From Bacteroidales bacterium (GTDB lineage Bacteria; Bacteroidota; Bacteroidia; Bacteroidales; VadinHA17): 64,000 nt of DNA. A model generated the notes under the pieces. It was not told where the DNA came from, searched no databases, and saw nothing but the letters and a program-made list of their open reading frames with translations. This document shows positions 1 through 64,000 of this stretch, one piece after another (positions within the stretch are counted from its first letter, which is position 1; each line of letters starts with the position of its first letter). The stretch is from NCBI GenBank assembly GCA_034002885.1, contig JAVEZS010000004.1, positions 48,135-112,134 of the forward strand. The letters run 5' to 3'. The translations under genes were made by a program, and so were the position numbers.

Positions 1-1
1 G

Positions 2-586
2 ATTGCAAGACACAAAGACATCGACCTTATACTGCTCGACGTCAAAATGCCCGAAATGGACGGCTTCGACCTTATCGGAAGCCTCGACCATCCGCCAAAC
101 GTGATAATCGTTTCGGGCGAAAGTGAATTTGCCCTTAAAGCCTTCGATTTCAATGTTATAGACTTCCTTCTCAAGCCTGTTACCTATTCAAGGTTTTGTA
201 AAGCGATCGATAAAACCCTCAGGTACTACTCTCCGAAAGAGATCAGTACATCGGGAGACGAGGAAATATTTATAAAGAAGGGATCATCGCTTGTAAAACT
301 GAAACTGAGGGAGATTGTTTTTGTTGAAGCGCTTGAAAACTACGTGACACTTAACACCAATACCGACAAGTTCACCATTCACTTCACGATGAAAGCCATC
401 GAAAGCCAGCTTCCTTCAGGTGTATTCATAAGGGTGCACAGATCGTTTATAATTAACAAAAGCATGATCCAGGCAATTAAGGAAAACTCTCTCGATATAC
501 TGGTAGGTCACACAGTGAAGAATATTCCCGTCGGAAAATCATTCAGGGATTCACTGCTGAACGATATTAATGTGATGGCAAGGTAA
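2..586 (+). CDS. LytTR-family two-component response regulator (5' end cut by window edge)
   Basis: The frame is open from base 2. IARHKDIDLILLDVKMPEMDGFDL is the tail of a CheY-like receiver domain. It runs into a LytTR-type DNA-binding domain (FIRVHRSFIINKSMI). Confidence 0.85.
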   Translation: MARHKDIDLILLDVKMPEMDGFDLIGSLDHPPNVIIVSGESEFALKAFDFNVIDFLLKPVTYSRFCKAIDKTLRYYSPKEISTSGDEEIFIKKGSSLVKLKLREIVFVEALENYVTLNTNTDKFTIHFTMKAIESQLPSGVFIRVHRSFIINKSMIQAIKENSLDILVGHTVKNIPVGKSFRDSLLNDINVMAR

Positions 587-600
587 TCCTTAACCTTCTG

Positions 601-1806
601 ATGTTAACGGAACGGCAGCTTTTTCTCAGTTACCTCGGACAGACTTCTCCCACACCATTGATGCTTGAAATAGTCAGGGCAGAAGGCCTTTATATGTACG
701 ACCCTGAAGGCCGGAAATATCTCGATCTCATTTCCGGTGTATCAGTGAGCAATACAGGCCACTGCCACCCAAGGGTTGTGGAAGCAGTGAGCAGGCAGGC
801 AGCATCATACATGCATCTGATGGTGTATGGCGAAGTGATTCAGTCGCCTCAGGTGCGATACGCTGAATTCCTCGCAGGATTTCTTCCTGAAAACCTTCGC
901 TGTACTTACTTCGTTAATTCCGGAAGCGAGGCTGTGGAAGGAGCAATAAAACTCTCACGACGATTTACGGGTAAAAGCAAAATAGTGTCATTCAGGAACG
1001 CTTATCACGGAAGCACAACGGGAGCCCTGAGCGTGCAGGGAAGTGAAAGCTTCAGGGGCCCTTTCAGACCCCTTCTGCCCGACACCTGGCAGGCTGTCTT
1101 CAACGACTCTGACTCACTTGAAATTATTGACGACAAAACAGCCTGCGTTATAGTGGAACCAGTTCAGGGTGAAGCCGGCATTATTTTCCCACGAAGCGGT
1201 TTCCTTGAGGCGCTTAGAGAAAAATGTAACGTCACTGGCGCTCTTCTTGTCTTTGATGAGATCCAGACTGGTTTTGGACGTACCGGGAAAATGTTCGCCA
1301 TCGACAAATTCGGTGTCGTCCCCGACATACTCCTTCTTGCCAAAGCCCTCGGAGGGGGAATGCCTCTCGGAGCCTTTATCTCGTCGGGCAAAATTATGTC
1401 AGCACTGGCATCGGATCCACCCCTGGGACATATCACCACCTTCGGAGGCCACCCGGTATGCTGCGCAGCAGGTCTTGCATCTATGCAGGTTCTGTCAGAA
1501 GAGGGACTTGTGGTAAAATGCAGCATGAAATCGGAGCTTTTCAAAAAAATGCTACTGCACAAAATCATAAGGGAGGTAAGAGGAGAGGGTCTCTTCCTTG
1601 CAGTACGTCTGTCCGATCCTCAGTATATAGGATATGTGGTTGGTAAAGCACCGGATTATGGCCTGATTCTTGATTATTTCCTTTTCTGCAGTGATGCATT
1701 CAGGATAGCGCCGCCGTTGATAATAACCGATGAGCAGATAGTCTGGGCTGCTGAACAGCTTCTAAAACTGCTGGACGATGCCGAGAAAAATGTAAAACTG
1801 AAATGA
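601..1806 (+). CDS. Class III PLP-dependent aminotransferase (acetylornithine/ornithine/GABA aminotransferase family)
   Basis: 401-aa ORF with NSGSEAVEGAIKL, FDEIQTGFGRTGK and TFGGHP motifs typical of class III aminotransferases. Confidence 0.85.
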   Translation: MLTERQLFLSYLGQTSPTPLMLEIVRAEGLYMYDPEGRKYLDLISGVSVSNTGHCHPRVVEAVSRQAASYMHLMVYGEVIQSPQVRYAEFLAGFLPENLRCTYFVNSGSEAVEGAIKLSRRFTGKSKIVSFRNAYHGSTTGALSVQGSESFRGPFRPLLPDTWQAVFNDSDSLEIIDDKTACVIVEPVQGEAGIIFPRSGFLEALREKCNVTGALLVFDEIQTGFGRTGKMFAIDKFGVVPDILLLAKALGGGMPLGAFISSGKIMSALASDPPLGHITTFGGHPVCCAAGLASMQVLSEEGLVVKCSMKSELFKKMLLHKIIREVRGEGLFLAVRLSDPQYIGYVVGKAPDYGLILDYFLFCSDAFRIAPPLIITDEQIVWAAEQLLKLLDDAEKNVKLK

Positions 1807-2630
1807 GAAGATTCCTGATTATTGCTCTTTTGATCCTGACGGGATCCATTCATCCTCTTATGGAAGCAACAGCCGGAAAAGATACTGAAGCTGTCCTTCA
1901 GAATCTTTTCAGAAGCTTGTCTGCCAGTCGCCAGGATCACGAGAAGAAAGCAATAAACGATTCAATAATCCTTATTATCGATAGTTATGCCGCTTCCGAT
2001 TCTGTTATGGAACATTCTTTCCGCCAGATCAGAAACCTGGGGCAGATAACATCAAGGAATTTAAAGCTAAAGATAATTACCTGGAACCTTCTTCTCGAAA
2101 ATGAGAAAAGCAGGTATTATTGTTATTTTGTTAACAATAATGACAAATTCAACAAAGTAAACAAGCTGGTCGGTATCTACAGGGATGAACCTGTCAGGAC
2201 AGACATCCAATATTCAGGAAAAGACTGGTACGGAGCTCTGTACTACGACCTCAGACCAGCGGGAAGAAAAGATGACAACTACTGGATCCTTCTCGGGATC
2301 GATTTTGGAAATCCCTCTGTGACACGGAAGATAATCGATGCTGTAAGTTTCAATACCGATGGTTCGGTTACATTCGGAAGAAGGATATTTCTGTCGGGAA
2401 AGGAATCCATCTTCAGGGAGGTTCTGGAGTATAATCCTGAAGCAGTGGTTACCCTCAGGTTCTTTTCGGATAAAACAATCGTCTTTGACCATCTGGTCCC
2501 CGTCTCGCCTTCGCTGAAAGGGATGAAGGAACACTACGCACCTGATTTCTCATACGATGCCTATACTCTTATAAGGGGCGGAATGTGGCGCTTTGTATCC
2601 AATTTCGACGCAAGAAACAGAAAGGAATAA
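1803..2630 (+). CDS. Hypothetical exported protein
   Basis: ATGA stop/start overlap with the upstream gene. N-terminal hydrophobic signal-like stretch (RRFLIIALLILTGSI). No family recognised. Confidence 0.55.
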   Translation: MRRFLIIALLILTGSIHPLMEATAGKDTEAVLQNLFRSLSASRQDHEKKAINDSIILIIDSYAASDSVMEHSFRQIRNLGQITSRNLKLKIITWNLLLENEKSRYYCYFVNNNDKFNKVNKLVGIYRDEPVRTDIQYSGKDWYGALYYDLRPAGRKDDNYWILLGIDFGNPSVTRKIIDAVSFNTDGSVTFGRRIFLSGKESIFREVLEYNPEAVVTLRFFSDKTIVFDHLVPVSPSLKGMKEHYAPDFSYDAYTLIRGGMWRFVSNFDARNRKE

Positions 2631-2822
2631 TGTCTGATCCGGTTTTCCAGGCCGGAGGTATTTTAGATATGTCCCGCAAACTGATACTGACACTCTCAGC
2701 AGATAACATGTCATTTGCCGGAGCTTGTGCCTTTACGGGTGACTATTTGTCAGTCGCAGCCTGACGGCATATCTTTTGAGAGGGAAACGTCGTTATATTG
2801 TCAAACTGTAAAATTAACCGAT

Positions 2823-4868
2823 ATGCAAACAGGGAAAATTGGAGTAACAACCGAGAACATCTTTCCGATAATTAAAAAGTTCCTTTACTCAGACCACGAG
2901 ATCTTTCTCAGGGAGATAATTTCAAATGCGGTGGATGCCACCCGGAAAATGCAGGCAATGGCATCTGCAGGCGATTTCAAGGGCGAACTGGGTGATCTGA
3001 CAATAAGGGTCTCAGTCGACAGCAAGAAGAAGACAATTACAGTAAGCGACTCAGGAGTGGGAATGACAGCCGGTGAGATAGACAAATACCTTAACCAGAT
3101 AGCTTTTTCGAGCGCCAACGACTTCCTTGAGAAATACAAGGACCAGATGAATACAATGATAGGCCATTTCGGTCTTGGTTTCTACTCCGCCTTCATGGTG
3201 TCGGATAAGGTTGAAGTTATCTCCAGGTCGTGGGACGATACCGAACCGGCTGTAAAATGGACCTGCGACGGAAGTCCTGAATACCAGATAGGAGAGAGTG
3301 AGAGAGGGAATCGGGGAACGGATGTTATCCTCCATATCGACAAAGAATCCAAGGAATTCCTCGAAGAAAACAGAATAGAAGAGCTTCTGAAAAAGTACTG
3401 CAAATTCCTTCCCGTCGAGATAGCCTTTGGTAAGATCAAAGAGTGGAAGGACGGTAAATACGTTGATACTGAAAAGGATAAGATAATAAACAACACAAAG
3501 CCGGCCTGGACCCAGAAACCTTCTGAACTCAAGGATGAGGATTATCAGAAATTCTACAGGGAGCTTTATCCCATTGGCGATGAACCCCTCTTCAACATTC
3601 ACCTTAATGTTGATTATCCTTTCAAGCTTACCGGAATACTTTATTTTCCTAAAATCAAGAGCAATATCGAGATACAGAAAAACAAGATACAGCTTTACTG
3701 CAACCAGGTATTCGTTACCGACTCGGTTGAAGGAATTGTGCCTGAATTCCTGACCCTTCTGCACGGGGTGATCGACTCTCCGGATATTCCTCTTAACGTT
3801 TCGAGAAGCTATCTCCAGAGCGATTCAAATGTCAAAAAAATATCTTCCCATATAACAAAGAAAGTTGCTGACCGGCTGAATGAGATATTCAGGAACAACC
3901 GCGAAGAGTTCGAGAAAAAATGGGACAATCTCAAGCTTTTCATAGAATACGGAATGATAACCGAGGAGAAGTTCTTTGACAAGGCTTCGAAATTTGCTCT
4001 CTTTAAAAATACCGATGACAAGTACTTTACTTTCGAAGAGTATGAAAAACTGATAAAGGAAAACCAGACCGACAAGAACAAAACCCTGGTTTATCTTTAT
4101 TCAACCAATAAGACCGACCAGTTTTCCTATATCGAAAAAGCCCGAAACAAGGGCTACGATGTCCTGAATCTCGACGGACAACTTGATATTCACCTTATAA
4201 ACCATCTCGAAACAAAATTCAAGGATTCGAGGTTCGTAAGGGTCGATTCTGATGTAATTGAGAAACTTATTCCCAGGGAAGAGGCAAGAGAATCGAAACT
4301 TACTTCTTCCCAGCAGGAAGACATGAAGAGCGTATTCAATATCAGGCTTGTTTCGAAAGAGATCTATAACGTTGTGCCGGAAGCACTTGACGAGAACGAC
4401 TCCCCTGTGATAATAACACAGTCGGAATTCATGCGCAGGATGAAAGAGATGTCGGCTCTCGGTGGTGGAATGAATTTTTACGGAGAGCTTCCCGACAGCT
4501 ACAATCTAGTTGTGAATCTCAATCATCCTCTTGTTGTAAGAATAGCTGACGACATGCAGAATGAGCTTGGAACGAAGCTTAAGGATAATAATTCCGAAAG
4601 GGAAAGGGTTAGGGAACAGGTTGAATTCATGGAAAAGGACCATGCCAGTAAGAAGGCTGAAGAAATAAGCCAGGTGGAAAAAGACGACCTGGAGAAGCTC
4701 AGAAAAGAGCTTGAGACTATTGAGACGGCAAGAAAAGAGCTTCTTGAAAGTTATGGAACAGGGAATAAGGTTGTCAAGCAGCTTATCGACCTTGCTCTTC
4801 TCTCAAATAACATGCTCAGGGGAGAGGATCTGAGTACCTTTGTTAAAAGGAGCGTGGAGCTGCTTTAA
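2823..4868 (+). CDS. htpG: Molecular chaperone HtpG (Hsp90)
   Basis: GHKL/Hsp90 motifs EIFLREIISNAVDA, SDSGVGMT and GHFGLGFYSAFMV. Start moved from 2715 to ATG 2823 (MQTGKIGV...), where the conserved Hsp90 N-terminus begins. Confidence 0.95.
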   Translation: MQTGKIGVTTENIFPIIKKFLYSDHEIFLREIISNAVDATRKMQAMASAGDFKGELGDLTIRVSVDSKKKTITVSDSGVGMTAGEIDKYLNQIAFSSANDFLEKYKDQMNTMIGHFGLGFYSAFMVSDKVEVISRSWDDTEPAVKWTCDGSPEYQIGESERGNRGTDVILHIDKESKEFLEENRIEELLKKYCKFLPVEIAFGKIKEWKDGKYVDTEKDKIINNTKPAWTQKPSELKDEDYQKFYRELYPIGDEPLFNIHLNVDYPFKLTGILYFPKIKSNIEIQKNKIQLYCNQVFVTDSVEGIVPEFLTLLHGVIDSPDIPLNVSRSYLQSDSNVKKISSHITKKVADRLNEIFRNNREEFEKKWDNLKLFIEYGMITEEKFFDKASKFALFKNTDDKYFTFEEYEKLIKENQTDKNKTLVYLYSTNKTDQFSYIEKARNKGYDVLNLDGQLDIHLINHLETKFKDSRFVRVDSDVIEKLIPREEARESKLTSSQQEDMKSVFNIRLVSKEIYNVVPEALDENDSPVIITQSEFMRRMKEMSALGGGMNFYGELPDSYNLVVNLNHPLVVRIADDMQNELGTKLKDNNSERERVREQVEFMEKDHASKKAEEISQVEKDDLEKLRKELETIETARKELLESYGTGNKVVKQLIDLALLSNNMLRGEDLSTFVKRSVELL

Positions 4869-4905
4869 AACACAGAATAAGACAAAGGGTTTATAAGCTC
4901 AGGAG

Positions 4906-4940
4906 GGCCTGTTCGTACTGACGGAATGTACTTACAGGCC
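4906..4940 (+). terminator. Possible hairpin terminator after htpG
   Basis: GGCCTGT (4906-4912) pairs with ACAGGCC (4934-4940). An internal GTAC/GTAC pairing is possible. A moderately T-rich tail (tctgttgttattt) follows. Confidence 0.3.
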
Positions 4941-5047
4941 TCTGTTGTTATTTATGCAAAACTAAACGGTTTACAATCAAGAAGCTAAGTCAGGTGTGCA
5001 TTCTGAGGTAAGTGAAGGAGCAGGTTCTTCAGCTTTGCGGGAACCTG

Positions 5048-5569
5048 TCAGAACATCTTTGAAACTTCAGCTTTAATGAAGTCGATGGCTACCCTGGTGG
5101 GTTCCTTGTCGAGTTCCATAACACGTGAAAGAAGCTGACGGCTTAATTCAATGGAGGGATCGCTGTCCTTCATCTTTTCTGCTTCCGAATTGATAAGCCT
5201 GATAACTGACGATCTGGCATTCCTGACAACTTCCCATGCCTGAGGGCTCATGTAGATCTGCTGCGACAGATTATGTTCGAATTCACTCCTCACAGTCGAA
5301 AGTAGAGCCGACTGAAGCTCTCCTGCAGTCATTCCCGGAGTGCTTACCCTAAGCAAAAGCGACTCGAGAGAAATCCTTTCAAGAAAGAGAACTATCCTTT
5401 CATAGGCCTGAAGTTTTATGGGAGTGACGCTCCTGGCCCCCTGCATCACGATTTCCTGACGCCGGCGGTCCTGATCATTCCTTATCATGTTTCTCAATAG
5501 CACCCATGCTGTAAAGAAGACAACAAGAGCCGGAAGAATGATCTTCAGAATATCTGACAGTAGTTCCAT
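5048..5569 (-). CDS. Hypothetical membrane-anchored protein
   Basis: 173-aa ORF with one N-terminal TM helix (ILPALVVFFTAWVLL) and a helical soluble remainder. No family recognised. Confidence 0.55.
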   Translation of the reverse strand: MELLSDILKIILPALVVFFTAWVLLRNMIRNDQDRRRQEIVMQGARSVTPIKLQAYERIVLFLERISLESLLLRVSTPGMTAGELQSALLSTVRSEFEHNLSQQIYMSPQAWEVVRNARSSVIRLINSEAEKMKDSDPSIELSRQLLSRVMELDKEPTRVAIDFIKAEVSKMF

Positions 5570-5659
5570 ATCACAAATCTTTTAATTGCAAATTAAGGTT
5601 TTTCCTTCATATTGATGTTCGGAAGATGGTAAGAAAATCTGCCTCCATTCTAAAAAGGC

Positions 5660-5675
5660 TTTCAGATATCTGAAA
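5660..5675. promoter_or_regulatory. 16-bp perfect palindrome TTTCAGATATCTGAAA in a divergent promoter region
   Basis: Checked base by base. Lies between the divergent genes 5048-5569 (-) and 5797-6993 (+). Candidate operator for a dimeric regulator. Confidence 0.35.
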
Positions 5676-5796
5676 ATTGTTTCTTTTTTGATGTTGTAAT
5701 AATTTTCTGCTGCTGGCTATTATTGTTTTTTCTATTTCGATTTTCCTTTATACTTTTATTCCGGCCGAAAAATATTCATCATTAAAACAATTCTTC

Positions 5797-6993
5797 ATGG
5801 AATATCTCTCCGACAGAATAAAAGCCTTATCTGTATCGCAGACTCTTGCAATGGCTCAGAAAAGCAGGGAACTGAAGGCTCAGGGTCTTGATATTATTAG
5901 CCTGAGTCTCGGCGAACCCGATTTTGACACTCCAGGCTATATAAAGGAGGCTGCCAAGAAAGCCATCGATGATAATTATTCGAAGTATCCCCCGGTGCCG
6001 GGATACAATGACCTTCGGGATGCGATATCGAAGAAATTCAGGGAAGAGAACGGCATAAGCTATTCAGCCGATCAGATAATAGTCTCAGCCGGAGGAAAGC
6101 ATTCGCTTATCAATGTAATCCTGTCAATAATAAATCCCGGTGATGAGGTTATCATTCTTGCTCCCTACTGGGTAAGTTATTATGATCAGATAATCCTGGC
6201 AGGAGGGAAGCCGGTCGTTGTCGAAGCCCTTCTTGAAAACGATTTCAAGATCAGGCCTGAACAGCTGGAGGAGGTTATTACCCCTTCATCGAGGCTTCTG
6301 ATCTTCAATTCGCCATCAAATCCGACGGGAATGGTTTATTCACGCGGTGAAATGGAAGCTATTGCCAGGGTGATTGAGAAGCATGAGGGACTTTTTGTTA
6401 TGTCGGACGAGATTTACGAACATATTATCTTTGAGGGAGAGCATGTCAGCATGGCTTCTTTCCCCTTCATTTACGAAAGGGTGATAACGGTTAACGGAGT
6501 TTCAAAAGGCTATGCAATGACGGGTTGGAGGATTGGCTATATCGGAGCCCCTCTGTGGATAGCAAAGGCATGCAACAAGCTTCAGGGGCAGTTCACCTCA
6601 GGGGTATGTTCAATTGCACAGAGGGCTGCTCTTACTGCCATTGAAGGTGATGATGGCTCAAGAAAGAATATGAAGGAGGCTTTTCTCAGGCGTCGCGATC
6701 TTATTTGCAGCCTTCTGGGTGAGATACCCGGGATAAAGCTCAGGAAACCACAGGGAGCTTTTTATGTAATGCCCGATATTTCCTTCTATCTTGGAAAAAC
6801 GGATGGTAGCAGGAGAATAGGTAATTCCGACGATCTGGCCATGTACCTTCTTGAGAAGGCGCAGGTTGCCGTTGTCGGAGGCGACGCTTTCGGAGCACCG
6901 GACTGCATCAGGATCTCATACGCAAATTCAGATCACCTTCTTATTGAGGCAGTTAAAAGGATAAGAACAGCTCTCGCACTGCTTGAAGGTTAA
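5797..6993 (+). CDS. Class I PLP-dependent aminotransferase (aspartate aminotransferase-like)
   Basis: LSLGEPDFDTP, NSPSNPTG and VSKGYAMTGWRIGY (PLP-lysine region) are typical of AspB/AspC-type aminotransferases. Confidence 0.85.
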   Translation: MEYLSDRIKALSVSQTLAMAQKSRELKAQGLDIISLSLGEPDFDTPGYIKEAAKKAIDDNYSKYPPVPGYNDLRDAISKKFREENGISYSADQIIVSAGGKHSLINVILSIINPGDEVIILAPYWVSYYDQIILAGGKPVVVEALLENDFKIRPEQLEEVITPSSRLLIFNSPSNPTGMVYSRGEMEAIARVIEKHEGLFVMSDEIYEHIIFEGEHVSMASFPFIYERVITVNGVSKGYAMTGWRIGYIGAPLWIAKACNKLQGQFTSGVCSIAQRAALTAIEGDDGSRKNMKEAFLRRRDLICSLLGEIPGIKLRKPQGAFYVMPDISFYLGKTDGSRRIGNSDDLAMYLLEKAQVAVVGGDAFGAPDCIRISYANSDHLLIEAVKRIRTALALLEG

Positions 6994-7043
6994 TAATAAA
7001 TGTGTCGTGCTGCCCTGAAGCAGCAAAGTAAAAGCGACAGGTA

Positions 7044-7604
7044 TCAGTACTTGTTATAAGATACTGTCTCTTCCTTCGGTTTGCGCTTCTTTTCCCTGTA
7101 GCCATTCAATGAATAACCCAGAGTTATAATCAGTTCAACCCTTTTGGATTCAGGAATTCCAAGGATCCTTTTAACCCTGTCCTCGTCAAACCATCCTAGA
7201 ATACATGTTCCCAGTCCCTCCGCACCCGCCTGCAGGCATATGTTTTCTGCCGCGATGCCAATATCAATCAGTGAGTAGTCCTTGCTTTTAATTGTACCGC
7301 CAAGCCTTGAGCTGAGGTTTGGTTTCTCCCTTACAATAACAATCTGTACGGGAGCCTGGGATACAAATGTATTCATCCCAAGAAGCCTGGCCGAGGCAGC
7401 CTCCGATAGTTGCTCCAGGATAACCCTGTCGTCTGCAATAATGAATTTCCAGGGCTGAGCATTGCAGGCAGAAGGGGCCATCCTGCCTGCATTGATAATC
7501 CGTTCCAGCTTTTCTCTTTCAACAGGTTTTTCGCTGTACTTCCTGTCGCTTTGTCTCCTTAAGATAAACTCGAGAAATTCTTTTCCCCCGATCATGGAAA
7601 TCAA
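7044..7604 (-). CDS. Nitroreductase family protein
   Basis: RRQSDRKYSEKPV...APSACNAQPWKF is a nitroreductase signature. Its start overlaps the rubrerythrin stop by 4 nt, so the two form an operon. Confidence 0.85.
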   Translation of the reverse strand: MISMIGGKEFLEFILRRQSDRKYSEKPVEREKLERIINAGRMAPSACNAQPWKFIIADDRVILEQLSEAASARLLGMNTFVSQAPVQIVIVREKPNLSSRLGGTIKSKDYSLIDIGIAAENICLQAGAEGLGTCILGWFDEDRVKRILGIPESKRVELIITLGYSLNGYREKKRKPKEETVSYNKY

Positions 7605-8179
7605 TAGTTTTCAGCCTTTAGCTCAAAATAGCTTTCAGGATGCAGACATGCCGGGCAGTTTTTCAGGGCTTTTGTTCCGAAATGTATATACCCGCATTTA
7701 CGGCAGTACCAGAATACTTTTTCATCACGTTCGAAAACCTTGTTCTTCATGACATTTTCAAGAAGCTTCCTGTATCTTTCTTCGTGATTCTTTTCTGCAG
7801 AAGCTATTGCCTTGAACGCGGTGGAGATATTTTTAAAACCCTCTTCCTCTGCTATCCTGGCAAATTCGGGATACAGCAGGTTCCATTCTTCATGTTCTCC
7901 TTCGGCTGCTGCTTCGAGGTTCTCTTTTGTTGATGCTGTCTTTCCGGCGGGGTAGGATGCCGTAATCTCTACCATGCCTCCCTCGAGGAAGTTAAAAAAT
8001 CTTTTTGCGTGCTGCTGCTCCTGAAGGGCTGTTTCGAGGAATATAGCGGCAATCTGCTCATATCCTTCCTCTTTGGCAACCTTGGCAGCAAATTCATACC
8101 TGTTCTTTGCCTGAGATTCGCCTGCAAATGCTTTCAGAAGGTTCTGCTCTGTCTTTGTTCCTTTTAAACTCTTTTCCAT
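7601..8179 (-). CDS. rbr: Rubrerythrin
   Basis: N-terminal diiron ferritin-like domain (TEQNLLKAFAGESQAKNRYEF, two ExxH regions). C-terminal rubredoxin-like CRKCG...CPAC. Start trimmed to ATG 8179 (MEKSLKGTK); a -7-like box at 8243-8250 lies inside the longer ORF-track version. Confidence 0.9.
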   Translation of the reverse strand: MEKSLKGTKTEQNLLKAFAGESQAKNRYEFAAKVAKEEGYEQIAAIFLETALQEQQHAKRFFNFLEGGMVEITASYPAGKTASTKENLEAAAEGEHEEWNLLYPEFARIAEEEGFKNISTAFKAIASAEKNHEERYRKLLENVMKNKVFERDEKVFWYCRKCGYIHFGTKALKNCPACLHPESYFELKAENY

Positions 8180-8242
8180 ATCCGGTTTTTTAGTTGTTTG
8201 TAGTATAGTTTTAAAGTTATCCTGTACTGGTTCCAATTTTAG

Positions 8243-8250
8243 CAAAAATA
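8243..8250 (-). promoter_or_regulatory. Candidate Bacteroidota -7 promoter box (TAnnTTTG) for rbr
   Basis: The plus strand reads CAAAAATA, which is TATTTTTG on the minus strand, 64 nt upstream of ATG 8179. No clean -33 TTTG. Confidence 0.3.
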
Positions 8251-8312
8251 CCTATCTTTATTTTGCAATTTTTACTTTTTTCTAAATTTATTAACCTTAA
8301 CAAAACAGTAAC

Positions 8313-8876
8313 ATGGGAATATTACTTATTCTTCTGGGAATAGTTGCCCTCCTGGTAATGTGGACAATATCCCTGTATAACAGGCTTGTGAAACTGAGGA
8401 ACGGCAGGGAGCAGGCTTTCGCTGATGTTGATGTTCAGCTCAGACAGAGACACGATCTGATTCCTCAGCTTGTTGAAGCAGTAAAAGGATATATGGTTCA
8501 TGAGAGGAGTGTCCTTACCGAGATAACCGAAGCCCGTGCAAATGCCATGAAGGCAGGTACAATTAATGAGAAAATTGCTGCTGAAGGTAGGCTCACTTCT
8601 GCACTGGAAGGCCTCAGGGTTTCAGTTGAAGCCTATCCCGATCTGAAGGCCAGTCAGAATTTCATGGATCTTCAGAACGAGATCTCGGATGTTGAGAACA
8701 AGATAGCAGCAGCCCGCAGGTTCTTCAACTCAGCAACAAAGGAACTCAACGTTGCCACTGAGGTATTCCCTTCAAACATTATTGCTACATTATTCAATTT
8801 CAAGCGTGAACCCATGTTCGATCTGGGTGATAAAAGGACTACGATAGAAGAGCCGCCTCAGATTAAGTTCCAGTAG
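8313..8876 (+). CDS. lemA: LemA family protein
   Basis: N-terminal TM helix followed by the LemA-type helical domain (YNRLVKLRN..., RRFFNSATKELN). Confidence 0.88.
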   Translation: MGILLILLGIVALLVMWTISLYNRLVKLRNGREQAFADVDVQLRQRHDLIPQLVEAVKGYMVHERSVLTEITEARANAMKAGTINEKIAAEGRLTSALEGLRVSVEAYPDLKASQNFMDLQNEISDVENKIAAARRFFNSATKELNVATEVFPSNIIATLFNFKREPMFDLGDKRTTIEEPPQIKFQ

Positions 8877-8877
8877 A

Positions 8878-9819
8878 ATGCAGTATTTCGGACTTCAGAG
8901 CCAGATAAGAAAGAATAACCTGAACTCAGTGTTACTTCTCCTGATGTTTCCACTGACATTTTATGGTCTTACCTGGCTTTTTCTCGTCTTTGCATCGAGA
9001 GGTAGCGAGAGCGGCGGCATGGGTCTCTTTGATGTTAACCAGTCATTCCTTTATACTGTTCCATGGATTACACTAGGTGTCGGAATATGGTTTCTCATTG
9101 CGTGGCTTTCGCACACTGCAATAATAAATACGGCAACAAATTCCAGGCCTCTCGAAAGGAAAGAGAACAAACGGGTCTATAATCTGGTTGAGAACCTTTG
9201 CATTGCTTCGGGAATGCCGCTGCCAAAGATCAACATAATCGAAGACGATTCGCTGAATGCATTTGCAAGCGGGATAAACAGCAAGACTTACACGGTAGCA
9301 CTTTCGAGGGGAATAATCGACAAACTGGATGATGATGAACTTGAGGCTGTTATAGCTCATGAACTTACTCACATCAGGAACCGTGACGTAAGACTCCTGA
9401 TAATCTCGATAATATTCGTCGGTATTTTCGCTTTTATAACGGAGATGTTGTTCAGATCGCTGAGGTATGGGAGGATTGGAAGGGGAAAGAAAGAAGGCCC
9501 TGCTATTCTCTTCGCACTTCTTCTGGCTCTCGTTGGATATCTGCTTGCTACACTTTTCCGTTTTGCTCTTTCCAGGAAACGTGAGTTCCTCGCTGATGCC
9601 GGATCAGCTGAGCTTACAAGGAGACCGCTCTCCCTTGCATCAGCCCTTCGGAAGATTTCTTCAGATCCAACAATTGAAGCTGTACGTAGGAAAGATATTG
9701 CACAGATGTTCATCGATAATCCCCAGGAGCCCGAAGAAGAAACAGCCTTTTCGTTTGCTAATCTTTTTGCGACTCATCCTCCTGTGGAGAAGAGGATCCA
9801 GCTTCTGGAGCAGTACTAA
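8878..9819 (+). CDS. M48-family (HtpX-like) membrane zinc metallopeptidase
   Basis: HELTHIRNRD (HExxH) flanked by TM segments. Starts 1 nt after lemA, which is the common LemA/M48 gene pair. Confidence 0.85.
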   Translation: MQYFGLQSQIRKNNLNSVLLLLMFPLTFYGLTWLFLVFASRGSESGGMGLFDVNQSFLYTVPWITLGVGIWFLIAWLSHTAIINTATNSRPLERKENKRVYNLVENLCIASGMPLPKINIIEDDSLNAFASGINSKTYTVALSRGIIDKLDDDELEAVIAHELTHIRNRDVRLLIISIIFVGIFAFITEMLFRSLRYGRIGRGKKEGPAILFALLLALVGYLLATLFRFALSRKREFLADAGSAELTRRPLSLASALRKISSDPTIEAVRRKDIAQMFIDNPQEPEEETAFSFANLFATHPPVEKRIQLLEQY

Positions 9820-10468
9820 CGCCTTTTTTACCCTTTCTTATGAATCTTGACTCCTCGCCGGAGAGGAGTCTTTTTATATTCTTTCTGTGTGTAATTATCA
9901 AAGCTGCTGCCACAATGAAAGAGAATACCTTAAGTACAAGTGACGGCGTGTTGAAGAATGAGAGAAGAAGAAGGGGAAAGGCGAGCCCGGCGCTCATTGA
10001 GGCAACTGATACGTAACCGCTGATCAGAAGGATCAGCAGAAATACTCCGAGACATGCCAGCGTCACAGGCGCGTGTATTCCTATCATCACTCCTGTTATT
10101 GTTGCTACCCCCTTGCCACCCCTGAAACCTGCAAATACAGGAAAGATGTGTCCTGTCACGGCTGCAATCCCGGCGGCAATCTGGAGGTTTGTCAGAAGTG
10201 CCGATCCGTCACTTGCAAGGCTGAGAAAGACAGGAAGCATTGCGGCCAGCCAGCCTTTGAACATATCGAGGAAGAGCACCGGGACCCCTGTCTTCCATCC
10301 TAGTACTCTTATTACGTTTGTTGCGCCGGCGTTACCGCTTCCATGCTCACGCACATCAATGCCATGGAATAATTTGCCCGCCCAGACAGAGGTGGCAAGT
10401 GATCCGAGGAGGTAAGCTCCTGCCAGCGTAATTATTATCCTGAGAAGATCCATTTTTTCTATGATCAT
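9758..10468 (-). CDS. plsY: Glycerol-3-phosphate acyltransferase PlsY
   Basis: [14 protein letters not shown] and GGKGVAT motifs with a multi-TM profile. 4-nt overlap with the pckA stop. The 3' end overlaps the convergent M48 gene by 62 nt. Confidence 0.88.
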
Positions 10469-12084
10469 ATTTTTGGCCCGAATTCGGCAAGCTTTGCAGT
10501 TTCTTCGTTGGAAGCGAATTTGCTGAAATTATTGATGAACTTCAGGGCGAGATCGGTGGCAGCAAGATGCCACTTAACCCGCGACTCCCATGCCTCCGAT
10601 GGGTCAGGAATAGAGCTTCTGACCCCCCTGATCTTTTCAGGTATGCTGAGGTTAAATACCGGGAGGTTCATAAAATCGCTTTCCTTTATTGAATCATCAA
10701 GAATAGCGTTGATTATTGTTCTTGTAGTGGGAAGATCGATTCTGGTTCCTATTCCATAGGGTCCGCCTGTCCAGCCAGTGTTAACAAGCCAGGCATCGGC
10801 TCCGTGCTCCTTCATTTTGCGGGTAAGCTCATTTGCATAAATTATAGGATCGAGAAGTAGGAAAGCAGCACCGAAACATGCCGAGAAGGAAGGCACCGGC
10901 TCTATTATGCCTCTCTCAGTACCTGCTACCTTTGCAGTATAGCCGCTGAGGAAATAGTACCTTGTCTGTTCAGCTGTAAGATGGCTTACTGGGGGTAATA
11001 CGCCGAAAGTATCGGCTGTGAGGAAAATAACTTTCCTTGCGTGACCAGCCTTTGAGACCGGCTTGACGATGTTCTTTATGTGGTAAATGGGATAAGAGAC
11101 CCTTGTGTTTTCTGTTTTTGTGTCATCATTGAAATCTATTGTTCCGTCGGAATGGACAACAAGATTCTCAAGAAGGGCGTCGCGCTGTATTGCATCGTAG
11201 ATGTCAGGCTCATTTTTCCTGCTGAGTTTTATGCACTTGGCATAACATCCGCCTTCGAAATTAAAAATGCCGTCATCGTCCCAGCCATGTTCGTCATCAC
11301 CTATCAGTGCACGGTCGGGGTCGGTCGACAGGGTTGTCTTTCCCGTTCCCGACAGACCGAAGAATATTGCAACGTCATTGTTTTTCCCGACGTTGGCGGA
11401 ACAGTGCATGGCGGCAATTCCTTTCAGGGGCAGGTAATAATTCATTACTGAAAAAATGCCTTTCTTCATCTCTCCTCCGTACCAGGTTCCTCCAATAACC
11501 GACATACCTGCTGAAAGGTTAAAGAAAACGAAGTTTTCAGAATTAAGCCCCTGCTTTTTCCAGTCGGGATTTGTTGCCTTGGAGGCATTGAGCACCACAA
11601 ACTGTGGTTCAAATTCATCCATTTCCCTTTCATCAGGCCTGATGAACATATTCTTCACAAAATGAGCCTGCCACGCCACCTCAAGGATAAAGCGCACTGC
11701 CAGCCTTGAATTCTTGTTCGCTCCGCAGAAACAATCCACAACAAAAAGTCTTTTCCCTGAAAGCTGGTGCGCGGCTATGTTTCTGCAATGCTCCCATATT
11801 TCGAGAGAGATAGGCTTGTTATCTGATATCTTCGCCTTTTCCGACTTCCACCATACCGTTTCACGTGTAGTGTCGTCGAGTACCACATATTTGTCGGCCG
11901 GCGAGCGTCCTGTAAAGACTCCTGTATCGACAGCTACAGCTCCTGACCTGGTTATGATACCTTTCTCGTAACCTTCCAGCCCTGGTTTTGTCTCTTCGGC
12001 AAAGAGCAGGTTATACGAAGGATTGTAAATTATCTCCTGTACGTTTTCTATACCGTACTTCTTCAGATCGTCAGTAGTAACCAT
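10465..12084 (-). CDS. pckA: Phosphoenolpyruvate carboxykinase (ATP)
   Basis: [11 protein letters not shown] kinase-1a loop and [23 protein letters not shown] match ATP-dependent PEPCK. Start trimmed to ATG 12084 ([12 protein letters not shown]). Confidence 0.95.
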
Positions 12085-12114
12085 GTTTGGCAGTTTGAAT
12101 AGGTAATGAGTATT

Positions 12115-12122
12115 CAAATTTA
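12115..12122 (-). promoter_or_regulatory. Candidate -7 promoter box (TAnnTTTG) for pckA
   Basis: The plus strand reads CAAATTTA, which is TAAATTTG on the minus strand, 31 nt upstream of ATG 12084. It lies inside the longer ORF-track start, which supports the trimmed start. Confidence 0.35.
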
Positions 12123-12221
12123 TCAATTATGTTGAAAATATCTTATTAACAGCAGGGGAAAATACCCCTGGCGGGTCTTAAAGAAGGTCTGGTTAACCGC
12201 AATAATGTTTTGGGCAGGTAT

Positions 12222-12252
12222 GAAAAGAAAAGGGCACCGCAAAGGGTGCCCT
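12222..12252 (-). terminator. Rho-independent terminator of ppdK
   Basis: On the minus strand, AGGGCACC-CTTTGC-GGTGCCCT forms an 8-bp GC-rich stem followed by TTTTCTTTTC, 34 nt after the ppdK stop. Confidence 0.8.
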
Positions 12253-12285
12253 TTATTGATTAATAAGCCTGAAATTGAAGCAGAT

Positions 12286-15015
12286 TTACTGTTTGCCGTA
12301 TTTAATTGAAGCCTGCGCAGCTGCCAGACGAGCTATCGGAACCCTGAAGGGTGAGCAGCTTACATAGGTAAGACCTGTTTTAAAGCAGAACTCCACCGAA
12401 GCGGGATCACCACCCTGTTCGCCGCAAATTCCGACTTTAAGATCGGGCCTTGTTGCGCGTCCTCTCTCAACCGACATCTGAATAAGCTGTCCCACGCCTT
12501 CCTGATCAATTGTCTGGAAAGGATCTGATGGAAGCATTTTCTTGTCGAGATAATCATGCAGGAATCCTCCGATATCGTCGCGGCTGAATCCGAAGGTCAT
12601 CTGAGTAAGGTCGTTTGTACCGAAAGAGAAGAATTCGGCTGTTTTTGCCATACGGTCGGAAAGAAGTGTTGCACGCGGGATCTCAATCATGGTGCCGTAT
12701 TTGTAGTCAATCTTCTTAAGGCCCGATTTCTTGCATACTTCCTCATATATTGCGTCGACCACTTTCTTTGTCACTTCAAGTTCTGAAACGTCGCATGTAA
12801 CCGGAACCATCAGTTCGGGCTTGGGATGTTTCTTTTCCTTGAGAAGATCGGCCGTAGCTTCAAACATCGCGCGAACCTGCATCTCGGTAATCTCAGGATA
12901 TGTTATTCCAAGACGGACACCGCGGTGGCCCATCATCGGGTTGCTCTCATGGAGAGCCTCGCCGCGTTTTACAATGTCCGATTTCTTAATGCCCAGAGCT
13001 TTGGCAAGTTCTGCCTGTTTGTCGGAGCTCTGAGGAACGAATTCATGGAGGGGAGGATCAAGAAGCCTGAAAGTTACTGGCATACCGTCCATGGCCTCGA
13101 GGGTGGCCTTCATATCCTTCTTGACATATTTGTACAGCTCGTTGAGTGCTTTCCTGCGCTCTGATTCATTTGCGCTCAGGATCATTTTACGGAGAAGGAA
13201 AAGAGGCTGTTCCGAATTCTTTCCATAGAACATATGTTCCGTACGGAAGAGTCCAATACCTTCAGCACCGAAATCACGTGCAATTTTTGCATCTTCTGCA
13301 GTGTCGGCATTGGTACGGACACCCATTTTACGGAATTTGTCTACAAGCTTCATAAAGTTTCTGAAGCGGGGATTTTCGGATGCGTCCATAAGGCCTATAG
13401 CTCCGACGTAAACGTTTCCTTTGGTTCCGTTAAGCGTTATAACATCACCTTCCTTGAGAACAATGTCGGTACCTGCTACTTTTGCCTTCTTCCCTGTTGT
13501 ATCGACGTGAAGACCTCCTGCACCTACGATACAGCATTTTCCCCAGCCGCGTGCAACAAGTGCAGCGTGCGATGTCATTCCGCCGCGAGCGGTCAGAATA
13601 CCCTCAGCAGCTCTCATTCCTTCAACATCTTCGGGATTGGTTTCTTCGCGGACAAGGATAACCTTGTGCCCTTTGCGGTTCCATGCAACAGCATCTTCAG
13701 CAGTGAAAACAATTTTTCCTACTGCAGCGCCAGGACCGGCGGGAAGACCTTTGACAACTGGTTTTACTTTCTTCTCTGCTGCTGGGTCGCAGATCGGATG
13801 AAGAAGCTCGTCAAGCTGAGCCGGGTCGACGCGCATAACGGCTGTCTTTTCGTCAATGAGTTTTTCATGAAGCATGTCCATTGCCATATTAAGGGCAGCA
13901 GTTCCTGTCCTTTTTCCTGCACGGCACTGAAGCATATAAAGAGTACCTTCCTGGATGGTAAATTCGATGTCTAGCATGTCATGGAACGACTTCTCAAGGA
14001 TGTTGCGTATTTCACTAAGTTCCTTGTATGTCGAAGGCATAGCTTCCTGCATGCTGTGCAGATGCTTGTTCTGCTCGTTCTTTGTCTCATCGTTAAGAGG
14101 GCTCGGTGTGCGGATACCGGCAACCACGTCTTCTCCCTGTGCGTTGACAAGCCACTCGCCATAGAAGAGGTTATCTCCTGTTGCGGGGTTACGGGTGAAA
14201 GCAACTCCTGTTGCCGAACTGTCTCCCATATTTCCGAATACCATTGCCTGTACGTTTACTGCTGTACCCCAGTCATCGGGAATTCCTTCAATCCTGCGGT
14301 ATGAAACAGCTTTCTTCCCGTTCCAGCTTTTGAAGACAGCCTTGATACTTCCTTCGAGCTGCTCCCTTGCGTCATCAGGGAAAGGCTTGCCAAGTACCTG
14401 CTTGACTTTCTTCTTGAATTTTTCAGACAGGTCCTTGAGTTCATCAGCACTGATTTCAGTATCTGATTTGTATCCTTTCGAATGCTTGAACTGATCAAGC
14501 ATTTCATCAAGCTGCTTGCGGATTCCTTTTCCTTCACCAAGGTCAATACCTTCAGCCTTCTCCATTACCACGTCGGCGTACATCATTATAAGACGACGGT
14601 ATGAGTCCCACACAAAACGGGGATTGTCTGTTTTCTTCAGGAAACCGGGTATTGTTGCGGTGCAAAGACCAATGTTGAGAACAGTATCCATCATTCCGGG
14701 CATCGATTTGCGCGCACCCGAACGGCAGGAAACCAGAAGGGCATTTTCAGGATCACCATACTTCATTCCCATTCTTTCCTCTGTAACCTTCATTGCAGCC
14801 CAGACTTCAGGCATCAGGTCCTTTGGAAGAGTGCAATCGTTGGCGTAATATTCATTACAGGCATCGGTTGTGATAGTAAAACCGGCAGGAACAGGAAGTC
14901 CGAGGAGGCACATTTCTGCAAGGTTGGCACCTTTGCCCCCAAGTAGATTCTTCATCTCTGCTTTTCCTTCTGCAGTCTTGTTGCCAAAGGAATAAACTCT
15001 TTTAACTTTTGACAT
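12286..15015 (-). CDS. ppdK: Pyruvate, phosphate dikinase
   Basis: 909 aa. Includes an ATP-grasp N-terminus, the phosphohistidine swivel region (GGMTSHAALVARGWGK) and a PEP-utilising C-terminal TIM domain (FFSFGTNDLTQ). Confidence 0.97.
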   Translation of the reverse strand: MSKVKRVYSFGNKTAEGKAEMKNLLGGKGANLAEMCLLGLPVPAGFTITTDACNEYYANDCTLPKDLMPEVWAAMKVTEERMGMKYGDPENALLVSCRSGARKSMPGMMDTVLNIGLCTATIPGFLKKTDNPRFVWDSYRRLIMMYADVVMEKAEGIDLGEGKGIRKQLDEMLDQFKHSKGYKSDTEISADELKDLSEKFKKKVKQVLGKPFPDDAREQLEGSIKAVFKSWNGKKAVSYRRIEGIPDDWGTAVNVQAMVFGNMGDSSATGVAFTRNPATGDNLFYGEWLVNAQGEDVVAGIRTPSPLNDETKNEQNKHLHSMQEAMPSTYKELSEIRNILEKSFHDMLDIEFTIQEGTLYMLQCRAGKRTGTAALNMAMDMLHEKLIDEKTAVMRVDPAQLDELLHPICDPAAEKKVKPVVKGLPAGPGAAVGKIVFTAEDAVAWNRKGHKVILVREETNPEDVEGMRAAEGILTARGGMTSHAALVARGWGKCCIVGAGGLHVDTTGKKAKVAGTDIVLKEGDVITLNGTKGNVYVGAIGLMDASENPRFRNFMKLVDKFRKMGVRTNADTAEDAKIARDFGAEGIGLFRTEHMFYGKNSEQPLFLLRKMILSANESERRKALNELYKYVKKDMKATLEAMDGMPVTFRLLDPPLHEFVPQSSDKQAELAKALGIKKSDIVKRGEALHESNPMMGHRGVRLGITYPEITEMQVRAMFEATADLLKEKKHPKPELMVPVTCDVSELEVTKKVVDAIYEEVCKKSGLKKIDYKYGTMIEIPRATLLSDRMAKTAEFFSFGTNDLTQMTFGFSRDDIGGFLHDYLDKKMLPSDPFQTIDQEGVGQLIQMSVERGRATRPDLKVGICGEQGGDPASVEFCFKTGLTYVSCSPFRVPIARLAAAQASIKYGKQ

Positions 15016-15077
15016 ACTTCTATTAATTTGTGATAAACTTAATTTGTTTTAACCTGTTGATTTCTGAAAATAAGGTG

Positions 15078-15085
15078 CAAAGTTA
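15078..15085 (-). promoter_or_regulatory. Candidate -7 promoter box (TAnnTTTG) for ppdK
   Basis: The plus strand reads CAAAGTTA, which is TAACTTTG on the minus strand, 63 nt upstream of ATG 15015. Confidence 0.3.
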
Positions 15086-15121
15086 ACATTAAAAATTGAA
15101 TTTCTGAATAGAGTTGACTTT

Positions 15122-16021
15122 TCATGACCTGGGGTGAAACATTATCAGCGTGTCGCGCAGGAATGACCTGTCGATATGGGTGTAGATCTCCGTTGTTGTT
15201 ATTGATTCGTGGCCAAGCATCTCCTGGACTGCCCTCAGATCGGCACCTGCCTCTACCATGTGAGTTGCAAAGGAGTGGCGGAAAGTATGAGGACTGATCT
15301 TCTTCATTATGCCTGCCTTCCCGGCAAGATCCCTGACAATTGTAAAGATCATGGCCCGGGTGAGCCTTTTTCCCCTGCGGTTCAGGAAGATAATATTTTT
15401 GTCAATGATGACCGGAAGTCTGTTCCGGTCGATCCTGTAAAGATCGATCTCCTTCAGGGCTCTCCTTCCAATAGGGACAAGCCTCTGCTTGTCGCCCTTA
15501 CCTGTTACGACAACATAACCTCCGGAAGAATTTATGTCGGTCAGTTTAAGGCCTACAAGCTCCGAAACCCTTAATCCGCAACCGTAAAGAGTCTCTATAA
15601 TGGCCTTGTTCCTGTGTCCGTCGGGCCGGCTGAGGTCTATCGCCCCTACAATACTGTCGATCTCCCCCACTGTAAGTACTTCCGGAAGCTTAAGTCCCAG
15701 CCTGGGAGAATCGAGAAGCGACGATGGATTGTCCTTTATCTCTCCGTCGATGAGAAGAAAGCGGAAAAAAGCCCTGACAGATGAAAGAAGTCTTGCCTGT
15801 GTCCTGGCATTCAGATTTGACGATCCAAAATAGCTTATGAATTCCCTGAGACGGGAACCTGTTACAGTTGCAGGCCCTGTTTCCTTTGCCGTTTCCCTGA
15901 AGAACTCAGCAACCTTTTTCATATCGTTAAGATACCCTTCAATACTGTTTTCCGACAGTGATTTTTCGAGCCGGAGATAATTCTCAAAATTACGTAATGC
16001 TATTTCCCAGGTAAGAGTCAT
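15122..16021 (-). CDS. xerD: Site-specific tyrosine recombinase XerD
   Basis: SAM-like N-domain plus catalytic HTFRHSFATHM...LGHESITTTEIYTH with the tyrosine nucleophile. Housekeeping context next to aroQ. Confidence 0.85.
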   Translation of the reverse strand: MTLTWEIALRNFENYLRLEKSLSENSIEGYLNDMKKVAEFFRETAKETGPATVTGSRLREFISYFGSSNLNARTQARLLSSVRAFFRFLLIDGEIKDNPSSLLDSPRLGLKLPEVLTVGEIDSIVGAIDLSRPDGHRNKAIIETLYGCGLRVSELVGLKLTDINSSGGYVVVTGKGDKQRLVPIGRRALKEIDLYRIDRNRLPVIIDKNIIFLNRRGKRLTRAMIFTIVRDLAGKAGIMKKISPHTFRHSFATHMVEAGADLRAVQEMLGHESITTTEIYTHIDRSFLRDTLIMFHPRS

Positions 16022-16043
16022 AAGGTTGCTATCAGGGACTATG

Positions 16044-16051
16044 CAAAATTA
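16044..16051 (-). promoter_or_regulatory. Candidate -7 promoter box (TAnnTTTG) for xerD
   Basis: The plus strand reads CAAAATTA, which is TAATTTTG on the minus strand, 23 nt upstream of ATG 16021. Confidence 0.3.
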
Positions 16052-16157
16052 TAATTTCGGATAAAGATATCACCTTACCTTAAGCAGAATATGAAAATGA
16101 AGGTCCTTTCAGCTGATATTTTAACTATTTTTACAATCTGATAAAATCTATCAAGGG

Positions 16158-16595
16158 ATGAAAATTCAGATCATTAACGGGCCAAACCTGAATCTGTTAG
16201 GCACCAGGGAACCGGGAAAGTACGGGACAGTCCCCTTCGATGACTGCCTTTCAAAACTCAGGCTGCGATACCCCGGTGTTGAATTCGGCTATTTCCAGTC
16301 GAATATCGAAGGTGAGATAATTGACAATATACAACAGACTGGATTCTCGTGCGACGGAATAGTCCTCAATGCCGGTGGATACACTCATACCTCCGTATCG
16401 ATTGCTGATGCCGTAGCTTCAGTAAAAACCCCCGTAATAGAGGTGCATGTAACAAATGTCGCAGCCCGCGAGGAATTCCGGCACAACAGCCTGGTAGGAA
16501 GATTCTGCAGGGGTAGCATTCTGGGACTGGGGCTCGACGGTTACAGACTTGCAGTTGAAGCTATTATGGAAATCAACAGGAAGGAGACAACATGA
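16158..16595 (+). CDS. aroQ: Type II 3-dehydroquinate dehydratase
   Basis: INGPNLNLLGTREPGKYG...NAGGYTHTSVSIADA is the type II DHQase signature. Confidence 0.92.
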   Translation: MKIQIINGPNLNLLGTREPGKYGTVPFDDCLSKLRLRYPGVEFGYFQSNIEGEIIDNIQQTGFSCDGIVLNAGGYTHTSVSIADAVASVKTPVIEVHVTNVAAREEFRHNSLVGRFCRGSILGLGLDGYRLAVEAIMEINRKETT

Positions 16596-18025
16596 TAATA
16601 CGGAAAAGAACCAAAATAGTAGCCACAATATCCGATAAGAAATGCGAACCGGAATTTCTTGCCGGTCTTTTCAGGGAGGGCATGGATGTGGTCAGGATAA
16701 ACTCGGCTCATCTTAATACCGACGGAGCGCTGAAGATTATTAATAACGTAAGGCAGGTTTCCGACAGAATTGCAGTCCTGATTGATACGAAGGGCCCTGA
16801 AATAAGAACAACGGTGTGCCATTCGCCGATAGAGCTAAAGAAAGGTTCCTCAATTCTTATTAAAGGTGATCCTGAGGGAATTACAACCGATAAGGAGATA
16901 TGTGTGTCGTACCTTCACTTTGTTCGGGATGTACCCGGGGGTTCCGATATCCTTATTGACGACGGTGAAATAGAACTTAAGGCCATCAGGACGAAAGGTG
17001 ATTCTCTCGAATGCCTTGTTCTCAATGATTCTGTTCTTGGCTCGAGAAAAAGTGTAAATCTTCCCGGAATAAAGATCTGTCTTCCTTCCATAACGAAAAA
17101 AGACAGGGAATTCATAAAAATGGCGGCGGAAAACGGAGTGGACTTCATTGCTCATTCATTTGTCAGATCAAAACAGGATGTCCTGGATGTTCAGTCGCTC
17201 CTTGACGAATATAACAGTCAGATAAAGATTATTGCCAAGATCGAGAACGAAGAAGGCGTTGAAAATATAGATGAGATTCTTGAACATGTTTATGGAATAA
17301 TGGTGGCAAGGGGAGATCTTGCGATAGAGATTCCATATGAAAAGATTCCTGTGGTGCAGAAGATGATAATATCCAAATGCATAAACAGGAGAAAACCAGT
17401 TATCGTTGCAACGCAGATGCTCCATTCAATGATCGAAAATCCAAGGCCTACAAGGGCAGAGGTTAGCGATATTGCCAGTGCCATCTATTCGCAGACCGAC
17501 GCTGTAATGCTGAGCGGTGAGACCGCCAGCGGGAAATACCCTCTTGAAGCAGTAAAAACAATGACAAGGGTTGCCCTTGAGGTTGAAAGGAACAAGGAGA
17601 AATTTCTTGAGGTAGCTTCCTATCCGGTGACAGGTGAGATCTCCGCCTACCTGGCAAAGGTGGCTGTGAAAACAGCTGTCAGAATATCCGCTGTTGCAAT
17701 AATTGCAGATACAAGAGAAGGCAAAACCATCAAGGACATGGCTGCTTACAGAGGTTACAACCTTATACTCGCCCAGTGCTATCTTACAAGCACAATGCGC
17801 CAGCTTGCACTTTCCTATGGTGTCTATGCCAGCTGGCAGGAGAAAAAGAGCTCTGTGGATGACTTTTTGAAGATCGCGCTGACAGATCTTACCGACAAGA
17901 AGTTTCTGACGGAGGAAGAAGTCGTGGTAGTCCTTGCGGGTAACTTCTCTGGCGGGTCGGGATTCTCTTTTATAGAGGTGGGCACCGTCGGATACCTCAG
18001 GGACCGGGTCGATATTGTTGACTGA
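16592..18025 (+). CDS. pyk: Pyruvate kinase
   Basis: RKRTKIVATI, DTKGPEIRT and MVARGDLAIEIPYEKIP motifs. ATGA overlap with aroQ. Confidence 0.95.
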   Translation: MIIRKRTKIVATISDKKCEPEFLAGLFREGMDVVRINSAHLNTDGALKIINNVRQVSDRIAVLIDTKGPEIRTTVCHSPIELKKGSSILIKGDPEGITTDKEICVSYLHFVRDVPGGSDILIDDGEIELKAIRTKGDSLECLVLNDSVLGSRKSVNLPGIKICLPSITKKDREFIKMAAENGVDFIAHSFVRSKQDVLDVQSLLDEYNSQIKIIAKIENEEGVENIDEILEHVYGIMVARGDLAIEIPYEKIPVVQKMIISKCINRRKPVIVATQMLHSMIENPRPTRAEVSDIASAIYSQTDAVMLSGETASGKYPLEAVKTMTRVALEVERNKEKFLEVASYPVTGEISAYLAKVAVKTAVRISAVAIIADTREGKTIKDMAAYRGYNLILAQCYLTSTMRQLALSYGVYASWQEKKSSVDDFLKIALTDLTDKKFLTEEEVVVVLAGNFSGGSGFSFIEVGTVGYLRDRVDIVD

Positions 18026-18082
18026 TCAGGTTATTATGGTCTGATTTTTGAGGCTGTCTGTTGTCATAAAGCCAGTTTATTA

Positions 18083-18565
18083 ATGCTCATTAGCTTACTG
18101 TTTTCCATATTATTCGCAGTACATCCCGTTCATGTTTCTCTTTTGAGTCTCGATTACTCAAAAGAGAATGATATCTTTAGGATGTTTGTCAGGATTTATT
18201 TCGACGACTTCCTTCTCGATGCCGGTATTTCAGAGCAAAAAGGACTGACGCTTAATTTCGCCGGGGCGAACAATTACACTTCTGAAGTTGTTGAAAAGTA
18301 CGTTAATGAAAAAATCAGGATATTCGTGAACAGTAAACTTGTTCAGTCGAAAATTGAAAACATGGATCTTTCGGATAATGAACTTCGTTTGAATCTTACG
18401 GCAAAAGCAGGGGGGGGAATAAGGAGTATTACCGTCAGAAATCTGATAATGACTGCCCTTTATACTGATCAGGCAAATATGATTATAGTGAAAGTTGATG
18501 ATTTCGAGGAGGGAGCCAGGCTTACCCCGTATGAAACCGAGAAAACATTTGAAATTAAACATTAA
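18083..18565 (+). CDS. Hypothetical membrane-anchored/exported protein
   Basis: 160-aa ORF with an N-terminal hydrophobic segment followed by HPVHVSLLSL. From memory it resembles a Bacteroidota DUF family; this is unverified. Lies 17 nt upstream of the T9SS cargo gene. Confidence 0.5.
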   Translation: MLISLLFSILFAVHPVHVSLLSLDYSKENDIFRMFVRIYFDDFLLDAGISEQKGLTLNFAGANNYTSEVVEKYVNEKIRIFVNSKLVQSKIENMDLSDNELRLNLTAKAGGGIRSITVRNLIMTALYTDQANMIIVKVDDFEEGARLTPYETEKTFEIKH

Positions 18566-18582
18566 AGAGGAGATTATACCAG

Positions 18583-21207
18583 GTGAAAAGCATCAATCTT
18601 AAAAGACTATTCATTGCAGCTTTACTGCTATCCGTGTTTTTCATTGCAGGGGCTACTCATAACAGGGCGGGCGAGATAACATATGTCCAGCTATCGGACC
18701 TGACCTATGAAGTGACGGTTACCACATACACTTATACCCTAAGTTATGCCGACCGCCCCGAGCTTGAAATTTCATGGGGCGACAACTCCTTTTCAACAGC
18801 AAAGAGGGAAAGTATTCTCTTTCTGCCAAATTACTACAAGAGGAATATCTACAGGATCACTCACACCTTCCCCGGACCGGGGGCATACAGAATAGTGGTA
18901 CAGGATCCTAACCGGAACGCCGATGTGAAGAATATCCCCAATTCGGTCAATGTAGTTTTTTCAATTTCAACGATTCTCATCGTAAACCCTTCAATAGGAC
19001 GGAACAGCACTCCTGTTCTCCTTAATCCACCGTACGACAAGGCAGCCAGAGGATATGTCTTTATTCACAACCCGGGAGCTTATGATCCTGACGGGGACAG
19101 CCTGTCATATGCAATGACAGTCTGTACCCGTGAAGACGGGAAGCCAATAGAAAACTATATCCTGCCTCCTGCTTCGAATTTTATCAGGGTCGATTCCATC
19201 AGCGGCGACCTGATATGGAATGCACCTGTCGATACCGGAGCCTATAACGTTGCCATGGAGATACAGGAGTGGCGGTATGGTAAGAAAATCGGGGTTGTGG
19301 TCAGGGATATACAGATAAATGTTTATGACACAAGGAATAAACCGCCGGTCAACGGCCCTCTGAGCGATCTCTGCGTTGAAGCAGGAGAAACGATAAGCTA
19401 TACTGTTACTGCAACAGATCCCGACAATGATTTGTTAAGTCTTCTCTCAACCTCAGGGATCTATACTCTTGAGGATTGCCGGGCTCAGTTCATCAGAGTG
19501 GACTCCGGTGCCGGCTTTGCAAGAGCCCGGCTGCAATGGACTCCATGTCATGAAGCAGTTAGAAACCAGCCGTATGACGTACTCATTAAATCGGATGATA
19601 ACAGCGGAGAGTTAAAGTTGTCGGATATCGATAACATGCGCATAAAAGTCCTGGGACCTTCTCCGGTTCTTTTAAATGCCTCTCCGGAGGGTAAGTTTAT
19701 CAGACTTACCTGGAATGATTACGGCACACCCTTCATCTCAGGATTCAGCATCTACAGGAAAGAAGGATCATCATCCCTTGAGGCAGATTCATGCACATCG
19801 GGTCTGCCTTCTTCATCGGGATTTGTAAAGGTTGGTTATGTGTCAGGGAGTTCATCGGTTGCATTCCTTGATACAGACAACGGACAGGGCCTTCAGTTTT
19901 CAAAGGAATATTCCTACCGGATAGTGGCTGTGTACCCTAACGGAACCGAAAGCAAGTCATCAAATGAAATAACCGCCGCACTTGTTTCCGGAGTTCCGGT
20001 TATTACTAATGTGAGTGTAAGAACCACTTCAACCACAAATGGATCGATCGTCCTGAGGTGGCTCAGACCCGAAAGACTGGATACCATTCCTGCCGCGGGT
20101 CCCTACGAATATATAATATCACGTGCCGACGGAATCACCGGCACAAACTACACCCAGATAAGATCAATATCAACATCGACCCTCAATGAGACCAGTCATC
20201 TTGATACACTTATCAATACCCAGTCAGGCGGATATATCTATAAGATAGAACTATACAATAATGCTCCGGGTAACAGGTTCCTTATCGGAGAGCCGAGCTT
20301 CGCTTCTTCGCTGTTCCTGAATGCCAATCCCGGCGACAGAAAGGTGAGATTCACAATAGGAAGGAATGTTCCATGGGTCAATACGCGATATGATTTTTTC
20401 CGGCTTAACAGGGTAACAATGCAGTATGACTCTGTTGGTACTACCTCCACTCTCGAGTATACTGATAATGGCCTGGTAAACGGTGAAGAGTATTGCTACA
20501 GGATACGGTCTACAGGCGGGTATACCTCACAGGGCCTTCCAAGGAATCTTGTTAATTTTTCGCAGGTGACCTGTGCCACTCCGGTTGACAATGAACCGCC
20601 ATGCGTGCCTGAAATAACTGTAACAAGCCAGTGCGACAGCCTCAGCAATACTATCAGATGGACCTTCGGAGATAGCGAATGTCCGGAAGATGTGGCAGGG
20701 TATAATATTTACTATAAACTCTACACCGAGGGTGAGTCGCTGGCCCTTCTGACAACGATAAATGATAAAAACACTTTTATATACAAACATTTCCCGGGTG
20801 ATATTGTCTCGGGATGCTATGCGGTAACAGCTTTTGATATTCTTGGAAATGAGAGCGAAAGATCGCTCGAGATCTGTGTCGACTCATGTAAGTTCTATGA
20901 GATACCTAATGTATTCACTCCAAATGGGGATGATATCAATGACCGTTTGATAGCAAAAACGACCGGACTTGTTGAAAAGGTCAGTTTCAGATTATACAAC
21001 CGTTATGGTGTTCTCATCTTTGAGACTGATGAACCCAAACTTAACTGGGATGGGACTTATAAGGGTAATATAGTCTCGCCGGGAGTTTATTTTTATCAGT
21101 GCGATGTTTTTGAAATGAGAATATCAGGACTTGAACAATACCATCTTTCCGGATTTGTACATGTTATAACCGAGAAGGATGCAACAGTCAGGAAAACGGA
21201 GTTTTAA
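18583..21207 (+). CDS. Large cell-surface protein with T9SS type-B (gliding-motility-associated) C-terminal sorting domain
   Basis: GTG start preceded by GAGGAG, then a signal peptide. Contains HNRAGEITY, DPDGDSLSY and DPDNDLLSL cadherin/Ig-like repeats and Fn3-like segments. C-terminus YEIPNVFTPNGDDINDRL...WDGTYKGNIVSPGVYFYQ matches type-B CTDs. Confidence 0.85.
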   Translation: MKSINLKRLFIAALLLSVFFIAGATHNRAGEITYVQLSDLTYEVTVTTYTYTLSYADRPELEISWGDNSFSTAKRESILFLPNYYKRNIYRITHTFPGPGAYRIVVQDPNRNADVKNIPNSVNVVFSISTILIVNPSIGRNSTPVLLNPPYDKAARGYVFIHNPGAYDPDGDSLSYAMTVCTREDGKPIENYILPPASNFIRVDSISGDLIWNAPVDTGAYNVAMEIQEWRYGKKIGVVVRDIQINVYDTRNKPPVNGPLSDLCVEAGETISYTVTATDPDNDLLSLLSTSGIYTLEDCRAQFIRVDSGAGFARARLQWTPCHEAVRNQPYDVLIKSDDNSGELKLSDIDNMRIKVLGPSPVLLNASPEGKFIRLTWNDYGTPFISGFSIYRKEGSSSLEADSCTSGLPSSSGFVKVGYVSGSSSVAFLDTDNGQGLQFSKEYSYRIVAVYPNGTESKSSNEITAALVSGVPVITNVSVRTTSTTNGSIVLRWLRPERLDTIPAAGPYEYIISRADGITGTNYTQIRSISTSTLNETSHLDTLINTQSGGYIYKIELYNNAPGNRFLIGEPSFASSLFLNANPGDRKVRFTIGRNVPWVNTRYDFFRLNRVTMQYDSVGTTSTLEYTDNGLVNGEEYCYRIRSTGGYTSQGLPRNLVNFSQVTCATPVDNEPPCVPEITVTSQCDSLSNTIRWTFGDSECPEDVAGYNIYYKLYTEGESLALLTTINDKNTFIYKHFPGDIVSGCYAVTAFDILGNESERSLEICVDSCKFYEIPNVFTPNGDDINDRLIAKTTGLVEKVSFRLYNRYGVLIFETDEPKLNWDGTYKGNIVSPGVYFYQCDVFEMRISGLEQYHLSGFVHVITEKDATVRKTEF

Positions 21208-21227
21208 AATGTTTTTAGATTTTAGAG

Positions 21228-22430
21228 ATGAAAAAAATTCTGATATTGTGCTTTGTGGTCTGTCAAAGCCTTGCCATTTCAGGTCAGACACCCGGCGACT
21301 ACCTGATGAAGGCCAGGGCGCACATGGATTACGGAAGGTACGATGAAGCCGCCGGAATACTTACTCCCGCGGCTGACAATATGGGCATAGTTGCCTTATA
21401 CCTTGCACGGGCAGAAGCTTATCTGGCAGGAGGCAACTTATCCCTTGCCGTCAGCGATTTTAATTCTGCAAGCAGGATAGATCAATCAAGCGGGGAGTAC
21501 GGACTTGCCCGGATTTACAGCCTGAGAAGAGATGCGGCAACTGCTGTTTACCACCTGGAGGCAAGTATGAAATCGGATCATAAAAGGAGTGAGAAGGAGA
21601 TTATGCTCGATCCTTCATTTGCCTCAATAGAGAATAGTCAGGAATGGAGGCAGTTCTGGAGAAAAGAATGGTATACAGCCCTGGAGAAGGGCATCGCAGA
21701 TATCAGTTATAATATCTCTACCGGAAAAACCACTGAAGCAAGACAGACACTTGCCGGTTTGTCAGGCACTTACAGAGGTGATGAAATGATCTCGTTTGCC
21801 GAGGCGTTAATAAATGTCGCTGAAAATAAACATTCAGAAGCAGTAAGGTTGTTGACAGCTTTAACCGGAGAATATCCTCAGAAGGATGAGTATTTAAGAC
21901 TTCTCGCAAAAGCCCAGGAGTTGTCAGGAAATTACATTGGAGCCTCCCAGTCGTATTCAAAGCTTATGGATATGAATACGGGAGATCCGGAGCTTTTTCT
22001 GCTTCGGGCAGAATGTTACCGCCGGACAGGTGAGACAGGGAAGGCAATCCGGGATGCTGAAGCTTTTCTGGCTCTGTACCCCGGAAGTAAGAAAGCTCTT
22101 GGCTTCGCCGGAAAGATGGAAGCTGCAGCAGGAGATAATCTTAAAGCCATGGCCTATTTTTCTGAGAATGTAAAACTGCATCCCAATGATGCCGAATGTT
22201 ATGTCGACAGGGCAAATTCATACTTTGCAGCAAAATCATGGGAGTGGGCTGTTAATGATTACAGCATGTCGCTTGATCTTCAGCCGGGCAATCCGGATGC
22301 CTGGCTTAACAAGGGCATTTCACTTCTGAATTCAGGGAAAATGGAGGATGCCTGCCACGATTTCAGGGTTGCTTTCAGTCTTGGAAACAAAAAGGCAACG
22401 GAATACCTGAGCAGATACTGCATCAGGTAG
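21228..22430 (+). CDS. Tetratricopeptide-repeat protein with signal peptide
   Basis: Signal peptide (ILILCFVVCQSLAISGQ) followed by repeated A-x-x-x-Y/A-x-x-A TPR-like helices along the whole length. Confidence 0.75.
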   Translation: MKKILILCFVVCQSLAISGQTPGDYLMKARAHMDYGRYDEAAGILTPAADNMGIVALYLARAEAYLAGGNLSLAVSDFNSASRIDQSSGEYGLARIYSLRRDAATAVYHLEASMKSDHKRSEKEIMLDPSFASIENSQEWRQFWRKEWYTALEKGIADISYNISTGKTTEARQTLAGLSGTYRGDEMISFAEALINVAENKHSEAVRLLTALTGEYPQKDEYLRLLAKAQELSGNYIGASQSYSKLMDMNTGDPELFLLRAECYRRTGETGKAIRDAEAFLALYPGSKKALGFAGKMEAAAGDNLKAMAYFSENVKLHPNDAECYVDRANSYFAAKSWEWAVNDYSMSLDLQPGNPDAWLNKGISLLNSGKMEDACHDFRVAFSLGNKKATEYLSRYCIR

Positions 22431-22438
22431 AAGGGAAG

Positions 22439-24577
22439 TTATCTGATATTCTTCAGTATCTTTTCGAACAGATCCCTTGGTTTAAAAGGCTTAAGTACAT
22501 AGTCGTTGATACTGAGATTCTCAATCTTGTCGTGGTTTTCGGACATTATCGCTGCTGTAAGGGCAACAACCGGTATGTCCTTTATTCTCGGATCATCAGA
22601 ATTTCTTATCACCCTGGTCGCCTCTACTCCGTCCATTACAGGCATGTGAAGATCCATCAGGATAAGATCGAAATCATCCTTTTCCAGTATGTCAAGGGCT
22701 ATTCTGCCGTTTTCGGCATGAGTGACTTTCACTCCCCATCCGACTAGGAACTTGTTGGCCACAAAGAAGTTGATCTTATTGTCTTCTGCAACCAGTATCC
22801 TCTTTCCTTCAAGGCCGTTATACAATTCATTTATCTCGTTTCGCTCAAAGGTTTCGCTCTTTTCCGGGATCCCGAAAGAGAGTGAGAAGCTGAAAGCCGA
22901 TCCTTTTCCTGGTTCGCTCTCAACTTTTATCAGACCCCCCTGAAGCTCAACAAGCTTTTTGCAAATTGCCAGACCAAGCCCTGTCCCTCCGTATTGTCTT
23001 GTTGTATCGGGCGATGCCTGGGTGAAGCTTTCAAATATGTATCCATGCTTCTCGGGAGGAATGCCGATTCCCGAATCGGCAACCGTAAATTCAATCCTGG
23101 CTTCTCGATCCCTGCGGTCCTGTTCCCTTACAATGACGTGAATGCTCCCTCTCTGCGTGAACTTGAGAGCGTTGGATAAAAGGTTTGACAGGATCTGGTT
23201 TAGCCTTATCGGATCGCCAATCACTGAATCAGGTAATTCGCCTTTTCTTATAATGTCGAACTCGAGATTCTTTGATTTGGTCCGGTATGAATAAGTTCGT
23301 TGGATGTCCCTGAGGAAGTCATTAAGGCTGAATGGTGTTCTTTCAAACTCGATCTTTCCCGATTCCATCTTATTAAAATCGAGGACATCATTGACCAGGG
23401 TGAGAAGGTGATTACCCGAAAACCGCAGGGTTTTTATGTAATCCATCTGGTCTTCCCTTGGATTTCCTTGCAGAAGAAGGTTTGTAATACCTATGACTTC
23501 GTTAAGAGGTGTTCGTATTTCATGACTCATGGTCGACATGAACTGCTGTTTTGAACGTGCTGCTTCTTCGGCCTTGTGACTGGCAGTTATAACGTTATCG
23601 ATCATTATCCTTCTCTGAATTGCTATAGCAATTTGATTGGCAATGAATTCAAGCACATTCACGTCGTCCTGGGTGAATTTCTCCTCGTCGTGGTAATCCT
23701 GGAAGGCCATGACCCCAATGATCTCTTTATCAGCCTTAAGGGGCACCCCCATCCAAACCTTGCAGGGTGCTCCCACAAGCGTTATGTCGCCGGAGTTCTC
23801 GAGACATCTAAGGTCATTTACCTTCAGAAGGATTGATTTCTTGAGATTAATTGCCCATTTGGTGATTGTCTTCCTGGCCGGGACCTTTTCGAACTGATCC
23901 ATTTCGTCGGAGAAGAAAGGCATGGACAGAGAATCGTTCTTATTGTCATAAAGGGCGATAAAGAAATTGCTTGTATCCCAGATTTTGCTGAGCTCATCGA
24001 CAATGGTCGGGTATATATCTTTTATGTCGACCTGGTTTAGAGCTGCAGTTGAGATATTATAGAGAATCTCCTGGATGGTCTCGTTCTTTTTCTCCAGGGA
24101 AATATCCCGGTAGATGCCCAGAGAAGCGACAATTTCATCATTGATGAGAACATTGGTTGCGATAAGGGATACGCTGATCCTTTTTCCGTTTTTGTCGCAC
24201 CTCACAGTCTGCCGGGTTATCTTGTGTTTCTCCGCAGCAATTATACTGTGATTCACTGAGTCTTCCTTAAGTTCTTCAGGGAGGATGAGTGAGTCAATTT
24301 CCCTGTTAAGCGATTCCTCCGCGGTATATCCGAACAGATCGGTAAATTCCCTGTTGATCATTATTATTTTCCCCTCTCTGTCGATAATTGCTATTGCCTC
24401 GGGGATGGAGTCAATAAGATTTTCCAGAAAGGCTTTTTCCCTGCTTACTTTTACCTCGCCTGAATTGTTATTCACTACAGAATCCAGACCCGCCTTCGAT
24501 TTCAGCAATGAATTCTCATTCTTCAGCCTGATATTCTCCCTGAGTATTTCTTCATATTTTTCTGTGTATTCTGTCAT
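22439..24577 (-). CDS. Hybrid sensor histidine kinase (PAS-GAF-HisKA-HATPase-REC)
   Basis: H-box SHEIRTPLN and N/G boxes (NLLSNALKFT, DSGIGIP, GGTGLGLAICK). C-terminal receiver domain (DLILMDLHMPVMDG). Confidence 0.9.
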   Translation of the reverse strand: MTEYTEKYEEILRENIRLKNENSLLKSKAGLDSVVNNNSGEVKVSREKAFLENLIDSIPEAIAIIDREGKIIMINREFTDLFGYTAEESLNREIDSLILPEELKEDSVNHSIIAAEKHKITRQTVRCDKNGKRISVSLIATNVLINDEIVASLGIYRDISLEKKNETIQEILYNISTAALNQVDIKDIYPTIVDELSKIWDTSNFFIALYDNKNDSLSMPFFSDEMDQFEKVPARKTITKWAINLKKSILLKVNDLRCLENSGDITLVGAPCKVWMGVPLKADKEIIGVMAFQDYHDEEKFTQDDVNVLEFIANQIAIAIQRRIMIDNVITASHKAEEAARSKQQFMSTMSHEIRTPLNEVIGITNLLLQGNPREDQMDYIKTLRFSGNHLLTLVNDVLDFNKMESGKIEFERTPFSLNDFLRDIQRTYSYRTKSKNLEFDIIRKGELPDSVIGDPIRLNQILSNLLSNALKFTQRGSIHVIVREQDRRDREARIEFTVADSGIGIPPEKHGYIFESFTQASPDTTRQYGGTGLGLAICKKLVELQGGLIKVESEPGKGSAFSFSLSFGIPEKSETFERNEINELYNGLEGKRILVAEDNKINFFVANKFLVGWGVKVTHAENGRIALDILEKDDFDLILMDLHMPVMDGVEATRVIRNSDDPRIKDIPVVALTAAIMSENHDKIENLSINDYVLKPFKPRDLFEKILKNIR

Positions 24578-24667
24578 ATTGCGATTAGGTCGTCAAAAAT
24601 CAATATTAGTCAGTTTCAGGTTTTCATTAACTAACGTGAAATTTGGTCGATACCATATATCAAAGGC

Positions 24668-25315
24668 TTATTTAACTCTGTTTTTTTCCTGATAGAATCT
24701 GCAGAAATCCCTTAGGCCGCATTCACTGCACATCGGATTTCTGGCCTTGCATATATATCTGCCATGGAGTATCAGCCAGTGATGGGCCTTATGCATAAGT
24801 TCTTCGGGAATGTTCATGGAAAGCTGCTTTTCGGTGCTGAGAGGTGTCCGGGCATTCCTTACGAGCCCTATTCTTGCAGATACCCTGAAGACGTGAGTAT
24901 CGACAGCCATGACTGGTTTGTTGAAGACTACTGAGGCAACAACATTTGCTGTCTTTCTTCCAACTCCCGGAAGCTTCTGGAGTTCAAGAGGGTCAGACGG
25001 GACGATCCCCCCATAGTCGCTTAACAACATTTTTGCCATCTCCGAGAGATGCTTTGCCTTGTTGTTTGGATAAGAGCATGATTTAATGAATTTCAGTATA
25101 TCAGCAGGATCAGCGGCCGCCATTGCCCTCGCATCAGGGTACTTACCCAGCAGGGAAGGGGTGATCATGTTTACTCTTTTGTCGGTACACTGGGCCGACA
25201 GTATCACAGCTACAATAAGGCTGAAAGGATCTTTATAGCCCAGTTCAGTCTCTGCAACAGGCATATTTACCTCGAAATATTCAATTGTTTTCCTGTATCT
25301 TTCCTTAAGTGTCAT
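24668..25315 (-). CDS. nth: Endonuclease III
   Basis: HhH-GPD motif (LPGVGRKTANVV) and a C-terminal 4Fe-4S CxxxxxxCxxC...C cluster. Start trimmed to ATG 25315 (MTLKERYRK). Confidence 0.9.
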   Translation of the reverse strand: MTLKERYRKTIEYFEVNMPVAETELGYKDPFSLIVAVILSAQCTDKRVNMITPSLLGKYPDARAMAAADPADILKFIKSCSYPNNKAKHLSEMAKMLLSDYGGIVPSDPLELQKLPGVGRKTANVVASVVFNKPVMAVDTHVFRVSARIGLVRNARTPLSTEKQLSMNIPEELMHKAHHWLILHGRYICKARNPMCSECGLRDFCRFYQEKNRVK

Positions 25316-25458
25316 AACTATATCAGATTTTCTGCTGAAGAAAGTTAACACTTTTTATCTTTGCATAAACAGTATGCTTTTTACAGCTTACCGTGCTGGT
25401 ATGATGATTTTCCATATTGGAGTGATGAATAAAACTTAAAAAGGAGGAAAAAGAAGAA

Positions 25459-26496
25459 ATGGAAAAGATAGTTCTGAAGACAGGTAGTTCTTTTTCAGAG
25501 ATTTATATTGGAGCCAACTGGGAGTCGGTAATTGAAATGCTTCCTGGAAAGGGAGTTGTTATAGTGACAGACACCAACATAAACCGGATTTATGGTGACC
25601 GTTTTCCTGACTTCCCTGTTTTTCCGGTCAAAGCCGGAGAGGCAAGCAAAACCATTGAGACCGTGGAATCGCTTGCCGAGCGTTTGATCGAGTCGGGAAC
25701 AGACCGCTCCGGATTCATACTGGGAATAGGAGGCGGAGTGGTCTGCGACATCGCTGGCTTCCTTGCGTCAATCTATATGAGAGGAATAAGGAGTGCGTTT
25801 ATTTCCACATCTTTGCTATCGCAGGTTGATGCCAGTACCGGTGGTAAAAACGGAGTAAATCTCAGGGGTACCAAGAATGTTCTGGGGTCCTTTCTTCAGC
25901 CTGAATTTGTGATCTGCGACCAGTCGATGCTTCAGACGCTTCCGGAGGATGAATATTCTTCAGGTCTTGCCGAGCTTATAAAAACAGCCCTGATTGGTAA
26001 TGAAAAGCTGTTTGAGATGATCGGGCATAACAGCGATGCCATCAGTAAAAGGGATACTGACCTTATGTCGGTGCTTGTCTCGATGGCTGTCAGGTTTAAG
26101 GCATCAGTTGTAGAAGAGGATGAAAAGGAATCGGGCCTTAGAAGGATACTGAATTTTGGCCATACCTACGGACATGCAATCGAGATGTACAAGTCGTTCA
26201 GGCATGGTTATGCAGTTGCCTCAGGAATGGATATTGCCGCAGCTTTCTCGATGGCAAGGGGATACCTGGAGAAGGATGAGTACGGAAGAATATTATCGGT
26301 ACTCAGGTTCTTCAAACTTCTCAGGAAGCATGATATACCCGACGACCAGCTTGAAATGCTCCTTCTCAGGGATAAAAAGAAAAGCGGGGATGATATTTAT
26401 TTCGTCTTCCTTCAGGGCATAGGAAAAGCAGTAGCTGAAAAGGTTCCTGTACGGGAGGTAATTGATTTTTATGTACAATATAAGTCTGGTAACTAA
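25459..26496 (+). CDS. aroB: 3-dehydroquinate synthase
   Basis: GGGVVCDIAGFLASIYMRGI and NFGHTYGHAIE motifs of DHQ synthase. Confidence 0.9.
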   Translation: MEKIVLKTGSSFSEIYIGANWESVIEMLPGKGVVIVTDTNINRIYGDRFPDFPVFPVKAGEASKTIETVESLAERLIESGTDRSGFILGIGGGVVCDIAGFLASIYMRGIRSAFISTSLLSQVDASTGGKNGVNLRGTKNVLGSFLQPEFVICDQSMLQTLPEDEYSSGLAELIKTALIGNEKLFEMIGHNSDAISKRDTDLMSVLVSMAVRFKASVVEEDEKESGLRRILNFGHTYGHAIEMYKSFRHGYAVASGMDIAAAFSMARGYLEKDEYGRILSVLRFFKLLRKHDIPDDQLEMLLLRDKKKSGDDIYFVFLQGIGKAVAEKVPVREVIDFYVQYKSGN

Positions 26497-26510
26497 TACA
26501 ATAGATAATA

Positions 26511-27506
26511 ATGAATTCTTTCGGCCTTGTTTTCAGAGTGTCAATTTTCGGTGAGTCGCACGGAAATTCAATCGGAGTCACTGTTGACGGTTGCCCTTCC
26601 GGACTGGAACTTACCCCGGATGATTTCATGGATGATCTGGCCCGAAGGCAGAGCGGCAGCAAGGGAACCACAGCACGAAGGGAACCTGACAAACCTGAGA
26701 TTCTGAGCGGTGTCTGTAATGGAAGAACAACCGGTTCGCCGGTTACGGTTGTTACCAGAAACAGTGACCGGATATCATCTGACTATGATGCTTTCAAAGA
26801 GGTGTACCGTCCGGGTCATGCCGATTACGTGGCTGCAGTAAAATACTCGGGATTTTCAGATATGAGGGGCAGTGGTCACTTTTCGGGAAGGATCACGTGG
26901 GGGCTTGTAGCTGCGGGCGTTATAGCCAGGAAGCTACTAAAGCCGACAGAAATAAATGCCAAAATAATTTCCGTGGGAGGTATGACCGATATCGAAAAAG
27001 CTATCGAACAGGCAGTGAAGGAAAATGACACAATAGGAGGAATAATTGAATGCCGTGTCAGAAATCCGCAGAAAGCTCTCGGAGAGCCATTCTTCAACTC
27101 TGTTGAATCGATGATAAGCCATATTGTTTTCTCGATACCTGCTATAAAAGGAATTGAATTCGGATCTGGTTTTGCTGCAACAGGAATGAAAGGATCGTTA
27201 CATAATGATCCCTTTTCAGGTAAGGACGGGAAAACACTGACGAATAATGCCGGGGGTGTTAACGGGGGCATTACAAATGGCAATGAGATTGTTTTCCGGG
27301 TAGCCGTAAAACCAACATCATCTACAGGTGTTGAACAGAGGACACTCGATTTCGCAAGCGGGAAAATGACCCAGCTTAGTGTAATCGGAAGGCACGATAC
27401 CTGTATCGCCCTTAGAATGCCCGTAATAGTAGAAGCTGCTGCAGCAATTGCCCTTGCTGACCTTTTTCTTACCGACCGGGGGATACACGGATCACGAGAA
27501 TTCTGA
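26511..27506 (+). CDS. aroC: Chorismate synthase
   Basis: FGESHG, RPGHADY and GRHDTC signatures. The 3' end overlaps convergent tilS by 38 nt. Confidence 0.92.
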   Translation: MNSFGLVFRVSIFGESHGNSIGVTVDGCPSGLELTPDDFMDDLARRQSGSKGTTARREPDKPEILSGVCNGRTTGSPVTVVTRNSDRISSDYDAFKEVYRPGHADYVAAVKYSGFSDMRGSGHFSGRITWGLVAAGVIARKLLKPTEINAKIISVGGMTDIEKAIEQAVKENDTIGGIIECRVRNPQKALGEPFFNSVESMISHIVFSIPAIKGIEFGSGFAATGMKGSLHNDPFSGKDGKTLTNNAGGVNGGITNGNEIVFRVAVKPTSSTGVEQRTLDFASGKMTQLSVIGRHDTCIALRMPVIVEAAAAIALADLFLTDRGIHGSREF

Positions 27507-28815
27507 CTGTGTTTTCTGAAACTTTATAACGATCGTCAAGTCTTTCTCCGATTATCCAGACTATCTTACCATCTGATTCGAGGATGGCAGCCTTCTCCTT
27601 CTTTATCCCCGAGTATTTCCTGTCGGTAAAATAGTCACTAAGCTTTTTGCGGTTCTGCATACCCAGCGGATAGAAATAGTCTCCTTTTTGCCATCTTCTT
27701 ATAATAAGAGGGAAGGTGATTTTCTCCAGATCGATGCAGGCAACATCAGGGGTGCGGGGGATTTTTGAATCCGGTCCTGCAATAATGATCTCAGCCGACG
27801 CAATCCCGGGAGCCCTTCCCAGTTCATCAGGGCTGTCCAGCTCAATTCTAAGAGTGAGATCCTGATCTTCGGAAGGTGTAACAATGATCTTGTCCCTGTC
27901 GCGCAGTATCCTGTGAGTTTTTGTGAATATCTGTTTTCCCGGAGTGCTGTCAAGAAGTCTGTGAAGACTGCCGGAATTATCTTCCGTTATCCCATAGGGC
28001 AAGAAGAGTTCATAGATCATGCTACTGCCTCCCTTCAACGATTTCAGTCCGGCAATACTGAAGATAATGTTGCCCTCACTGTTCTCTGATATTTCTTTTC
28101 TCAGGCCGCTTATGTGATTTTGAAGGATCTCATCAAGTGCGGCAAGTTTCCCTGCAACCCTGCTTATTGTCACGTCTGCTGACGGGTTGATTTCCCTAAG
28201 GACAGGCATGACAAGGTGCCTGATCTTGTTCCGGGTGTATTTTGTAAGGGAATTTGAGCTGTCTTCCCTGTAGTCGATCCTGTTATCGCAGCAATATGCG
28301 GCTATCCTGTCGCGGGTGGCAAAAAGAAGAGGCCTGATGATCGTTCCGGAAACCGGTTTCATGGCTGAAAGCCCTGTCAGTCCCGTTCCTCTCGTAAGAT
28401 TAATCAGAAGTGTTTCAACATTATCATTAAGATTGTGAGCAGTAGCGATAAGATCGTAGTCATGGCCGTTTCTTATCTTCTCGAACCATCCATATCTGAG
28501 TTCTCTGGCAGCCATTTGTATTGAAACGCTTTTTTTTGAGGCATATTCCATTGTTTGAAATCTGACCCTGAAGAACGGAAGCTTGTTTGTTGTACAGAAT
28601 TCTTTCACCAGCTCTTCATCCCTGTCCGATTCTTCTCCCCTCAGAGAGAAATTGCAGTGGGCAACGGCTATTTCCTGACCCAACCTCAGAAAAAGGTGAG
28701 TCATTACCATTGAGTCAATCCCGCCGCTGACAGCCAATAATATCCTGGTATCAGAGTTGAATAGGGATTTAACTCCAGCATAATCAACAAACTCGTCATA
28801 AAAAGACTTTTGCAT
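27469..28815 (-). CDS. tilS: tRNA(Ile)-lysidine synthetase
   Basis: PP-loop SGGIDSMV near the N-terminus, then a TilS substrate-binding C-domain. Confidence 0.9.
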   Translation of the reverse strand: MQKSFYDEFVDYAGVKSLFNSDTRILLAVSGGIDSMVMTHLFLRLGQEIAVAHCNFSLRGEESDRDEELVKEFCTTNKLPFFRVRFQTMEYASKKSVSIQMAARELRYGWFEKIRNGHDYDLIATAHNLNDNVETLLINLTRGTGLTGLSAMKPVSGTIIRPLLFATRDRIAAYCCDNRIDYREDSSNSLTKYTRNKIRHLVMPVLREINPSADVTISRVAGKLAALDEILQNHISGLRKEISENSEGNIIFSIAGLKSLKGGSSMIYELFLPYGITEDNSGSLHRLLDSTPGKQIFTKTHRILRDRDKIIVTPSEDQDLTLRIELDSPDELGRAPGIASAEIIIAGPDSKIPRTPDVACIDLEKITFPLIIRRWQKGDYFYPLGMQNRKKLSDYFTDRKYSGIKKEKAAILESDGKIVWIIGERLDDRYKVSENTVRILVIRVSPGR

Positions 28816-28821
28816 GACTCA

Positions 28822-30771
28822 TCAATTATATGGAAGCAGGGCAGGTGGCCCTGGTTCAAAATTGCCTTGTTCAAGAAGATGTTCACCCGAGATCCTAATC
28901 AGATCGGTCCTGGAAAAGTCGGGGACGACAGGGAAAAAACCGATCCGTATCTGAAAAGTGTTCAATATGAGATTGTCGTTCCTTATTCTCAGGCCCAGAC
29001 CCAGTACTGAAACAAAATCTCCTTTCATTACTGGTTCATTCAAACCGAAAAGCACACCGGCGTCGGCAAATCCGAAGATAGCAAACCTGAAACCGTAAAA
29101 ATTAAACGGGCTGAAGAGGACTGATTCGATGCCTGCCGTGAGCCTCTGAGCGTTTGATGTTGAATCGTTCCTGAAAAGCGACATGCCGTTCCTGCTTGTG
29201 AAAAATAACTTTTCGTCAGCGTACCGGTCAAAGCCTCTTGTGTATTCTGCTGAAATAAAAGTTCTTATTCTGGAGGTTCCTATATTGAGAAGCCTTGTAT
29301 AGTAGTTTGTATTGACCGAGAAGACTCCCTGTTCGGTCTTATGCCCGTTAAGGAACGACCCTGCTCCTGCCGATAATCTAAGGTAACCAAGGCTGCCTAT
29401 TGAATGGCCGAAGGAAGCAGATCCTGCAAAATATGTCCTGTCTTTGAACTCGTTGAATTCCCTTCCTCCTGTTATTTTCACAGAGCCCCCGAAAGGGATG
29501 TCTTCGGTTCTTCCGTAGCTGTAAATCAGATTGGCTTTATAAAACCTCTGTGTTGAATAGGAGACAGAACCAAGCAGCATTTTATATTTCTGATAGTTGT
29601 GGAAGGAATCGGGTGGAATGAAAGGGTTGTCGTAAACATTGTTGTTGGTATACCTGACTCCGAAAATAAGCCTTGTTGCCGATTCCCTGTTTAAAAGAAA
29701 GGATCTTTGAAGCCAGTAGTTCTGAAGGGTGTATTTTACCGGCGCAGGCAGTTCTGTAAGACCATGATCTTCAGTTATTGACACTCTTCTTATCGAGATA
29801 CCTACTGCATACCTGGTATCGGTGCTGACAAGATTCCGGCTAAGGCTAAAGCCGTATGAATTTCTTCCAAGTCCGTCATTGAAATGGAGATTGAGGTTGG
29901 AAAATGTTTTTAGGATATTGTTAATCTGATAGTAGGCTCCAAGGCCGGGAGAACTGGAGTACCTTGAATCCCAGGGGATTTCAATTCCGAATTCATGACC
30001 CATACCGAAGATATTATTGTCGAAAACCGCTACTGAACCTCTTTCAATTCCTTTGAGTGATATGCGGCCTCCCAGCGAGTAGATATCTTTTGTAACAACA
30101 ACTATATCTGCTTCCTCATCCGAGACCTGGCTTACCATGATCCTGGCATCATCGATTCCGGGAAGGTTCCTGAGCAGACGTTCGTTATCTCCCATGGTAA
30201 GTGGTGAAAGTGTGTCTCCTTTATGGAAAAGAAGGTACCTCCTGATAATAAATTCGTTGGTGCTGATGTGGGTTTTGTTGAGGATATTTTCGATTTTATT
30301 TGGAGTTGAAAGCTCGGGATCGTAGATACTTGTACCGAAAACATTGAGCCTTTTTATCTCTATATTCCTGATCTTAAGTCCTCTGAAGCCGCCGAAGTTT
30401 TCTTCGTCCGATTCATGGACAGTCTCTGTATTGATATGGCCATGAGGGCGGATTACTATGTCATATAATCTCTGCGTGATAATCCTTTTTGATGCTTTGG
30501 TTCTTAAAGTGTCAAGAAAGCTTATTGTTCTTTCCCTGTCCCTGTCTTGCAACGGAAGCAGCTGATAGCCATGGGGAATAGGGAGAGCTACAGGGAAGAC
30601 ACTTATGAAACCCGTTTCTGCACGGTTTATTATAACCGGCCTGTTCATGACCGTATCGGTCGTGACAGAGACCTGAGAGTATGAAAAGCAAAACAGGAAA
30701 AAGAATACCGAGAATGAGATCACCCTCTTTTGGTTCGGACCACCGGCACTATTATGAAATTCATGTTTCAT
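28822..30771 (-). CDS. Putative outer-membrane protein, POTRA + beta-barrel (BamA/surface-antigen-like)
   Basis: Start trimmed to ATG 30771, giving a signal peptide (VISFSVFFFLFCFSYSQ). A POTRA-like segment (IRNIEIKRLNVFGT...GDTLSP...RLLRNLPGIDDARI) is followed by an alternating aromatic beta-strand pattern. Confidence 0.6.
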   Translation of the reverse strand: MKHEFHNSAGGPNQKRVISFSVFFFLFCFSYSQVSVTTDTVMNRPVIINRAETGFISVFPVALPIPHGYQLLPLQDRDRERTISFLDTLRTKASKRIITQRLYDIVIRPHGHINTETVHESDEENFGGFRGLKIRNIEIKRLNVFGTSIYDPELSTPNKIENILNKTHISTNEFIIRRYLLFHKGDTLSPLTMGDNERLLRNLPGIDDARIMVSQVSDEEADIVVVTKDIYSLGGRISLKGIERGSVAVFDNNIFGMGHEFGIEIPWDSRYSSSPGLGAYYQINNILKTFSNLNLHFNDGLGRNSYGFSLSRNLVSTDTRYAVGISIRRVSITEDHGLTELPAPVKYTLQNYWLQRSFLLNRESATRLIFGVRYTNNNVYDNPFIPPDSFHNYQKYKMLLGSVSYSTQRFYKANLIYSYGRTEDIPFGGSVKITGGREFNEFKDRTYFAGSASFGHSIGSLGYLRLSAGAGSFLNGHKTEQGVFSVNTNYYTRLLNIGTSRIRTFISAEYTRGFDRYADEKLFFTSRNGMSLFRNDSTSNAQRLTAGIESVLFSPFNFYGFRFAIFGFADAGVLFGLNEPVMKGDFVSVLGLGLRIRNDNLILNTFQIRIGFFPVVPDFSRTDLIRISGEHLLEQGNFEPGPPALLPYN

Positions 30772-31471
30772 GTGAGTTTTTAAGCAACACGTCGTCCGAG
30801 TTAAACTGGAATCCAAGACGTTTACCGGTAATTATCCTGGAGTGTTGAATTTTTGCTTCAGCCTGTCCGACTGTGGCGATCTTTACTGTATCGTACGGCG
30901 GTACCAGAAGGTCAAATTCGAGAGAATACTGTATAGCAGTGGAAATAATAACCTGAAGAGCTGACCGGCTTATTGCTTCGTTGCCGTAGTTTGAAAAGAG
31001 CATTCCCATCTGTCGTTTGCCTTCGACAAGATACTGATTCTCGTGGTTGATGAAAATCCTGGCTATGAGATATCCAAGGTCATCCAGCCTGGAGTACTTG
31101 AATGAATCAAATAAGAAGTTGTAGATGTTTATTATTCCGGAATATGCATTTAACTTGTTTTTCTGAATGTAAGGGGTCTTCCATGCCGGGTGTTCCCTGT
31201 CGAACTGGAAAATATTAGAATGCATGCTGAAAAGCAGTATATCGCCCGCTACCTTAAGCTGAGCATCGAAATTGCTTCTGTCGGTGTATTCAAGCTTCAC
31301 CCTCGGATCGGTATTTCCAAGGTTTGAGTTGACATCCCTTGACAGGTTCTTAAGTATGTCCTTGATAACACCAAACCATTCAAAGGTATTATCATATACC
31401 TTTTCCTTAAGAGTCGACTTCTGCCTGAGTGTTGTAATTATCGAATTCTTTTTGTCTTCGAGTTCCGACAT
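30761..31471 (-). CDS. Hypothetical cytoplasmic protein
   Basis: 236-aa ORF with no signal peptide and no family recognised. Its stop overlaps the downstream OMP gene start by 11 nt. Confidence 0.55.
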   Translation of the reverse strand: MSELEDKKNSIITTLRQKSTLKEKVYDNTFEWFGVIKDILKNLSRDVNSNLGNTDPRVKLEYTDRSNFDAQLKVAGDILLFSMHSNIFQFDREHPAWKTPYIQKNKLNAYSGIINIYNFLFDSFKYSRLDDLGYLIARIFINHENQYLVEGKRQMGMLFSNYGNEAISRSALQVIISTAIQYSLEFDLLVPPYDTVKIATVGQAEAKIQHSRIITGKRLGFQFNSDDVLLKNSHET

Positions 31472-31535
31472 GACTTATATAATTTGGTTTTGTATTCGAC
31501 TAAATTAGCAATTATTTTAAAATATCCTTCCTGGT

Positions 31536-33011
31536 CTAATATGATCTGGCGAACAATACCCTTCTGGCCGAGGGTTTTCCGGAATATATGCATTTCCCTT
31601 CCTCAGGAGCAGTGTCGAAAGGAATGCATCTGATAGTTGCCTTCGTCTCTTCCTTTATTTTCTCTTCTGTTGCAATGGTTCCGTCCCAGTGTGCCATTAC
31701 AAAACCCCCTTTGTTCTCAATAATATCCACAAAATCAGCCCATGTATCGGCATGGTAAGTATTATCTGACCTGAACTGCAGTGCTTTTCTGAATATGTTC
31801 GCCTGAATTGTTTCAAGCAGAGCGGGGATGTAGTTGTCAAGATCAGATACTTTTATTGTCTCTTTTTCGAGTGTATCCCTTCTAGCAACCTCGATTGTGT
31901 CGTTTTCAAGATCGCGGGGTCCCATTGCAAGTCTGACAGGTACTCCCTTAAGTTCGTAATCGGCAAATTTCCATCCGGGCTTGTTGTTGTCCCTGTCGTC
32001 ATATTTTACTGATATACCTTCTTTTTCAAGCCTTGTTTTTATTGATTTTGCCTTTTCGGTTATACTTACCAGCTGTTCGTCTGTTTTGTAGATCGGAATT
32101 ATTACAACCTGGATGGGAGCAAGTTTTGGAGGAAGTACAAGACCGTGATTATCTGAATGCGCCATAATCAGAGCTCCGACCATTCTTGTTGAAAGACCCC
32201 AGGAAGTAGCCCAGACATAGTCGAGCTTTCCTGTTTTGTCGGTAAACTGTACATCAAAAGCCCTTGCAAAGTTTTGCCCCAGAAAATGGCTTGTGCCTGC
32301 CTGGAGCGCTTTACCGTCCTGCATAAGGGCTTCTATCGTATATGTGTCGATAGCACCTGCAAAACGTTCATTTTCGCTCTTGGATCCCTTAATAACAGGT
32401 AATGCCATATAATTTTCGGCGAAATCAGCATAGACGTTTATCATCCTTTCGGTCTCTTCAATGGCTTCTTCACTGGTCGAGTGAGCCGTATGGCCTTCCT
32501 GCCACAGGAATTCGGCAGTCCTCAAAAACAGCCTTGTTCTCATTTCCCACCTTACTACATTGGCCCATTGATTTATAAGTATTGGCAGATCGCGGTACGA
32601 CTGGATCCAGTTCTTATAAGAATGCCATATTATTGTTTCGGAGGTCGGCCTTATTATCAGTTCCTCCTCTAGTTTTGCTGCCGGATCGACAATAATGCCC
32701 TTTCCTGTTTCATCGTTTTTAAGCCTGTAGTGAGTCACAACCGCACATTCCTTTGCAAAACCCTGAACATGTGCCGCCTCACGGCTGAAAAATGATTTTG
32801 GAATGAAAAGAGGGAAGTATGCGTTAACGTGCCCTGTGGCCTTGAACATCCTGTCGAGTTCAGCCTGTATCTTCTCCCATATTGCATAACCATATGGCTT
32901 GATAACCATGCACCCTCTTACCGCTGAATTCTCAGCCAGTTCTGCTTTGATAACCAGGTCGTTATACCATTGTGCATAATTATCATCCCTGTTTGTAAGA
33001 AACTTTGCCAT
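31536..33011 (-). CDS. proS: Proline--tRNA ligase (archaeal/eukaryotic-type class IIa)
   Basis: 491 aa with class II motifs ([26 protein letters not shown]) and a C-terminal zinc-binding-type domain ending in Y. Confidence 0.95.
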
Positions 33012-33118
33012 TGTCTGGTATAATATTTGTTTGGAATAAATTGTTTAAAACCGGTCGTAAAAATAGCTAAATCCTGATATTATTAGTAATCATTTACAGG
33101 TAGCCGGCTTAAAATAAA

Positions 33119-33149
33119 ATTGGTACTTTTACAAAAAAGGTTAAATTTG
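33119..33149 (+). promoter_or_regulatory. Candidate Bacteroidota sigma-A promoter (TTTG-N19-TAAATTTG)
   Basis: -33 TTTG at 33119-33122 and -7 TAAATTTG at 33142-33149, with a 19-nt spacer. About 105 nt upstream of ATG 33254. Confidence 0.45.
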
Positions 33150-33253
33150 CTGAAAACCAAAAACCTGATAAGCAAAAAGATCAATTGAAATATTTGGTAC
33201 AGAATTTGATATTCTATATTTAGGATTGAAAAACTGAAATAAACTACAAAACA

Positions 33254-34612
33254 ATGAAAGCATCTAATTACATATTCGGAATTGCACTCTTCACTCTGGC
33301 CTCCTGCTCGTCAGGCCTTTATGTGGGAACTGAATATGATGACCTCTACTACCAGAGTACAGATCAGCCGGTAACAAGAGTTGCTTCACAGGGCAGCCGC
33401 CAGATGGCTGAAAGTGACCTTAGATCAGAAGCATATTATGACAACATATATGCAAAAGACACACTGGTATCAGATGAATATTCGGATGCTGTTGATTATG
33501 ACGATGCAAGAGAATACGATGATTATTACGGTTATTATGATAATTATTCCTATGCCGGAAGGCTGAACAGGTTTTATGGTAACTATTTCAACCCGTACTG
33601 GAGAGATCCGTTCTACTACAGCTGGTACCCCTCATTCAGGTTCAATAACTACTACGGAGGATTCCCATACTCATACTATGATCCTTTCTACTACGACTAC
33701 TACAGCCCTTATTCATATTATGATCCCTTCTACTCCGGAGGTTATTACGGAAGCTATTACGGAAGATATTACTACGGAGGCATGTATGGATATTATCCCT
33801 ACCATTACGGTTCCTACTACCATCCCTATACCTACAATTACAGGGACGGCTACAGTGCTGACTATGGACGAAGGGAGCGACCCAGCACACTTTCCACAAG
33901 ATGGCAGGGAGGATCTTCTTCAGCTGCTTCAGGAACGCCCTCGGCAACTGACGGATCGCGCAGGGTGACTGACCCGGCAACTGGATCAGCATCAGGGGCA
34001 GCCTCAGGAGCTGTACCATCCTCAAGACGCACTGCGGTTCAGCCAGGATCGCGTGAGACTGTATCGTCTGTCGGCAAGGAAGGAACACAGCAACCTGCCA
34101 GCAAGGGAACAGAGAGTGTTACAGGAACCCAGACCAGGAGGATCCCCGCTGCAACAAGACCTGAGTACAATTCTGTGAACAGAAGCTATACCCCCAGTTA
34201 TAACGATCCTAAAATGAGCACAAGGCCGTCATACAACAACACGAGGACCAATACCAACCAGGGTGTTGAAAGGAGAACCAACAGCGGCGTCAGCACGACA
34301 AGACCTTCGGTCATCCAGCGTATTCCCCAGAATTCAGGAACAGGCAGAAGCAGCTCTCCTTCCTATTCTGTACCCTCGCAGAACCGATCTAACTCCTCAT
34401 ACGGCGGTTCGGGTACCTACTCTGTTCCCTCATCGCGCAGAAGCTCCGGAACCGGTTATTCATCCGGCTCCTTCAGTGGTGGAAGCAGATCATCCATTGG
34501 CAGCGGATCTTCAGGATCTTATTCAGGTGGAGGCTCATATTCATCAGGATCATCTTCTTCCAGAAGCAGCGGTTCATCATCAGGCTCTTCTTCCGGAAGC
34601 AGAAGACCATAA
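33254..34612 (+). CDS. Tyr-rich / Ser-Gly-rich low-complexity lipoprotein
   Basis: Lipobox LASC (Cys18). An acidic Y/D segment is followed by an extreme Tyr/Pro/Gly core and a long S/T/G/R tail with [GS]Y[GS] repeats. It is the only frame giving a signal peptide and an uninterrupted 452-aa ORF. Confidence 0.7.
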   Translation: MKASNYIFGIALFTLASCSSGLYVGTEYDDLYYQSTDQPVTRVASQGSRQMAESDLRSEAYYDNIYAKDTLVSDEYSDAVDYDDAREYDDYYGYYDNYSYAGRLNRFYGNYFNPYWRDPFYYSWYPSFRFNNYYGGFPYSYYDPFYYDYYSPYSYYDPFYSGGYYGSYYGRYYYGGMYGYYPYHYGSYYHPYTYNYRDGYSADYGRRERPSTLSTRWQGGSSSAASGTPSATDGSRRVTDPATGSASGAASGAVPSSRRTAVQPGSRETVSSVGKEGTQQPASKGTESVTGTQTRRIPAATRPEYNSVNRSYTPSYNDPKMSTRPSYNNTRTNTNQGVERRTNSGVSTTRPSVIQRIPQNSGTGRSSSPSYSVPSQNRSNSSYGGSGTYSVPSSRRSSGTGYSSGSFSGGSRSSIGSGSSGSYSGGGSYSSGSSSSRSSGSSSGSSSGSRRP

Positions 34613-34694
34613 TTAAAACTTAAATATAATATGGCTGATTCTCATTCTAATTAAAGGAGTGCAGCCATACTCATAAACAAAATTCTAAAATGCG

Positions 34695-36176
34695 ATGAAA
34701 AAAATTGCAATAATAACAGCAGCATTGATCCTGACAATCCAGGGACTTACTGCCCAGAACGTCGATGATGCTTTAAGATATTCACAGATTTTCTATACAG
34801 GTACGGCACGATTCATGTCGATGGGGGGAGCCTTCACAGCTCTTGGCGGGGATTTGTCGACCCTGAGCCAGAATCCTGGAGGACTCGGCGTTTTCAGAAC
34901 ATCAGAGATATCTGTTTCGCCCCAGCTCTTTCACAAAAGTACTGAGGCTAACTTTAACGGCCTCAACAAAGATTATCTGTATAATTTCAACCTCGGACAG
35001 GCTGGTATCGTAAGTAATCTCATTTCGTCAGGGGGTACCAGCGGGCTGATATCGTTGAACGTGGGCTATTCCTTTAACAAGACAAACAACCTGCACTCAA
35101 CCGTAAGAATACAGGGCAACAGTACTTCCAGTTCAATGGCAGATTACTGGGCTGATGACAGTTACGGTACTTATTATGCAGACCTGTCTGGAGCCGCAGG
35201 CCTTGCTTATGATGCATGGGTGATTGACACAATAACGGGATCAGATGCAATAGCTTACGGAACAGTGTTCTCATTTTATGGTGATAATCCGGGGTCAGAT
35301 TATGGTCAGAACATCAGGCGCCTGATCACTAACGAGGGATATACGGGTGAACATGCAATATCAATTGGAGGCAACTATTCGAACAAGATCTATTTCGGAG
35401 CAACACTCGGGATAAACACAATCCGCTATACAGGCCATTATGAGCATCTTGAAAAAGCCGATTACTACCTCGACTCGGGTTTCAGCGATTTTACCTATAC
35501 CGAGCACTTTGAAAATACAGGTACGGGAGTTTCTGTCAAGATCGGCGCAATCTTTAAACCCGTTGAGGAACTAAGGATCGGACTAGCTTTCCATTCACCT
35601 GTGTATTACAAGATCGATGAATATTTCTACGATAATATAAGTGCCAATTATACTGACAACAGTCGTTATGAATTCTCCAATGACCCCCTCAGATATAATT
35701 ACGCGCTTACAACTCCCTTCAGAGCCCTTGCAGGAATTGCCTATCAGTATGAGAAACTGGGTATGCTGAGTGTTGATTATGAATTTGTGGATTACAGCAC
35801 TGCTAAATTTTCAGAAACCGGAGACAACTACGATTACAGTGAAAAAAACCTTGAAATAAAAAATACCCTGAGACCTTCTCATAATATCAGGATAGGAGGG
35901 GAAGCACGGATAGAAAAGTTTTATCTCAGGGGCGGATATGGTTATTACGGAAAAGCCTTCAGAGACAAGAAACTGAATGAAGAACTTGATTACAGGACTT
36001 TGTCTTTTGGAGCAGGTTACCGGGAACAGAACCTTAACATTGACTTTGGTTTCACAAACCTTAAGGATGACCAGAAATATGTCCTTTACGAAACTGCCTC
36101 ATCCTTAGCAATGGCAGGACTAACGAGCAACAGGAACATTTTTACGGTAACCCTTGGGTATAAGTTCGGATTTTAA
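34695..36176 (+). CDS. Outer-membrane beta-barrel protein, FadL/PorV-like family
   Basis: Signal peptide. N-terminal TARFMSMGGAFTALGGDLSTLSQNPGGLG motif is typical of FadL/OmpP1/PorV-type barrels. C-terminal ...LGYKFGF ends in the usual OMP terminal Phe. Confidence 0.7.
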   Translation: MKKIAIITAALILTIQGLTAQNVDDALRYSQIFYTGTARFMSMGGAFTALGGDLSTLSQNPGGLGVFRTSEISVSPQLFHKSTEANFNGLNKDYLYNFNLGQAGIVSNLISSGGTSGLISLNVGYSFNKTNNLHSTVRIQGNSTSSSMADYWADDSYGTYYADLSGAAGLAYDAWVIDTITGSDAIAYGTVFSFYGDNPGSDYGQNIRRLITNEGYTGEHAISIGGNYSNKIYFGATLGINTIRYTGHYEHLEKADYYLDSGFSDFTYTEHFENTGTGVSVKIGAIFKPVEELRIGLAFHSPVYYKIDEYFYDNISANYTDNSRYEFSNDPLRYNYALTTPFRALAGIAYQYEKLGMLSVDYEFVDYSTAKFSETGDNYDYSEKNLEIKNTLRPSHNIRIGGEARIEKFYLRGGYGYYGKAFRDKKLNEELDYRTLSFGAGYREQNLNIDFGFTNLKDDQKYVLYETASSLAMAGLTSNRNIFTVTLGYKFGF

Positions 36177-36206
36177 TACTTTGATTTGATTAATAACTAA
36201 TGATTA

Positions 36207-36266
36207 AAGGCCGGATCAAAGTCCTTTACTTCTAGGCGGGACTTTTTTCCGGCTTTGCTTTTTAAT
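36207..36266 (+). terminator. Long hairpin terminator between convergent genes (possibly bidirectional)
   Basis: GGCCGGA (36209-15) pairs with TCCGGCT (36248-54), with one G-U pair. AAAGTCC (36218-24) pairs with GGACTTT (36039+200, i.e. 36239-45). The loop is 14 nt and TTTGCTTTTT follows. Confidence 0.6.
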
Positions 36267-36270
36267 ACTT

Positions 36271-36879
36271 TCAAAGAAATGAACCGGCATCAGGTCCGGT
36301 AGTGAATATTAGGTCGATAATACTCAGATCAGGAACGAACGTACCCTGGTCAAAAACCTGTATATAAGGTTTTTGTTCCACCCCTGGTTTATTTCCCGGG
36401 GAGATTGTGTATCTGTAATCATTCGATGATGTTCCGTCGGGCGGTATAAAAGAAGAGGACGGATGGAATGACCTGTCGAGTCTGAGTATTTCAAGACATT
36501 TCTTTAAAAGTACTTCATTGAGGTCGACAAGGAACCTGAACTCCTTAGCTATTATCCTTATGAACTCATCCGAATAGAACTGGTAGAAGGGCGATCGCCC
36601 GTAGCATGAGGCAATGGCCCGCAGGTGTACCTGTTGCCAACGCTTCGAATAATCGATGGTAACATCTCTGACAGGAGCCTTCGTCCTGCCTCTCCTGGTA
36701 ACAGGGACACTTAGAATAAGAATTCCCTGAGGACCCAATATCCTGCATCTGTTCCTGTATGTCTGCCTGTTGTAATTCTCGTTATACTCCAGCAGAAAAG
36801 ATACGGAATTCAGGATACGGGAGAAATATTCTACAGGCGGAAGATAGGCCGTGGAAAGGAGTATCTGTTCTCCGTTCAT
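36271..36879 (-). CDS. WbqC-family protein (function unknown)
   Basis: N-terminus LLSTAYLPPVEYFSRI...YNRQTYRNRCRILGPQG matches my recollection of the WbqC-like family. Starts 10 nt after the larB stop. Confidence 0.75.
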   Translation of the reverse strand: MNGEQILLSTAYLPPVEYFSRILNSVSFLLEYNENYNRQTYRNRCRILGPQGILILSVPVTRRGRTKAPVRDVTIDYSKRWQQVHLRAIASCYGRSPFYQFYSDEFIRIIAKEFRFLVDLNEVLLKKCLEILRLDRSFHPSSSFIPPDGTSSNDYRYTISPGNKPGVEQKPYIQVFDQGTFVPDLSIIDLIFTTGPDAGSFL

Positions 36880-36889
36880 TTGCTGAGGT

Positions 36890-37636
36890 TCACTTCATCT
36901 GATTTATCATGCTTGCCGAAAAAGCGGCTCCAAATCCGTTGTCGATATTAACAACTGTTACTCCTGCCGAACAGCTTGTCAGCATTGCAAGAAGGGCTGA
37001 AATACCGCCGAAACTAGCTCCGTAGCCTACACTTGTGGGTACTGCAATCACAGGTTTATCAACGAGCCCTCCCACAACACTGGCCAGTGCTCCCTCCATA
37101 CCGGCAATAACTATGATCACACGGCATTTTCTTATTTCAGGAAGCTTTTCGACAAGGCGATGAATACCGGCCACACCGGCATCATATATCCTCAGTACTT
37201 CATTCCCAAGTAGTTCTGCAGTTACAGCTGCTTCCTCTGCAACCGGCATGTCTGATGTACCAGCTGTTATCACTGCAATTCGGGGTTTGGGTGCAGGTTT
37301 CTTCTTTTGAACACTTATTATCCTGGCAACAGCATAATATACTGCTGAAGGAACAAATTCCTTAACTGAATTGTACATCGCACCGTTGGCTCTGGTCCCG
37401 ATGACATTGTTCTCTCTTTCAGCCATCAGTCTGAATATACCGGCTACCTGTTCCTCCGTTTTTCCGGCACAGTACACTATTTCAGGATATCCTGTCCGTA
37501 GTTCCCTGTGATGGTCAATTTTTGCATAACCCAGATCAGTGAAGGGGAAATCCCTCAGCCTTTCAATAGTCTGGTCGATACTGATTTTCCCGCCTGTGAG
37601 CTCTTTCAGGAGCTTTTCTAATTCGCTTCGGGTCAT
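36890..37636 (-). CDS. larB: LarB, NPN-cofactor biosynthesis carboxylase/hydrolase (PurE-like)
   Basis: DHHRELRTGYPEIVYCAGKT followed by a PurE/AIR-carboxylase-like Rossmann domain (ITAGTSDMPVAEEA...GMEGALASVVGG). Confidence 0.88.
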   Translation of the reverse strand: MTRSELEKLLKELTGGKISIDQTIERLRDFPFTDLGYAKIDHHRELRTGYPEIVYCAGKTEEQVAGIFRLMAERENNVIGTRANGAMYNSVKEFVPSAVYYAVARIISVQKKKPAPKPRIAVITAGTSDMPVAEEAAVTAELLGNEVLRIYDAGVAGIHRLVEKLPEIRKCRVIIVIAGMEGALASVVGGLVDKPVIAVPTSVGYGASFGGISALLAMLTSCSAGVTVVNIDNGFGAAFSASMINQMK

Positions 37637-37644
37637 TATAATTC

Positions 37645-38436
37645 TTATTTTTCATTTAAACTACCTGAACGGTAACCTTCCAGATCCAGAGACACATATC
37701 TGAATCCTGTCTTTTTAAGGAAACTGTAAATCTCTTTTCTTTCTTCTGACTGAATAATTTTTTCGAAGTAAACTGGCAGGCATTCTATCCTGGCAATGTC
37801 GCCATGCAATCTTACCCTTGTTCCCGGATAACCTCTTTCAAAAAGATACTTCTCTGCCTTTTCAACCATGCAAAGCATACTCTCCTGAACCTTTGTGTCG
37901 TACGGGATTCTTGTAAGAAGACAGGACATCGCCGGTTTATCCCAGATCGAAAGTCCGTTCTGCCTTAGTATCTCCCTTATTTCCTTTTTTGTCAGACCGG
38001 CTTCCTGAAGCGGGCTCCTTATCCCAAGTTCGCGTAATGCCTTTATTCCTGGACGGTATTCACCAGTGTCGTCAGCGTTTGTTCCTTCAATCACGTGAAG
38101 ATACCCATTCTCTGCAGCATAGCGCTTTACTTCGGTAAAAAGGGTCTTCTTGCATATATAGCACCTTGATTCCGTATTATATCTTAATGAATCAGGGAAG
38201 TCAAGGTCAATAATACGATGCTTTATTCCGTACGCCTCTGCAAAAGCGGATGCTTCTTCTATTTCTGATGAAGGAATATACGGAGTCCGGATTGTTATAC
38301 CTGTGATATCGACTTTTTTCAGCCCGTGAGCCCTGTAAAGAAGAAATGAACTGTCGACGCCTCCGGAGAAGGCAACCACGAATGAACGAAGTTCGGTTAA
38401 AATACTGTCAAGTATGTCACTTTTTGTTTCAGCCAT
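37645..38436 (-). CDS. larE: LarE, ATP-dependent sulfur transferase of NPN biosynthesis (PP-loop)
   Basis: PP-loop AFSGGVDSS. Start set to the first ATG (38436), 2 nt after the larC stop; the ORF-track start is a TTG at 38457. Contains CYIC plus a downstream SC(L) cysteine. Confidence 0.85.
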   Translation of the reverse strand: MAETKSDILDSILTELRSFVVAFSGGVDSSFLLYRAHGLKKVDITGITIRTPYIPSSEIEEASAFAEAYGIKHRIIDLDFPDSLRYNTESRCYICKKTLFTEVKRYAAENGYLHVIEGTNADDTGEYRPGIKALRELGIRSPLQEAGLTKKEIREILRQNGLSIWDKPAMSCLLTRIPYDTKVQESMLCMVEKAEKYLFERGYPGTRVRLHGDIARIECLPVYFEKIIQSEERKEIYSFLKKTGFRYVSLDLEGYRSGSLNEK

Positions 38437-39616
38437 TTTTATTTTCCATTTTCGCAAGAAGCGATGTGACGAGTCCGTATATTTCCCTGACCGGCAAACC
38501 TTTCTCTGATGCTATTCGCCTGCAATCTTCATATTCGGGTTTGACTGAAACCTCACGTCCGTTAAAAAACGAGTGCTTAACCCTTACAGTACCGTATACC
38601 GTGTCGATCGTACTGAACTCCCGTTCAAGGGTGTCCTTTATAAATTCAAAGCTTCTTATTCCCAGTGTAGTTGATTCGGTAAACAGGATCTTTTTAAGCC
38701 TATCTTCTTTGCCTGGCTCACAGATGACGCTGAGAACCACTCCAGGTCTGCCTTTTTTCATAATGACCTGGGAGAGATATACATCTGAAGCGCCCTCGTT
38801 AAAAAGACGTTCGCTGATATGATCGTAAAACTCCGGGTTCATGTCATCAATGTTCGATTCAATAAGAAGAGCCTTGTGTCCGGTTTTTGCTTTCTCACCA
38901 GTCTCTCCCAGTGCAACCCTTAGAATGTTGGGCACATCGCGATTTTCCCTCTGGCCTATCCCATAGCCGGTCCTGCCAATCCTGACAGCACGCGGGGTTT
39001 CTGTTTCTGTTGCCAGCGTCGACAGGATTGCGGCACCTGTAGGTGTGGTCGCCTCAAATCCGACACCTCCTGTTCGCACACGCATACCTTTTACAATTTC
39101 GATAGTTGCAGGAGCCGGAACGGGAAGTCTCCCATGGTCGCAATCAACAAATCCGCTTCCGAGCTCCACTTCCGAGACAAAAACCTCATCAACCCCAAGA
39201 GCTTCATAACATATTGCGGCACCGGCAATGTCGATTATCGAATCAATAGCTCCAACCTCATGAAAATGAACCTTGTCGACAGATGTCCCGTGAACTTTCG
39301 CTTCGGCCTCTGCTATTTTCATGAATATCTTCATGCTGAGGTTCTTTACAGATTCCTTGAGCGATGACTTCCTTATTATCTCCTCTATATCGGAAAGATG
39401 CCTGTGATGATGTGAATGAACGGTCTGTTTCACTGTAACTTTTGTCCCTGTAATACCATGCCTCTGATCCTTTTCAACCGACAAATCCCAGCCCTCGAGA
39501 TTTAACTTTTCAAGTTCTGTTCTCAGGTAGGAAGCATCTATGCCCAGATCGATCATTGCTCCCAGATTCATGTCTCCGCTAATTCCAGAAAAACAATCGT
39601 AATAAAGTACTTTCAT
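38429..39616 (-). CDS. larC: LarC, nickel insertion (cyclometallase) protein, DUF111 family
   Basis: MKVLYYDCFSGISGDMNLGAMIDLG N-terminus and a His-rich HSHHHRH patch. It is a single unsplit polypeptide. Start trimmed to ATG 39616. Confidence 0.9.
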   Translation of the reverse strand: MKVLYYDCFSGISGDMNLGAMIDLGIDASYLRTELEKLNLEGWDLSVEKDQRHGITGTKVTVKQTVHSHHHRHLSDIEEIIRKSSLKESVKNLSMKIFMKIAEAEAKVHGTSVDKVHFHEVGAIDSIIDIAGAAICYEALGVDEVFVSEVELGSGFVDCDHGRLPVPAPATIEIVKGMRVRTGGVGFEATTPTGAAILSTLATETETPRAVRIGRTGYGIGQRENRDVPNILRVALGETGEKAKTGHKALLIESNIDDMNPEFYDHISERLFNEGASDVYLSQVIMKKGRPGVVLSVICEPGKEDRLKKILFTESTTLGIRSFEFIKDTLEREFSTIDTVYGTVRVKHSFFNGREVSVKPEYEDCRRIASEKGLPVREIYGLVTSLLAKMENKNG

Positions 39617-39740
39617 ATTCTGATGGTTTGAAATTATAAACAATAAATGCAGAACTAAGTTTAAAAACAGTCATTCTTATAAATCACCTGCTAAGATACA
39701 ATATACATTCATTGTGGTATAATTAAAAAAAAGTAGTATT

Positions 39741-39760
39741 TTTCGGTACTTTTCGGTAAA
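39741..39760 (+). repeat. Tandem 10-bp direct repeat TTTCGGTAct/TTTCGGTAaa upstream of the DUF362 gene
   Basis: Two helically phased copies of TTTCGGTA end 30 nt before ATG 39790. Each is preceded by TA, giving TAttTTTC and TActTTTC, which are near-matches to the TAnnTTTG -7 box. Confidence 0.6.
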
Positions 39761-39789
39761 GGTTTACTGAAAAACATACTCATCAGACG

Positions 39790-40710
39790 ATGAAAAGGAG
39801 AGATTTTTTCAAATCTTCAATTGGAGCGGGAATTGGTGCAGGAGCTGCTCTTAGTCTCGGAGGCTACAGTAATCTATGGGCTTCCGCACCGGGAAATGCG
39901 AAATACGACATGGTTGCAGTGATGGGAGGCAATCCTGATGCGATGTTTGACCTCGGAATTCAGGAACTTGGAGGAATGGGCGCTTTCGTCAACAAAGGCC
40001 AAAAGGTTCTGGTAAAGCCAAATATTGGCTGGGACGTGGTTCCTGAGCTCGCAGCAAATACAAATCCTCTTCTGGTAAAAAGAATTATAGAACATTGTTT
40101 CAGGGCCGGAGCAAAAGAAGTGTATGTCTTCGACCATACCTGCGACAACTGGATTAATTCATACAAGAACTCCGGAATAGAAAGAGCTGCAAAATCCGCG
40201 GGGGCAAAGGTCGTTCCTGCAAACACCGAAAATTATTATCAGGAAGTTGCAATTCCGGGAGGGGTAAAACTGAAAAAGGCAAAAGTCCACGAAATACTTC
40301 TTGAAGCAGATGTTTTTATTAATGTCCCAATTCTTAAAGATCATAATTCCACCAGAATGACCGCCTGCCTTAAGAACACCATGGGAGTAGTGTGGGACAG
40401 GGGATTCTGGCACTCAAATGACCTGCATCAGTGCATTGCCGATTATGCCCTCTTCGAGAGGAAACCTGAACTGAATATAGTTGATTGCTATAATGTCATG
40501 GTCAAACATGGTCCTCAGGGGGTCTCAAAGGAAGACGTGGTTCAGATGAAATCTCAGATACTGACTTCCGACTGGGTTGCCGGAGATACAGCTGCTGCAA
40601 AAATGCTGGGCGTTGATCCGCAAAGAATAGATTATCTGCCAATTGCAAGTAAGATGGGCCTGGGGAATATGAATCTTGACGCCCTGAATATTAAGAGGAT
40701 TAAAATGTAG
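39790..40710 (+). CDS. Tat-exported DUF362-family protein
   Basis: Twin-arginine signal MKRRDFFKSS...GGYSNLWA/SAP. The body carries VLVKPNIGW and ILKDHNSTRMTACLKNTMG motifs that I recognise as DUF362-like. Confidence 0.8.
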   Translation: MKRRDFFKSSIGAGIGAGAALSLGGYSNLWASAPGNAKYDMVAVMGGNPDAMFDLGIQELGGMGAFVNKGQKVLVKPNIGWDVVPELAANTNPLLVKRIIEHCFRAGAKEVYVFDHTCDNWINSYKNSGIERAAKSAGAKVVPANTENYYQEVAIPGGVKLKKAKVHEILLEADVFINVPILKDHNSTRMTACLKNTMGVVWDRGFWHSNDLHQCIADYALFERKPELNIVDCYNVMVKHGPQGVSKEDVVQMKSQILTSDWVAGDTAAAKMLGVDPQRIDYLPIASKMGLGNMNLDALNIKRIKM

Positions 40711-40716
40711 ACCATA

Positions 40717-42276
40717 ATGAGCTCTTCTTTTCTGCGAAAATTCAGGGTTGTCTTTTCGGCACTTGTATTTGTGTCTTTTTCCTTTGTCTTTATCGATTTT
40801 AAATCGCTCATTCCTGAAAAATATATCACTTACCTTATTTTTCTGCAGTTTATACCTTCTGCAATAAGTTATGTGAGTACCTTGTCGCTGGCAGCGACCG
40901 GTTTTATTATTGTTATTTTTTTAACACTGATTACAGGAAGAACATACTGTTCCTTCCTGTGTCCCCTGGGAATAGGGCAGGACATAAACAGCCGGATAGG
41001 GGGTAAGCTGAGAAAAAAGTTCAGGAGATTCGGCTTCAGAAAACCCCACACAATATTACGATATTCATTGCTGGTGCTTACACTGGGATCGGCTGTCTTC
41101 TATGGCATGTACATGGTGACATTACTGGATCCGTACAGCATCTTTGGCCGTTTTATGACATTTTTTGCCAAACCGGTTGTACTTGTCATAAATAATCTGT
41201 TTTCAGGTGTACTGGGGAAGTTTGATGTTTATGCATTGCATCATGTCGAAATAAAGGGATTTGACCTGATTACTTACGCATTGCCTCTGATTTTTGCCCT
41301 TCTCGTCGGATTGCTTTCATTTACAAAAGGCCGGCTCTATTGTAATATGATATGTCCTGTAGGAACCTTTCTGGGGCTGATTTCAAAGGTATCGCTGTTT
41401 CGAATAAGGATTGATGAAGGAAAATGCACGCGCTGCGGAAGATGCGCGCTGGCTTGCAAATCATCATGCATTGACTTTCTGGGTCAGGATATCGATCTCA
41501 GCAGATGTGTAGACTGTTTCAACTGCATACCTTCATGCCCCGAAAATGCAATAACATACTCTTTTGTCGGATCGTCCGGACGAGAAAAGGAAGCGGATAA
41601 GAGCAAGAGAAAATTCATTGCCGGCTCGCTTCTCTTTCTTGCCGGAGTTTCGCAATCTGCAAATTCGCAGGAGAAGAATGTGCCTGTTCCGAAGAAAGCC
41701 TCAACTGTAAGAGAGCCGCGAACATATCATGTCTGCCCGCCAGGAGCAGTATCGATAAGTGATTTCATGAAGAATTGTACCGCCTGTTCGCTCTGCATAA
41801 CCGCGTGCCCGAACCAGGTGATCAAACCGGCTGTTAAACAATATGGGATTGCCGGATTTATGATGCCTGTAATGGATTACCACCTTAGCTTCTGTACCTT
41901 CAACTGTACAGTGTGCACTGAAGTATGTCCCACGAATGCCCTTAAACCGCTGGTTCTTGAAGCTAAAAAGCTGACGCAGATCGGAAAAGTCAATTTCATC
42001 AAGGATAATTGCATTGTAAAAACGGAGAAAACAGCATGCGGAGCCTGCTCTGAAGCATGCCCCACAAAGGCAGTATTTATGATCCCCTACGAAGGTAACC
42101 TTCTGATTCCCGAAACGAATCAGGAAATCTGCATAGGATGCGGACATTGTGAATATGCATGCCCTGTGACCCCCTACAAAGCAATTTTTGTGGATGGAAA
42201 TCCCGTGCACCAGGCAGCTAAAAAACCGGAAGTCAAAGAACCGGAAGTTACGACGCCTGTCGACTTTCCTTTTTGA
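40717..42276 (+). CDS. Integral-membrane polyferredoxin (NapH/NosR-like 4Fe-4S binding protein)
   Basis: Multiple N-terminal TM helices with CSFLCPLG and CNMICPVG motifs. Six ferredoxin-type CxxCxxCxxxC(P) motifs: CTRCGRCALAC, CVDCFNCIPSCP, CTACSLCITACP, CTVCTEVCP, CGACSEACP, CIGCGHCEYACP. Confidence 0.85.
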   Translation: MSSSFLRKFRVVFSALVFVSFSFVFIDFKSLIPEKYITYLIFLQFIPSAISYVSTLSLAATGFIIVIFLTLITGRTYCSFLCPLGIGQDINSRIGGKLRKKFRRFGFRKPHTILRYSLLVLTLGSAVFYGMYMVTLLDPYSIFGRFMTFFAKPVVLVINNLFSGVLGKFDVYALHHVEIKGFDLITYALPLIFALLVGLLSFTKGRLYCNMICPVGTFLGLISKVSLFRIRIDEGKCTRCGRCALACKSSCIDFLGQDIDLSRCVDCFNCIPSCPENAITYSFVGSSGREKEADKSKRKFIAGSLLFLAGVSQSANSQEKNVPVPKKASTVREPRTYHVCPPGAVSISDFMKNCTACSLCITACPNQVIKPAVKQYGIAGFMMPVMDYHLSFCTFNCTVCTEVCPTNALKPLVLEAKKLTQIGKVNFIKDNCIVKTEKTACGACSEACPTKAVFMIPYEGNLLIPETNQEICIGCGHCEYACPVTPYKAIFVDGNPVHQAAKKPEVKEPEVTTPVDFPF

Positions 42277-42340
42277 AAAACTAATTAATCAAAAAAAAGC
42301 GAAACATGATTTTTATCTGTATAAGGTAATTATTAGCAGT

Positions 42341-42348
42341 TAATTTTG
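42341..42348 (+). promoter_or_regulatory. Candidate -7 promoter box (TAATTTTG) for the mce-mmd operon
   Basis: Exact TAnnTTTG match 30 nt upstream of ATG 42378. Only a degenerate -33 (TCTG) lies 21 nt upstream. Confidence 0.35.
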
Positions 42349-42377
42349 TTAAAATTTCTTTCATTTCTAAAATCATT

Positions 42378-42791
42378 ATGATGAAACCATCACATATTGA
42401 ACATATTGGAATAGCAGTCGGGAACCTTGAAGAATCCATAGCCTTTTATGAAAAGGTTTTCGGACTGAAATGCTACAATATCGAAGAAGTGACTGACCAG
42501 AAAGTAAGAACAGCATTTTTTATGGTCGGACAGACAAAGATTGAACTACTCGAACCCATTGACCAGGAAAGCCCTATTGCCAGATTTATTGAAAAACGGG
42601 GTGAGGGGATTCACCATATAGCTTTTGCAGTAAGTGATGTGACTGAACATCTGAAACATGCCGGAAAAGAAGGTGTAAAACTTATTGACGCCGAACCACG
42701 AAAAGGTGCGGAAGGTCTTAACATTGCCTTTCTGCATCCCAGGTCAACAGGCGGGGTGCTTATTGAATTATGCGGGAATCCTCAAAAATAA
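42378..42791 (+). CDS. mce: Methylmalonyl-CoA epimerase (VOC/glyoxalase fold)
   Basis: IEHIGIAV...IELLEP...GEGIHHIAFAV...GVLIEL pattern of methylmalonyl-CoA epimerases. Lies directly upstream of the mmd genes. Confidence 0.85.
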   Translation: MMKPSHIEHIGIAVGNLEESIAFYEKVFGLKCYNIEEVTDQKVRTAFFMVGQTKIELLEPIDQESPIARFIEKRGEGIHHIAFAVSDVTEHLKHAGKEGVKLIDAEPRKGAEGLNIAFLHPRSTGGVLIELCGNPQK

Positions 42792-42809
42792 AGCAATAAT
42801 CCATTTTAC

Positions 42810-44369
42810 ATGAACAACCAGGAAAAAGTAAAGGAACTCATTGACCTTCGCGACAAAGCCCGCCAGGGAGGAGGAGAAAAACGAATTGAAGATCAGCATG
42901 CCAAAGGTAAGCTTACTGCAAGGGAAAGACTTAATATACTGCTTGATGAAGGAAGCTTCGAAGAGTACGATATGTTCGTTACCCACAGGACCGAAGATTT
43001 CGGCCTCGGGAATAAAAAGTTCCTTTCCGATGGTGTTGTTACGGGACATGGGACAATAGACGGAAGGGTTGTCTATGTTTTTTCCCAGGATTTTACTGTT
43101 TTCGGAGGATCTCTTTCTGAGACCTTCGCCCAGAAGATTTGTAAAATAATGGACCAGGCAATGAAGACGGGAGCGCCGATAATCGGTATAAACGACAGCG
43201 GTGGAGCCCGAATTCAGGAAGGGGTGAGAAGCCTTGCAGGTTATGCAGAGATTTTCGAACGAAACATTCTTTCGTCAGGAGTGATACCACAGATCTCTGC
43301 GATTTTCGGACCATGCGCCGGCGGAGCTGTATATTCTCCGGCCCTTACCGACTTCATTATTATGAGTGAGAAAAGCAGCTATATGTTCGTAACCGGCCCG
43401 AAAGTGACCAAGTCAGTTACGGGGGAAGATATTTCTACCGAGAATCTGGGAGGGGCTCAGATCCACGGAGTTAAATCGGGGGTTGCTCATTTTGTTGTAG
43501 ACGAGGAAACCGAGGGGCTGCTCCTGATACGAAAACTGTTAAGCTATCTTCCTCAGAATAATCTTGAGGATCCGCCAATGACTGAATGCACCGATCCCAT
43601 CGAAAGACTGGAGGATGACCTGAATTCCATTATTCCTGAAAATCCCAATCAGCCTTACGACATAAAGGATGTTGTCTATAAGATAGTCGATCATAGTGAA
43701 TTTCTGGAGGTTCACGCCGGTTATGCCCGTAATATAGTTGTGGGATTCGCCAAAATGGGAGGCATGCCTGTGGGAATAGTTGCCAACCAGCCTAGTTTTC
43801 TTGCCGGGGTCCTTGATATAGAAGCATCGCGTAAAGCAGCACGTTTTGTCAGATTCTGCGACGCTTTCAATATACCGATTGTAACCCTTGTGGATGTCCC
43901 GGGCTTTCTTCCCGGAAGCGGACAGGAATATGGAGGAATAATAATTCATGGTGCCAAACTGATGTTCGCCTATGGCGAGGCAACAGTACCAAAAATAACA
44001 GTTACTCTGAGAAAATCCTATGGAGGAGCTCACTGTGTAATGTCATCAAAACAACTGAGGGGAGATATTAATTACGCCTGGCCTTCGGCAGAGATCGCCG
44101 TTATGGGTCCTTCAGGAGCAATTGAGATACTTGAAGGAAGAAATATCAGCGAAATAAGCGATCCCGAAAAGAAGGCAAGGTATGTTGCGGAAAAGGAAGC
44201 TGAATACAGAACTAAGTTCGCAAATCCATACGAAGCTGCAAGGTATGGATATATTGACGATGTAATCGAGCCACGCAATACTCGTTTCAGGATTATCAGG
44301 GCTTTGAGGACATTTGCTACAAAAAAGGATCCCGGACCTATGAAAAAACATGCAAATATACCTCTATAG
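42810..44369 (+). CDS. mmdA: Methylmalonyl-CoA decarboxylase alpha subunit (carboxyltransferase; PccB family)
   Basis: 519 aa. [20 protein letters not shown] and [12 protein letters not shown] are acyl-CoA carboxyltransferase signatures. Confidence 0.88.
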
Positions 44370-44372
44370 CAA

Positions 44373-44744
44373 ATGGTTCATTATTATCTTTTTTCAGCGA
44401 TTGTTGATCTCTCGGCTATAGACAATACGGCTGCCACGATCGTTTTTACAGGGATCTCCATCGTGTTCCTTTCCCTGGCCCTCATCTATCTTCTGTTTCG
44501 TTACCTGCTACCCTTGATACTGAGATCGATTACAACACGTAAGCTGAAAAAAGAGGGCATCCGGGAGATACCACCCGGGATGAAAGAAATTCCGGGAGAC
44601 GTTACGGCAGCCATAGCCATGGCGATTATTCTGAACAGCGAGGAGATGCACGACGAGGAAAGCAGAATAATTACAATAACCCGTGTTTCGCGAATTTACT
44701 CTCCCTGGAGCTCAAAGTTATACAGTATGAGAAACTTAAGATAG
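44373..44744 (+). CDS. OadG-family small membrane subunit of the Na+-translocating decarboxylase
   Basis: 123 aa with a single N-terminal TM helix (IVFTGISIVFLSLALIYLLF). Position between the alpha and biotin-carrier subunits. Confidence 0.65.
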   Translation: MVHYYLFSAIVDLSAIDNTAATIVFTGISIVFLSLALIYLLFRYLLPLILRSITTRKLKKEGIREIPPGMKEIPGDVTAAIAMAIILNSEEMHDEESRIITITRVSRIYSPWSSKLYSMRNLR

Positions 44745-44748
44745 TGTC

Positions 44749-45168
44749 ATGAAGAATTATAAATTCATTATAAACGGGAACCAGTATGAGGTTGAAATAC
44801 AATCCCTGGAAAGTGATCATGCCAGGATTGAAGTAAACGGAACCACATATTCGGTGGATATTCTCAGGGAGAAACGACAGGTAAAAACCCCGGTTATCGT
44901 GAGGTCCCCCGTGAAGGAGCCTCCAAAACGAATTGAAAAGAAAGAAGGAGGACCAAGAACGGCTGTAAGAACACCTCTTCCAGGAATAATACTGAATATC
45001 TATGTAAAAGCAGGTGATACTGTCACAAAAAACCAGAAGCTTTTCAGCCTTGAGGCTATGAAAATGGAAAATGAAATCAAAGCTGAACAGGACGGGACGA
45101 TTGTTGCAGTGAAAGCTGAAATAGGCCAGTCGGTGCTTCAGGAGGAAGTAATTATGGAGATGGACTGA
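44749..45168 (+). CDS. mmdC: Biotin carboxyl carrier subunit of methylmalonyl-CoA decarboxylase
   Basis: C-terminal biotinyl domain with the EAMKMENEI biotinylation motif. Confidence 0.88.
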   Translation: MKNYKFIINGNQYEVEIQSLESDHARIEVNGTTYSVDILREKRQVKTPVIVRSPVKEPPKRIEKKEGGPRTAVRTPLPGIILNIYVKAGDTVTKNQKLFSLEAMKMENEIKAEQDGTIVAVKAEIGQSVLQEEVIMEMD

Positions 45169-45170
45169 TC

Positions 45171-46523
45171 ATGGAGAAGAAAAGACTTATAGTTGTTTTT
45201 TGCGCAGTGGCCATTCTATCGGTTGCCTGGTCTGTGTTCATTAAACCCGAAAAAGAAAGACAAGCAGAATATGCATCATGGCATGCTTCGGCTGACGGTA
45301 TTAATAATTTCAGAGGAAGTATTGAAGAGGACGAACCGGAATCGCTGAGCGGATTAAGACAGTTCTGGAATTATACGGGGTTCAGGAATGCCACAAGCGG
45401 CCATCTGATAATGATCGTCATAGGTCTGTTTTTTATCTATCTGGCGATAAGATACGATTATGAGCCTTTACTACTTGTTCCTATTGGCGCAGGAATACTT
45501 ATTGGCAATATTCCTTTCTTTCAGGACGGGGGATTGAACCTGCAGGTCGGTATTTATCAGGAAGGCAGTGTGTTGAATTACCTTTACTTCGGGGTGGTAA
45601 AGGGTATTTACCCTCCCCTTATTTTTCTGGGGCTGGGTGCCATGACCGATTTCTCCTCACTTATTTCAAGCCCGCGGCTAATGTTGCTGGGTGCAGCTGC
45701 ACAGATAGGGATCTTCATTACTTTTATTGGCGCACTCGCCCTTGGTTTCTATCCACAGGAAGCTGGTGCAATAGGAATAATCGGAGGAGCCGACGGTCCC
45801 ACAGCCATATTTCTTTCATCAAGGCTTGCAAATGGAATAAACATTCTGCCGGACGGAACGACCGTAAAAAATCTAATAGGACCCATCGCAATTGCAGCTT
45901 ATTCCTACATGGCCCTAGTTCCGGTCATACAGCCGCCTGTTATGAGACTGCTCACAACAAGGAAAGAGAGACGCATCAGGATGAAACCGCCCAGAGCCGT
46001 ATCAAAAATCGAAAAGATAGTCTTTCCCATAGTAGGGCTTCTTGTTACACTTTTTATTGCACCCAGTGCCCTTCCTCTTCTTGGTATGCTGTTTTTTGGC
46101 AACCTTCTTCGTGAATCCGGTGTTACAAAACGACTTGCTGACACTGCAAGGAATGCCCTTATTGATATTGTTACAATCCTCATAGGATTAACAGTTGGGG
46201 CTTCTACTCAGGCTGATGTTTTTCTTACCCGAAGTTCCATAATGATCTTTGCCCTCGGAGCATTCTCATTTGTTATCGCGACGGCAGGAGGTGTCCTCTT
46301 TGCTAAATTCATGAATCTGTTTCTCAGGGAAGAGAACAAGGTTAACCCCCTGGTCGGGGCAGCAGGGGTTTCAGCGGTTCCCGACAGCGCAAGGGTTGTA
46401 CATGTGGAAGGACTAAAGGCCGATCCCTCAAATTATCTGCTTATGCACGCAATGACCCCGAACGTATCCGGTGTGATCGGTTCCGCTGTTGCAGCAGGTA
46501 TACTGCTTGGTTTCCTGGGTTAA
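45171..46523 (+). CDS. mmdB: Na+-translocating decarboxylase beta subunit (OadB/MmdB family)
   Basis: Polytopic membrane protein; EPLLLVPIGAGILIGNIP and GAADGPTAIF-like motifs. Carries an N-terminal extension of about 60 aa with an extra TM segment. Confidence 0.88.
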   Translation: MEKKRLIVVFCAVAILSVAWSVFIKPEKERQAEYASWHASADGINNFRGSIEEDEPESLSGLRQFWNYTGFRNATSGHLIMIVIGLFFIYLAIRYDYEPLLLVPIGAGILIGNIPFFQDGGLNLQVGIYQEGSVLNYLYFGVVKGIYPPLIFLGLGAMTDFSSLISSPRLMLLGAAAQIGIFITFIGALALGFYPQEAGAIGIIGGADGPTAIFLSSRLANGINILPDGTTVKNLIGPIAIAAYSYMALVPVIQPPVMRLLTTRKERRIRMKPPRAVSKIEKIVFPIVGLLVTLFIAPSALPLLGMLFFGNLLRESGVTKRLADTARNALIDIVTILIGLTVGASTQADVFLTRSSIMIFALGAFSFVIATAGGVLFAKFMNLFLREENKVNPLVGAAGVSAVPDSARVVHVEGLKADPSNYLLMHAMTPNVSGVIGSAVAAGILLGFLG

Positions 46524-46551
46524 GCCGGATAATTCACATTGCTAAGTATTT

Positions 46552-46582
46552 TTTGACTTATTATTAATTACTTTTAGTTTTG
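46552..46582 (+). promoter_or_regulatory. Candidate internal promoter (TTTG-N19-TAGTTTTG) in front of the citrate lyase genes
   Basis: -33 TTTG at 46552-46555 and -7 TAGTTTTG at 46575-46582 with an exact 19-nt spacer. Lies 25 nt upstream of ATG 46607. Confidence 0.45.
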
Positions 46583-46606
46583 TGTTTTTTAACCAACTTT
46601 GTGAAA

Positions 46607-47845
46607 ATGAGCAGAAAATTAGCAATTGTTGGAAACTCAGGACCAAAGATCAGATCTGATTGTCAGATTGAACTTGAGATTTGTGCGACCGGTGGCCTGA
46701 AGACAGAACTGTTTTCTAAAGTCGGAGTCCTTTATGGTGAATCAATAAGGGAGCAGTGCATTTCACAACTTGAGTTTTTTGGAATCAGTAATGCCATCCT
46801 CAGAATCAACGATTCGGGAGCTTTGCCTTTTGTCATGGCAGCCAGGCTGGAAGCAGCTATCAAAAAAATCGTACAGACAGATCTTGAGTTTCTTCCCGGT
46901 ATGAGTGACGAAAACATGTATCCATCAAGGAGGGACCGTTTCAGGTTTGCCCGGCTCTATGTGCCAGGAAATACTCCGAGCATGATGATCAATGCGGGAC
47001 TTCATTCAGCCGATGGAATAATTCTGGATCTTGAAGATTCGGTTGCTCCTGAGAAAAAGGACGAAGCCGTTCTGCTTGTCAGAAATGCTCTGAGACAGAT
47101 CAGTTTTAACGGAGCGGAAAGAATGGTAAGAATAAACCAGGGAGAGCGAGGGATGAACGACCTTGAAGCCGTTGTACCTCAAAATGTACATTTGATTCTC
47201 ATCCCGAAATGTGAAAGCGTTTCTTCTGTAACAGGCGTCGATGACAGGATAAAAGAGATAAAAAAACGCAACGGTAATGCTAACCAGGTTTTTCTGATGC
47301 CAATCATAGAAACCGCACTTGGTGTCGAAATGGCATTCGATATAGCACGCTCCACGCCTTCAGTCGTTGCATTGGCTGTCGGACTTGAAGATCTTACCGC
47401 TGATATGGGCGTCGTAAGGACAAGGGAAGGCAGGGAGACTTTCTACGCCAGGACACGTGTGGTTAACGCTGCCAGGGCTGCAGGAATCCAGGCTATCGAT
47501 TCGGTCTTTTCCGATGTGGGCGATATGGATGCCCTCAGGCAAACCGTAAGGGAATCAAAAGCACTTGGCTTTGAAGGAATGGGTTGCATACATCCGCGGC
47601 AGGTACCTGTTGTGAAAAAAGGCTTTGCTCCGGAAACTGCGGAGATAGAAAGATCAAAGAAGATTGTCCTTGCCTATGAGGAAGCAAGGTTAAAGGGAGA
47701 AGGTGTAGTGGCTCTTGGAACAAAAATGATTGATGCACCTGTTGTCAGGAGAGCTCTCAGGGTGATTGAGCTTTCAGTTAAGCTGGGACTTCTGTCCGAT
47801 AACTGGATGGAACTTCAGGAGGAAAACAAGAAACAGACCGGTTAA
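46607..47845 (+). CDS. Fused citrate lyase acyl-carrier protein (CitD-like, about the first 95 aa) and citrate lyase beta subunit (CitE, citryl-ACP lyase)
   Basis: The N-terminus (…IRSDCQIELE…RINDSGALPFVMAARLEAAIKK) resembles CitD. The remainder (LYVPGNTPSMM…DGIILDLEDSVAP…ERMVRIN…DLEAVVP) is CitE/HpcH-like. Start set to ATG 46607; the ORF-track start is a TTG at 46580. Confidence 0.78.
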   Translation: MSRKLAIVGNSGPKIRSDCQIELEICATGGLKTELFSKVGVLYGESIREQCISQLEFFGISNAILRINDSGALPFVMAARLEAAIKKIVQTDLEFLPGMSDENMYPSRRDRFRFARLYVPGNTPSMMINAGLHSADGIILDLEDSVAPEKKDEAVLLVRNALRQISFNGAERMVRINQGERGMNDLEAVVPQNVHLILIPKCESVSSVTGVDDRIKEIKKRNGNANQVFLMPIIETALGVEMAFDIARSTPSVVALAVGLEDLTADMGVVRTREGRETFYARTRVVNAARAAGIQAIDSVFSDVGDMDALRQTVRESKALGFEGMGCIHPRQVPVVKKGFAPETAEIERSKKIVLAYEEARLKGEGVVALGTKMIDAPVVRRALRVIELSVKLGLLSDNWMELQEENKKQTG

Positions 47846-47855
47846 AATTACAAAA

Positions 47856-49412
47856 ATGACTATTCATACTGTAAAAAACAGTGCCGGCAGATCGGTACCT
47901 TCCGAAATAAACGGAAAACCCGAAGTTCCTTTCCGGGGTGTGGGAAAGCATAAACCCGCCGGGTATAAATACGCTCCTCCAATACCTTCTTGCTCTGATT
48001 ATCCTGACGACGGCAACAAGGTCGTTGCTACCCTCGAAGAAGCTCTTCTTCGTTGCGGTATCCGCGACGGAATGACGATATCAACCCACCACCACCTGCG
48101 TGACGGAGACCTCATCAGCAACAGGATCTTTGAAATAGCTTCGGTGATGGGAGTCAGGGATCTCGTATGGTTTCCGTCAGCCTCATTCCCCTGCAATGAA
48201 CCTTTGATAAAGTATCTCGGGGATGGGACGATAAACAGGATAGAAGGCAGTATGAACGGGCCTCTTGGCCGCTTTGTCTCCGAAGGCAGAATGAATGGCA
48301 CAGCCGTTCTGCGTTCACACGGAGGAAGAGTACAAGCCATTCAGGATGGAGAGGTAAAAATCGATATTGCGGTACTGGTTGCTCCATCAGCAGATTCTTT
48401 CGGTAACGCAAGGGGTAGGGGAGGCCAGTCAGCCTGCGGTGTGCTTGGCTATGCAAAAGCAGATGCATTGTATGCCGATAAGGTGATTGTCGTTACTGAT
48501 AATCTTGTCGATCTGCCATGCCTTCCAATGGAGATAGAAGGAAACTATGTCGATTATGTTGTGGTTGTTGATAAAATAGGTATTCCCGAAAGGATAGTAT
48601 CAGGAACAACACAGATCACAAAAAGTCCCGACAGGCTTCTTATAGCGGAGCTGACAGCATCGTTTCTCGAGAAATCCGGAATACTGAAAGATGGAATCTC
48701 ATTACAGGCAGGAGCAGGCGGCACCTCACTGGCAATTGCCGTTTTCATTCATGAGATAATGAAAAGCAAGGGATGGAAATCAAGATTCGGCTTTGGCGGA
48801 AGCACGAGATATATGGTCGATATGCTTGAGCAGGGGCAAATGGACTATATACTAGATGCCCAGGTCTTTGACCTTGACTCGGTCGATTCACTTGGCAGGA
48901 ATCCCAACCATGTGCCTTATTCTGTATTCAATGCATATAATTATCACTCAAAGGGCAACCTGACCAGCATGATGGATATTATGATCCTTGGAGCGACCGA
49001 GGTTGACCTGAATTTCAATGGAAATGTGGTAACCCATTCCGACGGTTACCTTCTTCACGGAATAGGGGGCTGGCAGAACTGTCTTCACGCCAGGAACGTA
49101 ATCCTTCCGCTGCCTCTTTTCCGCGACCGGATACCTGTTATCGTCGACGAGGTGACAACCCTGTGCGGCCCCGGAGAAATGATCGATGTGATAATAACAG
49201 AAAGGGGAATTGCAGTTAATCCGCTGAGGCAGGATCTTATTGACAGAGTTAAAAACAGCGGACTTCCGTTAAAAACGATATACGAACTCAAGAATGAAGC
49301 CGAGAGAATATGCGGAAAGCCTTCAAAACCCGTTTTCGATGATAAAATGGTCGCAGCAGTAAAATGGGTCGATGGTACTGTTATTGACGTGGTGAGAAAG
49401 ATAAGGAACTAA
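47856..49412 (+). CDS. citF: Citrate lyase alpha subunit (citrate CoA/ACP-transferase)
   Basis: About 518 aa. The family-typical N-terminus (NSAGRSVPSEINGK…) and overall length fit CitF. Start trimmed to ATG 47856, 10 nt after the citDE stop. Confidence 0.85.
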   Translation: MTIHTVKNSAGRSVPSEINGKPEVPFRGVGKHKPAGYKYAPPIPSCSDYPDDGNKVVATLEEALLRCGIRDGMTISTHHHLRDGDLISNRIFEIASVMGVRDLVWFPSASFPCNEPLIKYLGDGTINRIEGSMNGPLGRFVSEGRMNGTAVLRSHGGRVQAIQDGEVKIDIAVLVAPSADSFGNARGRGGQSACGVLGYAKADALYADKVIVVTDNLVDLPCLPMEIEGNYVDYVVVVDKIGIPERIVSGTTQITKSPDRLLIAELTASFLEKSGILKDGISLQAGAGGTSLAIAVFIHEIMKSKGWKSRFGFGGSTRYMVDMLEQGQMDYILDAQVFDLDSVDSLGRNPNHVPYSVFNAYNYHSKGNLTSMMDIMILGATEVDLNFNGNVVTHSDGYLLHGIGGWQNCLHARNVILPLPLFRDRIPVIVDEVTTLCGPGEMIDVIITERGIAVNPLRQDLIDRVKNSGLPLKTIYELKNEAERICGKPSKPVFDDKMVAAVKWVDGTVIDVVRKIRN

Positions 49413-49423
49413 AACACAATAGA

Positions 49424-49585
49424 ATGGAAAAATATAAATGTTCGGTATGTGGTTTTATCTATAGCCCTGAAGAAGGAGATCCTTCTTCAGGGATTGACCC
49501 CGGGATTGAGTTCAGCGAACTTCCCAACAATTACATATGTCCTGTTTGCGGAGCAGGAAAGGATGAATTCTTCGTATACGACTGA
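49424..49585 (+). CDS. rd: Rubredoxin (53 aa; absent from the ORF track)
   Basis: Hand translation gives MEKYKCSVCGFIYSPEEGDPSSGIDPGIEFSELPNNYICPVCGAGKDEFFVYD*. It has the two CxxCG knuckles and conserved aromatic residues of rubredoxins. Starts 11 nt after the citF stop. Confidence 0.9.
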   Translation: MEKYKCSVCGFIYSPEEGDPSSGIDPGIEFSELPNNYICPVCGAGKDEFFVYD

Positions 49586-49586
49586 A

Positions 49587-49603
49587 ATACCGGCTTCCGG
49601 TAT
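49587..49603. terminator. Compact hairpin between convergent rubredoxin and pepD
   Basis: ATACCGG-CTT-CCGGTAT (7-bp stem). It overlaps the pepD stop codon. There is no strong T tract on either side. Confidence 0.3.
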
Positions 49604-51063
49604 CAGGATGCTGGAATATTGATGATCACATCCCTGAGGAGGTCCCAGAACATCCTTACTGTTTCTATCCCGATTTTTTCTGCCGGAGTATGAGCACCCC
49701 GTATCGTCGGACCGAAAGAGACCATATCAATACCCTTGAACTTTTCGTAGAACAACCCGCATTCAAGACCGGCATGTATGGCCTTAACAAGCGGTTCTTT
49801 CCCGAAAAGACGCTTGTACGACTCTGTTGTTACCTGTAAAATTTCTGATCTGGTATTGGGTTTCCATCCCGGATAGCCATCAGAATGTTCCACAGATGCT
49901 CCTGCAAGCCTGAAACATGCTTCAACAGTCATTGCAGCTTCCTTTTTAAGCGATTCGACAGAACTTCTCTGTGTCGATACGATTATGATCTTTTTGTTTC
50001 CTGAAAATTTCACAGAAGCCAGATTTGTTGACGTCTCAACAAGTCCTTCCATCTCCCTTGACCAGCCGATAACTCCGTGAGGACAGCAGGTCAGCAGATT
50101 GATGAGCTTATCGCGTGCTGAGGGATCTATTGCACTCCCCTCCGGATCAATATCCTTAACGGAAATCTGAAGTTCATTCTCTATGTCTCCTATCTCATCA
50201 TTAATGGTCTTTTCAAAATCATTTATCCACTCAATAATCGCTTTTTTGTGCTGTTTCTCTGTTCCAATAACTGCAAATGCCTCACGGGGGATGGCATTCC
50301 GTAGATTTCCTCCGTCGAAACTGAACAGAGAAATACTGAAGCGGCCGTTAAGGTTTCTTAATATCCTGGCCATTATCTTTACCGAATTACCGAAGCCTTT
50401 GTGTATCTCATCACCTGAATGGCCTCCCTTTAGACCGGTGACAGAAATCATCAGCCCCTCAACTCCTTCTTCAATATTTTCGTTCTCATACTCCAGTTCC
50501 CCGACTGTATCAATGCCTCCTGCGCATCCGATAAAGATTATCCCTTCATCCTCCGAATCAAGATTCAGAAGGGTCCTGCCTTCAAAAAAGTCAGGATTGA
50601 GATTCATGGCGCCTGTCATTCCCGTTTCTTCATCTACCGTGAATAAACATTCAATCCTGCCTGATTTGAATTCCGGATCAGCAAGAATTGCCAGCTGACA
50701 GGCAATTCCAATCCCGTCATCTGCTCCGAGGGTTGTCCCCCGGGCTGTTACCCAACCGTCTTCAATATGCGGTATTATAGGATCTTTACTCCAGTCGTGA
50801 GGAAATTCGGCATTTTTCTCACCAACCATGTCCATGTGACTTTGGAGAACCACTGTTTTTACATTGGAGAAACCAGGGGAAGCGGGCCTCACAATAAGGA
50901 TATTGCCGGTACTGTCTTCCTTCGCTTCAAGTTTGTGATTTTCAGCGAATTTAAGGAGATATTTTCTTATCTTTCCTTCATTCTTGCTAAGTCTCGGGAT
51001 CATGCATATTTCCTCGAAATAGTCCCAGACCGGTTGCGGTTTTAAACCCGATAGTCTATTCAT
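49603..51063 (-). CDS. pepD: Aminoacyl-histidine dipeptidase PepD (M20 family)
   Basis: LKPQPVWDYFEEICMIPRLSKNE N-terminus and HMDMV / LGADDGIG / DEETGMTG metal-ligand motifs. Confidence 0.9.
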   Translation of the reverse strand: MNRLSGLKPQPVWDYFEEICMIPRLSKNEGKIRKYLLKFAENHKLEAKEDSTGNILIVRPASPGFSNVKTVVLQSHMDMVGEKNAEFPHDWSKDPIIPHIEDGWVTARGTTLGADDGIGIACQLAILADPEFKSGRIECLFTVDEETGMTGAMNLNPDFFEGRTLLNLDSEDEGIIFIGCAGGIDTVGELEYENENIEEGVEGLMISVTGLKGGHSGDEIHKGFGNSVKIMARILRNLNGRFSISLFSFDGGNLRNAIPREAFAVIGTEKQHKKAIIEWINDFEKTINDEIGDIENELQISVKDIDPEGSAIDPSARDKLINLLTCCPHGVIGWSREMEGLVETSTNLASVKFSGNKKIIIVSTQRSSVESLKKEAAMTVEACFRLAGASVEHSDGYPGWKPNTRSEILQVTTESYKRLFGKEPLVKAIHAGLECGLFYEKFKGIDMVSFGPTIRGAHTPAEKIGIETVRMFWDLLRDVIINIPAS

Positions 51064-51210
51064 ATCTTATAAAGAGTTCACTATTAGTTAACTAAGATAG
51101 TTATTATTTAGGGCGCAAAAGTCAATTCTGTTAAATATCATAGTAATTGGGATTACTATTTCCTATATTTACACTTACAGCCTTTAATTATCTGAATTAA
51201 TAATTTTTAT

Positions 51211-52410
51211 ATGGATCGACGTACAATTGTAATACTGCCGGGTGACGGTATCGGAAATATTGTTATGGAACAGGCATTGAGAGTGCTTGATGCCTCAGGT
51301 TTTAATGCTTCTTATGTCTTTGGTGACATCGGTTGGGAATTCTGGCGTCGCGAGGGAAATCCTCTTCCCGAACGGACTATTGATCTGATAAGGAAACACC
51401 GGATTGCTTTGTTCGGTGCAATAACCTCCAAACCTAACGAAGAGGCGAAAGCGGAGCTTGATCCGTCACTTCAGGGTAAAGGCTACGTCTATTCCAGCCC
51501 CATTGTGGGATTACGACAGAAATTCAACCTCGATATCTGTGTAAGGCCATGTCGTTCCTACAGGGGAAATCCCCTCAATTTCATACGCCGCGGGAGAGAG
51601 GGGAACATTGAAGAGCCTTTTATCGATGCTGTGATATTCCGTCAGAACACGGAATGTCTTTATTCTGGAGTGGAATGGACAAATCCGCCGGAAAAGGTAT
51701 ATGATGCCCTGATGACACATCCTAAATTCAGGGAGAATTTTTCTTCGGTTCCCGTTGAAGAACTCTCGGTCTCTGCAAGGATATTCACAAAAAAGGCTAC
51801 TGTAAGAATTCTGAAAGCTGCTTTCGACCACGCAAGCCGTAACGGATATAAATCGGTCACAGTATGCGAAAAGCCCAACGTTGTGCGGGAAACATCGGGA
51901 ATGATGTGGAAGCTTGCCAAAGAGATGCAGAAGGAACTTTATCCCGGCATAAAGCTGGTCAATACCAACATAGATGCCCAGATGATGTGGCTTACCAAAA
52001 ACCCCGGGGAATACGGCGTTATTGTCGCCGGGAACATGTTTGGCGATATCGTCTCAGATGGATTTGCAGGTCTGATAGGAGGTCTTGGCTTTGCATGCAG
52101 TGCGCAGTTTTCATCCGACGGCATTGCCGTTTTTGAACCAACGCACGGTTCAGCACCCAAATATGCCGGCTACAGCATACCCATAGTGAACCCTGTTGCA
52201 ATGATTGAATCATCATGCATGATGCTGGATTATATTGGGGAAAAAGAAATATCTGAAAGGATAAGAAAGTCAGTGGCTGAAGTCATTCTGGAAGGAAAGG
52301 TCAAAACATATGATATGATGAAGCTTCCGGGAAGTCCTGATGTGACGGCACAGGGTGCTGCATCAACAGTTGAAATTACAGACGAAATAATCTCGAAAAT
52401 CAGAAAATAA
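51211..52410 (+). CDS. Isocitrate/isopropylmalate dehydrogenase family protein (probably isocitrate dehydrogenase)
   Basis: ILPGDGIG, VIFRQNTECLYSGVEW and NMFGDIVSD motifs of beta-decarboxylating dehydrogenases. Confidence 0.75.
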   Translation: MDRRTIVILPGDGIGNIVMEQALRVLDASGFNASYVFGDIGWEFWRREGNPLPERTIDLIRKHRIALFGAITSKPNEEAKAELDPSLQGKGYVYSSPIVGLRQKFNLDICVRPCRSYRGNPLNFIRRGREGNIEEPFIDAVIFRQNTECLYSGVEWTNPPEKVYDALMTHPKFRENFSSVPVEELSVSARIFTKKATVRILKAAFDHASRNGYKSVTVCEKPNVVRETSGMMWKLAKEMQKELYPGIKLVNTNIDAQMMWLTKNPGEYGVIVAGNMFGDIVSDGFAGLIGGLGFACSAQFSSDGIAVFEPTHGSAPKYAGYSIPIVNPVAMIESSCMMLDYIGEKEISERIRKSVAEVILEGKVKTYDMMKLPGSPDVTAQGAASTVEITDEIISKIRK

Positions 52411-52418
52411 GTGTCAGG

Positions 52419-52964
52419 ATGAACGACAGTGTAAAGAATCTATGGCCTGAGCTGGATTGGATAAAGGATCAGATACTGAGGGAAAAGACAGCAAAGACAT
52501 GGGAGCTGGCTCTCAGCAGGAGTGTCCTGAAGCCCGATGACCTGGAAAGAATACCTTTCACGCTTCTTTGCGGCCCCGGCCTTAAGGTAAACTTTATGGA
52601 TCATAAAAGGTGTGTGGTCCATATAGCACGGGCAAGCGGGGAGAAAATGAACGAGTTTTTCAGGGATGATCTTCCCGTAAATATGGATGTGCTTATTTCC
52701 GGGGCAATCCTTGCCGATGTTGGGAAATTGCTGGAATATGAGCTGGATGCCTGCGGCAATCCGATCCAGGGGAAATATGGACAATATCTCCGTCATCCCT
52801 TCTCTGGTGTCTCACTGGCTGAAGAATGCGGTGTGCCTCCTGAAGTATGCCATATAATTGCAGCTCATGCACATGAGGGAGACCTTGTGAAAAGATCAAC
52901 CGAGGCATATATCGTGCATCATGCCGACTTTATGACCTTTCTCCCTTTCAAGAGCAGGCTCTAG
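52419..52964 (+). CDS. HD-domain metal-dependent phosphohydrolase
   Basis: H…HD-type residues (VVHIARA…, AAHAHEGD, HHADF). Starts 8 nt after the upstream dehydrogenase gene. Confidence 0.6.
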   Translation: MNDSVKNLWPELDWIKDQILREKTAKTWELALSRSVLKPDDLERIPFTLLCGPGLKVNFMDHKRCVVHIARASGEKMNEFFRDDLPVNMDVLISGAILADVGKLLEYELDACGNPIQGKYGQYLRHPFSGVSLAEECGVPPEVCHIIAAHAHEGDLVKRSTEAYIVHHADFMTFLPFKSRL

Positions 52965-54874
52965 CCCAGCTTCATCTTCTCAACTTCTTCGATGTTCCTT
53001 TCGTTGCTGACATCCTTGGCATCGGGGGTATAGAGGTAATCTATCAGGTCTTTGTATTTATCCATTATCTTTCCCCTCACGATCTTCATCGATGAATTCA
53101 TAAGTCCGTTTTCCTCGTTAAAACCTTCTTCGAGGATCCCGATCGCCACCGGCAGCCATCTCTGCGGAAACATCTGACCGTATTTTCCATTGGTCCTGTA
53201 TTCGTTGACCTCATTTTCCAGAAGGGTTGTCACTGCTCTCTTCCCTTCATCCGAATCGGCTGTGAGATTCTTCTCCTCGAGGTACCCTTTCAGCGAATGC
53301 TGGTTAGGAACGACAATGGCCACAGTGTACGGTTTCTGATTATTGTAAAGCATGCACTGATCGATATATTTCGATTGTTCCGAAATTGCTTCTTCTATTC
53401 CTTCGGGGCTGAATTTTTCTCCGTCATCTGCAATGAGAAGACTCTTGAATCGACCTAGTACATAAAGAAACCCATCTTCGCTCATATAACCCATGTCGCC
53501 GGTGTACAACCATCCTTCCTTTATCGTTTCGCGGGTTGCTGCATCATTTTTCCAGTAGCCGTACATGACGTTGCCACCCTTTATTACGATCTCTCCTTTC
53601 TGGCCTACCGGGAGCTCATTCCCGTCGTCGTCGCATATCTTCAGATCCATATTGTTTACAAGCACACCAGAAGATCCCAGCTTATGCTTTCCGGCCGAGT
53701 TGGAGGAGATTACAGGCGAAGCCTCGCTTAGTCCGTAACCCTGGTACATGGGTACGCCAAGTGCATAGTAGAATCTCTGAAGCTCAATATCCAGAAGAGC
53801 TCCACCTCCGATAAAATAATCAAGTTCGCCTCCGAAGACCTCCCGTATTTTGCTGAAGAGTATCTTATCATAGAGTTCAAGAAGAGGTTTCTTTAGTTTC
53901 TGCAAACCCCTTCCTTTATTCCATCCTTCCTTATTATACGAATATGAGATTTTTAAAGCATGATTGAACAGGATCTCGGTCATCTTTCCTTTTTCCCTTA
54001 TTCCCTTCTCTATATTCTTCCTGAAGTTTTTGGCTATTGCAGGCACACTCATGAGGAGGTTTGGTTTGATCTCTTTGAGGCATGCAGGAAGGTTGCGAAG
54101 GGTCTCCATGGGAGTCTTGCCAGTTTTCACCGAAGCAATGCTGGCTCCCCTTCCCATAAACGCATATATGCCGCAGGTATGTCCGAAGGAGTGATCCCAG
54201 GGAAGGATAAGGAGTGTTTTGTAGAACGGAGGAATGTCCATAAGACTGTATGCCTGATAAACATTTGTCACATAGTTTCCGTGGGTAAGAATGATACCTT
54301 TTGGATCTGCTGTAGTTCCCGAGGTATAACAGATATTTGCAAAGTCCGATGGTTTGACAGAGGCGCTTATTTCATTGAATTTGTCCCTGTTGCCGGGTTT
54401 TTCAAGCCATTCCCTTCCGATCTTTCTGACCTCATTGAAATGGATCTCCTTTTCGGAGTATTCCTCCTGAGTGTCAAAATGTATCAGTTTTTCAATAGTT
54501 TTACACTTGTCAAGAACAAGATTAAGTTTCTGAGCCTGGATTGACGATGTCAGCACCATTTTAGATTCGGAGTGATTGATCCTGAACTGTATTTCCGGGG
54601 GCGTCAGTTTAACAGACAAAGGCACATTGACTGCTCCTGCGTACAGTATTCCAAGTTCACCAATCACCCAGCTGTTACGGCCTTCTGAAATCAAACTAAG
54701 CCTGTCTCCTTTTTTGATACCCATGCAGATGAGTCCTGCTGCAAATTCATATACCTGTTTTCGTATTTCATCATAGGTTGTACCCTCATATTTGTCCTGG
54801 GTTTTTTCCCACATATAGACATTACTGCCAAATTGATCAGCACTCTCTTCAAAAAATTGTATCAATGATTTCAT
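52961..54874 (-). CDS. Long-chain acyl-CoA synthetase (AMP-forming)
   Basis: AMP-binding motif YTSGTTADPKG and GWLYTGDMGY, at a length typical of FadD/FACL-like ligases. Confidence 0.85.
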   Translation of the reverse strand: MKSLIQFFEESADQFGSNVYMWEKTQDKYEGTTYDEIRKQVYEFAAGLICMGIKKGDRLSLISEGRNSWVIGELGILYAGAVNVPLSVKLTPPEIQFRINHSESKMVLTSSIQAQKLNLVLDKCKTIEKLIHFDTQEEYSEKEIHFNEVRKIGREWLEKPGNRDKFNEISASVKPSDFANICYTSGTTADPKGIILTHGNYVTNVYQAYSLMDIPPFYKTLLILPWDHSFGHTCGIYAFMGRGASIASVKTGKTPMETLRNLPACLKEIKPNLLMSVPAIAKNFRKNIEKGIREKGKMTEILFNHALKISYSYNKEGWNKGRGLQKLKKPLLELYDKILFSKIREVFGGELDYFIGGGALLDIELQRFYYALGVPMYQGYGLSEASPVISSNSAGKHKLGSSGVLVNNMDLKICDDDGNELPVGQKGEIVIKGGNVMYGYWKNDAATRETIKEGWLYTGDMGYMSEDGFLYVLGRFKSLLIADDGEKFSPEGIEEAISEQSKYIDQCMLYNNQKPYTVAIVVPNQHSLKGYLEEKNLTADSDEGKRAVTTLLENEVNEYRTNGKYGQMFPQRWLPVAIGILEEGFNEENGLMNSSMKIVRGKIMDKYKDLIDYLYTPDAKDVSNERNIEEVEKMKLG

Positions 54875-55036
54875 CAGCCAGTGTTTTTATGATTATAAAC
54901 TTGTTTTGTGACTTTTTACTTGATTTGATTTGAATGGACTAATTTATAAAATATGAAAACTCAAAGCATCTTCCCGTCAATAACGCTTTGCAGACTCTTA
55001 TCCGCTTTCTCCGGTATTATATCCGTAATGTTTCTC

Positions 55037-56299
55037 CTATCTGAATATCGTGGAATTCCGGTCTGGTCCTACAGACACCAGTGTTATGGGAACTCCGGTC
55101 TGCTTTTCTATAAAACCAACATATTTTTTCAGGTTTTCCGGCAAAGCATCATAATCGTTTAGTAGTGAGATATCTTCTTCCCATCCGTCCAGTTCGGCAT
55201 AAACCGGTTCAATTGCCGCATTATTGTCAAAGGGAACCTCTTTTACCTCTTTCCCTAGGTAATTATATGCTGTACAAACTCTGATTTTCCTGAAACCTGA
55301 GAGGATATCCGATTTCATCATGAAAAGTTGTGTAACCCCGTTTATCATTATTGCGTATCTGAGTGCCGGGATATCAAGCCAGCCACATCTTCTGGGTCTT
55401 CCTGTGGTTGCTCCGAATTCGCATCCTTTTTTCCTGATAAGTTCTCCTGTATCATCGAATAGTTCCGTGGGAAAGGGACCGCTCCCTACTCTTGTGCAGT
55501 AAGCTTTGAAAATGCCGAAGACTTCCCCTACCAGCCTGGGAGAGATACCCAGTCCGGTGCAGGCCCCTGCACTGATAGTACTTGACGATGTTACAAACGG
55601 ATATGATCCGAAGTCAATGTCAAGCATTGTGCCCTGAGCTCCCTCAGCAAGGATCTTCCTGCCAAGGGCTGCATTTTCGTTAAGCAGGTATTCCACATTT
55701 TCTATCCTGAATCTTTTCAGAAGATCCACTCCTTCAAACCAGTCTTCCTCGTAAGCGCTTATCTCAAAGTTATAATCGTAGCTTCTGAGTATCTCCAGAT
55801 GAGCTGATTTATGTTTTTCGTACAGGTCACGGAAAGCGGGATTAAGGATATCGCCTACCCTGAGGCCGTTTCTGCTGGCTTTGTCAGTGTAAGCCGGGCC
55901 GATTCCCTTGAGTGTTGAGCCAATCTTGAGAATCCCCTTGCGGTTTTCGTACGCTGCATCAAGAATCCTGTGGGTAGGAAGGATAAGGTGAGCCCTGGCA
56001 GAAATAACAAGCCTTGCGGCAAGTTCTTCAACCGAATGACCCAGGTTTAGAATTTCCTCCTTAAAAACTGCAGGATCAAGAACGAGTCCACTGCCGATTA
56101 CATTTAACTTGTCGGGGTGAAAAATCCCTGAGGGAATAAGATGAAGGACATGCTTTTTATTGTTGAATTCAAGTGAGTGACCTGCATTAGGACCTCCCTG
56201 AAACCGTGCAATGACATCATAACCGGGGCTCAAAGCATCCACAACTTTCCCTTTACCCTCATCACCCCACTGAAGGCCTAGCAATACATCAATCTTCAT
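55037..56299 (-). CDS. purA: Adenylosuccinate synthase
   Basis: GLQWGDEGKGK P-loop, GTTGRGIGPAY-like GIGPAYTDK, and a GATTGRPRRCGW motif. Confidence 0.96.
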   Translation of the reverse strand: MKIDVLLGLQWGDEGKGKVVDALSPGYDVIARFQGGPNAGHSLEFNNKKHVLHLIPSGIFHPDKLNVIGSGLVLDPAVFKEEILNLGHSVEELAARLVISARAHLILPTHRILDAAYENRKGILKIGSTLKGIGPAYTDKASRNGLRVGDILNPAFRDLYEKHKSAHLEILRSYDYNFEISAYEEDWFEGVDLLKRFRIENVEYLLNENAALGRKILAEGAQGTMLDIDFGSYPFVTSSSTISAGACTGLGISPRLVGEVFGIFKAYCTRVGSGPFPTELFDDTGELIRKKGCEFGATTGRPRRCGWLDIPALRYAIMINGVTQLFMMKSDILSGFRKIRVCTAYNYLGKEVKEVPFDNNAAIEPVYAELDGWEEDISLLNDYDALPENLKKYVGFIEKQTGVPITLVSVGPDRNSTIFR

Positions 56300-56436
56300 T
56301 TCAGTTTTAGGATTATAAAACAGATTCCAATTTACAAAATAATCCGGCTGTATTTCACGTTGATAATATATTGTTGAAAAATGAAACGGGGAATGTGTAT
56401 CCGGGAGAGAGAATCCTTTCTGACATTTTGTGATTC

Positions 56437-56454
56437 AGTCAATTATAATTGACT
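56437..56454. promoter_or_regulatory. 18-bp perfect palindrome AGTCAATTATAATTGACT (candidate metalloregulator operator)
   Basis: Verified base by base. Ends 14 nt upstream of ATG 56469 of a small OMP gene whose downstream, convergent neighbour is a Fur-family regulator. Confidence 0.4.
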
Positions 56455-56468
56455 TAATACTTACTGAA

Positions 56469-57017
56469 ATGAAAAGATGTTTTGCTTTTATTGTTTTGGC
56501 AGCTGTTTGTTTTACATCATTCGCGCAGGATGAGATTGATGTTGCAGTCGAAAAGAACGTCATGAAAGTAAACACTCTCGCATTGTTAATAGGAACAGGT
56601 TCCTTATTCTACGAAAGGGAATTGAGCGATCTGATGTCTGCACAGATGGGTGTAGGATATCTTAATTACAAAATTGAAGAAACAAAATTCAAGGGGCTGA
56701 CACTTACACCCGAACTTAAATTTTATATCCGGAATAATGCCATCGACGGATTTTATATGGCGCCTTATCTCCGATATTTCAAATATGACTATGAAGAAGG
56801 TGAAGATTCAGGAGAAGGCAGTTTTGCGGCTTTTGGCGGCGGCGTTGCTTTCGGCAGGCAGTGGATTATGAAAAAGGGCTTTGTAATGGACCTGTTTTTC
56901 GGAGGACATTACACCGACGGGAGTATTAATATTGTATCAGGTGAAGAGCCGGAAGATATCACCAAATTTGAAGGGTTCAAGACAAGAGTGGGATTCTCAA
57001 TAGGATTTGCTTTCTGA
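56469..57017 (+). CDS. Small outer-membrane beta-barrel protein
   Basis: Start set to ATG 56469, giving the signal peptide MKRCFAFIVLAAVCFTSFAQ. Alternating beta-strand pattern with a C-terminal …FSIGFAF. Confidence 0.6.
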   Translation: MKRCFAFIVLAAVCFTSFAQDEIDVAVEKNVMKVNTLALLIGTGSLFYERELSDLMSAQMGVGYLNYKIEETKFKGLTLTPELKFYIRNNAIDGFYMAPYLRYFKYDYEEGEDSGEGSFAAFGGGVAFGRQWIMKKGFVMDLFFGGHYTDGSINIVSGEEPEDITKFEGFKTRVGFSIGFAF

Positions 57018-57038
57018 TAAAAGGAATATCCAGTGACT

Positions 57039-57073
57039 GAAGGAGCTGTAACCAGCTCCTTCTTTTATTTTTT
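57039..57073 (+). terminator. Rho-independent terminator
   Basis: GAAGGAGCTG-TAAC-CAGCTCCTTC forms a perfect 10-bp stem followed by TTTTATTTTTT. The T tract overlaps the stop codon of the convergent fur-family gene. Confidence 0.85.
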
Positions 57074-57520
57074 GGTCTCCGGTTTTTTCCTTAGATTACC
57101 ATAGATGTAGAGAGAATGATACTGAGGTTCAAAATTGTGAAGTCCGCTGGCGGTTTTGATTATGTCAAGTATCCTGGGATCGCAGAACTCTATTACCTTT
57201 CCTGTTTCAAGGTCGATGAGATGATCATGCTGACTGCACTGGAATGCTCTTTCAAACTGAGCGATATTCTTGCCAAACTGATGTTTTGTTACCAGATTAC
57301 AGTCGAGAAGCAGTTCAATAGTATTGTACAGCGTTGCCCTGCTTACACGGTAATTCTTGTTCTTCATGAAAATGTAAAGGGACTCTATATCGAAATGCCC
57401 GCTTCTTGAGTAGATCTCATCAAGAATCGCATACCTTTCCGGTGTCTTCCTGTGACCCTTCTTCTCCAGATACTCTGTGAAAATTTGTTTTACTGTCGAC
57501 CTTGTTTCGTCGTTAACCAT
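57065..57520 (-). CDS. Fur-family transcriptional regulator
   Basis: Winged-helix N-domain ([17 protein letters not shown]…[14 protein letters not shown]) and a QHDHLIDL metal-site region. Start trimmed to ATG 57520. Confidence 0.85.
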
Positions 57521-57585
57521 ATCTGGTCTTAATAAAAATAATAACAAAAATAGTCTTTTTTAGAAATCGGAAAGGGATTAGCCTG

Positions 57586-59841
57586 TTAAAGTTCCTCTGT
57601 GAAGTCCTCGACACGCTTAATAGTGTCAATGCCTTTTACATTTGATATTTTGAGGATAAGGTTGTTAAGGTCTTGTGTGTGATGCACATAGAGATCAATT
57701 GTGCCTTCGAAGATTCCCTCTCTGACGCTTATATTGATATTTGTCATATTAACCTTGAGCTCCGAAGAGATAATGTTGGTGATATCATTTACCATTCCGA
57801 TCCTGTCTACACCTGTCATGCTGATTCTTGCAATAAAAGAAACGAGCTTGTGGATAGCCCATCTTACGGCAATAATACGGTTTCCCTCATTCGACATTAT
57901 CCTGATGGCCACAGGACACTTAGGTTTGTGTATAACAATTGCACCTTCTGGTGAGCGGTAACCAATAACTTCATCGCCCGGAATGGGGTTGCAGCACCTT
58001 GCTATCTCGTATGACTGTCCTGCACTTTCCACATTTTCCCTGAGAAGGAAAGGGGAGGATGGATCGATCCGTTCCTGAGAAGGCTCTTCCTCATCTTTCT
58101 TTTCCTTTTTGGAACCAAGGAGCTTTAACTCCCAGTATTTAATAACGTTCTTTGCAGGGCTCTTTCTGATAATCTTTTTCAGGTTGTCGAGGTTCAATGT
58201 TCCAAGCTCAATTCCTGAATAAAGCTCATCCTTGTTAGGAACATCAAATGAAAGCATCAGCTTCCTGACGATTTCCGAATTCGGTGTAAGACCCAGTTCT
58301 GCGAGCTTTGCTTCAAGGATCTCCATCCCTTTCTGTATCCTGCTGCTCGATTCTGATCTAAGGGCGCCTTTTATGGCTTCCTTTGCCTTTGCGGTCCGGA
58401 CAAACGAGAGCCATTCCTTTTCCGGTTTTGCAATGTCCGAAGTAATTATCTCAACCTGGTCACCACTCATTAATATTGCGCTTATCGGGTTGAGCCTGTA
58501 GTTTATTTTTGCACCAATTGCCCGGTTCCCTATCTCTGTATGGATATCATAGGCAAAGTCGAGGGCAGAGGCTCCTTTGGGAAGACTGACCAGTTTACCC
58601 TTAGGAGTAAAAACCATAATCTCTGAAGAGAAAAGATTCATTTTAAATTCATCCAGGAACTCGATCGGATCTTCAAGAGGATTCTCAAGCATCATCCTGA
58701 TTTGCTTGATCCACTTGTCGAGTTCTGTTTCGGGCGAGTTATCACCCTTATATTTGTAATGTGCAGCATAGCCCCTTTCGGCTATCTCATCCATCCTCCT
58801 GCTGCGGATCTGAACCTCAACCCAGTGCCCCTCGGGACCCATGACAGTGACATGAAGCGCTTCATAACCATTTGGTTTTGGCCTGCTTACCCAATCTCTG
58901 AGCCTGTCGGGCTTAGGTAGATATGAATCAGTAATTACAGAATATATATTCCAGCATGTCGTTTTTTCGGGAATTCCGGGCACAGGCTCAAAAACAATCC
59001 TGACGGCGAGAACATCATAAACTTCCTCAAAGGGGACATTCTTCGACTGCATCTTCTTCCAGATAGAGAAAATCGACTTCGGACGTCCGCTAATATCAAA
59101 TTTCAACCCTGATTCCTGAAGTTTATTGATTACTGGAAGGCTGAACTTGTTTATAAGTGTATAATATTTCTTCTCACCTAGCTTAAGCTTAGATGCGATC
59201 TCATCGTATAAGACAGGCTGACGGTATTTAAAACTAAGATCCTCAAGTTCGCTTTTTATCGCGTAAAGACCAAGTCGGTTAGCAAGCGGGGCGTAAAGAA
59301 AAATAGTCTCTCCGGCAACCTTCATCTTCTTGTTCTCAGGCATCGAATCGAGAGTCCTCATGTTATGAAGCCGGTCGGCGATCTTTATAAGGATCACCCT
59401 GAGATCGTCGGAAATTGTCAGAAGCATCCTCCTGAAGTTCTCAGCCTGCATCGATGATGATGCACCCTTGTTGTAGGTCGCCGAGATTTTTGTAAGCCCG
59501 TCGATAAGGGAAGCGATCTTTGGTCCGAATTCACGGTTTACCTGTTCCAGCGAATAGCCCGTATCCTCGACCACGTCATGTAACAACGCTGTTGCTATTG
59601 ACCTCGGACCAAGGCCTATCTCCTGGTTGACAATTTTCGCTACACAAATGGGATGTATAATGTAAGGTTCACCCGACTTTCTTCGCATGTTCCAGTGAGC
59701 CTCATTTGCTACCCTGAAAGCCTTGTCTATAAGTTCCCTGTCGCCTGGCTTATTGCATCGTATCAAATTGCTGACAAGGGAATCATATTCATTCTGAATA
59801 CGCTTTATATCTTCCTCATCAAATAGATCCTTACCCGTCAT
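57586..59841 (-). CDS. Bifunctional (p)ppGpp synthetase/hydrolase, RelA/SpoT family
   Basis: HD hydrolase domain (HPICVAKI…LLHDVVEDT), a RelA/SpoT synthetase domain (YEALHVTV…VEVQIRS), and TGS and ACT C-terminal domains. Confidence 0.93.
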   Translation of the reverse strand: MTGKDLFDEEDIKRIQNEYDSLVSNLIRCNKPGDRELIDKAFRVANEAHWNMRRKSGEPYIIHPICVAKIVNQEIGLGPRSIATALLHDVVEDTGYSLEQVNREFGPKIASLIDGLTKISATYNKGASSSMQAENFRRMLLTISDDLRVILIKIADRLHNMRTLDSMPENKKMKVAGETIFLYAPLANRLGLYAIKSELEDLSFKYRQPVLYDEIASKLKLGEKKYYTLINKFSLPVINKLQESGLKFDISGRPKSIFSIWKKMQSKNVPFEEVYDVLAVRIVFEPVPGIPEKTTCWNIYSVITDSYLPKPDRLRDWVSRPKPNGYEALHVTVMGPEGHWVEVQIRSRRMDEIAERGYAAHYKYKGDNSPETELDKWIKQIRMMLENPLEDPIEFLDEFKMNLFSSEIMVFTPKGKLVSLPKGASALDFAYDIHTEIGNRAIGAKINYRLNPISAILMSGDQVEIITSDIAKPEKEWLSFVRTAKAKEAIKGALRSESSSRIQKGMEILEAKLAELGLTPNSEIVRKLMLSFDVPNKDELYSGIELGTLNLDNLKKIIRKSPAKNVIKYWELKLLGSKKEKKDEEEPSQERIDPSSPFLLRENVESAGQSYEIARCCNPIPGDEVIGYRSPEGAIVIHKPKCPVAIRIMSNEGNRIIAVRWAIHKLVSFIARISMTGVDRIGMVNDITNIISSELKVNMTNINISVREGIFEGTIDLYVHHTQDLNNLILKISNVKGIDTIKRVEDFTEEL

Positions 59842-59871
59842 AAATTTTATCCACTCGCTTACTTAGAATTA

Positions 59872-59879
59872 CAAAGATA
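59872..59879 (-). promoter_or_regulatory. Candidate -7 promoter box (TAnnTTTG) for the relA/spoT homologue
   Basis: The plus strand reads CAAAGATA, which is TATCTTTG on the minus strand, 31 nt upstream of ATG 59841. Confidence 0.3.
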
Positions 59880-59934
59880 GCTTTATTAGGTTAATCTTTT
59901 TCTCTATGCTTCAGGTAACCTACAGATCATGAAT

Positions 59935-61428
59935 TCAGTTTTTCACCACTGTTATTGTTCCTGTTCTTGAAATACTTTTACCCGAAGGTGTCGTAATCCT
60001 TATGAACCAGAGATAGACACCTTCGTTTACAGGCTGCCCGTTGTCGGTGCCGTCCCATGATTCCATATATTCATCCGTCTCGAAGATGGTTTTCCCCTGA
60101 CGGTTGCTTATTATCAGGCGGTACTCGGAGGGCGAGTAGGTTATAACCGGTCTGAACAGATCGTTTTTCATATCCCCGTCCGGCGTGAATATGTTGGGGA
60201 TAACAAAATTCTCTTCCAACTCAACGCACACCTTGTTCGATGCCGAAACTCCGTTTATACCATAGGGATTTCCTGTTTCAGAAGCATCTACATAAAAACA
60301 GAGACCACCAGCCGACTGGGTGTACATTACTTCCTCGGTTCCGATGGAAAAAGTCGTATCGGAAGGATCAACAACAGCTTTTTCAACAAAACCGGATCCT
60401 GAATCCATGTAAATGCGGTACGATGAAACCGATCCTGCCCATTCCCTGTATTTATTCCACCGAAGGGTGATCTCATTACCATTGTTCTGGACCGACAGGA
60501 GGATATTGGAGGCCATATTGGATTGGGCAAAGGAAAACCCGCAACTGTTCAGAGCCGAAAGCCTGTAGGAATAGAGTTTCTTTTGATCGATCGTGTTGTC
60601 GGTATAGGTTACAAATCCGGCTTTGGTCCTGATCTGTGCAATCTGTTGAAAACTGCCTGATAATCCGCTTCTTCTCTCAAGGGCAAAGAGATCAGTGGCT
60701 GAACCCTGATCAATCGTGAAGGAAAGCAGAATAGCTTCATCGGTTGTAACCGTTGCATAATCAGCATTGATCCAGCCGGGAGGAATCTCAAGTTCGGTCC
60801 TTTTGCAGGTTATCGTTGATGATGACTCGGTTTCGTCATCCATGATGGCAGTTATTCTGAAACAATAATCCGTCTCAGGAGTGATATCCTCAATAGTGTA
60901 TGAAGTCGTCTCAGGGCCTGCTGAGTACATTTCAACGTAACCACTTCCATTAAGGGAGGTTAAAATTTTATACTCAAGTACATTGGCGGGAAAGGGAGGA
61001 TAATAGGCATTCCAGATAACTTCGATTTCTCTTTTGCAGGTATCAAGAACCGATTGGACATAAACAGTGCTGAGGATGTTTGACAACCTGCTTGCACAAT
61101 GGGGACGCCTGAAAGAAGCAACTCTGTACTGAAAGCTTTTGTATTGGATCCTTGTATCTGTGTAGCTTGTTGCTGAGGGATTCCAGACTGTATCAATCGG
61201 GTAAAACTCGATGTTCCCGTTCCTTTCCTCATAAATGTAAATAATATATGCATCTGTATTTTCTGAAATGCTCAGGTCCCAGTTAAGTACCACAGCCGAT
61301 CTTTCAGGAGAAACAGTCACTGAATTGAGTTCGGGAGGCTCGGGTATTTCACAATTTTCCTGGGCAAAAAGGCTGGTTGATAATGCGAAGAATATCAGCG
61401 GAATAAGATATGGACCAGTGTAGTTCAT
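59935..61428 (-). CDS. Secreted Fn3/Ig-like repeat protein with T9SS type-B C-terminal sorting domain
   Basis: Signal peptide (LIPLIFFALSTSLFAQ). C-terminus FVIPNIFTPDGDMKNDLFRPV…WDGTDNGQPVNEGVYLWFI matches type-B CTDs. Starts 2 nt after the upstream M16 gene. Confidence 0.8.
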   Translation of the reverse strand: MNYTGPYLIPLIFFALSTSLFAQENCEIPEPPELNSVTVSPERSAVVLNWDLSISENTDAYIIYIYEERNGNIEFYPIDTVWNPSATSYTDTRIQYKSFQYRVASFRRPHCASRLSNILSTVYVQSVLDTCKREIEVIWNAYYPPFPANVLEYKILTSLNGSGYVEMYSAGPETTSYTIEDITPETDYCFRITAIMDDETESSSTITCKRTELEIPPGWINADYATVTTDEAILLSFTIDQGSATDLFALERRSGLSGSFQQIAQIRTKAGFVTYTDNTIDQKKLYSYRLSALNSCGFSFAQSNMASNILLSVQNNGNEITLRWNKYREWAGSVSSYRIYMDSGSGFVEKAVVDPSDTTFSIGTEEVMYTQSAGGLCFYVDASETGNPYGINGVSASNKVCVELEENFVIPNIFTPDGDMKNDLFRPVITYSPSEYRLIISNRQGKTIFETDEYMESWDGTDNGQPVNEGVYLWFIRITTPSGKSISRTGTITVVKN

Positions 61429-61430
61429 TT

Positions 61431-62705
61431 TTAGCCTGCTTTTATTTCAAACATGTCTTCCGGCCTGCAGTATGTATTTGCAAGGCTCATTATTTCATCA
61501 GGGGTCACAGATCTGATTGTATCTGCCATTCTGCCGTAGTAATCAAAATTCAGACCGAACTCATGCACTGATCTGTAACTATCGGCTATTGCAAAGGGAC
61601 CGTCGAACATCCTTAAAATTTCCCCCATCATGTACTTCCTTACCACTTCCATCTCTTCGTCAGCTGCAGGTTCGGACTGAAGACGTTTCAATTCGCTGAA
61701 GATCTCCGCGACTGCTTTATCAGCGTTCTGCCGGCCAACATCGGTTGAAATTACCATAAATCCTGAAAGATCGAAAGATGAAACTGCAGAATGGACTCCG
61801 TAGGTATAACCCTTGTCCTCGCGGAGGTTTTTCATAAGCCTCGATCCGAAGTATCCTCCCAGCAATGTGTTGAGGAATTTAAGCCCTGTGTAGTCGGGAT
61901 GACGTTTGTTTATTGTCCTGCAACCAATCCTGAATGATGACTGAACAGAACCCCTTTTCTCAATCCGGATTTTCCTGTCGCTGCTTTCCGATAAGATATT
62001 ACCTGTATCTTCCCTGTAAATATAACCTGAACCCAGTCGCCCGAAAGATTCTTCAAGCATTCCTGGAATCTTGCCTGTAATTTTTCCCGAGACTATTACG
62101 GTCATTTCTTCAGGGGAGTAATGCATCGAATGGAAATCTTTAAGGAGCTCACCGTTCATTCTTCCAAAATCTGCTTCAGTTACCTTACGACCGTAAGGAT
62201 GCCGGTTCCCAAAGATTGCTTCAAAGAAATTATCCATTGCAAGGTTCTGGGTCTTTCCACGGGAGATTCTGAACCAGTTAAGGCGTTTTTTCATCATCAG
62301 TTCGAGTTCATTCTCAGGGAAAACAGGCATGAAAAGGATCTCGGATGCAAGTTCCAGCGCCTTGCCGGCATGTTTGTTAAGGAAATAAAGGGTAAGTCCT
62401 GCCAAATCTTTCTCAGCATACAGGTTCATGAAGATCCCGTAATAGTCGAGAACACTGCTCAGGTCCCTGGCGTTATAATTTTGGGTCCCTTCGGCAAGCA
62501 TCATATTTGTTGTCGTTGCCAGAAGAGGAAGATACTCCCTGACCATTCCCGCCCTGAAAATAAAATCAATGCGCATCACTTCTTCCGTTCCTGCATCGAT
62601 CAGGTAAATGCTTGCTCCGTTACCCAGCTTTATCTGCTGAGGATCGGCCGGTATTGATGCATTGAATGGCTCGACCCGGGGCTGAAGCCTGAGAAAGGTA
62701 CCCAT
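61431..62705 (-). CDS. M16-family peptidase, non-catalytic partner subunit
   Basis: Insulinase-fold length and pattern, but no HxxEH motif. Starts 1 nt after the upstream M16 gene. Confidence 0.75.
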   Translation of the reverse strand: MGTFLRLQPRVEPFNASIPADPQQIKLGNGASIYLIDAGTEEVMRIDFIFRAGMVREYLPLLATTTNMMLAEGTQNYNARDLSSVLDYYGIFMNLYAEKDLAGLTLYFLNKHAGKALELASEILFMPVFPENELELMMKKRLNWFRISRGKTQNLAMDNFFEAIFGNRHPYGRKVTEADFGRMNGELLKDFHSMHYSPEEMTVIVSGKITGKIPGMLEESFGRLGSGYIYREDTGNILSESSDRKIRIEKRGSVQSSFRIGCRTINKRHPDYTGLKFLNTLLGGYFGSRLMKNLREDKGYTYGVHSAVSSFDLSGFMVISTDVGRQNADKAVAEIFSELKRLQSEPAADEEMEVVRKYMMGEILRMFDGPFAIADSYRSVHEFGLNFDYYGRMADTIRSVTPDEIMSLANTYCRPEDMFEIKAG

Positions 62706-62706
62706 G

Positions 62707-63951
62707 TTACTTTTTACCGCTTGATTTATAATAGAGGGTGGTGCAGTTCCCGGGATCGAGATATCTGCCTGCGGCCTCTGAAACCATATACCCGGTTACA
62801 GCTCTGAATCTTTCAACTTCGGTATTTATAAGCCCGGGATCACCAAGAAGTTCATTTATTGAAAGATTAAGGGCTTTGTTCATAATGCTGGTATTCGACA
62901 GTACGGTGGCTGATTCAAACTTATTTCTGACTTTTTCCATTTCATCTTCTGCCGGTTCTAAATGTTTGAGATTGTCAATAACCTCATTTAAAGCGTTTTC
63001 TGCTTTATTGATTTCGGTTCCCTTCATGATCTTGCCTGTCATTATTAAAAGCCCAGGCTCAATATCTGCTGTAATATAGGCATTTATTTCGCTGAACATC
63101 CTGAGCTCTCTCACCAGTCTGTTATAAAGTCTTCCTGAATCTCCTCCGGCAAGAAGGTCGGTGAGAAGGTCAAGTGTGTAATAATCACTGTCGGCACGAC
63201 GCCCTATATGCCAGACTTTGTACAGAGCGTCGGCAGGAACATTTCTCTCAACATAAAGATCTCTTGCCCCGTTCTGCTCATGCTCCTGCGGGAGGTCTCT
63301 CGTAAACAGAACATCGCCGTTAACAGGGCCAAACCATTTTTCAGCCAGGCTATACGCCTTGTCAGGACTGATGTTTCCGGCCAGGGCCAGGACAGCCCTT
63401 CGGGATGAATAATAAGTCCTGAAAAAAATTAAAGCATCCTCCATCGTTACACCGGCAACATGCGACGGGTCCATTCCGATTGTCGGCCAGCGGTATGGGT
63501 GCACCTTATATGCAAGTGGTCTGATAAGATGCATTGAATCGCCGTAAGGCTGGTTCAGGTATCTTTGCCTGAACTCTTCAATGACTACACTTTTCTGGAT
63601 TTCCAGTTTTTCCGGGGTAAAGGCTGGTTGCAGCATCCTGTCCGACTCAAGCCAGAAAGCTGTCTCTATGTTTCCGGCCGGGACGGTAAGATAATAATCA
63701 GTAATGTCGTTATTTGTAAATGCATTGTTTTCTCCTCCGGCAAGCTGAAGCGGCAGATCGTACTCTGGAATGTTCGCAGATCCGCAGAACATAAGATGCT
63801 CGAACAGATGCGCCATACCTGTTTTTGACGGATCTTCATCCTTCGATCCAGTGTCGTAGAGCAGGTTCATGGCAACAAGAGGGGTGGAGCTGTCGTAATG
63901 AACAATTACCCTCATTCCGTTAGCGAGTGTAAATCTGCTGAAACTGATCAT
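62707..63951 (-). CDS. M16-family (pitrilysin/insulinase) zinc peptidase, catalytic subunit
   Basis: Inverted zinc motif HLFEHLMF (HxxEH) near the N-terminus. Confidence 0.88.
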   Translation of the reverse strand: MISFSRFTLANGMRVIVHYDSSTPLVAMNLLYDTGSKDEDPSKTGMAHLFEHLMFCGSANIPEYDLPLQLAGGENNAFTNNDITDYYLTVPAGNIETAFWLESDRMLQPAFTPEKLEIQKSVVIEEFRQRYLNQPYGDSMHLIRPLAYKVHPYRWPTIGMDPSHVAGVTMEDALIFFRTYYSSRRAVLALAGNISPDKAYSLAEKWFGPVNGDVLFTRDLPQEHEQNGARDLYVERNVPADALYKVWHIGRRADSDYYTLDLLTDLLAGGDSGRLYNRLVRELRMFSEINAYITADIEPGLLIMTGKIMKGTEINKAENALNEVIDNLKHLEPAEDEMEKVRNKFESATVLSNTSIMNKALNLSINELLGDPGLINTEVERFRAVTGYMVSEAAGRYLDPGNCTTLYYKSSGKK

Positions 63952-63973
63952 TAAGGCATTTTTGTTAAAAAGA

Positions 63974-63981
63974 CAAACTTA
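63974..63981 (-). promoter_or_regulatory. Candidate -7 promoter box (TAnnTTTG) for the M16-M16-T9SS cargo operon
   Basis: The plus strand reads CAAACTTA, which is TAAGTTTG on the minus strand, 23 nt upstream of ATG 63951. The expected -33 position falls beyond the window edge. Confidence 0.35.
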
Positions 63982-64000
63982 GCTAAAATTAAGGGAAGCT

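Follow-up and report, generated by a model that had tools for sequence, protein, structure and literature searches.

Nickel-pincer cofactor genes facing a Tat-signal DUF362 protein with a LarA-like fold and a membrane polyferredoxin in Bacteroidales: a tentative new cofactor client

The window analyzed here, a stretch of Bacteroidales DNA of 64 kb, carries a lar operon for the nickel-pincer nucleotide (NPN) that lies back to back with a putative periplasmic redox module, formed by a DUF362 protein with a Tat signal and a membrane polyferredoxin. We propose, with a probability of about 0.45, that the DUF362 protein is a catalytic, NPN-dependent subunit linked to the polyferredoxin. The first-pass annotation had already raised the possibility of an NPN client at this locus, and the LarA-like fold of the protein, its Lys and His residues aligned with those of LarA, and a second DUF362-lar link in relatives of Streptomyces argue for it. 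Delivery of the cofactor to this particular pair is not established, as the adjacency is confined to one clade, 13 other lineages carry the pair without nearby lar genes, and one genome with the pair seemingly lacks LarC.

The six open reading frames of the locus (Table 1) were confirmed at the coordinates first assigned to them, and the spacings that we measured agree with those annotated. Four minus-strand genes (larC-larE-larB-wbqC) face the two plus-strand genes for the DUF362 protein and the polyferredoxin; larC and larE overlap by 8 nt, the gaps after larE and larB are 8 and 10 nt, and a divergent spacer of 173 bp separates larC from the DUF362 gene, which is followed 6 nt later by the polyferredoxin gene. 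Within the spacer, an element of 57 nt is near-invariant in an alignment of 15 species, with variable flanks. It matched no Rfam family and is presumed to be the back-to-back promoter/operator region, a sigma-70 scan being uninformative for Bacteroidota.

Table 1. Features of the lar-DUF362 locus, in window coordinates.
Feature	Positions	Strand	Basis
WbqC-family gene	36271-36879	-	PF08889, 128 bits
larB	36890-37636	-	NF033503 equivalog, 298 bits (cut-off 175)
larE	37645-38436	-	TIGR00268, 294 bits (cut-off 150)
larC	38429-39616	-	PF01969, 503 bits; TIGR00299, 220 bits; NF052512, 147 bits
Conserved spacer element, about 57 nt	39690-39746	.	Conservation across 15 species
Tat-signal DUF362 gene, 306 aa	39790-40710	+	PF04015, 158 bits
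Twin-arginine signal peptide of DUF362 protein	39790-39888	+	MKRRDFFKSS...LWASA
Membrane polyferredoxin gene, 519 aa	40717-42276	+	Fer4_5 twice, several Fer4 families
Internal twin-arginine-like motif SKRKFI of polyferredoxin	41602-41619	+	S-[KR]-R-x-F-[LI] conservation

Judging from sequence, larC-larE-larB is a complete NPN biosynthesis operon, with all three products above the curated equivalog cut-offs in profile searches. LarB is assigned as the NaAD carboxylase/hydrolase of the pathway, and LarE as an ATP-dependent sulfur transferase of the [4Fe-4S] CXXC-C type, with an SGGVDS PP-loop and with Cys92, Cys95, and Cys172 at the positions of the cluster ligands of Thermotoga LarE. LarC matches both the LarC1 and LarC2 equivalogs and contains the His-rich HSHHHRH stretch, so its predicted function is that of a fused CTP-dependent nickel insertase (cyclometallase). 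The earlier remark that the 64 kb hold no LarA was upheld, as four diverse LarA queries gave no tblastn match in the window and Pfam scans found no LarA_N, aldo-keto reductase, or ornithine cyclodeaminase domain among its ORFs of at least 200 aa not nested in larger ones, plus a glyoxalase ORF of 137 aa. The accompanying statement that NPN serves only the LarA family is outdated, since NphT, which has an aldo-keto reductase fold, and an ornithine cyclodeaminase are further clients (PMC13524815); the main text of that paper makes no mention of DUF362.

The DUF362 protein appears from its model to be a short member of the LarA superfamily, which answers a question left open in the annotation. 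In a Foldseek search of the PDB with the AlphaFold model (pLDDT 94, low in the signal-peptide region), the top 19 matches were all LarA-family chains (E values from 1.6e-6 to 2.4e-4, alignments of up to 293 columns), followed by generic Rossmann folds with E values above 1e-3. Both DUF362 and LarA_N belong to Pfam clan CL0471 (PMC11770544). At the sequence level, HMMER profile searches did not reach LarA, and hhalign paired His185 with LarA His174 and Lys195 with LarA Lys184 in a weak alignment (E value of 0.073, probability below 1%).

The Lys/His pocket that had been suggested as a check has a candidate here, made up of Asn78, Lys183, His185, Lys195, and His208. The His-x9-Lys...His motif aligns with His174, Lys184, and His200 of LarA, respectively a catalytic His, the NPN-tethering Lys, and the nickel-binding His, and a conserved His of DUF362 lies near the position of the last. 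The step from His to Lys is +10 in LarA, in the window protein, and in the DUF362 proteins of Streptomyces, soil contigs, and Subdoligranulum alike, while the conserved His after the Lys lies at +13 to +15 in DUF362 proteins versus +16 in LarA; in the Tat subfamily the loop between them is shorter, without the PG that LarA and cytoplasmic DUF362 proteins have. Lys183, His185, Lys195, and His208 are all kept in 106 of 118 diverse DUF362 representatives, and in 11 to 12 degenerate paralogues these four and Asn78 have been lost together, with other fold residues retained. DUF362 proteins also have many conserved Asp, Asn, and His residues, which could form a metal site.

The twin-arginine signal noted in the first pass is real and a family trait: the RR motif is present in 113 of 150 diverse representatives, and in the window protein RRDFF is followed by a hydrophobic region and an AxA-type end, so we can predict a periplasmic location. 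A motif scan found no Cys-cluster or other redox-cofactor motif in the protein, and a Tat signal that is conserved nonetheless suggests that a cofactor is inserted before export, in the cytoplasm. The polyferredoxin has a NapH-like N-terminal half, with four transmembrane helices, two CX3CP motifs, and two Fe-S motifs, and a NapG/NapF-like C-terminal half with four Fe-S motifs. Its scores are below the curated cut-offs for NapH/MauN (TIGR02163, 100 bits versus 213), NapG (52 bits versus 269), and NapF. The six cluster motifs counted earlier are all there, but four are canonical CxxCxxCxxxC and two are variants (CxxxCxxCxxxCP and Cx8CxxCxxxCP). The internal SKRKFI motif, which precedes a mildly hydrophobic stretch, is conserved at this position as S-[KR]-R-x-F-[LI], with RRNFL, SRRTFL, SRRGFI, or KRRFL in outgroup proteins, and is predicted to be a Tat-dependent anchor that sets the C-terminal four-cluster domain in the periplasm. 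Taken together, a NapH-like membrane domain and, after an internal twin-arginine motif, a NapG-like domain suggest a periplasmic, quinone-linked redox module. The constant pairing of this DUF362 protein with a membrane polyferredoxin suggests net redox chemistry instead of racemization. That electrons pass between the DUF362 site and Fe-S clusters is supported by other DUF362 proteins with fused 2x[4Fe-4S] domains, as in Subdoligranulum.

The lar genes face the pair in each of the 80 species of the window's clade that have sufficient flanking sequence. The DUF362 and polyferredoxin genes are also adjacent in all 13 of the other lineages, which come from several phyla (including Prolixibacter, Rosettibacter, Tenuifilaceae, Ignavibacteriae, Parabacteroides, Gemmatimonadota, Planctomycetota, and KSB1), but there no lar genes lie within 10 kb. 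Since the lar adjacency is limited to one syntenic Bacteroidales clade, where the genes for ProRS and a FadL-like protein are syntenic too, it probably represents a single evolutionary event. In 12 sister species of this clade, larE has been deleted in situ and DUF362 is still 78 to 86% identical; the 12 loci without larE that were examined all keep a larB of full length, its alignments showing no in-frame stop. One lineage has a gene for an FAD oxidoreductase between the DUF362 and polyferredoxin genes. In Parabacteroides distasonis TSDC17.2-1.1 (PLSDB pieces of an assembly split into many records), LarC gave no match and neither LarB nor LarE was among the 60 matches listed; these pieces carry all four of the listed housekeeping markers, as well as the pair, with intact site residues.

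An independent DUF362-lar link comes from soil contigs related to a Streptomyces cluster, where the gene for a cytoplasmic DUF362 protein shares an operon with larE and larB and has larC close by, so that DUF362 is co-located with lar genes in two unrelated lineages. On a Streptomyces megaplasmid, Cyclase-DUF362 is divergent from DAHPS-chorismate-binding-LarE-LarB-LarC, and lar genes lie next to Cyclase-DUF362 in 11 of 32 related soil contigs; nine of the 11 have a chorismate-binding gene and LarE downstream, and six of these nine have LarB and LarC as well. Start and stop codons overlap in soil contig L117, the only one examined gene by gene. LarA had no match in any of the Streptomyces-related soil contigs.

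In the mechanism that we consider most likely, NPN would be made in the cytoplasm and would become attached to the DUF362 precursor at Lys195, or bound there, with His208 binding nickel and His185 serving as acid/base. The folded holo-protein would be exported by Tat and, in the periplasm, would dock on the four-cluster ferredoxin domain, placed outside by the internal twin-arginine anchor. The substrate that the enzyme would oxidize or reduce in the periplasm may be a hydroxy or carbonyl compound (perhaps a hydroxy acid or a sugar), and the Fe-S chain would carry electrons between the enzyme and the menaquinone pool in one direction or the other. We know of no precedent for hydride transfer from NPN to one-electron Fe-S carriers without a flavin. 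A DUF362/polyferredoxin client is probably unpublished and, if true, could represent a novel type of nickel-pincer enzyme with a connection to the respiratory chain.

It is quite possible, at somewhat short of even odds, that the adjacency is coincidental, the pair being a self-contained periplasmic oxidoreductase and the lar operon serving a client from another part of the genome (a LarA homologue, an NphT-type aldo-keto reductase, an ornithine cyclodeaminase, or another protein). The Asn/Lys/His/Lys/His site would then accommodate only the substrate, or a ligand other than NPN, such as a metal ion inserted in the cytoplasm and held by some of the many conserved Asp, Asn, and His residues. 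The 13 lineages with the pair away from lar genes, the synteny extending to unrelated genes, the unrelaxed constraint on DUF362 after larE loss, and the weak DUF362-LarA link in profile comparison are all consistent with this reading, and so is P. distasonis, although its LarC absence rests on that fragmented assembly. Against coincidence, DUF362 has no significant structural relative other than the LarA family, the aligned Lys/His pattern is spaced as in LarA, larE-larB operons without larA include genes of a distant DUF362 subfamily, and the window contains no other known type of NPN client.

Two other assignments of roles seem less probable. The DUF362 protein could assist or mature the polyferredoxin, or be its redox-inactive partner, while another periplasmic protein does the chemistry; this appears unlikely. 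The missing redox-cofactor motif, the Tat signals still carried by degenerate paralogues without site residues, and the intervening FAD oxidoreductase gene would suit such a role, but DUF362 is the best conserved protein of the block in the window's clade (77 to 94% identity, level with ProRS), its site residues are strongly conserved, and its fusions, to ferredoxin domains and in reported DUF362-CBM9-dockerin proteins (PMC5742341), look like enzymes. A role for WbqC as the NPN client, or as a fourth enzyme of the biosynthesis, with the DUF362 pair unrelated, is very improbable. Its gene follows larB closely and is kept 3' of it in 72 of 80 related loci; however, its homologues in P. distasonis and Bacteroides finegoldii come after dapB-lepB-lepB (the lepB genes encode signal peptidases), far from any lar gene, and wbqC is a general Bacteroidales gene. 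WbqC is also the least conserved product of the block in the window's clade (45 to 76% identity), no solved structural relative was found by sequence, and no WbqC-family gene was among those scanned in the Streptomyces and related soil lar clusters. We place wbqC as the last gene of the lar transcription unit and consider it probably a passenger, not specific to NPN.

Among known systems, the LarA family of NPN-dependent 2-hydroxyacid racemases and epimerases (DUF2088/PF09861; Lactobacillus plantarum LarA, PDB 5HUQ) shares with the window protein the fold, the Pfam clan, the His-x9-Lys with its following His, and a place beside larB, larC, and larE. The DUF362 protein is shorter (306 versus about 424 aa), escapes LarA sequence models, and differs in its Tat signal and membrane polyferredoxin partner; it has no conserved equivalent of LarA His108 and Arg75, and no counterpart of the part bearing Gln295 and Lys298. 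The NphT and ornithine cyclodeaminase clients were found by the same logic, that is, a candidate beside larBCE in larA-less clusters with a Lys/His signature, but they have unrelated folds (TIM barrel and OCD), are cytoplasmic, and have no Fe-S partner. NapGH, like NosGH and MauMN, is a quinol dehydrogenase module of periplasmic reductases, and NapH and NapG (the latter with four cluster motifs behind a twin-arginine-type motif) correspond to the two halves of the polyferredoxin. The predicted architecture is shared, in that a membrane Fe-S quinol module serves a catalytic subunit exported by Tat, whereas the polyferredoxin is a single fused chain with all Nap scores below cut-offs, and its partner is a DUF362 protein instead of a molybdo- or copper enzyme. 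Finally, the DUF362 proteins of the Streptomyces and soil clusters (Cyclase-DUF362-TrpE/G-like-LarE-LarB, with or without LarC) are 24% identical to the window protein, lack the Tat signal and polyferredoxin, have about 110 extra C-terminal residues that include Cys, and belong to an apparently chorismate-derived secondary-metabolite cluster, but they share its Pfam family, its Lys/His/Lys/His motif, and its linkage to NPN genes without LarA.

The three NPN biosynthesis genes of the window are well supported, as LarB (298 bits against a cut-off of 175) and LarE (294 against 150) passed their NCBIfam equivalog models, LarC passed both of its own (LarC1, 220 against 90; LarC2, 147 against 50), and Pfam Ni_insertion matches LarC at 503 bits. 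LarE carries an SGGVDS PP-loop (SGGXDS type) and cysteines at residues 92, 95, and 172. In the LarE of Thermotoga, the CXXC-C cysteines Cys92, Cys95, and Cys172 hold a [4Fe-4S] cluster (PMC9283937), and as the positions match, the window LarE is of the catalytic, not the sacrificial, type. The first-pass annotation had placed six ORFs in this region and had seen no LarA in the 64 kb, and both statements were borne out: all six genes lie where it put them, four LarA queries (26 to 35% mutual identity) gave no tblastn match in the window, and a Pfam scan of the window ORFs of at least 200 aa not nested inside larger ones detected no LarA_N, aldo-keto reductase, or ornithine cyclodeaminase. Its premise of LarA as the sole known NPN enzyme no longer holds, as NphT, which has an aldo-keto-reductase fold, was found in 2026 by mining the neighbors of larBCE in clusters lacking larA (PMC13524815). 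A Clostridium butyricum megaplasmid carries larB-larC-larE followed by ECF/CbiQ-type transporter genes and then an aldo-keto reductase, an order that matches the published NphT-type arrangement. About 15% of the genomes analyzed, most cyanobacteria among them, have larBCE without larA (PMC11796402).

The remaining genes of the window are housekeeping genes (PEPCK, PPDK, pyruvate kinase, ProRS, TilS, chorismate synthase, a methylmalonyl-CoA decarboxylase operon, and citrate lyase). Located 3' of the polyferredoxin gene are a methylmalonyl-CoA epimerase-like glyoxalase gene, the decarboxylase operon, which is of the sodium-pump type, and the citrate lyase subunits; of these, the epimerase gene alone keeps broad synteny with the DUF362-polyferredoxin pair (72 of 80 loci). 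A 452-aa ORF, adjoining the gene for a FadL/TodX-like outer membrane protein, codes for a low-complexity protein, extremely rich in Tyr, Ser, and Gly, with a lipoprotein-like N terminus and is conserved only in patches in related loci. The wbqC gene is joined to the lar operon in the clade of the window, and its product is about 35% identical to homologs in Parabacteroides and Bacteroides, where the gene ends a dapB-signal peptidase-lepB unit. Because of this context elsewhere, WbqC was rejected as an NPN client or accessory protein, and its involvement is unlikely.

Coordinates of the features discussed (window positions unless a compared locus or contig, L, or a representative DUF362 protein, P, is named)
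Feature	Position	Strand
wbqC	36271-36879	-
larB	36890-37636	-
larE	37645-38436	-
larC	38429-39616	-
57-nt spacer element	39690-39746	
DUF362 gene	39790-40710	+
Polyferredoxin gene	40717-42276	+
Polyferredoxin motifs (residues)	78-85, 209-216, 237-274, 296-301, 354-364, 393-405, 432-449, 472-482	
Internal RR-type motif of polyferredoxin	41602-41619	
Polyferredoxin C-terminal end	42262-42273	
Epimerase, decarboxylase, and citrate lyase genes	42378-49412	
452-aa ORF	33254-34612	
dapB-signal peptidase-lepB unit ending in wbqC	L137:1979-5621; L138:1631-5630	
Sister loci lacking larE	L014:8373-8588; L068:8464-8562; L015, L030, L033, L043, L045, L047, L049, L057, L067, L070	
Tat-signal DUF362 proteins without the site residues	P0144, P0147, P0163, P0186, P0188, P0195, P0209, P0210, P0228	
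DUF362 homolog with internal duplication	L095:2576-3604	
DUF362, FAD oxidoreductase, polyferredoxin	L141:10001-13844	
Small hydrophobic protein	L093:9378-9911; L096:9374-9874; L097:9323-9772; L098:9400-9900	-
Cyclase-DUF362-TrpE/TrpG-like-LarE-LarB-TauD-like cluster	L117:5158-13656; L099:8275-16380; L107, L110, L112, L114, L115, L118, L121, L129, L131, L133	
larB-larC-larE, transporter, aldo-keto reductase (C. butyricum)	L082:7253-13862	

The protein encoded across the spacer from the lar operon belongs to DUF362 (COG2006), a very large uncharacterized family (about 5,000 representatives of 50%-identity clusters, with an E value of up to 0.001 to the window query). Its 306 aa consist of a full-length domain (PF04015, 158.5 bits against a gathering score of 24, model positions 1 to 200 of 200) after the signal MKRRDFFKSS...LWASA, which fits the Tat pattern (N-terminal motif of the S/T-R-R-x-F-L-K type, then a hydrophobic stretch and an AxA cleavage site) and predicts export; the RR motif is found in 113 of 150 DUF362 representatives. 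The closest NCBIfam model is NF052623, the "Npun_F2552 family" (61 bits, far under the cut-off of 500), a name that is presumably a Nostoc punctiforme locus tag. Cyanobacterial DUF362-like proteins are of interest, as most cyanobacteria have larBCE without LarA. One homolog of 342 aa contains a 30-residue internal duplication, either an assembly artifact or a recent tandem duplication.

A relation of this protein to LarA, which the first-pass annotation had raised, holds by fold comparison and not by sequence search alone. The protein has no match to PF09861, and neither phmmer nor hmmsearch with a 101-sequence profile reached any LarA chain among the PDB sequences. The AlphaFold model used here rests on the alignment of 101 diverse homologs (pLDDT, 94; pTM, 0.87), while the single-sequence prediction gave a pLDDT of 37. 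With this model, the top 19 Foldseek matches in the PDB were all LarA-family structures (5HUQ, 6C1W, 8EZH, 2YJG, 9EIA, 9Q3J/K, 4NAR, and Mar2) with E values of ≤2.4e-4, a probability of 1.00, query TM-scores of 0.37 to 0.52, and 191 to 293 aligned columns, and generic Rossmann-type folds ranked below them at E values of >1e-3. As modeled, the DUF362 protein has the LarA fold.

A weak hhalign alignment (E value, 0.073), which stops short of the His208 region, pairs His185 of the DUF362 protein with LarA His174 and Lys195, present in about 92% of the representatives, with Lys184, the lysine that tethers NPN (LarA numbering of Lactobacillus plantarum, PDB 5HUQ). His208 is also conserved, 13 residues past the lysine, compared with 16 in LarA (the Ni ligand His200) and 15 in DUF362 proteins of the cytoplasm. 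The sequences themselves show the motif, which reads KDH-NSTRMTACL-K-NTMGVVWDRGFW-H in the window protein, KTH-VMTGMSCAV-K-NLFGTVPGLQKAEF-H in Subdoligranulum, and RTH-SSVVFTNAM-K-NLVGLLPGLTTRIV-H in Streptomyces, beside the corresponding His-Lys-His motif of LarA. Lys183, His185, Lys195, and His208 occur jointly in 106 of 118 diverse Tat-type representatives. The 11 to 12 exceptions have lost two to four of them at once, usually together with Asn78, and keep the other conserved residues of the fold, the pattern of correlated loss expected of a single functional site. Nine Tat-signal proteins, a minority, without Asn78, Lys183, His185, Lys195, and His208, and with the rest of the fold kept, look like degenerate, possibly noncatalytic, paralogs.

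Other parts of LarA are missing. Of its two catalytic histidines (His108 and His174), only the latter is aligned with a DUF362 residue, His185; His108 has no conserved counterpart (residue 116 varies among His, Arg, and Asn, and residue 119 between Asn and Asp). Where LarA has Arg75, the aligned residue is variable as well (Thr, Pro, Ala, or Arg), and the Gln295/Lys298 segment has no counterpart in the window DUF362 protein, which is about 120 residues shorter than LarA (306 against about 424 aa). In the Tat subfamily, fewer residues separate the lysine from the histidine, and the PG of LarA is missing from this loop.

The strongest argument that at least some DUF362 proteins are NPN clients is independent of the window and is found in Streptomyces-type lar clusters, where DUF362 is the sole member of the LarA superfamily. 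Only three plasmid records were matched by tblastn with the window protein, and one of them is a Streptomyces megaplasmid in which LarC lies 6 kb from DUF362, with a Cyclase-DUF362 unit divergent from genes for a DAHP synthase, a chorismate-binding enzyme, LarE, LarB, and LarC. This DUF362 protein (418 aa, without a Tat signal) was the single query of a metagenome scan that retrieved 32 soil contigs (39 to 74% identity), 11 of which have lar genes beside Cyclase-DUF362. In nine, a chorismate-binding gene and LarE follow downstream, with LarB and LarC as well in six of them; in the other two, LarE lies at a distance of about 6 kb or, in a short contig, is present as a fragment upstream. LarA had no match in any of the soil contigs scanned. 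In contig L117, the run Cyclase, DUF362, TrpE-like, glutamine amidotransferase, LarE, LarB, and TauD-like has overlapping stop and start codons, and LarC is convergent to it. The cluster, whose cyclase is putative and which recurs in the soil contigs and the Streptomyces plasmid with LarC nearby, looks like a chorismate-derived secondary-metabolite pathway that would need an NPN enzyme.

The partner of the window DUF362 protein is a 519-aa polyferredoxin composed of four hydropathy peaks, two CX3CP motifs, two Fe-S motifs, a Lys/Arg-rich segment, and four cluster motifs, two of them variants. The N-terminal half resembles NapH/MauN, with its four transmembrane-helix hydropathy peaks, two CX3CP motifs, and two Fe-S motifs, and the C-terminal half resembles NapG/NapF, with a twin-arginine-type motif followed by four Fe-S motifs. 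The protein did not reach the cut-offs of NapH/MauN (TIGR02163, 100 bits against 213; NF007013, 88 against 234) or NapG (NF007012, 52 against 269). A motif S-[KR]-R-x-F-[LI] is conserved between the halves (SKRKFI in the window; RRNFL, SRRTFL, SRRGFI, and KRRFL in outgroups) and is followed by a mildly hydrophobic stretch. This motif may be the Tat signal of NapG kept as an internal anchor, which would place the four-cluster domain in the periplasm next to the exported DUF362 protein, a parallel to actinobacterial Rieske proteins, whose insertion uses both Sec and Tat. The layout of the pair corresponds to that of a catalytic subunit in the periplasm with a quinol/quinone module of the NapGH type. 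A conserved C-terminal end, (D/E)F(P/G)F, is common to homologs from Bacteroidota, Ignavibacteriota, and further contigs.

The proximity of the pair to larBCE, proposed in the first-pass annotation as a functional link, holds within the clade of the window and in none of the 13 outside lineages examined. All 80 species-level genomes with a DUF362 homolog of 77 to 94% identity, from uncultured Bacteroidales of digesters, fens, and lake sediment, have wbqC-larB-(larE)-larC facing the pair where the contig allows. ProRS and the FadL-like gene also hold their positions, so this synteny amounts to a single clade and, in evolutionary terms, to about one event. Within the larC/DUF362 spacer, an element of about 57 nt hardly varies in 15 species between variable flanks, and in the window its 3' edge carries TTTTCGGTA twice as a direct repeat; the element is compatible with a shared regulation of both units, without being proof of it. 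Rfam searches of the window and of the spacer revealed no riboswitch or other RNA, and a sigma-70 promoter scan gave background (15 matches against 12.9 expected) with a consensus that is uninformative for Bacteroidota. In 13 outside lineages (Prolixibacter, Rosettibacter, Tenuifilaceae, Ignavibacteriae, another Bacteroidetes MAG, Parabacteroides distasonis, Gemmatimonadota, the planctomycete Fontivita, KSB1, and four further contigs or MAGs), DUF362 is always beside a homologous polyferredoxin (460 to 575 aa), and none has lar genes within 10 kb, so that the two-gene module is ancient and obligate, unlike the lar neighborhood. In one lineage, a FAD-dependent oxidoreductase gene (PF01266) lies between the two and could act as a converter from two-electron to one-electron transfer. 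A small, very hydrophobic protein (149 to 177 aa), homologous among four lineages and absent from the window, is encoded divergently upstream of DUF362, the spot held there by the lar operon; it has no family match, the sole hint being an ECF S-component at an E value of 0.07.

The best-supported model, to which we give a probability of about 0.45, is that the window protein is a Tat-exported, NPN-loaded relative of LarA, working in the periplasm as a quinone-linked dehydrogenase or reductase. One argument for net redox chemistry over racemization is that only one of the two LarA catalytic histidines has a counterpart. The main rival, in which the pair has a different cofactor or a metal and the lar operon supplies a client encoded elsewhere, is a serious possibility at somewhat short of even odds. 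It has to accommodate the conserved Lys/His site and the lar clusters of Streptomyces type, and it gains from two observations. The larE gene is absent between intact larB and larC in 12 of 74 sister loci; short C-terminal remnants persist in two of these, so it was deleted in situ, perhaps more than once. Either a second larE lies elsewhere or the pathway is dispensable while DUF362 stays strongly conserved. The other observation comes from P. distasonis TSDC17.2-1.1, an assembly deposited as many records labeled "plasmid," whose genome seems well represented, as ProRS, PEPCK, PurA, and pyruvate kinase are all found there. These records carry the pair with its site residues intact, while the LarC search returned no Parabacteroides record, although a Bacteroidales LarC should rank near the top, and neither LarB nor LarE of this strain is among the 60 matches listed. 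That P. distasonis has the pair without lar genes is suggestive, not conclusive.

More tentatively, we propose a broader reading, in which DUF362 as a family forms the second branch of nickel-pincer enzymes of the LarA-like kind, performing net redox and not racemization by electron exchange with Fe-S clusters, and in which the Tat subfamily with its fused NapH-NapG polyferredoxin would be the first periplasmic quinone-linked NPN enzyme. Hints to the substrate are weak, namely, DUF362-CBM9-dockerin fusions, seen in lignocellulose enrichments (PMC5742341), and an aldose-1-epimerase gene near the P. distasonis pair. If the proposal is true, DUF362 could explain some larBCE-positive, larA-negative genomes, with Cyanobacteria as one possibility, as the Npun_F2552 family is the closest NCBIfam match.

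The fold relationship is already implicit in Pfam, as DUF362 and DUF2088 share clan CL0471, and DUF362 has served as outgroup for the LarA tree (PMC11770544). That is its only appearance in an NPN context within the searchable literature, which holds no proposal of DUF362 as an NPN binder; the 2025 work on ornithine cyclodeaminase and the supplements on NphT could mention it. New within that literature are the conservation of the Lys/His site and the joint loss of its residues, the placing of DUF362 in one operon with larE and larB in clusters of the Streptomyces type, the obligate pairing of Tat-DUF362 with a NapH-NapG fusion, and the internal Tat motif of the polyferredoxin. The search for missing NPN clients is an active field, with two new client families in 2025-2026. 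If DUF362 binds NPN, one of the larger domains still lacking a function would gain a cofactor and a widespread two-gene module of anaerobes, including a gut Parabacteroides, a function; NPN chemistry would reach beyond the shuttling of hydride in the cytoplasm to electron transport that is linked to the membrane and takes place outside the cytoplasm, and a link between organometallic nickel-carbon chemistry and Fe-S chains would be established. If confirmed, the periplasmic model would add a variant to the LarA-type NPN enzymes that works in a new place and transfers electrons in a new way.
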